Of a stretch of DNA of 64,000 bases, positions 1 through 64,000 are shown piece after piece. The stretch comes from Callorhinchus milii. Its lineage: Eukaryota. Location: positions 97,900,001-97,964,000 of the forward strand of contig NW_024704742.1 of NCBI RefSeq assembly GCF_018977255.1. Direction: 5' to 3'. Numbering within the stretch: position 1 is the first letter of the stretch; every line of letters begins with the position of its first letter. The notes under the pieces are model-generated. The model saw only the letters and a program-made list of their open reading frames with translations. It was not told where the DNA came from and did not search any database. Both the position numbers and the translations under genes were made by a program.

Positions 1-723
1 ATTTTTGTTATCGTGGCATGGTGCAATGTTTGTCATTGTACATGACTTCCAAGTTCTGTCACAGGAAGCCACGATAAAAACTCACTAGTTGAAAGCACTT
101 TGTGTGCCAGAGATCTGTTAAAGATTGCATTGGCGTTAATATTTTGCTCAGCTGTAAAGGAAAAATAAATGTTTTTTTCCTCTGGACTGAGAGCCCCTGC
201 CATAACTATTTAAAGACGGACAAAGACGGTCTCTAGGACAACACGCTTGTACACAAAAGAATTGTGATGTTGCGTTTGCTAAATGTTTTGCTTCACGGAA
301 TAGTCAAGCACATTTCGATTGAACAATGAAAGTGGAAAGTTGGCTGACAGAAGCACGCTCGAATTATGCTACCTGATGGTGAAATTTTCCCTGGTGCTCA
401 ATTTAATATTCAAGAGGAATAAAATTCCATTATTAAACTTTGAGATGTTGGCAATGCACATCAATGGGAACAATATATCATCAATATGCTCTAAAAATGT
501 ATTAAAATGAACACGTGATATTTCTTTCCTTTATTCAAGGACTATAAAACGTCTGAGGCCCCAAATTTCATCTGGTCTTAGCCTGCAGCACTAGTTTGAA
601 TAAAAATTTAAGATTGCACAGAAATACAAAAAATATTTAAATTAGGCTTAATTTGGAAGTTGATTTTTTTTTACGAACTAGCCAAAAACTGGCTTCCATA
701 ATAATCAATCAAACCAATCAAAC

Positions 724-1832
724 TACATTTGTATAGCACCTTTCATGTCGGAGGACGTCCCTAGGTGCTGGACAGTCAGTGTTTCAGACCCAAGCTGGGG
801 ATCGGGATTGGAGAGGGTGGAAGGAGGTTGACCAAAGACATGGTTGAAGAGGATGGGCTTGAGATGAGCCTTGAAGGAGGCAAGGGAAGGGGTGAGATGG
901 AGGGACTGTGGGATGGAGTTCCAGAGGGTGGGGGCAGAGTGGTTGAAGAGGCAGGGGACGTGAAGCAGGCCAGAGCCCTCTGAGCAGAGGGAACGGGCAG
1001 GTTGGTAGGGGGTTAGGAGGTCACAGAAGTAGGGGGGAGCAAGTGAGGACCAGAATCTTGAACTGTATCCTCTGTGTGACAGGAAATCAGTGGAGTCGGG
1101 TGAGGATAAGGGTGATAGGGTCACGGAGCCTGATGCGAGAGAGGACACGGGCTGCAGAGTCCTTGATTATCTGCTGCCTATGGAGGGAGGAGTTGGGGAG
1201 ACTGACAAGCAGGGAGTTTGTGTAGTCGAGCCTGGATGTTATAAATGCACATATGAGGGTCTCAGCGGCCTGTGGAGTGAGACAGTGGCGGAGCCGGGCA
1301 ATGTTACAGAAGTGGGGAAAGGCGGAGTGGGTCATAGAATTGATGTGGGGTATGAAGGACAGTTGAGGGTCAAACAGGAGATGTAGAATGCATTCATGGA
1401 GCGAGATGCTGTCAGTGTCCGTGGTATGGAGGCGCTGACCTGAGCCAAGCAAGAGGGCCTCGGTTTTGTTGATGTTCAACTGCAGGAAGTGAGCGCTCAT
1501 CCAGGAATTGATGCCCGACAGGCAGTCTGTGAGGTGGAATTGAGGGTGGAGGCAGAGAGGTAGAGTTGGGTGTCATCTGCATACATGTGGAAGTTGACCC
1601 CATGTCTGCAGATGATGTTACCAAGGGGGAGCAGATAGATATTGAAAAGGAGAGGGACAAGGACAGAGCCCTGAGGGATGTTGCACGTGTCAGTGCGGGG
1701 GCTGGAGAAGAAGCCGTTAGTGGCGGCAAAGTGGAGAGGGTGGGCGAGGTAGGACTCGAACCAGGCAAGGGCAGGACCGTGAATGTTGAGCTGATAAAAG
1801 AGGCGATGTAGGACGATGGCATGGTCGACAGA
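724..1832 (-). mobile_element. L2-clade LINE, 5'-truncated (RT C-terminal half plus 3' stem-loop tail), frameshifted
   Basis: Minus ORFs give PQGSVLVPLLFNIY...NFHMYADDTQLY and FITSRLDYTNSLL. The 3' end matches the other L2-A tails in the window. Confidence 0.9.
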
Positions 1833-2026
1833 AGGATAAATTGAAGAATTTTTCACAATTCTGCACCAACTTAAATTAGTTTAACAGACTAAGAATAAAT
1901 GATGTTTCAGGCCTATTAATTATCCTAAGATCATAAGAGGGGTTCAAATGAAAAAGCTCTTTGGTCCATTCACATCTTCAAGACTGAGGTGGGTTAGCTA
2001 TTTGTTAAATCAGGGTATTAAGGGAT

Positions 2027-3020
2027 ACAACAGCAACAACTTGCACTTATATAGCACATTCCACACAGGGTAGTGTCTCAGAGCTTAACAGTGGTGGAGC
2101 CTGACTCTGAGCCGGGGGTGGGGAGGTGGCCATAAGCATGGGTTGAAGAGAAAAGTTTTCAGGCGTGACTTGAAAGAGGGGAGAGGGGGCAAAGCGGAGG
2201 GATTAAGGGAGAGTGTTCCAGAGTTCTGGGGCATAGTGGCTGAAAGCACGATCTCAAATGGTGGGGCAGAGAGGCGAGGGACGAGCAGGAGGCCAGTGCC
2301 AGTTAAGCGGAGGTTCCGGGTGATGGATTGGGGAGTGAGGAGGTCGGAGAGAGGTGCCAGTGAATGAATGGATTTGAACACGAGTGCGAGGATTTTGAAG
2401 TTGATCTATTCGGTGATGGGGAGCCAGTGGAGTCTGGCCAGAACTGGTGAGATGTGGGTACAGAGTTTGGTCCAGGTCAATGCGGGCAGGGGAGTTCTGA
2501 ATGAGTTGGATCGTTTGAATAGTGGAGCTGAGGAGACCGGTGAGGATTGCATTTGTGTAATCCAAGCGGGAGGTGACAAACACATGCACGAGGGTTTCGG
2601 CTGCATTTGGGATAAGGTACAGTCAGAGGTGACAATTTGGCGGAGGTGGAAGAAGGCAGCGACCAGAAATGGGGTAGGAAGGACAACTGGGGGTCGAACC
2701 GGACGCCCAGGTTGCGCACTGGTTTGGTGAGTCTGAGGGAGAGCCCAGGGAGGTTGAGTTGTTTGGATTCGTAGGAGTGAGGATGTTGACGGGAGCCAAA
2801 GAGTATGGCTTCCGTTTTATCCATATTCAGCTGCACTCATCCAAGCCTTGATGTCTGCCAGACAAGCTGATAGAACATCGGTGGACCTGGAGTTGGTACT
2901 GGAGGAGGCAAAGTAGATTTGTGTGTCATCCACATACATGCGGAAATTTACCCAGTGTCTGCGGACGACATCGCCCAGAGGGAGCATATAGATAAAGGAA
3001 AGAAAAGGGATACAGGGCAA
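2027..3020 (-). mobile_element. L2 LINE, second subfamily (L2-B), truncated
   Basis: NFRMYVDDTQIYF and VTSRLDYTNA motifs; (CAA)n tail; similar to 44330-45630 and 60820-61415. Confidence 0.88.
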
Positions 3021-3030
3021 GGTACATATC

Positions 3031-3097
3031 AGCCATGATCTTATAGAATGGCACAACAGGCCGAGGGGCTGAATTGCCTACTCCTGTTTCTATGTTT
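3031..3097 (+). mobile_element. CR1-type LINE/SINE 3' tail fragment
   Basis: gaatggcacaacaggccgaggggctgaattgcctactcctgtttctatgtt; near-copy at 62085-62156. Confidence 0.7.
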
Positions 3098-3119
3098 GAT
3101 CTGAACCTTGCAGAACACC

Positions 3120-3745
3120 CACCCCACTGTTCTCCCATCACAGAGTCAAGCTGTTTTTGATTGAGTCCAGTATCCTGGCTCAGCCATCCATCATTGTAAC
3201 CTTTTCCAGTTGTTAGTTACCCTCTTGGTAAATAAATACTTCCTGGTGTCTATCCTGAAATTGCCCTTTTGTAATTGTAAACCTGAGCCCTCTTCGTCTG
3301 TTGTCTTAGCACATCTACAAGTATTGGTCTGAGTTTAATAATAATAATAATCCTTGCATTTGATATAGCGCTTTTCACGTCGGGAGGACGTCCCAAAGTG
3401 CTTCACAGAACACACTGTAAAGTGAATTGACTGTATATTTGTGGGTGAACACGGCAGCCAATTGCGCACAGCAATGTCCCACAAACAGTCGTAGATTGAA
3501 GATGACCAATTTATTATTGTTTTTGGTTTTGGAGGGATTATTATTAGGGGTGTGGAGTAAGGAAACCTGCCCAAGATTTCGCCCTGCCTGGAATTGAACT
3601 CAGGTCTCTTGCTTGCAAAGCGAGTGCTCTAACCACTGAGCTACAGGTTTACTTTCCCATTTACAATTTTATATGCCTCTATAAGATCCCCTCTGAGAAT
3701 TCTCATTTCAAGACTGAGATTTTCTCAATCCATAGTTACTCATGC
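3120..3745 (-). mobile_element. Old CR1 ORF2 C-terminal relic, interrupted by a SINE
   Basis: Minus strand translates to KGNFRIDTRKYLFTKRV-like CR1 end; homologous to 30200-30740. Confidence 0.7.
3336..3647 (-). mobile_element. Young tRNA(Ala)-derived SINE, short subfamily with CTCCC tail loop
   Basis: A box TAGCTCAGTGG, B box GTTCAATTCC, Deu-like body, L2-type tail with (TTA)n; highly similar to 29854-30172 and 40765-41083. Confidence 0.92.
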
Positions 3746-4495
3746 AACGATTCTGTTGGGAACACTTGTTGGGTAGAAATAATACTTGGAATGTTGTACA
3801 TAAATCACTTCCCTTTCAATTCAGCTGTTATTTAAATATGCAATGCCTCCCTTGGTGTTCCTTGTTTTATTTGGCTTCTAAATCTGTTTTCCCTGCGGAG
3901 TAAACAGAAAAACAATATGATGCCTATTACATTCAGAAGTGCTGCACAGCGTCCTGGGTTAATTTCTGCCTCACCAATCAAAGCTTTTGTGACCCATGTC
4001 AAGGTGAGATCAGTTTCTCAGGAAATCTTCTGAAGCAAACAATGTGGGTGGCAGTAATAACTAGGCCATCTCGGTCACCTCCCACAGGAACCAGCAAGTC
4101 ACCTGAGAGAAAGGTCATCTGACCTCTCCCTCCATTTGCCGCCAACAGCCCTTTCATATCGTTATCTTCTACCAGCAAATGCAAATTCCCATGGCCAAAC
4201 CCTCCTGGGTTTCTCTGAACCAGGAGGCCATCTGCTAATACAATCATCCCACTTAAAGTGGCAGTGTTCCCCAGTCACTGAGGACTCTGCGAGACTGTTA
4301 CTTCTTACACGGTTGATGCACATGGTCTGAGTTTGAGAAACTACACACTTAGTGGCAAGTTAGGTTGTTCCTTCAGACTCTTTTATACAAATTTTTTTTT
4401 CTCAAACTACGATAGATCTGCTGCAGAAATGCACTTATTTCATAGCTTATTTATGTGAATTAGACCCACACCATAGTGCAGCCATTTGAGGTTAT

Positions 4496-4600
4496 AAATA
4501 ATCCTTGCATTTGATATAGGCTTATCACATCATCAAAATGCCTCAAAGAGCTTCACAGGATATACCATAAAGTGGATTGACTGTGTATTTATTGGGCGAA
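4496..4600 (-). mobile_element. SINE 3' fragment (~105 bp)
   Basis: taatccttgcatttgatatag...gactgtgtatttattgggcgaa matches the SINE tail. Confidence 0.8.
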
Positions 4601-4934
4601 TAAAAGGTCTTACCCTGATCTAAATTGCAAAACAAAGATTAATTAATATTTGGGTATGTATGAAATTCTCACAAGACTACAAGAGAGGTTATAATGAAGA
4701 AGAGGCCCATTTGATCTCATTTTTCAGAATACACAACCTTCTATGTTCCCATCACAGCATCAAACTTTTTCTTAAATGAATTTTAACCACAGATCTTCGT
4801 AACCTGTTCCAGTCATTTGATCGCTTGTGTTAAATAAATACTTCCTATTGTCTATCCTAATTGCAACCTCAACCTGTGCTGTATATGAAAGTATTGTTCT
4901 AGGTTTATTTTCTTAATCCCATTTACAAATTCAA

Positions 4935-5473
4935 TTAGTCATTCACTTCATGGCTGTTTGTGGGACATTGCTGTACACAAATTGGTTGCGGCATTCGCCT
5001 ACAAAATACAGTCACTATATTTTACAATAGGAGTCCTGTAGCTCATTGGTTAGAGCACTTGCCTCGCAAGCGAGACCTGGGTTTGATTCCCGGGTAGGGC
5101 AAAACATTGGGCAAGTTTCCTTACTCCACACACCTCTTTTTACCTAACAGTAAATAGGAACTCGGTTGTTAGTCGATTGGCGGATCGCTTTTCTGGGGGT
5201 AATAATTCCTTCAAAAAAATAGTAATAATAAATTTGTCATTCAATCCATGGCTATTTGTGGGGCACTGCTGTGCAAAATTGGCTGCCACATTTCATCCAC
5301 AAAATATAGTCGATTCACTTTACTGTATCTTCTGTGAAGCACTTTGAGATGTCTCAAAGACATGGTAAGGCACTGTACCAAATGCAAGGATTACTATTAT
5401 TAAATCCTGTGAAGCACTTTGAGCCATCCTCCCTGCATGAAAGTAGCTATGTCAAATGCAAGGATTATTATTA
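4935..5473 (+). mobile_element. Old Deu-SINE 3' half hosting a younger SINE; itself within an old minus-strand CR1 relic (~4695-5670)
   Basis: ggctgtttgtgggacattgctgt body stops at ~5029 and resumes at ~5403 with aaatcctgtgaagc...gcaaggattattat. Confidence 0.75.
5030..5402 (+). mobile_element. tRNA(Ala)-derived SINE, long subfamily
   Basis: ggagtcctgtagctc head, CGC anticodon loop, extra ~65-bp internal segment, Deu-like body and tail. Confidence 0.9.
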
Positions 5474-5964
5474 TGTTTAAATCTTCCTCAGACATGCTCT
5501 TTCCAGACTGAAAAGCCTTAGCTTGTGTAATCATTGCTCATAGCTCATTGCTTTAAAACTTTAACATACTGTATTTGCTACTTTCTTCTGCAATGCATCC
5601 AGAACCCAGGCAGTTCCTTTAAGTTGCAGAGTTTTGCATACCAGAACTGTATGTAATACTGCAGGCTTGGCCTGCTCTTATCCTGCAGCAAGTCACCTGT
5701 TGTTTTGCAAAAGAAAGAACTTGCATTTTTTACAGCAACTTACCACCACAAAACAGCACTTTAGTACTTTATAAGTAATTACTGTCAAATGTAATCACTG
5801 TTGTTGTAAGCAAATATGGGAGCCATTTTGATCACAGCACAGTCATTAAGGGAATGACTGATTCATCGGGATGATTGTTATCCAGGGAACAGAGAAACTC
5901 ACTTCTCTTTTAAAATAGTGTAATAGGATGTTTAAAATTGACCTGAATTGGTAGTTTACTGCCT

Positions 5965-6521
5965 GCCAGTTCACTGCTCCCCACTCGACAGAGTTTCCAA
6001 TTCTTCCCTCCATAAACTGTAGATTATTCAGAACTCTGCTGCTTGTGTCCTCTCCTACATTAAACTTTATGAGGCCAAACAGCTCCATCCTTGCCTGGCA
6101 TCACCACCCCCCAGAGGATCGAGTTTAAGATCCTTGTCCTCACCTTTAACGCGTTCCATGGTCTTGCTCCTCCCTACCTCTGCAACCTACTAAAACTTCA
6201 CCAACCTGTCTGCTCCCTCGGCTCTGCAGGCACATTCCCCCACCCTGACTGCTCCACTATCAGCGGTTGGGCCTTCAGCCACTCTGCCCCCACCCTCTGG
6301 AACTCCATCCCGGAACCCTTTGGCTCACCCCCTCCTTTGCCTCCTTCAAGGCGCATCTCAACCGCTTCATTTTCGACCGTGTCTTTCCTCCTCCAACTCC
6401 CTTGCCCTCCATCCCTCTCTCATCCCAACACCTAAGTCGGGTGCAAATCCCTCATTGTCCAGCATCTTGGAACGTCCTCCCATTGTGAAAGGCACTATAT
6501 AAATGCAATTTGTTGTTGTTC
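5965..6521 (+). mobile_element. L2 LINE 3' fragment
   Basis: QRIEFKILVLTFNAFHGLAPPYL and APTLWNSIP motifs; tail ataaatgcaatttgttgttg. Confidence 0.88.
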
Positions 6522-7184
6522 TTATGTGAAGGATGGAACCTCTGACAATGCGGTGTTCCTCTAGACTACACTGCAGTCTCAGCCTTGACTATGAGCTCAA
6601 ATGAGAGAAAATCTCACACCCTCCACCTGGCTGGGGAGTTTCAGGTCAATGGGCACACTAACTAAATCTAGTTAAAATCCCTGTGAGATCCCATTCTATT
6701 TGGATTGTCCAATTTCAAATTGGTTCTAATCTGTGTAGGGGTAGAGGCACGGAGATTAAATAGGAACAATGTAAGATACATTGCAATTCTATGAATGTGC
6801 AATGCAATTTTTAGCTGTGTTTTAGCTATACTAACATCTGAACACAGTATATTTACTTCTGAAAGCCTATTTTAAAATAAAATCTTTGAGTTCTCTAACA
6901 CACATTGGACCCCTCATCCTTGTCATTCCCACTTTAGTCTCTAAGTACGTAGTATAAAGCTTGAATGCCTGGCAATCTTGCATTTAATGTTAACAAAAGG
7001 CAATAGATAGGGATGAAGCACTTGTTCTGTGGGCATATGCAACAATGAGCTTTTTACATTGGTCAGGCAACTTAACAATCAATATAAAAATGATAAGAGT
7101 GCAAAAAAGCTAGTTAGTAATACTTTTGTTTGAAATACTGCCTTATCATATCAAAATGGTTCAATGTGCTTCACACAATGAGTT

Positions 7185-8300
7185 ACTTTCTTTCTTTCCA
7201 TTCCCTCTTTGAACCCCTCCAATCCGGCTTCCGCACTGCCCACAGCACGGAAACAGCCCTGGTCAAAGTCACCAATGACATTCTGAGCGTCTGTGATCAG
7301 GGCTCCCTCCTCGACCTCTCTACTGCCTTTGACACTGTCGACTACTCCATCCTCATACACCACCTTTACTTAATCTTCGAGGACCTGCCCTTGCCTGGTT
7401 CGATTCCTAGCTCTCTCACCATCTCCACTTTGTTGCCTTTAACGGTTTCTCCTCCAGCCCTCGCACTGTCACATCTGGCGTCCCCTAGGGCCCTGTCCTT
7501 GGCCCTCTCCTCTTTAATATCTACATGCTCCCCCTTGGTGACATCACCCACAGACATGGAGTCAACTCCATATATATGTGAATGACACCCAACTCGTATC
7601 TTTCTGCCTCCACCCTCAACTCCAGGACCACTGCTGTCCTGACAGACTGCCGGTCGGACATCAAGTCCTGGATGAGGGCAAATTTCCTACAGTTGAATGT
7701 GAACAAGACTGAGGCCCTCCTGATTGACTCGCGCCAGCGCCTCAGCACCTCAGGCTCTGGCAACATCAACCTCCATGGTTGCACACTTCAACTCACCAGC
7801 CAGTCAGGAACCTCGGTGTCTTGTTCGATCCTCAACCGTCTTTTCTCCCCCACATCCAAGCCATGCCCTGCTCTGCCTTCCCTCACCTCTGTAACATCGC
7901 CCGACTCCACCACTACCTCACCCCTCAGGCCACTGAAACTCTTGTTCAAGCCTTCATCGCATCCAGGCTCGACTATGCAAATACCCTGCTTGTCGGCCTT
8001 CCCAACTCCTCCCTCCATAGGCTGTATATAATCCAGAACTCTGCAGCCCATGTCCTCTCCCGCACCAAACTCCATGACCCCATCTCCCCCACTCTCACCT
8101 GACTCCATTGGCTCTCTTCAGAGGATCCAGTTCAAGATCCTGGTCCCCACCTACAAAACCCTCCATGGCCTCGCCCCATCCAACCTCTGCGACCACCTAA
8201 CCGGCTACCAACCCGCCCACTCCCTCCACTCATCCGGCTCCGGCCTACTCCACCGCCCCACCCACCCCACCATTGGCGGGGGACCCATTAGTGACTGCAG
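7185..8300 (+). mobile_element. L2 LINE RT fragment, multiply frameshifted
   Basis: [46 protein letters not shown]. Confidence 0.9.
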
Positions 8301-8321
8301 CACCAGAGAGCTGTGACAAGA

Positions 8322-8433
8322 ATAAATATAATAATCCTTGCATTTGATATAGTGCTTTTCATGTCTTCTAGATGTCTCAAAGCTCTTCACAGAATAGACT
8401 GTAAAGTGAATTGACTGTACATTTGTGGGCGAA
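8322..8433 (-). mobile_element. SINE 3' fragment (~110 bp)
   Basis: Tail plus body, ending at gtgggcgaa. Confidence 0.85.
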
Positions 8434-8574
8434 ATCAAAGATTTCAATCAAGGATGCATGTCAATCTGGTTTAGTCAGTACTACAGGCAATGGTCCTAGT
8501 CTACTGCACTGCATGACGCAGGTGGCTTTGTAACTTTCCACCAGGTGCTTCTTCAAATGAAGCACCGACTGTCA

Positions 8575-9330
8575 GCTTGAGTCAATGAACACTGGGAAGC
8601 TTCCAACAAACTGGAAATAATCACAGGTGGCTTCCCTATTCAAGGAGGACGCCAATGACAGATCTATTTGACCTATCTCAATAGCTGTAAAACTTAATGA
8701 ATCAATAACCAGAAATACAATATTTTCATCTCTATGAAAATATATTAAATGACAGTCAACACACTGAGAGGAGCTAGATTTTGCCTGACCAACCACATAG
8801 CTTTTGTTGAAGTGATGCCCCCCTAAAGATGTGCCTAGATATCCAAAATACCTTTGATAAAGTGATATATGTGAGACTATTTAAAAAATCATATCATTGC
8901 ATACAAAGCTAAGATATAAATCTGGAATACTGTAGAAACTAGCTCAAGGGAATTAGCAGGGGGTAGCAAGTAGAGCTTGTTTGAAACTGAAGGGTGAGTT
9001 ATTAAGCAGCATACTTCAGGACTCATGCTAGGACCTCATTTTATTTTGAGACACCAACAACAATTTGCATCTATATTAAGCGCTTTGAGACGCCGCCGGC
9101 ATGGAGGGCACTATATAAATCCAAGTTGTTGTTATATAGTGCCCTTCACATACGTTAACTTCTTGGCAAGGGGCACTGAGCAAAGAGAGGAACCAGCCAA
9201 CGTCTTACAGAGAGCTTAACATGAAACGCATCTGGATTCAATATAGATAAATGCAAGTTTCTGTACATAGGAAATAAAATGTGAAGAACATGTACTCCAT
9301 TTGGATGTGTCAGAACTTGTCAATGGAGAT
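8575..9330 (+). mobile_element. Highly decayed CR1 RT relic
   Basis: GKLPTNWK, LDIQNTFDKV (cf. LDFQKAFDKV) and FNIDKCKFLYIG remnants. Confidence 0.55.
9055..9150. mobile_element. 56-bp L2 tail (+) inserted into an L2 tail (-)
   Basis: TATAT duplicated at 9072-9076 and 9133-9137. Confidence 0.7.
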
Positions 9331-10334
9331 GTTGAGAGACCTAGTCGAGTGGTTCCTCACTTGTTAAAAATAGAGTGGAGAAAGGCAAGTTGCTGAGAAC
9401 TATGTGACAGCTGTGGTGCAATGCTCAGTTTTTGATCTGTTGAAAAATCTTATGGCAAGTGCACTTTCATGGCAAAATGCAACATTTCTGCCTAGTTTTC
9501 CCTCTTCTATATTCCAAAGTAATGACCATTTAAACATTACAAAAATGGACAATTGGTGAAACTGGGGTCAGCAAGCTTGAGCTTTTGCCCCAAGAGGTGA
9601 ATCTTCAGAAATCACTTAAATGTCAGAGGATGAAGAAAAGCAAATAATACCTTTATTTATTCAGTTTGCTCAAATTTAATAATCAGTTGTTCACCGGCTG
9701 AGGTAAATTAATCATCTGTATAAGCCCCGGTGCCTCAAGAACTGAAAATAAGGTCTAGCTGTCAAAGTCAGAATGTGCTCTGCCAGAAAGAATAATTACA
9801 TCTTCCTGATTTTTGTGTATTTTGCCACCTCTATACGGTGGCCTGAAATAAAACACAACACCATGGTTCTGTGTGAACTCTGTAGCAGGGAAAAGGCTAG
9901 TGGTTAATGAACCTTTCCTTTGACAAATAAATTAAAGATTTGGTATCTTTCTTCAGCTTGTGTGGAAAAAAAAGGTGGGTTCTTAGATCATATATCAGGA
10001 GCCATACTGGTCAAAACATTAAAGTTTATATTATGAAAGGAATCATTTTGCAATTTATTTTAATAATGGAACGTGAAAAGTGAAGTAAATATGGAATGAG
10101 GAGACATTAAATTAACATGTCAAAAGTTGGATACAGACTAAGATTCCCTAGAAGAACATAATGAAAAGACTGAATGGTGCTGAAATAGACAAAAGTGGAA
10201 CTGGGAATAGTTTTTAAATAGATAATCTCTGTATAAAACAGAACTAGCAGGAGAGACCACATGGCTATGAATATAAACAGAACAGCGCAGAAGATTTTCT
10301 ATTGACTCCTGGAATTTAGCAGAACATTATAAAA

Positions 10335-10563
10335 CCTGCACTCTCTGGAACTCCATCCTGAAACCCTTCCGACACATCCTCCCTCACCTTTTTCATGGTC
10401 CATCTCAAAGCCTACCTCTTTGACTGAGCCTTCAGTCATCTTCCCCTCCCCATTCCCCTTCGCTCCAACTCCTAGCTCGGCTACCAAGCCAAGGCTGTCA
10501 AGTAACTCGGGATGCCTCCCGATGTGAAAGACGTTATATAAATGTAAATTTGTATTGTATTGT
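10335..10563 (+). mobile_element. L2 3' fragment
   Basis: ctctggaactccatcc...gtgaaagacgttatataaatgtaaatttgtattg. Confidence 0.8.
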
Positions 10564-10644
10564 AGGAACACTCGAGGCTTACAAATGGATTGTGTTTGCA
10601 TTTCAACACAAAGCCATTCTTCCTTGAAATTTCTATTGATCAGC

Positions 10645-11010
10645 TGGATGTCTGTCAGATCCAGAAACCCATCACCATGCTTAAGAGTATCCAAATCAGA
10701 CTGAAAGCTCCACAGATGTAAGCCACTTTCAGATTGACATTTACTCGTGTTTGGAATGAAACGCTCACTCTCTCGCTGAGAGGGGTGCAACCATCTTACC
10801 TAATTCTGAAGAGTATTAGATGGAGGTTGGCAAGAGCCAAGGCTTGGGAATTCCAGAGTGTGATTATAAAAGCTGTTGGAGGGTAACCAGCTAAAGCATA
10901 ACCTTGTGAACACTTTCTAGTAAATTTCCTGCTGCTTGTCCAGCTAGGGAAGAAGTGGAAAGAATTCCTGGAGAGGTACATCCCCTTGGTTTATACCAGC
11001 CCAGCCAGCC
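10645..11010 (-). repeat. Unclassified dispersed repeat (family X) copy
   Basis: Reverse complement aligns with 53745-53960, 24510-24750 and 47105-47555. Confidence 0.7.
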
Positions 11011-11464
11011 CATCTCTCCCTGATGAAGTGAAGGGCATTAGGGCTCCATTGACAAACCCTTTCAAATGAATTGCTAAAGAAAAAAAAACTTGTCATGGAA
11101 TTTTTGAGAAAGGTTAATATTTTCTCCTTGTAAGTTGCAGTTTATGATTGTTTAATGGTACCCAATTGCTGGGCCCCCGTAGTACCTCAGCCAACAGCTA
11201 ATTTTTCATGTGTGATTCCAGACAGCAAATATCAGCAGGTTAATAAATAACAATTCTTGCATTTGATATACAATAGTACCTATCAGCTTGGGAGGATGTC
11301 TCAATCGCATTTCAGTCTCAATCACACTTTAGTTACTCAGTCATTCATAGAAATTCACTGGAAAGAAGTTTATTCAACCCATCACGTCAAAGGGATGGTT
11401 AACTCTAAGGATAAGTACTTATTTCCTCAGGGAGGGTTGCTTCGACCAATTTGTTGAACTCGCA

Positions 11465-11545
11465 CTGTTCCCCTAGCTGAGATCAACTCACTCAGGCACA
11501 GCCGAAGGATCAAATCTGTAACCTTCCTGTCCATAAGACTTTGAT
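11465..11545 (-). mobile_element. Ancient AmnSINE2-like head fragment
   Basis: Minus strand gacaggaaggtt...ctgtgcctgagtgagttgatctcagct resembles 20560-20610. Confidence 0.45.
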
Positions 11546-11741
11546 GCTTACAGTGTGACTTAACCATCACAGTAACTTAACCATTGCAGTGACTTAACCA
11601 TCAGGAGGGTTTGGAGTTATTGTCTTTAGTAACTTACGAGACACTTTACACAGAATCTTTCTGCTTCACACACTGGATCACTGATCAAAGCTGTCCTCTC
11701 TTTCCACACACAATAGACATGAGGCAAATGTGTGGATCAAT

Positions 11742-12140
11742 GAATAATAATAATAATTGTTGCATTTGATATACAAAGTGAGAGACCTGGGTTTGATTCC
11801 CAGCAAGTCGAAACCTTGGGCAAGTTTCCTTACTCCACAGGCCTGATAATAATCCCTCAAGAAAAAAAACAATAATAAATTGAGCATTTCAATCCGCAAC
11901 TGTATGCGGGATACTGCTGTGCGCAATTGGCTGTTGTGTTTCGCCCACAAATATGCAGTCAATTTACTTTATAGTATATTGTGTGAAGCACTTTGAGACA
12001 TCTAGAAGAAATGAAAAGCACTATATCAAATGCAAGGATTGTTATAAATACAATATAGCACCTTATCTCGTCTTCAAGACATCTCAAAGCACTTCACAGA
12101 ATATACTGTAAAGTGAATTGACTATATTTTATGGGCGAAT
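11742..12140. mobile_element. Plus-strand short SINE (11774-12050) nested in a minus-strand SINE 3' fragment
   Basis: ATATA duplicated at 11769-11773 and 12053-12057; host sequence resumes exactly. Confidence 0.85.
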
Positions 12141-13208
12141 CAGATGGATTGAAATGGAAATGGCATCTGGTTGCAACCAAAGGCTGCTAAATTCCCTCCT
12201 TCCTGCTGTGTATGATCATGAAAGTCTTCAAAAATCAATGCATTCAATCATAGAAAAAGCAAAGTTCAGAAGCCACTGTAATTACTAACCTTATGTTTGA
12301 CATCCTATTTGACTGTACAAATAATCTGAAAGCTGATGGAGGAATTCCTTTAATGGGAGTAGTTGAAGTTAATGGAGCATCAGGTTCATGAGAAAGTGTC
12401 TGGCAAACTTCATCTCTCTTTTTCCAATCAGGCATTGCAATAATTATAATAATCCTCGCATTTGATATACCATCTTGTCACATCAAAACACCTCACAGAG
12501 TTTTTTCTGTAAAGTGCGGTGACTATTTATTTGTCGGGGAATGTGGTAGACAATTTGGAATGCCACACTGGAATGCCCTACAGCCATATATTTAAGAATT
12601 GTACACAATTTTGCTACTCATCAATTTTGAGATAGAATGGTCTTACAGGCTAAGACTAACTGAAAATTTAAGTCTCCTGGAGAGACTCAGTAGGGAAGGA
12701 AAAAGCAAGAAACAATGGTAGTCCACGCACCTAAACTAAGATTCTCAACACCTATGGAACACTTCAGGTCCTAAGTAAAATGGAACATCTATTGCATACT
12801 TTCACACTTGTGCAAGTGGCAGGAAACTGCTTGTGACTGGCCAGTAAAAGATAATCACAAACAGTACAATTTTTCATTTTTATCAATGGGTCATTCTGAA
12901 AATTGTCAAATACTGAGAAAGAGAACTTAGGATGTGAGTGCAAGCAAAGATGAACTCTTCGACCATTACCGCATCACTGTAACTGCACTTACTGAAGGAG
13001 ATTTCACTGAAACACCTTACTAACCTTCCCACTCCCTCCATTCGGCGGGCACTGGCCTGCTCCATGTCTTCGGTCCTTCTCATTCCACCATCGGCAGTCG
13101 AGCTTTCAGCCTTTCTGCCCCCACCATCTGGAATTCCTTCCCAGAATCCCATTGTTTTGCCCCTCCCTTGCCTCTTTCAAGGCCCTTCACAAGACTTTCC
13201 GCTTCGAA

Positions 13209-13451
13209 CAAAACGCAAAATACTGCAGATGCTGGAAATCTGAAACAAAAACAGAAGTCACTGGGAACACTCAGCAGGTCAGGCGGCATCTATGGAGAAA
13301 GGAAAGTGAGTCAATGTTTTGGGTCCACGACCCTTCGTCAGAACTAAATTATTATTAATTTATACTGGACCCAAAACGTTGACTCACTTTCCTTTCTCCA
13401 TAGATGCCGCCTGACCTGCTGAGTGTTCCCAGAGACTTCTGTTTTTGTTTC
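13209..13451. mobile_element. Penelope-like element terminal repeat in inverted configuration
   Basis: Arms 13242-13327 and 13366-13451 are reverse complements (2 mismatches in 86 bp). Degenerate 13-bp TSD at 13196-13208 and 13448-13460. Sister copy at 26580. Confidence 0.8.
13309..13345 (-). ncRNA. Minimal type I hammerhead ribozyme motif (CpG-decayed) of a Penelope-like element
   Basis: AGTT-CTGACGA-A-GGGTC-gtg-GACCC-(G>A)AAACATT-GACT: CUGANGA box, stem II, GAAA box, stem I. Confidence 0.65.
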
Positions 13452-13757
13452 CTCTTTGAATGTGCCTTCACTCATCCTTCTACCCCCTTGGCCCCCACCC
13501 CTCTTGATTCCATTTCCCAGCTTGGGTGCAAACCCTTGACTATCCAGCACCTTGATATCATCCCAATGTGAAAGGCGCTATTTAAATCCTATTTGTTGTC
13601 GTAAAGTGCAAAAATGCAATTTGTTGTTGAAAAACAAAAAGACTCAAAACTCCTGAGACAAACCGAATTAAAATTAATCCTCAAAGGGCTTTACTACAAG
13701 ATTTGTTTTGCCTGCCAGATGGGCTTTCTGTTACTTAGCAGAAGGAGAGTTGATAGG

Positions 13758-13787
13758 TTGTGTATGTGTGTGTGTGTGTGTGTGTGC
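13758..13787. repeat. (TG)n microsatellite
   Basis: Direct inspection. Confidence 0.95.
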
Positions 13788-14496
13788 ATTGCTGGGATGT
13801 CTGGACTTGTGGCTTATGAAGGTTTTGCAGTTAAATCTCTTCTTCTGTACAATTAAAATGCCCTTTTTTCACCACGACTGTCTGTAACTCAATGGGAAGC
13901 TTTAACTAAATAAATGATAGAAAAATATCAATATTTAGATGGCTGTAATGATTGAAATGATCACATACACACGGTCCTGACCATTCATTGCTTTCTGTGG
14001 AAAAATATAGTGCCTGGGATAAAACTGTACTCTATCAAAACTCTTCAGTGGTCCCATTTATGGCTGAATGTTTAATTAAAATGACCTTAGGAAGTGCTCT
14101 CTGTTATAGCACAGAGAGGGCTCAAAATTATAAACATGTAAGGAGTGTGTACTATTCAGTGAATATTGCATTCATATCCTGGATTTGGAGCTTGGATCTA
14201 GTTGTTAATCTATGTCTTAATAATAGCAATTATTTTAGTTTTAAAAATCCCTGATATACATTTATATTGATTTCAAAAACATTTAACTGTATAAAAATTT
14301 AATTTCAACCAGATTTGATTATTGTTGAAATGTCTGGAATAAGAGCAGCAGAAAACACTTGTCTTGCATTCTCAGACATGGTACAAGAAGAAACTGGGCA
14401 GCTGATAAGCAATTGTTCCCTTATCTCTGACCGTTATTTTCTCTTACTCCATTGCAACCTTTTCTCTTTCCTTCTTTTATTGATACAGTTGTGTGT

Positions 14497-14850
14497 CAGC
14501 TTGGCACAGTGGTAGCACACTTGTCTCTGAGTCAGAAAGTTGTGGGTTCAAGCCCCATATCAGGACTTGGAATTACACATCCCAGTGCCTGGGGATATCC
14601 TGCAGAGTGGGAGGTGCTGTTAAACTGATGTCCCATCTGCCTATTCAGGTGGATGTTAAAGATCCTGTGGCACTATTCGAAAAGAGAACAGATTTCTCCG
14701 GGTGTCCTGGCCTACAATCCCCCAAATAAAATTGGTTACTCACTCCAAGACATGGGACATGGCTGTGCATAAACTGGTAGCTGCCTTTCACCCACAAAAT
14801 ACACAGTCTTTACAGTATATCCTGTGAAATGGTTTGAGGCATTTCGACAA
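14497..14850 (+). mobile_element. Older full-domain Deu-SINE with tRNA-derived head
   Basis: tggcacagtggtagc...gggttcaagccc head; ggatgttaaagatcctgtggcactattcgaa Deu domain. Confidence 0.8.
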
Positions 14851-15420
14851 TGCAGGGTTCTGGATGATCTGCAGTTTGTGGAGGGAAGAGTTGGGAAGGC
14901 CGACAAGCAGGGAGGTGGCATAGCCAAGCCTAGATGCAATGAATGCATGGATGAGGGGTGAGGCAGTGGTGGAGCTGGGCGATGTTGTGGAGGTAGGTAG
15001 GTGAAGACAGAGTGGGACATGGCACGGATGTGGAGTAGAAAGCACAGTTGAGGGTCAAACAAGATGCCAAGGTTCTGGACTTGCTCAGTGAGGTGGAGTG
15101 TGCAACCATGGATGGTGATGCTGTCAGTGCCCGAGATGTGGAGGCACAGATGGGAGCCAATCAGAAGAGCCTCGGTCTTATTGATGAAACACCGAGAAAG
15201 TTAGCTCTCATCCAGGATTTGATGTCTGACAGACATTCTGTCAGGACAGCAGTGGTCCTAGAGTTGAGGCTGGAGACATGTTGAAGTTGACCCCATGTCG
15301 GCGGATGATGTCACCAAGAGGGAGAATGTAGATATTGAAGAGGAGGGGACCAAGGACAGAGCCCTGAGGAACGCCGCACGAGACTGTGCAGGGGCTGGAG
15401 GCGAAGCCATTTGCCGTTGT
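14850..15420 (-). mobile_element. L2 RT internal fragment
   Basis: [17 protein letters not shown] motif. Confidence 0.88.
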
Positions 15421-15444
15421 CATTGAGTTTGCTATTGAGAGTGC

Positions 15445-15690
15445 TATCTGGTAAGCTTCCCATTGCTTGTTCAGCTAGGAACACCTTACCACTTGTTCAG
15501 TGAGAAAACTTTACCCACCTTATGGCTTTTGCTTGCAGAATTAACAGCAGCCAAATGGAAAGAATTCTTGCTCTCAGTGACCCAGTCTGCCCTCCAAGTC
15601 CTGCTGATGAGCTAGGCTGACTGATCTGTCATCAGCAATGCCCTGAAGTACTGCAGACCCACCTGGCTCAGGAGCCAGCTCAGCTGCACC
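15445..15690 (-). repeat. Unclassified dispersed repeat (family X) copy
   Basis: Reverse complement aligns with 47105-47350 (e.g. cctccaagtcctgc...tgaagtactg...tcaggagc). Confidence 0.7.
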
Positions 15691-16519
15691 TCCTTACCTC
15701 AAGTATCGATCCAATTCCCCTTTGAAAACTACTATCAAATCTGCTTCCACCATCCTTTACAATAAATTATAATCTGTGTCTTTCCCTATCTGTAAGGGGG
15801 GATGTACTTAGGAGAAAGCTGTATCTGTTTGAGGTTATCAAAGACTATTTCTGGAGCCAAAGAGGATATTGCAGATACTATTTAGTTTTGTACAGTTGTT
15901 ATGGCAACATAGTGTAACATCCATCAGAAGGCTTCATCTCCTTGTTAGTCAGATGGTTGCACTGTATTTTACAATTTACTGCTTTGTACCCCTGTTTCTC
16001 ATCTTGCCAGGAATTTTGAAGTACAACATTATTTTAACTGAGACTGAGGATGTAGGTTGTAGGTCTTCTGTGATGGTAGCCATGTTTCCTTGTAAATGCT
16101 TTGTGTCAACAAACAAAAGGTGAATATTGTAATTGGGTGAATGAAGTGGTTTGAGTCAGTATCCCTAATTAGCCACTTTCACAAGTACGGATAAAAAAGG
16201 CCCTTTGGCTCATTTGATATCATCCTTCTTGAATGTCTACTCACTCTACTGCCTTCCCATTACAGCATCAAATTGCTTTTTTAAATAGATTCGTTATTCA
16301 GATTTCGGACATGATTCCTGGAAACCCATTCTCGCTGTTAAACCTTTCTGCTTAAAGATATATTAATTGGTTTCTGTCCCTGAATTGTCCTTCATAACTC
16401 TGAATCTGTGCCTTCTTGTCTTGTTGCCTTTGTGTATCTGAAAGTTTTGTTCTTGGTTTGCTTTCACTATCCTGTTCAGTATATTGTATTTCCATATAAC
16501 CTCTTCTTTGAGATGGCTC

Positions 16520-18608
16520 TGCAAACCCTGCCTGGTTCATCAGCCACCTCCGCTCACTTAAGGGTCAGGTGCGATCTGCCGAACGCACTTGGCTCAAATC
16601 CGGCCTAACAGTCCACCACCACATCTGGCTGGACCTCATCAAGAACTACCACTCCACTCTCGCTTCAGCCAAATCATCCTTCTATTCCAGATTAATCCTG
16701 GAGGTGAAAGGCAATCCCAGGCTCCTGTTCTCCACCACTGACCGGCTCCTCCCTGACATGCCTCGCAGATACTTTCCTCTGACTCTCACTGCGAGAAAAT
16801 GCTGGACTTCCTCGAGTCCAAAATCGAGGGAATCTGCTCAGCTGCAACTACGCTCCCAACTTCCACCCCCTCTCTACCCCCACCCCTCACAATTACCCAT
16901 CCGACAATTACCCATCCCTCCTTCCACACCTTTGAACCTGTCACCCCCCACTCTGTCTTCACCCCCATAAACTCCATGAAGCCCACCAGCTGCTCCCTGG
17001 ACTCAATTCCCATCCCTCTCCTTAAATCCTAGCTCCACCTCCTTGCCCCAGTACTCGCCAACATCATTAATCTCTCCCTGTCATCTGGCACTGTTCATTC
17101 TCCCCTCAAAACAGACACTATCATCCCCACCTTGAAGAAACCTTCCCTCACAGCTATCTCGCTACCGGCCCATCTCAAATCTCCCCTTCTTATCCAAGGT
17201 CCTTGAGAGAGCCATTGCCTCCCAGCTTTGCTCTTTCCTCTCCTCTCACTCCCTCCATGAACCCTTCCAATCGGATTTCCGTGCTGCCCACAGCATGGAC
17301 ACTGCTCTCGTCAAGGTCACAAACGACATCCTGACCATGTGCGACCAGGGCTCCCTCTGCCTCCTCGACCTCTCCGCCGCCTTTGACACCGTGGACCACT
17401 CAGTCCTCCTCCACCACCTCGACTCCCACCTCAATCTTCAAGGTTCTGCCCTTGACTGGTTCAGGTCCTACCTTTCACACCGCCTCCACTTCGTCATGAC
17501 AAACGGCTTCTCCTCCAGTCCTCACACCATCTTGTGCGGTGTTCCTCAGGGCTCTGCCCTCGGTCCCCTCCTCTTCACCCTCTACATGCTCCCTCTTGGT
17601 GACATTATCCGCAGAGATGGGATAAATTTCCACATATACGCGGATGACACCCAACTCTACCTCTCTGCCTCCACTCTGAACTCTAGGTCTACTGGTGTCC
17701 TGACCGACTGCCTGTCCGACATCAAGTCCTGGACGAGGGCCAACTTTCTCCAACTCAACGTCAGCAAGACCAAGGCCCTCCTGGTTGGCTCGCGCCAGCG
17801 CCTCTGTACCTCAGGCGCTGGCAGCATCAGCCTCCACGGCTGCACACTCAACCTCACTAAGCCAGTCAGGAACCTGGGTATCTTGTTTGACCCTGAACTG
17901 TCCTTTCTTCCCCACATCCGCGCCATGACTGGCACTGCCTACCACCACCTTCGCAACATTGTCAGACTCCACCATTGCCTCATCCCTCAGGCTGCCGAAA
18001 ACCTCACCCACGCATTCGTCACATCAAGGCTCGATTATGGAACTCCCTCCTCATCGGCCTTCCCAACTCTTCCCTTTACAAGCTGCAGGTCATCCAAAAC
18101 TCTGCAGTTCGTATACTCTCACGCACCAGGCTCCGTGACCCCATCACTCCCACCCTCGCCCGACTCCACTGGTTTCCCCATCCCCCAGAGGATCGAGTTT
18201 AAGATCATCATCCTCACCTTTAAAGCCATCCATGGCCTTGCCCCCTTCTACCTCTCTGACCTGCTGACTTCCCACCAACCTGCCTACTCCCTCCGTTAAT
18301 CGGGCTTCCTGCCTGCACCATGTCTCCTGCCCGACCTACCCTAGGCCGGGCTTTCAGCCTCTCTGCCCCCGCACTTTGGAACTCCATCCCAAGATCCCTT
18401 CACCTCGATTCCTCCCTTGCCTCCTTCAAGGTCGGTCTCAAGACCCTTCTCTTCGACCGTGCCTTTGGTCTCCCTCCCACCTCTCTACCTTCCCTCACCC
18501 CTACACCACCCCTCCCCATGCTCGGGCTCCAACACCTGATTGTTCAGCGCTTTGGGATGTCCTACCGACATGAAAGGCGCTCTATAAATGTAATTTTGTT
18601 GTTGTTGC
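16520..18608 (+). mobile_element. Longest L2-A LINE copy (~2.1 kb): post-endonuclease linker, RT and 3' tail; frameshifted
   Basis: 334-aa ORF 17295-18299 with LLDLSAAFDTVDH, GVPQGSALGPLLF and YADD. Upstream frames are broken and the endonuclease is missing. Confidence 0.93.
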
Positions 18609-18689
18609 CTGGGATGACAGCCAACTCCCTACATCTGGACTCTCACTCGCTTTGCCTTCCCTCACCTCCATAATATCACCCAGGACTAC

Positions 18690-19328
18690 CACTATCTCTC
18701 CTACCACCTCCAGGCTGCTGACACCCTCATCCATACCTTTCTCATATCCGGGCTCGACTATTTAACAACAGATTACACTTAGCACCTTTCATGTCAGAAG
18801 GACCTCCCAAGGCGTTGTTCAAGTCTATTCAAATAACTTCCTAGCTCCTCCATGCACAAGCTGTAAACCATCCATAATTCAGTCCATGTCATCTGCTGCA
18901 CCAGGCTTGTTGAGGCCATCATTTCCATCATTTGACTCTACTGATTCTTCGTCCCCAGCAGATCAAATTTAAACATTCTCGTCCTCGATTTGTAATGCTT
19001 CCATGGCCTCACCTCACCTCTGCGCTCTCCTGTCACAGTGCCCCTGGTGTTCTCTCTGCTAAGTAAATTCTGCACTGCCTTGTATCCCTGCTGCTCTATC
19101 CTACCATCAGCAGCCATTGTGCCCCTGCTCGCATGACCTTCATTTATGAGTCCCCACACCTGCTCCCCACCCAAGCTGCCTTCAAACTCCATCACCTTCC
19201 CCCCAAAGCTCCAGCCTCTCTTTCCCTCCCCCCCACCCACCAGCTCAGGCTCCCAATCAGTTGTGAGAAGCGCTTTGTGATATCTTCCTGGTGTGAAAGG
19301 CACTGTGTAAATATAAATTGTTGTTGTC
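18690..19328 (+). mobile_element. Older degenerate L2 3' fragments
   Basis: ggctcgactat, cagatcaaatttaaacattctc, tail aatataaattgttgttg. Confidence 0.65.
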
Positions 19329-20504
19329 CCATTCAAGGCTGAAAAGCTGTTGCTTATCCAGTTGTTCTTTATAGCTCATCTCTCTCCAACACGGGGGATC
19401 AGCCTCATTGCTCTCAAGGCCTGAGTGACCCTTATGTCATGATGACCAGAACATGAGCATGATTTCTTTGATCTAAATTCTTTCCATCCCAGGAAAGTTA
19501 CAGCTCAATTTGACCCACTCAGATCCCTCTACACACTTGTACATCAAAACATATTACTGATAGGTTTACAGTTTTGGGGAAGAAAATATAAACTTTAAAC
19601 ATATGAAAATAAATTCTCATCTACATCGAAGATGGAACATGATAAATCTGAGGTTCGGCCTGGAGATAAATAGTATTGATTTCTAGCCCTGATTAGCATT
19701 CCTGTGGGATTAAAACTGAGTGTTGGTCCAGGAATGATAGCTTTGTGGTGATATAGGTGTGTGAATAGAAGTTGATGTGACCAGAACTTAAAAATACTGT
19801 TCAGGATGTCACGTATCAACTCAGTTTTACAGAAATGCTTTTAGTCAGAGTGATAAATGAATACACAAGATGAACTAGACTTCTGCCTTATTCCTTAAAC
19901 AGAAATGACTCGGGGTTGCTTTCTGTCAAGGCATCTTAGCTTTCTCCTGGGGATTAAGTTGAGTTGTTGGATATAGGTGACCATTTAACAGGAGCTTCAT
20001 TCTGAAGTAGTTGTCACTTGCTCTTTTATGCAGCTCACTGTTTCACAAATGGCACATTAGTAGCACTTGGCGGTGTAATGGTAGTGCTCACTTTGGGCTT
20101 GTTGCTGCTTGTTCTCTTTGATTCGTTTCCTTGCCAATTTTCTCTGTTATGTTTCCTCTCCTGCTTCTCTCCTGAATGCATTTCAGGGGCGATTTTCCGG
20201 TCATTGGTGAATTTACTAACATTGGCAGCAGGGGACGGCTCATACTCTGTGGAGCAGAGACGTTAGTGGTCTGAGCTTAGAGTGAGCAGGCTGCTCAGGG
20301 CACTGCAGCCTTCTGCAAATGTCGTAACCACTCTACTCCCGCACTCGCCATTGTGCAGTACTCCGCGATGCTATCCTGCATGGAGGGTCCTATATAAATG
20401 CAAATTGTTGTTCAATTTGCATTTGCTATTGGTATTTACACAGTAGGGATGCAATGTGCACTGAGCCATTGGTACACTATCATGCTCTGTAAAATGTATC
20501 AATG

Positions 20505-20795
20505 TCGCTTCCCTGGTGGATCAGTGAGTTTATGCAGTGAGCAGCAGCTGAGTATTACAGACTGAAAAGATCCCAGGTTCAATTCCTGGTCTGCGCTAAG
20601 TTAGCTGCAATTGGCTGCCAGTGAGGGTCTTACAAATGGCCTCAACGCCTGGGTTAGAGAAGGGACAATCCGCCATGTTTACCATTTCTGATGGCTATCT
20701 AGTGCCCCCTGCTGGAGATGCCGTGGACTTCAGGTGAGGTTGGATTAGCCTCGGCTGAAGTGACTTGTGCCTAAATGGGCTGCCAACACTAGCTG
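20505..20795 (+). mobile_element. Ancient AmnSINE2-like SINE relic
   Basis: tccctggtggatcagt head; agatcccaggttcaattcctggtctgcgctaagttagctg; tggcctca...ctgggttag; caggtgagg. Family assignment is from recall. Confidence 0.6.
20700..20717 (-). promoter_or_regulatory. Strong CTCF core motif
   Basis: Minus strand CTCCAGCAGGGGGCACTA matches CCASYAGRKGGCRS. Confidence 0.5.
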
Positions 20796-20922
20796 GAGTT
20801 GATATAAACAGCAACTTTACTTGTGCCTCAGTGATGGAAAAAGCATCCCTCCACACACTCCATTTTCAGTAGGGAATACCCTATATATACATCACTCTTA
20901 ATTACAAGTCTTTGGCTTCATG

Positions 20923-21660
20923 CCAACAACAACGACAACTTGCATTTATGTAGCACCCTTCATGTAAGATAACATCCTGGAGTGATTCACAGTGATGAGG
21001 TTTCACCACAACAACAACAGCTTCTATATAGCGCCCCTCACGCAGAGCTGGGTCTCAGAGTGCTTGACAGTGGTGGAGCATGGCACTGAGACAGGTGGAG
21101 GTGACCGTAGGCACGGTCGAAGAGGAAGGTCTTCCGAGCAATGAGAAAGGAGGAGTAGGAGGTGATGGTAGACATGGTCGAAAAGGCAGGGCGAAATGTT
21201 GAGCAAACCTCCTTTGTCCACACACCTCTGTTTACCTAGCAATAAGTAGTAATCCGGTTTTTAGTCAATTGGCGGATTGCCTTTCCAGGGGCTATTGCCT
21301 TTCTTAAAGGGTTAATAATTGCCTTTCTTAAAGGGTTAATAATCCCTTTTTAAAAAAATTGGTCACTCAATCCAAGACTGTTTGTGGGACATTGCAATTG
21401 GCTGCCATGTTTCACCCACAAAATATACAGTCAATTCACTTTACTGTATATTCTGTGAAGCGCTTTGAGTTGTCTCGAAGACATGATAAAGCACTATATC
21501 AAATGCAAGGATTATTATTATATTATTAAAATGGGATTTAAAGACAGATAAAGAGGGGACATGGCAGAGGGGTAGAAGCAGGGAATTCCAGAGCGTAGTG
21601 TGTAGAGACTGAAAGCTCAGCTCCCAATGATTGTGGAGAGGCTAGGGGTTGAATTCGGAG
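20923..21660. mobile_element. Nest of two minus-strand L2 3' ends plus a plus-strand long SINE (~21185-21527)
   Basis: Two (CAA)n tails; the SINE carries a 24-bp tandem duplication at ~21296-21343. Confidence 0.75.
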
Positions 21661-21777
21661 AGTGGATTTCCTACTGAAAACGGAGTTGAAAATGAAACTG
21701 TCTCAAAGCACTGTACTGTCAAATGTCTTTGAGTTGGTACATTTTCTGGCGGTGAAGCACCCAGTAACACTACTGCT

Positions 21778-21962
21778 TTCCCTTCAACCGTGCCTTCGGC
21801 TCCCCTCTCGACTCTCTACCCCCTCCTCGCTCCCTCGCTTCCCTCCCCTCACCCTGACCATTTCCCCCCTGCTCGGGTCCCGACTCAACTGTCCAGTGCC
21901 TTGGGACGTCCTCCCGACGTGAAAGGCGCTCTATAAATGAAATCTTGTTGTTGTTGTTGTTG
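21778..21962 (+). mobile_element. Young L2-A 3' UTR/tail
   Basis: gggacgtcctcccgacgtgaaaggcgct followed by (TTG)n; sister of 50124-50885. Confidence 0.88.
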
Positions 21963-21964
21963 CT

Positions 21965-22568
21965 TTCGAGGCCTGACTATGCAAACTCCCTACTTGTTGT
22001 CGTCCCCAACTCCTCCCTCTGTAGGCTGCAGATCATCCAGAACTCTGCATGCCATGTCTTCTCCTGCACCAGGCTCCGTGACCCGATCACCCTCATCCTC
22101 GCCTAACTCCACTGGCTTCCCATCACTCAAAGGATACAGTTCAAGATCCTGGTCCTCACCTTAAAAGCCCTTCATGGCCTTGCTCAGCCCTACCTCTGTG
22201 ACATCCTAACCCCTTACCATCCTGCCCGCTCCCTCCATTCAGCGAGCTCTGACCTGCTTCACGTCCCCCTCCTTGCCTGCCTCACAATTGGCGAGCGGGT
22301 GGGTCTTCTGCCACTCTACCTCTACCTTCTGGAACTCCATCCCACAGGCCCTCTGCCTTGGCTCCTCCCTTGCCTCCTTCAAGACCCATCTCAAGACCCT
22401 AACTCTTCGACCGTGCTTTCGAACTTCCTGCTTTCCCCCCTGCCCTCCACCCTCCCCGATCCTGACTCCCAGCTCGGGTCCGAAACATTGACTGTTCAGT
22501 GCCTTGGGACATCCACCTGACTTGAAAGGTGCTAAACAAATGTAATTTTGTTGTGGTTGTGGTTGTTG
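21965..22568 (+). mobile_element. L2-A 3' fragment
   Basis: aggatacagttcaagatcctggtcctcacc; tail ttgtggttgtggttgttg. Confidence 0.88.
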
Positions 22569-22789
22569 CTTTCATCAGTAGTGCTATTTTAACCCTACTG
22601 TGCAGCTTCACACATGATTAATGGCCACTTCAGTACAGTATGGAAAAGGGGGCTGCTACCTTTAGAACCATAAGTAGAAACATAGTAGAATGAGTTAATT
22701 AAACATTGTGTCCAGGAGAGAAACGGACAGAAGAAAATTGGTGGTGAAATATTGAAAAGAACGTGTATCAATCCATTAAATGGATATCA

Positions 22790-23225
22790 GTCTGGCTCTG
22801 TTGTTGGCATTCTTGCCTCTCAGTCAGAAGGTTGTGGGTTCAAGCTCCGCTGAGAGACTTTGAACTTACAGTTTAGGCTGACACTCCAATTCAATGTTGG
22901 GGAAGCACTACATTGTCAGAGTTGCCGCCTTTCGTATTAGACACTAAACCGAAGTCCTATCTGTCCATTCAAGTGAACGTAAAAGATCCCAATGCATTAT
23001 TCGAAAAGAAAAAGGAGTTTCTACCAGTATCTTGGCCAACAATCATCAGATAACTTAGTCATTCAGTTCATGGCTGTTTGTGGCACATTGCTGTCCACAA
23101 ATTGGCTGTCATGTTCGCCTTCAAGTACATAGTCACTACACTTTACAAGTAAATCCTGTAAAGTGCTTTGAGACATTTCAACAATGTTATGAAGCACTAT
23201 ATCAAATGCAAGGATTACTATTTTT
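22790..23225 (+). mobile_element. Older full-length Deu-SINE
   Basis: tRNA-like head, Deu domain (taaaccgaagtcc...gtaaaagatccc...ttcgaa), tail atcaaatgcaaggatta. Confidence 0.82.
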
Positions 23226-23724
23226 ATATAAAATGCTCTCATCCCAATTCCCTGCACTTTCCTCATACCCATTTATATTATTCCTTATCTGACTAGTTTT
23301 CTAATTGTTTTCCTGAGATGTGACAGAAGAGGGTAATTTTTCAAAACTAAAATGTGGCAAGTGGAAATCTTTATACAAATCTCAGAGCTTAATGAGCCTC
23401 AGGGGACAGGAATCGCAGATGGCACATTTTGACTTCTTTGAGAGGTTTTAGTACTAGGTATCAAATGTACCATCTGAAATCATATGAGCCAAAAATGCAC
23501 CAGTTTCTTGAAGTCTCCTCAGAGATTAAATCAGTGTGACCTCCATGGCATGTTACTGTTCTTGGCCTGTGATGTTGTGAAATTAATTTTGGCAGTAGCA
23601 CTATCCAGATTTTCTCCTTCTGCTTATAAAATCTACATTGTCATATACTTTATACGTTATTCTAACTGTTTTACTTATCCCCTTCACTGGTGCATAGTGA
23701 TGGACAGGATGTCTGAGCTCTAAC

Positions 23725-24040
23725 AGGGATACTTTCTGTCTGCTTAGATGGATGTTGAAGATCCCATGGCAAAAGTAGAAGGGAGTTTTTCCTGCTTTAC
23801 GAGCCAACAAATCCCCAAATAAAATTGGTCATTTACTTCATGGCTGTTTGTGGGACATTGCTATGTGCATATTGCCTGCTACATTTGCCTACAAAATACA
23901 CAGTCACTACGCTTCACACTACATTCACCGACAAAATAGACACTCACTGCAAATACACATTATAGTGTATCCTGAGAAATGTTTTGAGATGCCCTTCTAA
24001 CATGTAAGGCGCTATATAAAATGTAAGGATTATTATTATT
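23725..24040 (+). mobile_element. Deu-SINE, headless
   Basis: gatgttgaagatcccatggca...ggctgtttgtgggacattgct...aaggattattatt. Confidence 0.78.
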
Positions 24041-24099
24041 TTTCTTTAGAAAAAGACCAGTATCATCACTTAAGACTACAGTATATACAAAGATTGCCA

Positions 24100-24290
24100 A
24101 CAAATAAGAACATATGAATATAAGAAATGCTAGATGAAAAAAGACCAAGGTCCACCTAGTTTGCCTGCTACCTTACTGGTAGTTGCATGCACATATGTCC
24201 CAAACTATCTATGTACTATATCCCAAAATGTTCCTATAAGAATATAAGAAATGTTAAGAACATAAATGCTAAGAAACGCTAACAAAAAAA
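24100..24290 (-). mobile_element. CR1-type 3' tail with (AACATAAG)-like repeats
   Basis: ataagaacatatgaatataagaaatgctagatgaaaaaagacc. Confidence 0.5.
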
Positions 24291-24509
24291 ACGTAACAAA
24301 TGATCGCCTGGTCATTTGATCAGTCACTAACTTTTAACTCAATAAAGTCCATAGTCGCTTTAAATATTAAGAGACGAAATAAAACACTTTGAGACATCAA
24401 AGGCGCTACAGAAATGTAAATTCTATTGTAGTGTATAATCGTGCGCATGGAACTTGTCCTACTGTTTAGGGCTTGGGCTCCCATTGCTGAAAATATGGCT
24501 GTATTTGAA

Positions 24510-24750
24510 ATGAGCTCGAGCCAACCTGCCCCAAATACTTTCCAGAATTAAGTAAACAGGATGTGTCCCTCCAGGGAGAGATTGCGTATTCCATTCCAAC
24601 AATCTATCTCTGGAATTCCCATATGCAGGTGGGATGCATGGAATTCTCAATTTGGTTTGGAGACTCAGTAGTTTGGTTTGGAGACTCTTAAGCATGGAGA
24701 CAGGTTTCTGCATGTGTCAGATCCCCTGGCTAACCCCCCAAAAAACCTGG
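24510..24750 (+). repeat. Unclassified dispersed repeat (family X) copy
   Basis: Close match to 53770-53940; internal duplication of tttggtttggagactc. Confidence 0.78.
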
Positions 24751-26009
24751 GGAAATAACTTCCAGCTTGATATTTGTATCCCTTACACTGAGAATGTTGC
24801 TCTTACCCACAAATGCAACAGCTCTTACAACCTTTCTGTTTGTACATGGGTCAATTAACAAACCTGCCCCACCTCCCTGGACAATGGACGGTGAGGTCAT
24901 TCCACTGTGCTCAGTGTTATTACTTTCTTCTTTGCTTCAAAGTGTATATTTTATTTGTTGGTTGTACTTAGCTAAATTTTGGAAGTGACTTTGGCCTTTT
25001 TGTTAGCAGCTAATCAACCCTCCTTATATATGAATAACTGGCACATTATCTAGAGTTCAGAGCTAGTAAAGTTGCCTTTTCTTTCTTTTCTCCGGATCTT
25101 TACTACATTGCTGATCTGCCTCTGAGAGACATGAAGGACTGCATCACATTCTGAAGGACCCAGGGCTGTTTCTGTCCCTTGCCTTTGCCTCATGCGTCAT
25201 TCAGACACACCACAAACTCATTTTGAGCTCATTTCCATGCCGTGTGTGATTAATAGATGTGGTGTGTAGAAGGATAAAGTGCTGCTGATTGAAAAATGGG
25301 GTAATAAAAACAAGCTGTAAAACATAAACAATGTCACATTAAAAAACAATGTCTGTATAAAAAATGACAGATTTTAGGCCATATTTACTTCAAACATTGG
25401 AGAAACAGTCGATCCTCATCATCCATTAAATAGAACCAGAATCAATTGGGATGTGTATGAGATAGGTACACAGATACTCTGGAAATAAAGGTTTAGTGAA
25501 ATATACAGCAAAGGCAGGCAAATGGTATTAAAGGTTCTGGCAAAATTTAAATGACAGAGCAGACTCAATGGACTAAATGACCCAGTCTTACACTGTGCTC
25601 ATATGTTCTTAACCAAAACAAATCAGGAGAATCCTTAGTTAAAACTGAGAAAGTAAAAAGTCTGAGTAGAATAGACATAGACACCTCCAGTGAAAATCTA
25701 CACAAAGCGGTTACCATACCCAAAGAGAACATGGCAATTACAGTCTGAGGAGAGGGATAAAGAGTCAGCAGGTTAGCATCAGGAACATGATCCAAACATC
25801 CAGCAAGATCATGTTTTAAACACTTTCCCATAGAAACAAAATAAAATACCCTGGCAATCTGAAATAAAACCAGAAGGTATTGGAAATGCCCAGCTGCTTA
25901 ATGAACATCTGAAGGAGAAAGACGCATGTGATGGTTTTAAATTGTATTTTTAAACAAATAGTTCCACCCATGTTACAGTTGAACAAATTGTGAAGAAAAT
26001 GTCCCATTG

Positions 26010-26200
26010 CTCACATACATGGGCATGCACACACAGACACAAACACAAATACGCTCATGCAGACACTAGGTACACATGGATCACACTTAATCACGTAGAA
26101 GCATTCAGACGCACACAGATTCACACACGCCTACACACACGCACACACACACACACATACATGCCCACAAATACACACAAACATATATACAGGCACAAAC
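26010..26200. repeat. Degenerate (CA)-rich simple repeat
   Basis: Direct inspection; explains the His/Thr-rich ORF. Confidence 0.85.
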
Positions 26201-26579
26201 ATGAATCAAAAAAAATCATTGTCATTGTGCCTCCAGTTACAGGAGGCAGCTGCTCAACAGTCAGCGAGACTTCCACTGTCCCACAGATGGTTGGACAGTT
26301 GGGCAGAATCTAACAAGCATCAGAGAATTCGTAAATTTTATACAGCCAAACTGTGATCACTCTGTGTGTAATCCAACTCATGCAATTTGAGTATTCACAA
26401 GTAATACTGTAATACTCATTAATACTTGAATAATACTCGAATTGCATGCTGTATTCTTTCTCATTATGTTGCTCATGTGTTTAGAGATTTGAATATCCAA
26501 GCTTAAATGCTGCTTGCATAACTGGGGACGCTCTTTTAGTGTCTCTCTCACAGCCCTGAACACATTATGAGAAAAGATA

Positions 26580-26743
26580 AAACGCAAAATACTGCAGATA
26601 CTGGAAATCTGAAAACATAAACAGAAGTTGCTGGGAACACTCAGCAGGTCAGGCAGCATCTATGGAGAAAAGAAAGTGAGTCAATGTTTTCGGTCCATGA
26701 CCCTGCCTCAGAACTCAATTTCCAGCGACTTCTGTTTTTGTTG
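26580..26743. mobile_element. Penelope-like insertion: long arm plus short inverted arm, perfect 12-bp TSD
   Basis: TGAGAAAAGATA at 26568-26579 and 26744-26755; homologous to 13209-13345. Confidence 0.85.
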
Positions 26744-27817
26744 TGAGAAAAGATATCCTTCTCTCTCCTCTAGCCCTCAATGTCTCCCAGTTTTAAACTT
26801 CCTTGTCTTTATTTTCTCAATGCGAGTGTAACCTTCTCTTCCTGCAACTTGCAAGTTTCTGAAACCAAAGCTCATTTCTGCTAACGTTATGTGAAGGAAA
26901 AGCCAAGTGGCTTTAAAAAGCTAAACACTGGATGTCTGGCAGGACTCAGAGGGTTAATCTGTTTCGCTTTTTCTCCAGACCATGAAAATAAAAGATGAAG
27001 GAAGGTAACAAAAAGATGGTGAGAAAATAATATTTGAGGGAAGGATTGACAAGTGATATTACCACTGGGTGTAATTGTGACATCGACCGACACGCTGTCA
27101 AAAGATTCAATAGTCATTAGTGGCACTGGGGGAGACTAATTATTTTTCTGCCTTTACAACAACCGCATGTTCACTATAATACCAACCATGGCAAGATAGT
27201 TTTCAATTCCTATGGTGCTGAGATACTCTTAAAATGAGATGAGGAAACTGTTACATAGTTTGGTGTTGAGATTGGGCCATACTATTCACAGGGATAACAC
27301 AGGCAAGCACAGGTAGCTGACTTTGAATGAAATGCTTTATTTTGTCAAGCTGCATTGTTTCCACGTTTATTGTGGAGATTTTATCTGCTGCGGTATCTGA
27401 CAATATTCAGTAAGCTGCAGGTCTTCTTTAGAGGAGCTCAGTTCCACTTTTCTTTCAAGTTCAAGGCCTTTTTTTAAGCTCTTCTTTTCATGCTTTGACA
27501 GGAAGAAGCCAACCTGACACTCCGTCACAGTTAACTACAGTCATGTATTCCTGGCAAGGGATCATAAGATCATGAGAAAGGTTTGGATAAAGAAGGCCCT
27601 CCTGTCTATTTCATTGCATCCATTCAGAATACCCACCCAACCATCCTTCCATTACCTCAACAACATTATTACTGAGCAGCAATGGCAAACCAAAGTTGTC
27701 AGCAGCTTTATCTTTCTTGTAGACATTGACAAATATCTTCCCTGCTGTCAGTGGCCTATGCTGAGGCTAGAGCTTCAGACCTGCTGATAGTCCTCCAGTA
27801 GCTCAGGCAGTGAGACT

Positions 27818-28760
27818 ACAACAACAATATAGCAACCTTCAGGTAGGGTAATGTCTTGGATCGCTTTACAAAGATAGAGTTGGACAATGAGCAAGGTATA
27901 GGCTTGAGAAGGTGACCACAGTGTCATACAGAGATAGGGTTTGATTCAAGACTTAAAGACAGAAGAGAGGAGGTGAGAAGAAAGGGCAGAGAGAGTGAGT
28001 TCTAGAGGTGAAGGGTGTCACTTCTTAACTGGACTATTCTAACGCCCTCCTCGCCAGTCTCCCATCCACTACCATCCATAAAATCCAGATTATTCAAAAC
28101 TCTGCCGCCCGCATTCTCACCCGCACCAAACTCCGCTCCCCGATCACCCCAGTCCTTGCCAGACTGCACTGGCTACCTGTCCCAGAGAGGATCGACTTCA
28201 AGATCCTCACCCTTATATTCAAATCCCTCCACTTCTCTGCACCCCCCTACCTCTCTGACCTCCTCTCTCCTCAAAATAGTACCCGTTGCCTTTGTTCCTC
28301 CGGGTCTGGCCTCCTTCTTGTACCCCGAGTACTCCACTCCACTCTCGGTGGCTGTGCCTTCAGCCACTATGCCCCGAGGCTCTGGAACTCCCTTCCTCAC
28401 TCCCTTCGCCTCACCCCCTCTCTTCCTATTTTCAGGTCTTTGCTGAAGACCTTTCTGTTTGACCGGGTCTTTGGTCATCTTCCTCCCCATCCCCCTGGCT
28501 CAGCCCCGGGATCCATTACTGTGAAGCGCTCTGAGACGGCGTCCAGCGTGGAGGGCACTATGTAAATCCAAGTTGTTGTTGTTGTAAGAGTTGAAGGCTC
28601 GGACTCTCATAATGCTGGGGCACCCAGGTAAGAGGGAGCTGAGCGGATGCAGCGAGCAGAAAAGTTGGATAGGTGGTGATTGGAATGATATGGAAGTGCG
28701 AGGGTGTGGATGGATTTGTAGGTGCGAGTGAGGACCTTGAAATCAACCTTGAGGTCAAGA
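27818..28760. mobile_element. Plus-strand L2 (third tail type, ~28015-28585) nested in an older minus-strand L2
   Basis: Host L2 breaks at ~28015 and resumes at ~28586. Confidence 0.8.
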
Positions 28761-29853
28761 CACCATCTGGGATTTGTTATGTTTTCACATAACACGTACC
28801 AGGGAATGACTGTAATCGTACCATCTAAAATATTAATCCTTGCATTTGATATAATGCTTTTCTTGCAAGGTGTCAAAGCACTTCACAGGTAATTGTGGTC
28901 AAGAGTAATGAATACCTGTGTAGGAGCCAAGTTTGGATATAGTGAAGATCAGCGCATATAGAGGTGGCCAGCAGCTTGCTTCCATCAAGTCTGTGTAAAA
29001 GCAACTTCAATCATTTTTATTGTTATTTCAACTTAAATATTGACCTGCTTTTAACATATAAAGTATCTCTTCAAAGAGTGAAAAGTATCTTTTCAAAGAG
29101 TGAGGAGATATTTCATATGTTTATAAGAGGCCAATATTCAAGTTGAAACAACAATAAAAATAGCTGAAGCTATTTTGACACAAATTACAGTACCCATGGA
29201 AACTGAGAGCTAAGTATTTGAACTGAAGGCAAGAAATCAGACACTTCAAGTAAAAGCAACCAGATTTTTAATGCCAAAAGTATGGGTTAAATTTCTCGAT
29301 GCAATGTTTTGACAGCTTTTACAAATCAGTTACAAAGAAATCTTCAAAAACTATCTGAGCATGTAAGAAATGACTGTCTTCCGGTGTCCTGCAGAATGGA
29401 ATTCTTCAGTGTGAGCTGTTCTGCTGCTTTTTCAGTGCAGACAATTTGTTGCACATGAATTGCAGGATTACGCAAAGTTATTTCATTGATTGTGGGTAAG
29501 GGTATAGCTGATCAATACATATAATATGTACAGTGAAACTTGCACGCAATTTCCAACATTTTATGATTCATATCATTTAGTTTGGACAAAAATCAATGGC
29601 AAATGTGAGCATCAGGCAGGCACAATGACATTGAACTGCTGCAAAAATCTCAGAGTTGTGTTGGTTGAAATTGTAAAATCATAGAAGTTTCAGAACAGAA
29701 GAAAGCCATTCACAGTGCAAGCATCGGGCGTGTCAAACCAACTCAACGAAAAATGTGACGTGTGATGTAATAATTATCACATTACCAAAATTGTAGTGCT
29801 GCTTCAAAGGATGCTGTTTTAACTAAATCTGAGCTAAACTGGTATCCCGTGAT

Positions 29854-30172
29854 ATAATGAAAAATAATAATCCTTGCATTTGATATAGCGCTTTTCAGAT
29901 CGGGAGGACGTCCCAAAGCGCTTCACAGAACACACTGCAAAGTGAATTGACTGTATATTTGTGGGCGAACGCGGCAGCCAATTGCGCACAGCAATGTCCC
30001 ACAAATAGTCGTAGATTGAAAATGACCAATTTATTATTGTTTTTGGTTTTGGAGGGATTATTATTAGGCGTGTGGAGTAAGGAAACTTGCCCAAGGTTTC
30101 GCCCTGCCTGGAATTGAACTCGGGTCTCTCGCTTCCAAAGCGAGTGCTCTAACCACTGAGCTACAGGACTCC
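29854..30172 (-). mobile_element. Young full-length tRNA(Ala)-derived SINE, CTCCC loop
   Basis: Complete GGAGTCCTGTAGCTCAG head; CpGs retained. Confidence 0.93.
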
Positions 30173-30199
30173 ACAGTCTGTAACAGCTATAGGATGCTC

Positions 30200-30740
30200 C
30201 TGGGATGATTGGGCAATCATGTTCAGCAATATTGCAAGATTGGATCTCATTCTTCCAGAACATCCACTCTACCGTTCCCCACCACGCCCCCACCACCACA
30301 GAGTCAGCTGCTTTTTAAACGTCTAGTGTCTTGGTCTCTGTCATCTTGGATTGTGAAAGCAATCTGTTCCAATCGTTAATTACCTTCTGAGTAAAGAAAA
30401 CCTTCCTGGTATCTGTCCTGAAATTGCCCTTTACAACTCTGAACCTATGATCTCTTGTTCTACTGTCTTCTTGCATGCTAAAGTGTTGATTTGGGTTCAC
30501 ATTTTCAAACCCATTTAAAATGTTGCAGACCTCTATCAGGTCTCCTCTGAGTCGACTTCTCTCAAGTCTGAATAGCCCTAGCTTGTCTAATCATTGCTCA
30601 TAGTTCATATCTCTAACACCGGGGTCATCCTCGTTGCTCTCCTCTGCTTTGCCTCTAGGGCCTGGACAGCCCCTTATGTCACAGTGACTCTGTGCTATAA
30701 TCAAGATGCAGTCTGACCAGGTACTATGCAGCCTGCGTGT
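30200..30740 (-). mobile_element. Old CR1 3' fragment
   Basis: RTRDHRFRVVKGNFRTDTRKVFFTQKVINDWNRL. Confidence 0.85.
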
Positions 30741-31624
30741 GACGTGTGGGAGCCTGTTGTAGTAATATAGCTTTGCTTATTGCTAACTATCACATCACAA
30801 ATTGCATTTTTCACACCATTATCTGAAACTCTGGGCAACAATCAACTGACTTACAAATGTTTGAACCAACAGCAGATGAAAGCAATGATGTGCAGGCTCA
30901 CTATTTATCTCACGTTAAAAAATATCCATCTATAAAGGGACAGAACCAGACACTGATCACAATGAAAGACCTTTAGCCGCGTTACCTCACCAAGTGAATG
31001 GAGAAGCTCGAAATGTTGAAACAAAAGTTTAGATATGGGAATAAAAATAGACTGTTGTCACAGAAGTGAGGAGATGGAGTTACAAAACAAACAAACAAGC
31101 AAACTGACTACACCGCATTCCAATTAAATGGAAGAGAGTGGGTGTTTTAGCAGAACATCTTCTAGAGCACACTGTGTGTCAGATCACCAGATAGTTCTGG
31201 TGGAGAAACATCTAAAACACAGTAAAAGGAAAACCAAGCATTGGCGATTGAGGTTCTAAAGTTTAATAGTTTAATAGTTTAATAAATAACAGTGTGCTGA
31301 GATCACCTGAGGCTGATTCACATCTCCTGATGTGATGGACTCCATGGCAAATGTATGGGAGCAGATTAAAAGGTTCTTCACTGCAAACTCTGGTGATGTA
31401 AAACAATGAAGAAACAAGAGTTGTGGAAATTGGAAGAATCACATGTCATTGCAGATGAAAGAGGAATATTGGAACCAGAGATACATTCAGAGCAGGCAGA
31501 TTCCACTCGTAATACGACATTCAGAGGACAGCTGTGTAAATGTGGCAGGTTATATACCACCAATTCCGTATTCTGTGGAGCTTTCCTACTTTCTCCCCTC
31601 TATGGAACAACCCTGAGATTTGCC

Positions 31625-31920
31625 CACCTCTGTTGAAGAAGGGATTGTCCTAAATGAAAATGGAGACCTTTCAGGTGCGTCATGGCAGCAGAACAAGAGA
31701 TTGTCAATTTCAGAACAGACACAAGGAAATATTTATTTGCATAAAGGATAATTAAGCGTTGGAATGGTTTGTCAGAAAGGATGGTTGAGGCCAGAACGCT
31801 GGAATATTTTTAATATTATGGGCATAAATGAGCCAGCGACTGGATGAGTATTCTGGAAGATGATATCAAACGAGCCAAACGCCCTTTTTGATCTAAATTT
31901 CTCCCGTGATCTTGTGATGA
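31625..31920 (+). mobile_element. Old CR1 3' fragment
   Basis: aatttcagaacagacacaaggaaatatttattt...tggaatggtttg. Confidence 0.65.
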
Positions 31921-32142
31921 GAAGGGCTTCAAGCCTAGCTCATTTACTTGAACCAGGAACCCTGCAATCCTATCCTTTCTTCCAACAGAAGTTCTCTCTC
32001 AAAGACAGAGAATTATTTTATTGAAATCGGGTATCAACATATCCATTCAACACCAATGCTGTGTGGTTTTGTCAGGAAATGGCCTCACAAGAATCTTCAC
32101 TTTGAGAAAGTGCAATCAGTTTCTGAACTTCATTCAATACGT

Positions 32143-32537
32143 GGAGTCCTGTATCTCAGTAGTTAGACCACTCGCCTCGCAAGCGAGAGGAGCTGGATTT
32201 GATTCCCAGGGAGGGCAAAATGTTGGGCAAGTTTCATTACTCCACACGCCTCTGTTTACCTTGCAGTAAGTAGGAACCCGGTTGTTAGTTGATTGGCAGA
32301 TCGCTTTTCCGGGAGTAATAATCTCTTCACAAAAAAAAAATAGTTTGGTTACTCAATCCACGACTGTTTGTGGGACACTGCTGTCAGTTGGATCTTCTGC
32401 TGTGCGCAATTGGCTGTTGTGTTTCACCCACAAAATATAGAGTCAATTCACTTTACAGTATATTTTGTGAAGCGCTTACAGACATCTCAAAGATGTGATA
32501 AGGTGCTATATCAAATGCAAGGATTATTATTATTATT
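32143..32537 (+). mobile_element. tRNA(Ala)-derived SINE, long subfamily
   Basis: Homologous to 5030-5402 over its full length. Confidence 0.9.
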
Positions 32538-32669
32538 TTATTACATTGTATGATCATGGAGAGCTCATCTTAGTTAAGTTCAATGTGAGCCTTGAACTGA
32601 ATGTTGAATACACAGATGAGAAGTGGGGAACAATTTGGTCGAATCTTCCTAAAATTTCTGCCAGTCATG

Positions 32670-33000
32670 GTTTGTAAGAAGGACAGTTATGGGTTTAAAC
32701 CCCATATTGGGACTTTGAGACCACAGTCTAAGATGGCATTCCACTGCAGAACTGGGGAAGCATTGTATTATCAGAAGTGTCATCTTTCAGATGAAAGAGG
32801 ATTATCTCCAAGTGCCCTGGCCAATGGTCCACAAATATATTCGCCAGCCACTTCATGCTGTTTGCAGAATGTTGCAGTGCTCAAATTGGCTACCCCATTC
32901 ACCTTCAAATACAGTCACTACACCTTACATCAATCACCTGTGAAATAGTTTGAAATGTTTTCATATTATAAGTGGTATATCAGATGCAAGGATTATAATA
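32670..33000 (+). mobile_element. Old Deu-SINE relic
   Basis: gggtttaaacccc head; catctttcagatga; tail atcagatgcaaggatta. Confidence 0.7.
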
Positions 33001-33765
33001 TACAACACCTCTGTAAATACACCACTGGTTACTTCACTGTTAACATCATATTACAAAGGCCAACATCTAAGTGAGAATAGCTTTCCACTGAGGCAAGAAT
33101 GGAGCCGCTGGAGTAGAATGCATACAAATTTCTAAGAAGATTCGACATGCAGCTGACTTGTGTACACAAACCTTCGACCAAAAAACAACTGGCAACTGGC
33201 AAATCCAGTTAAGTCTATAATGTTGATCTCGATACACAAATTAATTTTGGTGGCAACAACTTACTATGCCAGGCTATGGGCTATGTATTTGTAGGTGAAT
33301 GTGTCAGGCTGGAGAATTAATGACTGCGGCATCTGTAAGAGGATCAGAGGACGTGTGAAGAAATCTTCACTGAAGCACTGGAGCACCACAGTCTGAGGGA
33401 AAAACATCATAGATCAGATCTTTCCCCTCAGGCTTGTTTGGAAAATCTACAGGGAGTATGAGAAATGGATTTTCATATGCATTGTTGATTTAAAAGAAAA
33501 AAAAGCTTTTAATCACATTTAGCTGGAGGATATTGTGATACTACAGGTACCTCAAAACATTCTCCACATAATGTGGGCACCCGAGCCTGCATCAGGGTAG
33601 ATGTTGAAATGAATGTACGTTATGTGACCGATACGGTAGTACATGAAGGATGTATACGATCTCTCCACATTGCTTCAATAACTTACTGAAAATCATGGCA
33701 GACTTCACAAAGAACAGAGGGGTTGTAATTTGCAGCAATTGATAATGTGTTAAGTTAGTTCATTA

Positions 33766-34135
33766 CAACAACAAATTGCATTTATATAGTGCCTTTTGCG
33801 TCGGGAGTACGTCTCAAGACACTGAGCAGTCAAGAATTTGCATCCGAGCTGGGGGGTGGACTCGGGTGGTGTGGGGACCAAAGGTGGTGGAGTGTGGGGT
33901 GGGAGGGGGTAATGACCAAAGGCATGGTCAAAGAGGAAGATCTTGAGACTGACCTTGAAGGAGGCGCGGTAAGGGAAAAGGGAAAGGGACTTCAGGATAG
34001 TGTTCCAAGGAGTGAGGACAAATAGCTGAAAGCCCGACCGCTAATGGTGGGGCGGGTAGAACATGAAGCAGGCCATTATCTATTGAGCAGAGGGCACGGG
34101 TTGGTTGGTAGGAATTAAAAAAGTCACAGAGATAG
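33766..34135 (-). mobile_element. L2 3' fragment
   Basis: caacaacaaattgcatttatatagtgcc tail; L2 ORF2 end. Confidence 0.82.
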
Positions 34136-34344
34136 TGTGCAAATAACACACTGAAGACTTGAAATTCTGCCTAATTTTGACATGTAAAACTATTTTAGTG
34201 AAAGGCTAATTCATCTGGTGGATTGCTGGCCAGAGCTACCCCTCTTCTCTTTACTGCTTTTTTAAAAAAAAATCAAAAAATATCTACAGTTTTATATTCC
34301 TAAGAATCCTTACATTTGATATTACTCGTTTTACCTTTCTCCTA

Positions 34345-34550
34345 GAAGAGAAGGGAGTGTCCTGGCCAACAGTCCTCCAAATAAAATTGGTTACTCACTC
34401 CATGGCTGTTTTGAGGCATTGGTGTGTGCAAGTTGGCTGCCGCATTTGCCTGCAAAATACACATTTCAAACACTTTATAGTATTTCCTGTGAATCACTTT
34501 GAGACATCTTGAAGAAGTGGTAAGGCATTATATCAAATGCAAGGATTATT
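34345..34550 (+). mobile_element. Deu-SINE 3' half
   Basis: gtgtcctggccaac...tatatcaaatgcaaggatta. Confidence 0.75.
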
Positions 34551-36209
34551 TAACATTCAAAACATCTCCCTTGATGTGAAAGGCGGCGATCTGGAAGACA
34601 TCTCAAGCGCTTCACAGGATTTACTGCAAAGTGTAATGTGTAGGTGAACATGGCATATTTTATAGTGACAGAGAATATTTACAATAGCACTGCAACGCAA
34701 CTAGTTTGTCAGCCTCTGCAAGTGTCATGCCAGGTTTCGCCTACACTCAGTTTCTTTGCTATTGTGATTACAAACCTCGATGGAAAAAGAAACACAAAAA
34801 ATCTCCGTGTTCAACTCCAACAGAAAACATCAGGTTGCAGTGTTTGCTTACGTGATGTGCTATTTGTTATCCAGAGATGGTAACATAAACCTTGACGCAT
34901 TCTGGACATGAATTACTGAGAGTGAAATGCTACAAAAAGTTTTGTAATCAACAAATCATATGTTAGTCAATGGATCCAAAAATAATTTGGCGTCTTCTTT
35001 GTCTGTGTAAGACATGAACGGCTAGTCACCCAATGACTGGGCAACTTAGTTTGGCTAGCCTGCAATTATCTTGTTGCAAGTTGCAGTTACACCCTGCGCC
35101 AAAGCTGTGTGGTGCTTACAGTGCACGCGTTCTAAGGTTATAAATCTTGAATTTACTGAAAAACAAAGCCACATCTCTATTTAATAAAACAAATGAGCTG
35201 AAATTACACTTCATTTGTTTCCATAAATAGGAGTTCACAAATTCCACCCCTCCCTCAAGCTCCGGGATATTTTCAATTAGAGCCAGTTTTGATTAAGGGG
35301 TGTGGAGACGTCCCATTGTCCGGTTTGCTGGCAGTTTCCTGAGTGATTTGATGTTATGCCAAGATCTAAATTTAGTTCTTGAGTTTTATGTAGGTCTGCA
35401 GTGAATCCTTCAGGCAAAATAAACACACATTGGGGTGAAAAATGCTTCTTAACAGATTTGATGTGTGATCACATTGTATCTGCTCAGAAACTTTGCAATT
35501 TTCAAATTTTACTAAAGATTGATTGGGTGTAAACAGATCTCTCTACCCTGCCTTCAGCACAATGGTTGGACCCAAAGCCAGTTCAGAGACTTCAGTGTTG
35601 CTATTTTTACAATTTACAGCTTACATTTATGTAGCACCTTTCATGTCTTTGTTGTTTCTATGAGCTCCGATTGCTGTTGCTGGTTCTGTTTCACAATATA
35701 CTCTAAGCAGCTTTTCACAAATAAAGTGTTGCAAATTGGCAGCTATTTCCACACTTTAAAGTCATCTGGGTGATGAGGGTCTCACGTACTAAGATCAATC
35801 CAACACAAAGATGTCTTGTCCTAATAATCAGGAGGAGCTCCACTGCAAAGAGGACTGACCGGACCTTGTAGCTCTAATCATGTAAACTAGTTGGTAAAAT
35901 ATGTCTTCAAATCCTTGCACGATGAGTTCTCAATTTTAGCCCTGTCACTAGGAAGAAATGGATTGCAGATAAATCACTGGTAGGATGATACTTTGTGCCA
36001 TTCTTATGTGTTGCAGCACGTAGTTACAATCTAGCATTCATAGAGGCCAGCTGATAGGAAATCACCAGCTCCTTTCTGGTCCAGGAAAAATGTGCTGTGC
36101 AGGGAAACATCAAAAAAAAAAGCAATATCACAAGATTCGTTTGGATGAAGAAAATGCTTTGGCCCATTTGACCTCATCCCTATAGAACACTCACTCACTC
36201 AACCACCCT

Positions 36210-37510
36210 TCATAGAATCATAGAATTATACAGCGCAGAAGGAGGCCATTCAGCCCATCGTGTCTGTGGCGGCTCTTTGAAAAGAGCTATCCAAATCAAT
36301 CCCACTCCCCCGCTGTCTCCCCATAGCCCTGCAAACTTGTCCTCCCCAAATAATTATCTCCTTCTCTCTTAAAAGTTGTTATCGAATCGGCTTCCAACAC
36401 CCTTTCAGGCAATGCATTCCAGATCTGAACAACTCGCTGTGTAAAAAAAATTCTCCTCACCTCTCCTCTGTTTCTTTTAACAATCATTTTAAATCGGTGT
36501 CCTCTGGTTACCGACCCACCCACCAGTGGAAATTATTTCTCCTTGTTCACCCTATCCAATCCCCTCATAATTTTGAAAACTTCTGTTAAGTCTCCTCTTA
36601 ACCTTCTCTGCTCCAAGGAGAATAATCCTAGCTTCCCTAGCCTCCCCTGATAACTGAAGTCCCTCATTGCTGGTACCATCCTCGTAAATCTCCTTTGCAC
36701 CCTCTCTAATGCCTTGATATCCTTCCTAAAGTGTGTTGCCCAGAACTGAACACAGTGTTTTATAAAGGTTCATCATAACTTCCTGACTTTTGTATTCTAT
36801 GCCCCTATTTATAAAGCCTAGTATTCCGTATGCCTTTTTAACAGCTTTATCTACCTGTTGTGCCACCTTCAAAGATTTACTTATATGAACCCCCCGGTCT
36901 CTCTGTTCCTTCACCCCCTTTACGATTGTACCATCAGCTTATATTGCCTCTCCTCATTCTTCCTCCCAAAATGCAGCACTTCGCATTTCTCTACATTAAA
37001 CTTCATCTGCCACGTGTCTGCCCATTTTACAAGTCTGTCTATGTCCTCTTGCAGTTTACTACTATCCTCCTCACTGTTTGCTACTTTTCCTAGCTTAGCA
37101 TCATCCGTAAACTTGGAAACTGTACTCCCTATACCCAAGTCCAGGTCATTTATATAGATCAAAAATAGCAGTGGTCCCAATAATGACTCCTGGGGATCAC
37201 CACTTCCCTGCAGTCAGAAAATCACTCTCTGCTTTCTGTCTCCCAGCCAGTTCTGTATCTATGCTGCCACTATCCCTTTAATACCGTGAGCTTCTATTTT
37301 GCTTAAAAGTCTCTTATCAGGTTTATTAGACATGATCTGCCTTTAACAAATCCATGTTGGCTGTCCTTTATTAACCCACATTTTTTAAAGTGAAAATTTA
37401 TTTTGTCCCTGATTATAATCTCTAGAAGCTTCCCACTGGCATTAGGCTGACTGGCCTGTAGTTCCCAGGTTTATCCTTCTGCCCCTTTTTGTACAGGGGA
37501 ATAACATTTC
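36210..37510 (-). mobile_element. CR1 LINE, 5'-truncated (RT to 3' tail)
   Basis: GPLLFLIYINDL...KFTDDAKL...WQMKFNVEKC; tail catagaatcatagaa. Confidence 0.93.
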
Positions 37511-37534
37511 TATTTTATTCTATTTTTTATTTCT

Positions 37535-38350
37535 AGTCTATTCTGTGAAGCACTTTGAGACATCTAGAAGACGTGAAAAGCGCTATATCAAATGCAAGGA
37601 TTATTATTATTATTAACGTTGTGGGTTGCCTTCCTGGCAACCTTTTCCCTCTAATTACCTTCTGAGTAAAGCAAAACATCCTGGTATCTAATAATGATAA
37701 TAATCCTTGCATTTGATATAACATCTTATCATATCATCAAGACGTCTAATGTGCTTCACAAGATATACTGTAAAGTGAATTGACTGTATTCTGTGGGCGA
37801 ATGCGGCAGCCAATTTGCTCACAGCAATGTTCCACAAATACCCATGGAGTGAATGACAACATTTATTTGGGGAATTGTTGGCCAGTACACCTGGCGAAAC
37901 TCCATCTCTTTCCAAATAGTGCCATGGGATCTTTAATGAAGTTCAGACCTGAAATTGCCCTTTGCGAGTCTAAACCTTGTGCCCACTTTTTCAACTGTCT
38001 TGGTGCATCCTAACATATTGATCTGGGTTAATGTTTTCAATCCCATTTTAAAATTTTATACGCCTGTATGAGACCCCCTCTGTGTCATCTTCTTTCAAGA
38101 CTGAAGAGCCCAGCTTTCCAAATGTTGCTCAAAGATGATTCCTCAAACATTGCGGATCATCCTTGTTGCTCTCCTGTGCACTGACTGCAGGCTCTGGACA
38201 GCCCCTTTTTGTCGCAGTGACCAGACTGTATGCAGTACTTTATATACAATCTAACCAGAACAATATTTAGCTTGAGAATGATGTCTGGGCATCTAAACTC
38301 AACTGATTTAGCATTATAGCACAGCATCCTGTGTGGCTTATTTATTGGCA
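37535..38350. mobile_element. SINE tail (+, 37535-37615) and Deu-SINE (-, 37690-37935) within an old minus-strand CR1
   Basis: CR1 sequence cctggtatct breaks at ~37690 and resumes at agacctgaaattgccc (~37945). Confidence 0.72.
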
Positions 38351-39164
38351 GTCCTTTCTACTATGCACATAGCTTTATGAAACTGCCACCCAAACATTAA
38401 TGTTGCAAAGATCACTGTGGATTAAAAAAATGTTGTCACTCCTTTGCTGATTCCTTATGGGAACATCTGGGGCTGTTTTGCGGCTGTAGTAATTGGTATA
38501 CTCCCCCGCATCCTCCCAGTGAGATGGGAAACAGTCTTTAAGCTACTAACCCTAAACTGTTTTGTGACTCACTACTCATATGCACAAACAGCATCGTAAA
38601 ATAGAACATTACAGTACAGAAAAATGCCATTTGGCCCATCAAATCTGCATCTGATCTAATCCCACTCTCTTGCTTGCTCCCTTTAATATTGACATCTATC
38701 TAATTCCTTTAGGAAATAATTGATGGGCTCCGCTTCAGCAACAGTTTGTGACAGTGAATTGCATATTCAGACCACGCTCAGTGAAAGCCAACTTTCCAAG
38801 TAACACTTTAATTCTTTGTCATTCTTTTAAATTTGTGATTTGTCATTACTGACTGATCAACCAGTAGCAATAATCTACAGTAGAACACCACATATTTGGA
38901 AACTGACCTACTGTGCTCCAACACATCCTCAACGGGCTCCACTGTGGAAATATGATATAGACCCCAACATTTTCAGTTGTGTGCAAGCACGCACTCCCAC
39001 TCCCTCGAGTCGCTGCCACATTTACCAAGAAAATACACTTTACAGAATATTTTTGAGACAAATCCTACATCAAATGCAAGAATCACTATTACTTTTGTTA
39101 CTGAGTTTGTATGACTTCAACACAGCAAAAGCAGCATGAGGCCACCCCAGGAAGACAACCTACT

Positions 39165-42100
39165 GAATCACAGAATTATACAGCGCAGAAGGAGGCCATT
39201 CGGCCCATTGTGTCTGTGCCGGCTCTTTGAAAAGAGCATCCAAATCAATCCCACAACCGCGCTCTCCCCACAACCCTGCAAACTTGTCCTCCCTAAATAA
39301 TTATCTACTTCTCTCTTAAAAGTTGTTATCGAATCGGCTTCCACCACCCTTTCAGGCAATGCATTCCAGATCCGAATAATTCGCTGCGTGAAAAAAATTC
39401 TCCTCACCTCCCCTCTGTTTCTTTTAGCAACTATTCTATATCAGTGTCCTCGGATTACTGACCCACCTGCCAGTGGAAATAGTTTCTCCTTGTTTACCCT
39501 CATAATTTTGAAAACTTCTATTAAGTCTCCTCTTAATCTTCTCTGCTCCAAGGAGAATAATCCTAGCTTCTCCTGATAACTGAAGTCCTTCATTCCTGGT
39601 ACCATCCTGGTAAATCTCCTTTGCACCCTCTCCAATGCCTTGACATCCTTCCTAAAGTGTGGTGCCCAGAACTGAACACAGTTCTAGCTGAGGCCTAACC
39701 AGTGTTTTGTAAAAGTTCATCATAACTTCTTGACTTTTGTATTCTATGCCCCTATTTATAAAGTCTAGTATCCCATATGCTTTTTTAACAGCTTTATCTA
39801 CCTGTCCTGCCACCTTCAAAGATTTACTTATATGAACCCCCCGGTCTCTCTGTTCCTTCACCCCCTTTAAGATTGTACCATCAGTTTATATTACCTCTCC
39901 TCATCCTTCCTCCTAAAATGCATCACTTTGCATTTCTCTACATTAAACTTCATCTGCCACGTGTCTGCCCATTTTACCAGTCTGTCTATGTCGTCTTGAA
40001 GTTTACTACTATCCTCCTCACTGTTTACTACTTTTCCTAGCTTAGCATAATCTGTAAACTTGGAAACTGTACTTCCTATCCCCAGCCCAGGTCATTTATA
40101 TAGATCAAAATCAGCAGTGGTCCAAATACGGACTCCTGGGGGACAGCACTGAACACTTCCCTGCAGTCAGAAAACCACTCTGCTTTCTGTCTCCCAACCA
40201 GTTCTGTATCCATGCTGCCATTGTTCCTTTAATACCGTGGGCTTTTATTTTGCTTAAAAGACTCTTATGTGGCACTTTATCAAACGCCTTTTGAAAATCC
40301 ATATAAACTACATCAGCTACACTACCTTCACCATCTCCATTACTTCATCAAAAAACTCTTATCAATTTTGATAGGCAGGATTTGCCTTTAACAAACCCAT
40401 GTTGGCTGTACATTATTAACCCATATTTTTGTAGGTGAAAATTTATTTTGTCCAGGATTATAGTCTCTAGAAGTTTCCCCACTACTGACATTAGGCTGAC
40501 TGTCCTGTCGTTCCTGGGTTTATCCTTCTGCCCCTTTTAGTACAGAGGAGCAACATTTGAAACCTTCCAATCCTCTGGCTCCACCCCGGTGTCCAAGGAG
40601 ATTTAAAGATTGTGGCCCGAGCCTCCATTATTTCCACCCTTACTTCCCTCAGTAACCTAGGATGAATCTCATCTGGACCGGGTGACTTATCTACCTTAAG
40701 CACCGACAACCTTTTTAGTACCTCCCCTCGGTTTATTCTTATCTTATCCAATTTCTCTACCTGCTAATAATAATAATAATAATCCTTGCATTTGATATAG
40801 CGCTTTCCACATCGGGAGGACGTCCCAAAGCGCTTCACAGAACACACTGTAAAGTGAATTGACTGTATATTTGTGGGCGAACGCGGCACCCAATTGCGCA
40901 CAGCAATGTCCCACAAACAGTCATAGATTGAAAATGACCAATTTATTATTGTTTTTAGTTTTGGAGGGATTATTATTAGGCGTGTGGAGTAAGGAAACTT
41001 GCCCAAGGTTTCGCCCTGCCTGGAATTGAACTCAGGTCTCTCGCTTGCAAAGCGAGTGCTCTAACCACTGAGCTGCAGGACTCTCCTCCAATACTGTGGC
41101 ATTGGCTGCATCCTCTTCTTTTGTGAAGACAGATGCAAAGTACTCATTCAGTACATCAGCCGTGCCCTCTGCCTCCATAAGAATATTTCCTCTTTGGTCC
41201 CTAATTTGAACCACCCTACTTTTGACTAACCTTTTATTCTTTATATGCTTGTAAAATATCCTAGGTTTTCCTTTTCTGTTACCTGCTAATCTTTTCTCAT
41301 ACAATCTCTTTGCCCCTCCTATTTTCTTTTTCAGTTCTTTCTATATTCTATTTGATTATCTTCTGTATTATGGATATGATATTTTTCATAAGCCTGCTTT
41401 TTCTGTTTAATTTAATCTCAATTTCATCCAGGGAGGTTTAGATGCCCTACCTTTCCCCTTTGTGGGAATGTATTTGTTCTGTCCCCAAACTATCTTCTCC
41501 TTGAAGGCTTCCCATTGATTGTTAGCTGTTTTACCTGCCAATCTTTCTTTCCAGTCCACCTTGTCCAGGTCCCTTTTTAAATCACTAAAATTAGCCGTCT
41601 TCCAATTTAGTATCTTCACTTTTGATTGTTCCTTATCCCTTTCCATAAGTACTCTAAGCCTAATGATGTTGTGATCACTGTTGTCCAGATGCTTTCCTAC
41701 TGAAACCTGCTCCATTTTCCCCCCTTCATTCCCCAGAACTAGATCCAGCACTGCTTCCTTCCTCATTGGGCTGGAAACATACTGATCAAGAAAGTTATTC
41801 TGCACACATTTCAAGGAATCGTTCCCCCTCCTTGCCCTTTACACTGTTATTATGCCAGTCTACATTAGGATAATTGACGTCCTCCATTATCACTATTCTA
41901 TTGGTTTTGCATCTTTCTAAAATCGTCTTGCAGATTTGTTCGTTTATCTCCTTCCCTATTTTATGGTCTATAGTGTACACCTAACATAGTAACAGCTCAT
42001 TTTCTGCTCCTTAACTCTAACCAAATGGATTCTGTTTTTGGACCGTCTAGCACATTGTCCCTTTCCAGGGCCGTAACCATGTCTTTAATCAATACTACCA

Positions 42101-42660
42101 CACCCCCTCTTTATTTTCCTTCCCTATCCCTCCTGAATACATTGTAGTCAGGAATATTCAGCTCCCCTTCTTGCCCCTGTTTGAGTCAGGTCTCTGTTAT
42201 TGCCATTACATCATAACCCCATGTGGCAACTTGAGGCTGCAGCTCACCAATCTTATTTGTCACACTCCATGCATTCACACATATGCACTCCAAGACTAAC
42301 TGAGTCTGGATTTTTTCCCCTCGTCTAATCCCTACTTATTCTGGATTACATCCTGATTCCCTTCCCCCCCTCAAAATTAGTTTAAACCCTTCCCCACAGC
42401 ACTAGTTAATCTCCCTGCGAGGACATTGGTCACAGCCCTGTTCAGGTGTAACCCATCCATCTTGTACAGGTCTCACCTGCCCCAGAACTGATCCCAATGA
42501 TCCAGGAACCTGAAGCCCTCCTTTCTGCATCATTTCTCCAGCCATGCATTCATGTGTTTGATCCTGCTGTTTCGATACTCACTTGTACGAGGCACTGGGA
42601 GTATTCCAGAGATCACACCTTTGTGGTCCGACTCTTTAGCTTTTTCCCTAGCTTCTGATA
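39165..42660 (-). mobile_element. Long CR1 LINE (~3.5 kb): ORF1 esterase end, APE endonuclease, RT, 3' tail; inactivated
   Basis: ORF1 GFRFLDHW..YKMDGLHLN (SGNH DxxH), endonuclease YDVMAITET and LDNSDHNII, RT MDFQKAFDKVPH; many stops and frameshifts. Confidence 0.95.
40765..41083 (-). mobile_element. Young tRNA(Ala)-derived SINE (CTCCC loop) inserted in CR1 ORF2
   Basis: Near-identical to 29854-30172; the CR1 continues on both sides. Confidence 0.93.
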
Positions 42661-44329
42661 CTTTCTTCTGATAAGAGAATGTCTCTTTAAATATTGAACA
42701 CAATTCCTCTGCTGTATGGCCAGTCTCTTGGTAACTGTCCCTTCAAGGACTTTAAGAGTGTGATATCATTAATGCGGTAATTCATGTAATGCTAAACATC
42801 AAAAGGAATACTTGTCTAACCCTTTGTTTGCTATGACCCTTTCCTCCTGCTGCCTAGCTTTTCTGCCAGAATTTTGAGAAAAATTTACCTGACAGCAAAT
42901 AGCTGGTTAGCTATTCCTCAGATCTTAAATTCAATGCATCAGTGAAACAACAACAATTTGGATTTATCTAGCGCCCTTCACACTGGACGGCATCTCAAAG
43001 CGCTGAAAAGATGCAATAGACGAGCCAGCAAAATGATCAATGTATTTGCGGAGTGTCTTATTTGAAAACACTATGGAGAGGAGCCCAGCTAGAGGTTACA
43101 GATAATTTTGATTAATGATTTTGTTCAGAACAGTCCCCTCTCCTTTATAACTGCAGATTTATCCCTGGCACGAAGTTGCACTGTGAAGAAGCTCTAAGCT
43201 TTTGCAGTCGGTGTCTTATTTAGCCAAGCACTTAGATAATGAAAACAAATTTCCTTATTTTTAACAGCTGGGCAAAATTGTGTAATTTAATTTTAAAAAA
43301 GTTGTTAATGAAGGTTAGCTGTTAATGCAACAATTACGCTTGCTTCATTTCCTATTTCTGTGTGTTTTTCTCTCCCCTTGAGCTATTTCACATATTAAGA
43401 TACTCTCATATATCACAGGAATGGGATGTTCCACAGGGGATCTCACCAGACTTAGGAGTCATGAGTTTAACAAATCTGCACATAATTCTTCACATAACCA
43501 GAATTGGTAATCTTTGGATTCAGGCCATACTTATGCAAGGATTACTAAATTATTAATATGAGGGTGAAATTAACATTGCTTCAAAATTAGTTGAAATGTG
43601 ATCAGCTTCAAATGTGAACATTTTCTAAAATGTTAGTAAAAAATGTCACCATCTGTATGCACCTGTGAATGTGAATAGTGCATATATTATATTTTGTGGG
43701 GATTATGGGGACGTGGGGGATAATGGAAGAGAAGCAGAGCTTTCTACCACTGTTAATGGTTAAAAAGGCTTTTGTATTTGTGACTACTGTTATTTAAACT
43801 GTTTTGAAAAGAGCTAGTATCAACAGAGATAAAAACCCTGGAAAAACGAAAGCACACAGGATGTGTGGAATATATCAGTAGACTGTGAACACAGACATCT
43901 GCCTCCCAGCTGTTTGCATTGTGTGCCTCTGTCTTGATGTCTGTTTTGGTGCTTCTTATGGAAAAAAACAATACATAGCAACATTGTTTGAGGGGCGTTG
44001 TCAGGGGTGGGTTATCATGAAGGTGCCAACTTATGCAATGGTACTAATGGTTAGCAAGGTATTATGCTTTTGTTCCATGCATGCTCAGTGATCAAAACTG
44101 TAACAATATCCCCTCCCTTTTCTCCCTACAGTGGGAATCTAATGCTGTGGAGCCCCCTATTGGGCACAGAGGAAACTGCAGCAACTGCATGGTCCCCGAC
44201 ATTTTTGGTCTAAGTGTCAATTTCATGTGGATTTCACAAAAGTTCAAATTGAATGCCTCGGTCAACTTTGTTTTAATACAAGTCGGATCAATGATGAGAT
44301 CGAGAGAATGTTCAAACAACGTAAATGTC

Positions 44330-45630
44330 ACATAACTTATTTTCGCCCTACTCACAGCACAGAGATAGAGCTTGTCAAAGACACAAACAACATTCTCTCT
44401 ATCTGTGACCATGGTTCCCTCGGCCTCCTCGTCCTCCTGGATCTCTCTGACGAGTTCACACAGTCGATCACGCTATCCTCCTCCATCTGCTCTCCTCCCT
44501 CATCTACCTTAGTGGGATTGCACTCGCACAGTTCGAGTCCTACTTAACCAACTGCCTCCATTTCATCTCAGCAAATGGTTTCTACTCCCAACCCCACCCA
44601 GTCACCTGCGGGGTACCCCAGAGCTCCATCCTTGGCCCTCTTCTTTTTCTTATCTATATGCTCTCTCTGGGTGATGTCATCCATAGACATGGGGTAAACT
44701 TCCACATGTATGTGGATGACACACAAATCTATTTTGCCTCCTCCAGTACCAACTCCAGTACCAACGATGTTCTATCAGCTTGTCTGGCAGACATCATGGC
44801 CTGGATGAGTGTAAACTTCCTGTAGCTGAATATGGACAAGATGGAAGCCATACTCCTAGTCTCCCATCAACGTCTTCACTCCTACGGATCTAAACTCCTC
44901 AACCTCCTTGGGCTCTCCCTCACACTCACTGAACCAGTGTGCAATCTAGGTGTCCAGTTCGAACCCCAGCTGTCCTTCCTCCCCCATATGCAGTCCCTGA
45001 CCAGGACCACTTTCTTCCACCTCCACCAGTTTGCCCGCCTCTGACCATAACTTACCCCAAATGCAGCCGAAACCCTCGTGCATGCGGTTGTCACCTCCCA
45101 CTTGGATTACTCCAACGCACTCCTCGCAGGTCTCCCCAGCTCCACCGTTCAAAAGATCCAGCTCATTCAGAACTCTGCCACCCACCTACTGCCCCGGACC
45201 AAACTCCGTACCCACATCTCACCAGCTCTGGCCAGGCTCCACTGGCTCCCCATCACCCAACAGAGCGACATTCAAGATCTTCACACTCGTGTTAAAATCC
45301 CTTCACTCTCTGGCACCTCCCTACCTCTCTGAACTCCTCACTCCCCAATCCACCACCTGGTGCCTCTGCTCGACTGGCACCGGCCTCGTACCTCGCACCC
45401 TCCGCCCCACCATCAGAGATCGCACTTTCAGCCAGTATGCCCCGAAACTCTGGAACACTCTCCCTCAATCCCTCCGCCTTGCCCCCTCTCTCCCCTTTGT
45501 CAAGTCCCACCTGAAAACCGTCCTCTTAGACCGTGCTATGGCCACCTCCCCACCCCCGGCTCGGAGTCAGGCTCTGCTACTGTTAAGTACTTTGAGACGC
45601 TACCCTACAAGGAGAGCGCTATATAAGTGT
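44330..45630 (+). mobile_element. L2-B LINE RT plus 3' end
   Basis: [32 protein letters not shown]; tail gagacgctacc...gagcgctatataag. Confidence 0.9.
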
Positions 45631-45631
45631 A

Positions 45632-45870
45632 AGTATAACAACAACTTGCAGTTATATAGTGCTCTTCACATGGGGTAGCGTCACAGAGCGTTTCACAGTG
45701 GCAGAGTCTGACACTGAGTCAAGGAGAGAGGGAGGTTGGAGGTGACCATATGCATGATAAAAAATGAAGGTGCTGAGGTGGAATTTGAAAGTGGGGAAGG
45801 AGGGGCCAAGGCGGCGGGGTTGAGAGAGAGAATTCCAGAGTTTTAGGGCGTAGTGGCTGTAAGCACAATT
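45632..45870 (-). mobile_element. L2-B 3' fragment, tail-to-tail with the previous element
   Basis: acaacaacttgcagttatatagtgctcttcac. Confidence 0.8.
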
Positions 45871-46179
45871 AAAAAGGAAGGTCTTTTTGAAGGTGGGCAC
45901 CATCAAAACAAGTGCCCACAATGTGCCATGTATGCCACATCAACTCACCAAACTTCAGCTCCAACCCAAAATCTCCTCACAACTTGACAGGAGGTACAGA
46001 GGTTCCTGCAGACAACATATTTTACTTTGGTGTGTGAGGTGGGGGGCAACTCTTTGCTGGGTGGTAGTTGTTCAACCCCCTCTTGATTGTAATGAGTAAA
46101 TTATCGTAGCATGTTAATAAAAATAAGTAAATCTGAACTTAAAAACTCAGTAGTTAAATATAATGTGTGGTGTGGTACT

Positions 46180-46405
46180 GCACACATGGGCTGCGCTGTT
46201 AGCTGATCTCAGAAAGAGTGATAATGGGATTCTAAAATACAACCTCTTTTGAGGTACATCACTCTTACATCTATGTTGAGTGGGTTTGCAAACTGAGCCT
46301 CTTACTAATAAATGTCACTCATAACAGTTCCTCAGAGTGGGCAGCTCTGATCCACAATCCTGCCAGAAATGGGGATGTCAGGTCAGGACAGGAGGAAGCT
46401 TGAGG
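46180..46405 (+). mobile_element. Ancient AmnSINE2-like relic
   Basis: ctgcgctgttagctgatctcag ... gatgtcaggtcaggacagga. Confidence 0.45.
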
Positions 46406-47104
46406 CATTGTTCTTTCATGGAGCTCGATGATTCCCACGGTCGACCTTATTCACTAACTCTTGACACTGGAGGATAAGATGTACTGGAGAGCTACAGGCA
46501 CTCATGGAGCTGTACAATGCATAAATCATCATTCTCAGGAGAGGAAGGATAAAAGAAGGAAACTGAATACAATTTAGACTACCTTGTGGTCTAATGTGCG
46601 ATATTAACAAATTGTGTTTGGAAAGATAAAAGTTTGAGATGCTGTATTTATAAAAAAAAAGAGAAGGAAGCAATGCACAGTTTTCTGACATTCATGAGGG
46701 AAATTCCTCTTATCGTCCTTGGGCTGTGTGCTAACTCAACCAAAGTGACTCATTTCAGTACGTGGAAAACATTTTGAAATTCACACTAATAAGGTAGCAG
46801 TGTAAGAACACAGGTCCCCATGTTAGCAAAAGCATATATTGTAGTACATAAAATAAAAATACTTCTGAGCCTTGGCACTACTGTTCAAACCTTTTTCTTC
46901 TCTACCTCTTGGCCTGTCCTTGGGTAGGGCTGACCACATTGACTCATCCAATTATTCTTTCCAGGTTTCATGTCTAACATCACTTTTAGCAATTCAGCCA
47001 GTTGTACTAACAAGGTATGCTTAAAGCTCCACAAAGCCCTCCACTAGTGTAACCTGAATCATTGTCTCCAAGGTGACATCTAGCAATAGAAGATCAGAAT
47101 CAGT

Positions 47105-47555
47105 TTCCTCTGTGGCTGATCTGGGAATCCAGCTCCTGATCCAGGCAGGTCCACAGTACTTCATGGCACTGTTGATAGACCAGCCAGCTCAGTTTGTTGG
47201 CAGGGCTTGGAGGAGTAGATCACTCTATAGAGGCTAGGAGTCTTTCCACTACTGATAATCCTGCAAGGCAAAGCCTTAAGAGCAAAGGAGGTTCTAGCGG
47301 GACAACAACAACAACTTGCATTTATATAGGCAATTAGTGGGAAGCTTACCTGTGCTCTGTAATATTACGCTGTACAATTTTAAATGGCTTAACTGCTGTG
47401 GTACCCCCAATTGCACACTTTAGGTTCCCTAAGCTTCAGCTCTTGCTAACTTGTGGTTAAATTCTCCAGCATTATTTAAGCAAGATGCATTCCTCTGGGA
47501 GTGTGCAGTTCATACCAAACAAAAGGCACCAATATGTATGTGGAATTCTCAGTAA
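47105..47555 (+). repeat. Unclassified dispersed repeat (family X), most complete copy, with an isolated L2 tail at ~47303-47328
   Basis: Left half matches 15445-15690 (inverted); right half matches 53755-53900. Confidence 0.7.
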
Positions 47556-47809
47556 ATACATTTTCCACATGTAACTAGCCAAACAGATATGATGGAGTTT
47601 TCTCCTTAGTTGGGTTGAGACTCCAGGTATATCATAAAAACGTATCTGAGAATTGAAAGAACTTCAGGAAAGAAATATACCATGTTCCAACTCAACTTGG
47701 AGATAGAGCAAACTTGAGCTTCCAACTTCTCATTTCTATCCGCAGTAATTGTGATTCTGACCGACACAACTTTACCAACCAGAGGTTTGCAGATTTTAAA
47801 TGCCTTAAA

Positions 47810-48177
47810 TTTCTCCAATTTTGCCCCACCCTACCTCTATGACCTCAGCAAACTCTATCATCCCAGCCATTCCCTTCGCTCAGTGAGAACCAGCCTGCTT
47901 CATTTCCCTTGCCCTATTGCCCCAGCATTGGTGAGCTGGCGTTCAGCCTTCCTGCCCCCACTCTCTGGAACTCCATCCCTGAGTCCCTCTAACTCATTCC
48001 CTCCCTCACCTCGTTCAAGGTCTGTCTCATGATCTATCTCTTTGACTGTGCCTTCCCCTCCCCACCCCCCTCAGCTTCCACTCCCAGTTCGGATGCCCAG
48101 CCATTTCTGTTAAGTGCTTCAGGATGTCTTCCAACATGAAAGGCACTAGATAAATGTAAATTTGTATTTTATTGTAT
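47810..48177 (+). mobile_element. L2 3' fragment
   Basis: FAPPYLYDL; ctctggaactccatccc; tail present. Confidence 0.8.
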
Positions 48178-48699
48178 TCTGTTGGTTGTCATCGCTGACA
48201 GAAAATACACAGTGTGGTTACACTGGAAACAGCTCATCAGGATCACCGTGTGGAAGTCTGGAATATGACCAGCTCTTTTAAGGAGCGTGGCAGGCAGGCG
48301 ACTACATTACAATAAATGGAATACAGAATCACCAACAGTCAAAATTGCAATCCCAAGTCTGGAGTTCATTTTACATTAATAAATTCTGTAAAATCCTTGC
48401 ATAGATGTTGTAAGATATTGCCCCAGAATGGCTAACCCCTATAGCAGAAAATGGTGCTATGGAGAAACCTAGCAATTTCTTAATAACATAGATTTCTTAA
48501 TTACATGAACTAGCTTGTACTGTATTATCATTTGCCAAGCAATTGGGGGAAAAGATATGTTATTTGAGATCAAATGAAGGATTCATAGCGGCTGATATGT
48601 CAGCTCTTCCCTGATTCCAGAGTCAGCAACAAAGTAAAAACTAATAATGCAATAGAGTTTTCATTTACATATATCAATATGCTTGGCTGTGGTTGGCTG

Positions 48700-49205
48700 T
48701 GCACCCAAGCTGGAGGGAGAGAGCTGAAGAGGGTGGGGGGAGGGAAAGATGACCGAGAAAAAAGATCAAAGAGATAAGTCTAAGGCGGGCTTTGAAAGTA
48801 CGGAGGGAGAGGGGGCAAGTCAAAGGGACTCGGATGGAGATCCAGAGAGGAGGGACAGAATAATTGAGAACTTGCCCACCAATGGTGGTTCAAATAGGGA
48901 GGGGATATGAAGCATTTCACTCAAAGAAGGGTGTGGCTTGGTTGGCATGGTTGGAGAGGCTCCCAGAAGTAGGATGGGGCGAGGCTGTGGAGGGACTTAA
49001 ATGTGAGGATGAGAATCTTAAACTTGATCTGCTGGGGATAAGGAGCCAGTGAAGCTGAGCAATGATGGGGTGATAGACTAATAATAATTTTTGCATTTGA
49101 TATAGCGCCTTTTACATTGGAAGGATGACTCAAAGCACTTTGCATGATTTAAGGGTGTGTTTTGTAGGCAAATGTGACAGGCAATTCGCACAGCAATGTC
49201 CCATC
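48700..49205 (-). mobile_element. L2 fragment followed by a SINE tail
   Basis: QQIKFKILILTFKSLHSLAPSY; ttgcatttgatatagcgcc. Confidence 0.75.
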
Positions 49206-50123
49206 AGCATTCACGTAAGCTGTTGGATTTGCCAAATTCAAAAAAATTTGTGAATCCCAAAAGCAAGATAAGTCCAAAAAAAGGGTTTTGCAGTTTTCCG
49301 GGATTTGCAGTTTCGCAAATCTAACCAGCAATTAAAAACCGCAGTCCACTTTTGTGTAATTTCTATTTGATAGTTTGGGAATCTCTAAATGTAAGTCTAA
49401 ATGTATATATATATTGGGACTTGCACGCTATTCTTTATTTAAAGAAATAGATTCAATATAGATTCTCAACCTCAGGCCACACTGCACAGTTGGACATATA
49501 CGAAAACTCATTAAAAATTAAATGTCCATTTAACGTATTATGCTGTCTGTCCTAACCCAAATTATTATTGACATGAGCCAAAGTTAAATGCAGTGGATTT
49601 GGCTCTGTTAATGCCTTTACTGGACAACACTGAGAAGTATAACATGGGTTCAATAGTTTGCAAGAAGATTATGTAATGTTGTGGATCCGATGATGGAACA
49701 GGAGGAAGAGCATGTGACAAATGCAGGAAAAGATTTCAACAGTGCAGTTACAGTAATGAATCTGGGTGTCTGTTAACAGCATGGGTGTGAATGCAAAGCA
49801 GGAAGGATGCTCTGATATACCATAAGTGTAAAAAATCAGCTACAAGTCGATGTGATAGACTGGAGATGGAATGAGGCCAGCTGTCTGTCTGTTAGATGCA
49901 TGGGGGTGTTTATATACCGGAATGGGTAATGAAGTAGAGCAATGATAAGCCAATTGTGGCAGAATAGATGTAGAAAGGAAAAGCTTCTCTGATCAAACAG
50001 GCACATGCAATTTGGAGCTTGATGTAGGGCTAATAATTTACAAAACAAAACACTTGTTTTAGAGTCATACAAAATGGTGATCATTTAAGGAATACTGGAA
50101 GTTTTACGACAATACAATTGTAG

Positions 50124-50885
50124 CAACAACAACAACAACAACAAGATTCCATTTATAAAGCGCCTTTCACGTCAGGAGGACGTCGCAAGGCGCTGCACAG
50201 TTGGGTCATGACCCGAGCAGGGGGGAAATGGTCAGGGTGAGGGGAGGGAAGGGAGGGAGCGAGGAGGGGGGAAATGGTCAGGGTGAGGGGAGGGAAGGGA
50301 GGGAGCGAGGAGGGGGGAAATAGTCAGGGTGAGGGGAGGGAAGGGAGGGAGCGAGGAGGGGGAAGAGAGTCGAGAGGGGAGCTGAAGGCTCGGTCAAAGA
50401 GAAAGGTCTTGAGACCGGCCTTGAAGGAGGAAAGGGAGGAGGCGGCGAAGGCACTGGGGGATAGAGTTCCAGAGCCTAGGGGCTGAGAGGCTGAAAGCCC
50501 GACCACCGATGGTAGGGCGATTGGGGCGGGGGACGTGGAGCAGACCGGAGCCAGAGGAACGGAGGGTACGGGCAGGTAGGTAGGGGGATAGTAGGTTGGA
50601 GAGGTAGGAGGGAGCAAGGCCGTGAATGGCCTTGTAGGTGAGGATGAGGATCTTGAAATCAATCCTCTGGGGGATGGGGAGCCAGTGGAGGCGAGCGAGG
50701 GTGGGAGTGATGTGGTCCCGAAGCCTGGTGCGGGACAGTACACGAGCTGCAGAGTTCTGAATGACCTGCAGCTTGTGGAGGGAGGTGGCGGGAAGGCCGG
50801 CGAGGAGAGAGTTCCCATAGTCCAGCCTTGAGGTGACAAAGGCGTGAACCAGGTTTTCAGCAGCGTGAGGGGTGAGGTAATGAGC
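50124..50885 (-). mobile_element. Young, CpG-rich L2-A 3' fragment
   Basis: Intact ORF2 C-terminus, (CAA)n tail, many CpGs retained. Confidence 0.93.
50219..50364. repeat. 46-bp G-rich tandem repeat x3 inside the L2 3' UTR
   Basis: Unit aggggggaaatggtcagggtgaggggagggaagggagggagcgagg at 50219, 50265 and 50311. Confidence 0.95.
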
Positions 50886-50889
50886 ATTT

Positions 50890-51360
50890 CAATAATAATA
50901 AATTACACTTATATAGCACCTTACACATTGAGAGTACATTTCAAAACTCAGTGAGAGATCAAGTTGGGAGCACAATCAAAGTGGTAGATCTTCAGGCAGG
51001 ATTTGAAAGAAAAGAGGGAAGGAGCGAGCTGAAGGGATTTCAGCATAGCGTCCAGAGGGAGGGAGCAAGGTAGCTAAATATTTATCCACCATTATTGAAG
51101 CAGAGAGGACAGGGGCAAGAAGCAGCTCTGGGTTGATGGAGCAGAGGAAGTGACTGGTGCAAGAAGATGGAAGCAGCTGAAGATGAGGACGAGGATCCTA
51201 AAGTTGACAATGATAATGTTTGTATTTGATATAGCACCTATCGGGACGATATTTCAAAGCGTTTCACAGATTTAACTGCAAAGTGTAGTGAATGTGTATT
51301 TCGTAGTTGACCATGGCAGCCAGTTTGCCATTAGCAAGGTCCCACAAACAGGCACGAAAT
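50890..51360 (-). mobile_element. Older L2 3' fragment followed by a Deu-SINE tail
   Basis: aaattacacttatatagcacc and tttgtatttgatatagcacc tails. Confidence 0.65.
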
Positions 51361-52529
51361 TAAATACAAAATTGATATACTGCGGTATAGGGAGGCAGCA
51401 GACCAGAAGGTGATGCTGAGAAAGCCACGAGCGGGAAATTGGAGAAATTTACTTTTATATTCCAGACCTGTTTATTCTAAAGCCCAGCATCCTTTTTGCT
51501 TTACTGATTGCTTTTTGCAAAGGATTTGCCCAGTGTCCAGTTCAAAAATTCTCTGGATTATTTGGTCATTTACCTCATAGCTGATGCTGGTCCTTGCTGC
51601 ACGGTCCTCTCTATTAGGGATTTGGCTGACGGTATATAGGTTCTATCTACACTTTCAAGACTGCCTTGGATTGTTATAAATTTCACTAACAAGTTTGAGT
51701 GAATGGTCTTGCAAACTAACAATGCAAAAAATTGACTGCCATATTTAGCCCACCAAAATACAGTCAATCCACTTTACAGTATATTCTGTGAAGCGCTTTG
51801 AGACATCTCAACAACATGACAAGGTGCAATATCAATACCCTGGCTTGTCAGCTTGCCTATAACCAGAAAACAATGACAGCCAGCACCATTAGGGTCAGTG
51901 GGAGACACTGTCCAACTTTTGGCTTCAGAAGCAGTGGGGAATATGTGCCTTTAGACATGGCAATAGGTGCCTCTGGATGAACTATCAGCATCTTCTCTAG
52001 ATTACAATACTGCCAACAAGGGCAGGACTGCACAGCACAGCAAACTATAGAGGCAGCATCTGGAAAAAGACAAGTTCAAAGTAATTTTAATGTGCATCAA
52101 CTCATTTCCTGTACATGTACGACTGTCTGATTTTAGGCAGGAGAAGGAACACATGGCTTGCCAGAGCATCTGAATTATTAAGCAAGCTGCACAGCAGGGG
52201 TTTGGAACTGTTGTGATATCCAACCGTTCATTGAAACGAAAACCTATTGATGCTGCAGCTCAATGTTAAAAGACTGGTGCATAAGTTAAGACACAGAACA
52301 GAAGGTAATCAGTAAACAGCTCAGTGGGTTTGAGGTTGGGGCCCACACATCATCAGTTGACAACAGAGGGACAGGAACCCTTGTTGAGTTCTACCACAAA
52401 GAAGGGGACTCCCCCATCAGGAACTGTTTGAAATATCAAAGTATCCGCAATGAACTATTAAGCATCCACATGAAACACCTTACCAAGACTGATTTTTTCA
52501 CTTCCAGTACATTGTCCATCTCACACCCA

Positions 52530-53062
52530 ATGTTGCCAAAAACGCCTTTCACGTCTTTATTATCTACTACAGAAACTTTCATAATATAGTCTTTGCTGGT
52601 CTCCCTAGTCCCATCATCTGTAAATTCCAGCTAATCCAAAAAATCACTGCCCACATCCTCACCCACACCAAACTGACTCCATTTGCTCCTTATCTCCCAA
52701 TGGATCAATTTCAAGATCCTCACTGTCACCTATAAATCTCTTCACACCCGAATACCTTCCTAGCTCTCTGTTCTTCTCCGACCCCACTCCTTTACTCGCA
52801 CCATCCACTCGACTAATTTGTGCATGCTACAGGTCCCCTACCCAACCGCACATCATTGGCAGCTGAGTTTTCAAAAAATATGCCCATAACGTCTGGAAAT
52901 CCTTCTCTCTACCCCTCCTTGCTATCTGTCTTCAAACCCCACCTTTTTGATGGTGCCTTTGGTTACCCTTCCCCCTTTCCCTTGTTCAGTGTATGACACT
53001 ATCTTTGTGAATCGCTCTGCAACATTATCATGCATGATGTGCACTATATAAATACAAGTTGG
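52530..53062 (+). mobile_element. Old L2 3' fragment
   Basis: gatcaatttcaagatcctcac; tail gcactatataaatacaagtt. Confidence 0.7.
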
Positions 53063-53744
53063 TCTCGCCATCTTCTTAGACCATGGGGCTGATGTTTTTA
53101 TCATCTGTGGGCACTGCGGTCTTTGTAGGCTGAGCATGGATCAACTATACTGGCCTAACTCATAATGCCTGAAGATACTTATTGAGGGCTATCTTACAAT
53201 GATAAAAAATAGTGATCTTTAAACCGCCTCTTTATAATGGGATTTTCCATAATAAAGACACACCAAAAAATGTTATTTCCAGCACTCAATGGATGCCAAA
53301 GCCCCTTGGCTGACGGCAGAGTTAACTTCATTGTGTGCCTCTGATATCGATGTGGATGCAGTGAAGTAAACAGAACATTAGAGGAGTTAATGAGCCAACC
53401 AGTCTGAAAAATTGAATAGCAAACTCAAATTGTTGAAATCTCCAACCTCATATTCACAATGAAATAATTGGAGTCTCTGTTTAAGTAGTAAATCTCAAAG
53501 AAAATAATCAGCACAAGCAGGCAGAAAAAGTCGATTAGGCGTTTAAGTTAATTGTTCTTTATTGTGGTTTGATATTTTAGACAGTTCCTGATGAGGATTT
53601 CATTTCTTTGTGTTCAAGATTTCTTGAGCCACGTGCCCATAAGATGTAGGTATCTGTACTCTTCTGTAACTTCTACCATGTCATTGTGACCTCTCAATTT
53701 ACCTATGGCCACTATCTTACCTATTTGCATCGGACACATCTTGT

Positions 53745-53960
53745 CACTCATACTCTGGGATCCCCAAGCCTTGGCTCGTGCCAATCTGTGCCTAATACTT
53801 TCTGGAATTAGGTAAGCAGGATGCATCCCTCCAGGGAGAGTGTGCATTCCATTCCAACAATCTATCCCTGGAATTTCCACGTGTAGGTGAAATGCCTGGA
53901 ATTCGCAGCTTGGTTTGGGTTTCTGCAAATGTCAGACACCCCACAAAAAAAATCACATTT
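53745..53960 (+). repeat. Unclassified dispersed repeat (family X) copy
   Basis: cccaagccttggctcgtgccaatct...ccctccagggagag...ccattccaacaatcta shared with 24510 and 10645. Confidence 0.78.
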
Positions 53961-54032
53961 TGCCACGTAAGCTCTTTTCTTGATATTAAAGTGACTATAG
54001 GGATCAAACAGTGATATTACTATTATTACTAC

Positions 54033-54417
54033 ATGTGTCTTCTCCCGCACCAAACTCCGTGACCCCATCTCCCCCATTCTCGCCCAACTTCATTGGCTCC
54101 CTATCCTTCAGAGGATCCAGTTCAAGATCCTGGTCCTCACCTACAAAGCCCTCCATGGCTTCGCTCCACACTACCTCTGCGACCTCCTAACCCCCTACCA
54201 ACCCGCCGGTTCCCTCCGCTCAGCGGGCTCCGGCCTGCTCCATATCCCCCGACCCACCCGCCCCACCATTGGCAGGAGAGCTTTCAGCCACTCTGCCACC
54301 AACCTCTGGAATTCCATCCCCCAGTCATTCCACCTCGTCCCACCTTAGTCTCCTTCAAGTTCCGCCTCAAGACCTTCCTCTTTGACCATGCCATCGGCCA
54401 CCACACTTGTTGTTGTA
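54033..54417 (+). mobile_element. L2-A 3' fragment
   Basis: gaggatccagttcaagatcctggtcctcacc; FKFRLKTFLFDHA. Confidence 0.88.
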
Positions 54418-54764
54418 TTATTTCACTCATGGTATCATATAATGTTACAGAAATCCAGACATGGAGTTGCAATTCATTAACAGTTAGCATTTTCAAAAAC
54501 CGGTGATTTATGTGAAACAGTCTCAATAATTTCATTACGCTCATTGCAAGTTTTGCTCTGACATGTTAATGTGGTCGATTTTGGAGTATTAATAGATTTC
54601 TAAATAAACATAGATTCTACAAACAGATTTGCTTATTTCAAAGCCTCTAGGATGATGGGATGTATAATGTAAATGCATCTCATGCCGGGACTTTGAAACT
54701 TTGCTACAACATGACTAGATCATTATATGTTGTTATCTGCCTTTTTTAAATACTACTACCAATA

Positions 54765-55070
54765 ATAACCCTAACATTTGGTATAGCATCTTTCAAGCCA
54801 GGAGAATGCTTCAAAGAACTTCACATGATATACTGTAAAGTGGAGGGACTGTGCATTTTCTGGGAGAACATGGAAGCCAATCTTGCGCACAGCAATATCC
54901 CACAAACAGCCATGAAGTGAATGACTAATTTTTATTGGGGATTGTTGGCCAGGACAATGGGAGAAACTCTCTTCTCATTTTGATTAACGTCACTGGAACT
55001 TTAATGTCCAGCTGATCAGAGAGATCTCAGACTAATGTTTAATGCAAGAGACAGCACCCCTGACATCATC
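54765..55070 (-). mobile_element. Deu-SINE relic
   Basis: gcgcacagcaatatcccacaaacagccatg...ttggccaggaca. Confidence 0.75.
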
Positions 55071-56072
55071 AGTCTCCCCAGCTAAACCATCTGCAAATTC
55101 CACTTGGCGAAACCCCTGCCCACCTGTACCATTATTCACACAATACATTGCTTGACCATCAGCCACTAAAGTCTACAATGGTTTTAAGTCACCATGTGTC
55201 CCCATTCTCTGGAACTCCCTCCCTCAACCATTTTTCTTACCCCATTTATATCTCTCTGTCTGTCTTGAAAGTTGACCTGAAACCTATCTCTCTGATCATG
55301 CCTATGGTTATCCATCTTCTTCCTCCCTGCTCAGTCCCTGGCACTGCCTCAGCAAGGCACTCCAAATTATTACTCTACCTAATGGGTGCTGAATGCATGT
55401 TGTTGATGTTATAGAATGGAGAAGCTCAGCACCGGGGGAGATGGAGGTGAATTTGCCCTTTGTAAGAGACCCGAGAGCAATTATTTTTAAAAAGAATGAA
55501 ATGTCAACTAACCTCCCGCAACAAGCCTGTGCGTGTTAGTGAGTTAAATATTTTATTTTATACGTCTATAATAACATGAAGATAAAATACAAGCAAATTG
55601 CATTATTACAAAACCAGAGAAAAAATAAAAAGTGTTTACTTCAGTACATGTATTAAAATTACACGGTGTAAAAGTTCCAATAAGAGGTCACAGTTTACGG
55701 TTGTGAAAGACTATTTGGGGTAGACACCAGGGATTATTGTTCAAAACACTGAGGATTGTTAATAACTTTTCCAATTACAGGTAAGAGCAGTTGAAGCCAG
55801 GACACTGGATTCATTTATGAAAGAGCTTGGTACTATAATTGGAAGACAAAAGGATGATATCAGATAGGTCAAAGAGCTTTCTTCAAATGTACGTTTCTTG
55901 TAATTTACTGATGTCATTCTGTTTTTTTCTTACATTCTGCGGGCCATTAACAAAGCAATATGGTTAGGGAGCTGACAGCTGATGGGCATTCATCCCCACA
56001 GTACAGGAGAGATGAGTGCTGGAGGAACAGATATCTGAAAAGAGAGAAATAACAGGAAAAATGTATGTATAT

Positions 56073-56362
56073 TGGAGGTGCTGTTCCTCAGATGAGACAT
56101 TAATCCAAGGTCCCATCTGCCTGTTCAGATGAATGTTGAAGAACCCACGGCACTATTTGAGAAGGGAAGACAGTTTCTCCCAGTGCTTTGGCCAGAAACC
56201 CTAGACATTCACTTCATGTTTGTTTGCGGGATATTGCTGTACTCAAATTGCCTGTCACATTTGCTTACAAACACAGTCAATGCATTTTACAGAAATTCCT
56301 TGTGAAGTTGTGTGAGACGTTTTGAAGTTACAGGCACCAAATCAAATGCAAGGATTTTTATT
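56073..56362 (+). mobile_element. Deu-SINE relic
   Basis: cagatgagacattaatccaaggtccc...ggcactatttgaga...atcaaatgcaagga. Confidence 0.78.
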
Positions 56363-57204
56363 GTGTCTAAACTCAGTGGTGGGGGGGTTGTATTCATCTA
56401 ATAGTAACTGTGCTTAGTAACTGAAAACAGATAAATTAGACAAACGCTTGCCTGATGCTTAATTTAAATCAAATTAAAATGCCAGGTTGAGTTAGAGCAA
56501 AAATGTATCCTTTGTGCTCAATATAAATGACAACCTTCTTTGTTGCTATTGCACTGGGGATATTGTGCCAGTCTCATGGAAGGAGGAAATACAACCCAAT
56601 AATGCTGGCAATAAGTAACTCTAATTAACTGTGAAGACCGGAGGTAGAAACAGAAGCCTTTTGCGATTTTAGAGACGCTGGGCTTCAGTTAAGGGAATCC
56701 AGCTGTTATTCCTGATAAACACCTGCACATTCAATACTTCTTCAGAGCAGGTCAAAGTTAATTCTTGTCACTGAGCAATAAAAGCAGCCAGCTGACATTT
56801 AAAGATCAACTCCTTAAAGAGGAATCCATTCAAGTGAATTGCCGCATGTTAATCCTAAATGTTACAAAGGGAGTTATCTGCACTTTTATCAGAGGCTCTC
56901 AGTGACAATAAACTATTCTATTTCATGCTTTAAAAGTGCTCGTTAGAGGCACTGTGGGAACGGTTGTTTTATGTAAGCACTTCACTCACTGCGATATCAC
57001 AGCTCCCCACAGTGTAGTTCACTGGACCTGAACTTTATAGAGTCACACCAGGGAGACTGCACTCCTAAAGTCTACTCTCAGGGTGACTCTATATAGTGCT
57101 CTTCAAGATTAAAACACTGCACAAGAGGAGCAAAGAGCTGATAATAACACAATCATTCATTACTGTATAAAGCTTCTTTCGGATTTCTTGGTGAGAGAAG
57201 AAGC

Positions 57205-58180
57205 TTTGGAACTCTCTCCCTTAATCCCTCCATCTTACCCCTTCCTTCCCCTCTTTAAATCACCCTCCTCTTCGGCCATGCTTACTGTCACCTCCTCCCT
57301 CCCACCGGCTCGGCGCTACTGTTAAGCGATCGAAGACGCTACCCTGCTTGAAGGGTGCTCCGTGACCCTATCACCCGCATCCTTGCCCAACTCCACTGGC
57401 TTCCCATCACACAGAGGATACAGTTCAAGATCCTGGTCCTCACCTTCAAAGCCCTCCACGGTCTCACTCCCTCCTACCTCTCCGATCTCCTAACCCTCTA
57501 TCACCCTGTTTGCTCCCTCCGCTCAGTGGGCTCCGGCCTGCTTCATGTCCCCGACCTTGCTCGCCCCACCATCAGCGGGCGGGCCTTCCTCCACTTAATA
57601 ATAATAATCCTTGCATTTGATATAGCACTTTTCACGTCTTCTAGACGTCCCAAAGCGCTTCACAGAATATACTGTAAAGTGAATTGACTGTATATTTGTG
57701 GGCGAACACGGCAGCCAATTGCGCACAGCAGTGCCCAACAAACACTCATGGATTGAAAATGACCAATTTATTATTGTTTTTGGTTTTGGAGGGATTATTA
57801 TTAGGAATGTGGAGTAAGGAAACTTGCCCAAGGTTTCGCCCTGCCTGGAATTGAACTCAGGTCTCTCACTTGCAAAACGAGTGCTCTAACCACTGAGCTA
57901 CAGGACACCACAACTCACACCCACCCTCTGGAACTCCATACTGTAGTCCCTCTATCTCACCCCCTCCCTCGCCACTTTGAAGACCCACCTCAAGACCCTC
58001 CTCTTTGACCATGCTTTCGATCTCCCTACTTCCCCCCCTGCCCTCCCCCACCCAGACCCTCAGCTCAGGTCCATAACTCTGTCTGTCTAGCGCCTTGGGA
58101 CGTCCTCCCGACGTGAAAGGCGCTATACAAATGTAATTTTGTTATTGTTGTTGCTATATATATATGCAAGTTGTTGTTGC
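57205..58180 (+). mobile_element. Three-level nest: L2-B tail hosting L2-A (57360-58151), which hosts a SINE
   Basis: TGCT duplicated at 57356-57359 and 58152-58155; the host tail resumes atata...gcaagttgttg. Confidence 0.85.
57596..57906 (-). mobile_element. tRNA(Ala)-derived SINE, short subfamily with TAGAA tail loop
   Basis: Body like the youngest copies, but the tail reads gggacgtc-TAGAA-gacgtg. Confidence 0.92.
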
Positions 58181-59119
58181 TATGGTGGTGATGGTGTGGG
58201 AAGTGGGGAGGACGGGAAGTGTCAGTAGCGCAGTGACTCACTTCGTATTTGTAGTGCTGAAGACTTGGTTTCCACTCTATTTGGGGCGAACTGCTATGTT
58301 TGACCATTCTCGCCACTTCTTGTTTTGCAGCATTTTCAGGCGAACTCGAGACTGCACATGATTCGAAGCACAGTTTGCACAGACCAATCCAACAACAAAC
58401 ACCGGAGCTGCAGAAGACGCCCCTCGTCTGTTTCTTTCTTTAGCATCCTGGCTTAATTAAAGTGTCAGACAGGAACAGCTTCACTGGCTGCCTTTCCCTC
58501 TTTGATCCTGTCAGCTTGACATTTGGTATTCGTTATATCCACCAGCTCCTTTTTGGAGGATTTCACTTCAGGCTGCTCTAACTGGTAGATTTTCAAACAT
58601 TACCTCATTCTACAGGCAGAAAATGAGGAAGCCAGCAGAGGCTGAGCAAGATGGAAAACAGCAACATTGAGTTTAACAAACAGAGAAAGGAGAATTGCAT
58701 GCACACACACAACTGCAACAAGGTCACCTGTCAAATAGCTGGAGTCCTCCTATGGTGTGACCGCATTCTCAGTGAACGCCTGGCTCAGTTCAAGGTGCTC
58801 TTGCTTCTGGGTTGTGGGTTTGAACCACATTGAGCACCTAGTCATGGCTGACGGTATAGTGCAGTACTGCGGGACTGCTGCTTTGACGTTAAATTGTTTT
58901 GCCCCCAAAATACAGTCAATCAACATCTCAATGACGTGACAAGATGCTACATCAAATGCAAATGGTTCCATTGTATGTCCCGTATTTTAAAATGTTATTG
59001 TGAATTTTGCAAAGCTGTGCAATTTGTTTTGATGTGAGGATAGCCTTGCTGAGATTTAGTATCTTTATTGGTGCTCATATTCTAGCCCAGTCTTGCAGAT
59101 TAGGCAACAAATTCTCATG

Positions 59120-59433
59120 TGGAGTCTAGCTCAGTGATTGGAACACTCGCCTCGCAAGCGAGAAACCTGGGTTCAATTCCATGCAGGGCAAAACCTTGGG
59201 CAAGTTTCCTTACTCCACATGCCAGATAATAATCCCTCAAGAAAAAACAACAACAATAATTTGGTCACTCAATCCACAACTATTTGTGGGACACTGCTGT
59301 GCACAATTGGCTGCTGTGTTTTGCCCACAAATATACGATTAATTCACCTTACAGTATATTCTGTGAAGCGCTTTGAGACTTCTAGAAGATGTGAAAAACA
59401 CTGCATCAAATGCAAGGATTATTATTATTATAT
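59120..59433 (+). mobile_element. tRNA(Ala)-derived SINE, early short subfamily
   Basis: CGC anticodon, internal deletion present, TAGAA loop. Confidence 0.9.
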
Positions 59434-59814
59434 TAAACTCAGGTCCTGGCTGGCTGTTTGTGAAAGGGAGGATTTTGTGGCACTATTTGAAAATAAAGGT
59501 GATATTCTCCTCATCTGCTGGCTAACAATTCTCTGGCTAAATTGAGAAGTCTTGTGGCTGTTTGCAAGACCTTGTTATGTGCAAAATAATTGCTGTATTA
59601 GCTTACAAAACAGTTATTTCTTTTCACAGTTCTTGTAAAGCATTTTGAGATGTTTTGACGGGATAAAGTGCTATAAGAAGATAAGTTCTTCATTTCCCTT
59701 TTAGACTCTGGACAATTCTAAGTATTACATTCTTTTCCCTCCACAAATCATTCCTGAGGGATGATACCACATGCAGGGAACAGCCTCTGCGCCACACCAA
59801 GTGCCTAACCTTAA

Positions 59815-60138
59815 TGCATGAAGGATGTCTCAAAGCATGTAACAGAATATACTGTAAAGTGATTTGACTGTATATTTTGTGGGCGACACTGCAGCGAGTT
59901 GTGCACAGCAGTGTCCCACAAATAGTCGTGGATTGAGTAACCAATTTTTTAAAACAAATTTTGAAGGAATTATTACCCTGGAAAAGCAATCTGCCAATCC
60001 ACTAACAACCAGTTTCCTACTTACTGTTAGGTAAACAGAGGTGTGTGGAGTAAGGACACGTTTCGCCCTGCCTGGGAATCGAACCTAGGTTCTCTCGCTT
60101 GCAAGGTGAGTGCTCTAACCAATATGCTACAGGACTCT
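59815..60138 (-). mobile_element. tRNA(Ala)-derived SINE, long subfamily
   Basis: Carries the extra internal segment; head ends gctacaggactc on the plus strand. Confidence 0.85.
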
Positions 60139-60819
60139 ACAATAATTGTTAATATCCTGTTGAGACTCACAAGACTTTTCCACAGTGATTGGTGAAATAT
60201 TTTTCAAATTAATAACACAAGGACTACATTCTGAAGGATTCTAGAGGCTACGTATAATCTTTTGAAAATGTAATGGCTCCTACCTCTCTCGATCATATCC
60301 CAATTTCTGTCGCGTGTGCAAAATTGTACAGATAAATTAAAGGACATTTCTGAAAGACTCATCAATTAAACATCTTATGTCATTCGACTAGGTCTGTAAT
60401 AGCAGTCAGATTTCAACGGTAAACACAACAAAACTGCTGCCTAACTGAATTGATTGTCTTTCTAATTGGTTTGACTAAGTGTTTTGGTTTATTCATTGAG
60501 GTCAACTGGCATTAATATAAGACGGACCAGCTTCAAGGTTCTTGTACCCCATTCCTCAGCTCAGTTAACATGGGCCCACTGGAAACACTTCACCCCCCTC
60601 AAAGCCACAATTGATGTCCCAACCTTCAGTTAGCACATCTCTAACCTCTGGAACTCCCTGCCTCTAACCCTTCACATCAGTCATTAAATCCTACCTTAAA
60701 ACCTACTTCTTTGATTCCACCTACTTCTCCCCTCCCTTTCCATCTACTCCCTTGCTCATTGTTCACTGTGATGTGCTCCTAGACATTATCCTATATGAAG
60801 GGTGCAATGTAGTCACAAA

Positions 60820-61415
60820 TGATGTCCTCTCTCTCTGTGACCAGGGATCCCTCTGCTTTCTTGTTCTCCTGGACATCTCTGCTGCATTTGACATAATCAA
60901 TCATGCCATCCTCCACAGTCTCTCTTCCTTCATCCATATTAGTAAGACTTTAGGACTTCACTCTCTTGGTTCAAGACCTACTTAACCAACCACCATCACT
61001 TCGTCTGCACACATAGTTTTTCCTCCTGCTTCACCCAGTCACCTGCGGGGTACCCCAAAGCTCTATCCTTGGCCCCTTCATCTTCCTCTTTTACATACTC
61101 CCCTTCGGTGATGTCATCCGCAGACATGGAGTCAACTTCCACATGTATACAGATGATACTCAAATCTACTTCTCCTCCCCCAGCTGCAACTCGAGGTCTA
61201 CTGATGTTCTGTCAGCTGGTTTGATGGACATCAAGGCCTGGATGAGTTTAAACTTTCCTCAACCTCCTTAGCCTATCCCTCAAACTCACTGAACCTGTGC
61301 ATAATCTAGACATCAGGTTCCATCTGAAACTATACTTCTTACCCCGCATCCAGTCCCTGACCAGGACTGCTTTCTTCCACCTCCATCACATTGCCTATCT
61401 CTGACTGTGCCTCAC
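60820..61415 (+). mobile_element. L2-B RT internal fragment
   Basis: VTNDVLSLCDQGSLCFLVLLDISAAFD; gggtaccccaaagctc; YTDD. Confidence 0.85.
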
Positions 61416-62084
61416 ACTCTTATTTCCTTCATGGTTTCCTGAAGTATATTTCTCCATTGCAGAACTTTAATGGCACTGCATTCAGCTGTGAAATCAGAGC
61501 ATAGTTTTATAATAATAATAATTTATGAAGGTCTTAAACACTTAGTAAACAACACTGAAATACTGACGTTTGCTATTTTGATTTATTCCACATGCAACAT
61601 ATTTTACTATGAAATAATCCCATTGGGAGTAGAACAGAATAAAAGGCACAATTTTAATGCATGTCATTCAACGGACATAATAAACTCCTGTGTACTTTTG
61701 ATTCACTTCACGGTAAGTGCTTTATTTTATCATCTGCAAAGTTACAGCTTCGCTGAAAGAAATCAGTGTGGGAATATTCTAGAATGAAAAAGAATCTAAG
61801 ATCTGAAATAAAAAGAATAAGGTCAGCAAAGTGGGATTTCAGAACACAGACTTGGATTTACAAATGGAATTTCCTTCTGGTCCCTTCCTTCTGTCTTTGA
61901 CCGGTGAGAGCTCCACTTCAACACAATGTATTCTTGGAACTATCTTCCCTTGGGGTGTGTGATTTATCTTCGGTTATCAGAAGCGATCCTCATTGGTACT
62001 CAGAGTTCCTTATTAAAAAAATCCCATTCGAATTTGATGCATTTTAGACCCAAACAAGCTCGCAAACCACACTTATTTTTGAAG

Positions 62085-62156
62085 CAGCCATGATCTAATA
62101 GAATGGCAGAACAGGCTCGAGGGACTGAATGGCCTATTCCTGTTCCTATGTTCCTA
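62085..62156 (+). mobile_element. CR1-type 3' tail
   Basis: gaatggcagaacaggctcgagggactgaatggcctattcctgttcctatgttcct. Confidence 0.75.
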
Positions 62157-62589
62157 AATATCTCTGATAGAACCTTTGCTGGCCTGAATTGCTTTCTCAC
62201 ACTCAAAGATGTATTATGCTTCTTTATCACCATGTAGGTTTTATCAGCCTAATTATTCTATCTAAATTATAAAAGGGTACATATTGTGGCCCCTCACAGG
62301 TAAATTTAGCGACTGTGCATTTGCGAGAGCAGAGGATCAATGTGGCATATGAGAGAAGAAAATCTGCAATCCACAAAGTTGTTGTTGCAAGAGAAGAGAT
62401 AATCTTATTGACAGCTGCTTCTGCAGCAGCTCTTCAAAGAACTTTTAAAACCAGAATTTTTCAGCACAGATGAAAACCATTTGGCCTTTTATGTCTGTGC
62501 TAGCTCTTTGAATAAGCTATTTGTTTAGTCCCTCTCCCCTGCCGTTTCCCAATACCTGTTTGTATTTTAGGCAGAATAACACTGTGGAC

Positions 62590-62785
62590 CAGGGTGGTCC
62601 AACCTTTTTGCTGTTGAGGATGCCCTCATTGAAAAACGTATCATAAGTGATATTTTTGTGTTTCCTCTCCAGAAGCATAACATAACAGTATATATGGGTT
62701 CCGGAGGGAGCGGGTGGGCCAGGTGAAATGGAGTGTGGGGGTGGTGGATGAAATTGGCCCACGGACCACCAGTTGGACAACCCCG
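62590..62785. mobile_element. hAT (Charlie-like) non-autonomous DNA transposon, 196 bp
   Basis: TIRs CAGGGTGGTCCAAC / GTTGGACAACCCCG; 8-bp TSD CTGTGGAC (62582-62589) and CTGTAGAC (62786-62793). Confidence 0.88.
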
Positions 62786-63019
62786 CTGTAGACTGATAAG
62801 AAAACGGAGTGTGAAAAGGCCTTTCAGCCCATTGAAGCCTGTTCCTTCCAGAGACTAAGGAAATCCTGTTTCATAAACCCTGCCCCAAAACACATTGCAC
62901 CCCATTCATCATATGACTGAGGAGAAAGCACTTCGTAGACATTCTCTGAACTCAACTGTTAGGGACTCAACTGTTAGGGGCTTAATCACAGTTGAACCTG
63001 TTTTCACTTAATGTGTAGG

Positions 63020-63155
63020 GAGCGGGGGAGGAAGTGATCAGGATGCCTAGCTGAGATTTGCTCTCTTTAGTACATAGCCCATTAAGGTCATTTATATTGC
63101 TTTTGCTGACACCTAAACTGAGATCAACTAACTCTGACTGTAGATCAACCCTGGC
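63020..63155 (-). mobile_element. Ancient AmnSINE2-like relic
   Basis: Minus strand ccagggttgatc...agagttagttgatctcag. Confidence 0.4.
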
Positions 63156-63893
63156 AGAATACACAGCTCTGTAGGGAAAGGAGAGAGCCTGTCACATTTT
63201 AATGAGTTCTAGGCTGTCTTTTACAATTACCAGGTTTATACGTACTAAAAACATCAGCCTGTGATTAAAGCAAATAAAATATAATCAGACACATGTATGT
63301 GGACAGTTGAATCAGCTTGGCTACTTTAATCTCAATGAATGGAGGGTACTGTTTTACACTAATTTAATATTCTTCGGCAAAAGCAATAGATTTTCTAAAG
63401 ATAAAATTGCTGTATTACTTATAAAAGAGGAAAATGCTAAAAGGTTCTTAGAAGCCTTCTGGAGTGATTCAAAGAAATGGGTAGGTTCTTTCAACCAATC
63501 AGAGTACAATTGGGTTAAATATCACATCAGACTGCATTACAGAATGCACACAGAAAGCACTTTTGCTAAATTCAGGACGGTTCAAGTGGATGGAACTAAT
63601 GTGTTTTAATAACCCATAAGGAGTAAATAGAATAATATCCAGGCTGTCTGCTCGTCGGGGAAGGGTGAAAATGCAGAATCAATTGAAGTGTTTAAAAGGG
63701 AGATAGATTTGATTGAGATCCCACAGATGAAAAGGCAGCTTGTTACAATTTGACCCAGTCCTTTTTCACTTTTGGTTGTATTTCATTTCAGTAGTTGCTT
63801 TGGTTTATAAGATATAACATTTGGTTTCTTCTAAATACAGCAGTGATTTTCATTTTACTACATCATGATCTAAGGTAATACTCCAGTGCAGTA

Positions 63894-64000
63894 CAACAAC
63901 AACAACAAAATTACATTTATGGAGCGCCTTTCACGTCGGGAGGACGTCCCAAAGCACTGAACAATCAGGTGTCGAGGCCCGAGCACGGGGGAGGGTTGGT
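63894..64000 (-). mobile_element. Young L2-A 3' tail, running off the window edge
   Basis: caacaacaac...gcgcctttcacgtcgggaggacgtccc. Confidence 0.88.

Follow-up and report, generated by a model that had tools for sequence, protein, structure and literature searches.

Block replacement of the 3' hairpin loop in a young tRNA-Ala SINE clade of Callorhinchus milii, with an L2 element as candidate donor

The CTCCC loop at the tip of the 3' hairpin in a young SINE clade arose by replacement of five adjacent bases as one block, in a single step. The clade was found in a window of 64,000 nucleotides from Callorhinchus milii (the whole stretch of DNA that was analysed), and the loop swap is a real, non-chance feature of a known SINE family. 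A short conversion or template switch, proposed in an earlier note on this DNA, is the simplest origin of the block. We consider it somewhat probable that a patch of 5–30 bases including the whole loop was captured in one homology-guided event from the hairpin of an L2 element, L2-A. One copy of the clade, 3336, has the following layout.

3336 to 3647, minus strand: young short-form tRNA-Ala SINE of the CTCCC subfamily
3580 to 3649, minus strand: tRNA-Ala-like head (ARAGORN, tRNA-Ala TGC; Rfam RF00005 at 3583-3647)
3367 to 3402, minus strand: 3' two-stem hairpin with an 8-bp lower stem, a 3x2 internal loop and a 5-bp upper stem
3382 to 3386, minus strand: terminal loop CTCCC, the swapped block and minimum of the putative captured tract
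3373 to 3402, minus strand: maximum of the putative captured tract, ending short of the SINE-type positions 3372 and 3403-3404
3336 to 3351, minus strand: terminal (ATT)n repeat of SINE type

Between head and hairpin lie a short A-rich linker and then a 3' part of ~160–185 bases; the segment that follows the head resembles what we take to be a CORE domain. The terminal repeat of L2-A is (TTG)n, unlike the (ATT)n of the SINE. ARAGORN and Rfam call SINE heads tRNA genes (3580-3649, 30099-30170, 41012-41081, 57836-57907 and 60064-60135), which makes these heads a trap for tRNA annotation. ARAGORN reported tRNA-Ala at 3580, 41012, 57836 and 60064 and tRNA-Pro at 30099, the head of copy 29854 being read as tRNA-Pro owing to one anticodon change, and RF00005 matched six SINE heads.

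When 13 tails were folded singly, the two-stem hairpin was obtained for 3336, 40765, 57596 and the L2 tails 21901, 58095, 63925 and 50137, and a weaker version of it for 37531 and 21185. Copy 29854 adopted a different upper stem, and other folds were obtained for two L2-B tails and for copy 59120, which is decayed. The two-stem fold described in the earlier note thus stands for the former set and not for 29854 or 59120. In an RNAalifold consensus of 17 tails, an internal loop separates stems of 8 bp and 5 bp, and the terminal loop has 5 bases. In this alignment one lower-stem pair varies on both sides (U-A in 8 sequences, C-G in 6, U-G in 3), and the overall covariation term is ~0.

The following related copies were compared with 3336.

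29859 to 30170, minus strand: second CTCCC-subfamily copy (29854), loop 29902-29906, 3' arm of the upper stem mutated
40765 to 41083, minus strand: third CTCCC-subfamily copy, loop 40814-40818
57596 to 57910, minus strand: sister copy with the L2-type GGG ahead of the stem and loop TAGAA (57639-57643), within an L2-A copy
59118 to 59443, plus strand: older short-form SINE with loop TAGAA and a GAG stem context
11775 to 12053, plus strand: older short-form copy, GAG, loop TAGAA
5029 to 5402, plus strand: long-form copy, loop TCAAA (TCGAA after CpG decay)
32140 to 32541, plus strand: long-form copy, loop TCAAA
21185 to 21536, plus strand: long-form copy, 5'-truncated, loop TCGAA

The loops listed in the earlier note are correct: TCAAA in 5030 and 32143, TCGAA in 21185, TAGAA in 11774, 59120 and 57596, and CTCCC in 3336, 29854 and 40765 as well as in the L2 tails 21901, 58095 and 63925. 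Two long-form SINEs also have private local changes, a 24-base tandem in 21185 (21294-21354) and a 19-base insert in 32143.

In a tree of 25 SINE rows, from which nine named copies with fewer than 100 aligned bases were excluded and in which old copies were poorly resolved, the trio 3336, 29854 and 40765 formed a clade (UFBoot 99) with 57596 as its sister (UFBoot 72). The loop columns had been left out of this tree. Outside the loop, four changes relative to 57596 and the older short copies are common to the trio (3493, 3474, 3413 and 3411). Inside the loop all five adjacent bases differ, CTCCC in the trio and TAGAA in 57596. The probability that five of nine shared changes in ~306 bases form an adjacent run is about 1.8e-6, and the chance that five changes hit one given 5-mer is 1/243. 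All trio-only sites are confined to the 3' 112 bases. Within the 64-kb window, three CTCCC copies and one GGG-TAGAA copy were read whole.

The L2-A elements that bear on the loop are as follows.

57350 to 58150, plus strand: L2-A copy interrupted by SINE 57596 (body 57350-57588, resuming at 57921), CTCCC loop 58105-58109
21776 to 21959, plus strand: L2-A 3' end, CTCCC loop 21911-21915
63894 to 64000, minus strand: L2-A 3' end, CTCCC loop 63938-63942, the best match to the SINE hairpin
16401 to 18609, plus strand: longest L2-A, with a tail-binding-region motif near 16530, an RVT_1 frame (17136-18296) and loop CTACC; frames broken

Copy 3336 shares an exact tract of 24 bases with L2 21901 and 58095, and one of 26 bases (3373-3398) with L2 63925. 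For 57596 the exact tract with five tested L2 tails is only 9–13 bases, and no exact tract spanning the loop was found between 3336 and the four old SINE tails tested. The claim that the five bases had changed together, to the loop of L2-A, is thus borne out by both the run of changes and the tracts of 24–26 bases. The flanks, which the earlier note had described as SINE-type, are so in the trio at 3372 and 3403-3404; however, the G at 3393 is L2-type, and it is already present in 57596, which also shares a 1-base deletion near 3449 with the trio. Given these SINE-type flanks, the captured patch would measure 5–30 bases, and because these flanks are followed by an (ATT)n end, it would be internal. 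Like L2-A, the trio retains GGG and mostly intact stem CpGs.

The captured loop is the long-standing loop of L2-A and not a recent L2 novelty. Three of 22 non-SINE rows had no loop letters; of the 19 L2 tails scored, 12 were within one base of CTCCC when CpG decay was forgiven, and none in the window had a TCGAN or TAGAA loop, even one base off. At non-CpG sites the L2-A subgroups are 13–16% apart and the nearest pairs 6–8%. The two halves of the L2 with tail 58095, which flank SINE 57596, lie end to end when aligned with copy 22492. Since the TAGAA SINE 57596 is nested within it, this CTCCC-bearing L2 predates a TAGAA insertion. An intact L2 ORF2 was not found within the 64-kb window. The earlier proposal that the donor was the youngest, currently active L2 therefore finds no support, in view of the spread of CTCCC-like loops over 12 of 19 tails and over subgroups 13–16% apart, the relative age of 58095 and 57596, and the lack of an intact ORF2 in the window.

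The L2-A frame at 17136-18296 matched the reverse transcriptase domain PF00078 (E 1.2e-29); no Pfam match was obtained for three of four frames in one search or for any of four in another. The frame at 16512 contains W-x15-E-x2-W (W, E and W at +0, +16 and +19), which is the residue spacing of the conserved tail-binding region in ZfL2-2, with Pro at -2, not at -1. The C-terminal frame of copy 50137 was compared with protein entries: among the best 120 of 2326 matches, C. milii entries were 94% (over 74% of the query), 79% and 72% identical, other relatives, from bony fish and others, were 50–65% identical, and one entry without an organism was 80% identical. A near-identical full-length ORF2 was absent among these 120, which is weak evidence on L2 activity. 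The C. milii entry annotated in UniRef as tetratricopeptide repeat protein 39B, part of which matches the L2-A C-terminus at 94% identity, is probably a gene model with an engulfed L2 fragment.

Other repeats were also seen in the window. L2-B tails (2028, 9074, 20347, 20925, 21008, 28517, 42942, 45579, 45630 and 57315) share the stem plan and have TACCC- or GTCCA-like loops, for which no matching SINE was found in the window. One L2-A copy has, in its 3' UTR, 3.2 repeats of a 46-base unit (50214-50362, 98% match). Fragments of a second LINE type, presumably CR1-like, lie at 36950-41840, and their reverse transcriptase is 26–27% identical to that of L2-A. L2 and SINE copies often abut each other's microsatellite tails (20925-21163, 21776-22559, 45579-45866, 49073-48701 and 50133-51378), a pattern that points to (TTG)n or (ATT)n tails as insertion sites; in L2-A the 3' hairpin is followed by a short tandem repeat. 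Tail-only SINE pieces abut other SINE ends at 5401-5479 (after 5030, same strand) and 12053-12141 (after 11774, opposite strand). An open frame in non-repeat DNA (58224-58439, minus strand) ends at a splice-donor-like site and had no Pfam match; it is possible that it is an exon.

CTCCC-like loops are also present in older SINE tails.

54753 to 54953, minus strand: old-family SINE with a distinct upstream body, loop CTCCT
5401 to 5479, plus strand: old SINE-type tail, loop CTCCC, GAG context
11243 to 11304, minus strand: old SINE-type tail, loop CTCCC, GAG context
49073 to 49217, minus strand: old SINE 3' part, loop CTTCC
51200 to 51378, minus strand: old SINE 3' part, loop GTCCC
23920 to 24045, plus strand: old SINE 3' part, loop CTTCT, partly L2-like end

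These six tails (5401, 11243, 54753, 23920, 49073 and 51200) are at most one base from CTCCC and have a GAG or GAA context and decayed arms; a further tail, 59822, is two bases away and doubtful. Because six older tails carry such loops, CTCCC is not unique to the youngest SINE subfamily. Thirty-six SINE-type rows were considered, six of them gapped at the loop, and among the 30 scored the loops were bimodal: 19 were of TNGAN type, 10 of CTCCC type and one was ambiguous. Chance decay was rejected as the source of the old CTCCC-like loops, as simulated TCGAN gets there in at most 0.5% of loops. Nine old copies have a common upstream body, which may be the Deu domain of SacSINE1-CM and which is absent from 5030, 32143 and 3336; their alignment with the tRNA-headed SINEs is restricted to the 3' part. 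Both loops occur in this group, the CTCCC type in 54753 and the TNGAN type in 37680, 14717, 23049, 34362 and 56202. The CTCCC of earlier SINE tails reflects either an earlier capture or the ancestral state, and the capture of an L2-A loop by the young clade would probably not have been the first of its kind. The stretch past the stem in 23920-24045 is L2-like, yet its end is a SINE-type (ATT)n; it is possibly a SINE/L2 chimera.

The CTCCC copies postdate the GAG-TAGAA copies, whereas no measurable age difference separates them from the GGG-TAGAA copy 57596. Non-CpG divergence is 2.2–2.9% between pairs of the trio and 12.6% between 59120 and 11774. Private non-CpG changes number 3, 3 and 4 in the trio and 4 in 57596 (of 264 sites), and of 14 CpGs the trio keeps 8, 13 and 11 and 57596 keeps 8. 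The trio had been described as the three least-diverged copies and CTCCC as younger than TAGAA; both statements hold against 59120 and 11774, the GAG-TAGAA copies, and fail against 57596, with which the trio is tied. With 57596 and the trio equally young, a succession from TAGAA to CTCCC lacks support at its last step.

Public sequencing runs were used to look beyond the window. Of the sequence words of 3330-4480, 0.88–0.91 were present in four runs of organism A and 0.22–0.24 in organisms B and C. Contigs of four of the 24 listed runs were aligned on 3325-3660, namely X1 and X5 (organism A), X6 (organism B) and X8 (organism C). The depth at 3382 relative to 3370, a contig depth and not a copy number, was 0.75 in X1, 0.80 in X5, 0.21 in X6 and 0.21 in X8; TAGAA contigs are clipped at 3381, and L2 tails align on the same bases. 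Letters other than the older one at 3411, 3474 and 3493, whose shares are a maximum for trio-type letters, made up 36, 44 and 42% in X1, 7, 14 and 11% in X6, and 7, 13 and 10% in X8. The ratio of the linker bin (3505-3516) to the tail bin (3349-3360) was 0.28 in X1 and ~0.01 in X6 and X8. These ratios were calculated by hand from tables in which 130 variant rows are hidden and some differences are not counted. The data suggest that the CTCCC subfamily spread mainly within the lineage of organism A. Loose ends of TAGAA type were found at 3381 in all four runs. Pattern scans for further copies gave 0 and 1 match in metagenome contigs, 0 and 0 in viral contigs and 0 and 0 in prokaryote genomes; the one metagenome match, to a SINE body motif (L001:501-520), is probably due to chance.

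Under the preferred reading, capture from L2-A, the starting point would have been a source copy of the short GGG-TAGAA subfamily. Its identity to a 63925-type L2 before the event would have extended over up to 16 bases upstream of the loop and 9 downstream. Reverse transcriptase may then have switched at the hairpin from SINE RNA to L2 RNA and back again, or the patch may have been carried by a short DNA conversion; template switch and DNA conversion are indistinguishable from these sequences. The event would complete a successive approach to the L2-A hairpin, through loss of the additional T found in the long form, then a change of GAG to GGG and finally replacement of the loop, an order that rests on few copies. 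By analogy with zebrafish L2s, it is about an even chance that the CTCCC loop would have improved binding by the L2-A ORF2 protein and so helped the subfamily to spread.

L2-A as the donor is, in our estimate, slightly better than an even call. The loop might have come instead from an older CTCCC SINE lineage (SacSINE1-CM-like) by conversion or template switch, with the L2 match being second-hand. The six old tails within one base of CTCCC, which decay seldom produces in simulation, would provide such donors, and T at 3474 is common to the trio and the old family. Long SINE-SINE homology favours conversion, and an old CTCCC SINE is an equally good donor if the tract comprised no more than the five loop bases. 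SINE-SINE conversion that altered subfamily diagnostics is documented for Alu (PMC8230782), and CmiSINEs are thought, in the text of PMC5499810, to have acquired their entire 3' end from SacSINE1-CM. However, with GAG or GAA at 3393 and decayed arms in the old tails, the exchanged tract would have to be hardly larger than the loop, and the remaining three trio diagnostics differ from the old-family states. L2-A is favoured over an old SINE because it has intact arms and GGG, and a SINE donor therefore appears doubtful. We regard as improbable that CTCCC is ancestral and was retained, 57596 being a young copy converted back to TAGAA. The confinement of the trio-only sites to the 3' end, the old CTCCC-like tails and the support of just 72 for the sister position of 57596 would be consistent with this, but in the 3' segment 57596 shares G 3393 and the deletion near 3449 with the trio, and TNGAA loops occur in all other short copies and in three of four long copies. 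Convergence on the L2-A loop by stepwise point mutation, under selection for binding, is very improbable. Single-base moves toward the L2 hairpin (the T loss and GAG to GGG) did precede the swap, and TCGAA to TAGAA is one step; against this, the same branch has just four other shared changes, and the short subfamilies in the window (three CTCCC and five TAGAA copies) have no part-way loop. Intermediates carrying A as the second loop base would give A>T at 3385, and A>T at 2% or more was missing from X1 and X5, so such loops look uncommon; the sole loop variant among the 40 rows shown was 3382 G>A, a CpG decay. The expectation of the earlier note that stepwise intermediates are not common is in line with these results. 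Hairpin micro-inversion was rejected on inspection, as inverted TAGAA is TTCTA and not CTCCC, and so was quasi-palindrome copying from an upstream GGGA, which would leave one of the five bases unaccounted for and for which no arm was in place beforehand.

With either donor the swap may have been neutral, the holocephalan L2 tolerating several loops and the patch hitchhiking with a successful source gene; this is possible, although we lean against it. It is possible that the loop has little weight here, because TAGAA and TCGAA SINEs spread while no matching L2 exists among the 19 scored tails. Copies with these loops are the majority (19 of 30), their loose ends appear in every run aligned, and the insertions of 57596 and the trio are of about equal age. 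Neutrality is opposed by the strict loop recognition of ZfL2-1/2 and UnaL2 (PMC4176376 and PMC1636434), and by loops that are bimodal rather than drifting, with CTCCC kept by L2-A across its diverged subgroups. Three CTCCC copies against one GGG-TAGAA copy also speak against it, in numbers too small for a test. A broader scheme, which we consider unlikely, is that the SINE loop toggled repeatedly between TNGAN and CTCCC through holocephalan history by micro template switches in the L2 particle, by which the SINE would have changed from one L2 partner lineage to another or returned to L2-A, each switch being followed by amplification.

By description, the family of 3336 fits the CmiSINEs of C. 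milii (SINE2-1_CM and SINE2-1B_CM) on every tested feature. According to the text of PMC5499810 (Luchetti et al. 2017), two tRNA-Ala CORE SINEs of C. milii and the older SacSINE1-CM have ~160 bases in common at their 3' ends, the SINE tail is 78.6% like L2-2_CM and the family has some 300,000 copies. In PMC3747384 the partner of SINE2-1_CM is given as CR1-2_CM, names differing between the sources. The likeness to this system extends to the tRNA-Ala head, the L2-like tail, the younger and older waves, and a ~160-base 3' part common to an older family with another body. In contrast, the text of PMC5499810 assigns all three SINEs one tail and has no loop, stem, hairpin or CTCCC subfamily, which its figures and supplements or Repbase may show.

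Loop-specific recognition is proven for eel and zebrafish L2s only. Recognition of the loop by L2 ORF2 protein is established for ZfL2-1 and ZfL2-2: PMC4176376 reports that each protein needs its own loop and accepts the other's stem, that loop swaps abolish retrotransposition, and that ZfL2-2 has a conserved tail-binding region with the spacing W325, E341, W344. For UnaL2, PMC1636434 describes loop and hinge as required, and the protein is thought to let go of the loop during reverse transcription. The elements described here resemble UnaL2, UnaSINE1-2 and ZfL2 in the two-stem hairpin, the internal loop, the 5-base loop, the terminal microsatellite and the ORF2 tail-binding motif. However, the UnaL2 loop is GGAUA, and the eel and zebrafish swaps were engineered, whereas the present one is natural.

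Mosaicism among cichlid AFC SINEs was reportedly described by Takahashi and Okada in 2002. Alu conversion is reported among SINE subfamilies, including into master copies (PMC8230782). These cases have in common with ours a short exchange of diagnostic sites that is able to reach the source gene; they differ in being SINE-to-SINE, whereas here a LINE is the best donor and the patch lies at the presumed specificity site. Whole-tail switching of SINEs to the prevalent LINE is a standing model (MetaSINEs, PMC4824008; PMC5499810). In such module exchange, too, template switching is proposed to keep the SINE matched to its LINE, but it involves the whole 3' end and one junction, and here it would involve 5–30 internal bases and two junctions. 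No precedent for an internal loop-only patch from a partner LINE was found in titles and abstract openings, a coverage that lies outside most subscription journals.

The CTCCC and TAGAA copies are natural alleles that differ in the loop within an otherwise near-identical young SINE clade. They are ready-made reporters for testing whether SINE success depends on the loop alone, and they allow a genome-wide count on whether stringent SINEs patch themselves from their LINE. They also raise the question of which L2 mobilised the TAGAA and TCGAA copies. If the loop is neutral, the swap would be ordinary mosaicism in a known SINE. If the loop did toggle repeatedly, this would amount to partner switching at five-base resolution, by which stringent SINEs may track their LINEs while the whole tail is kept.
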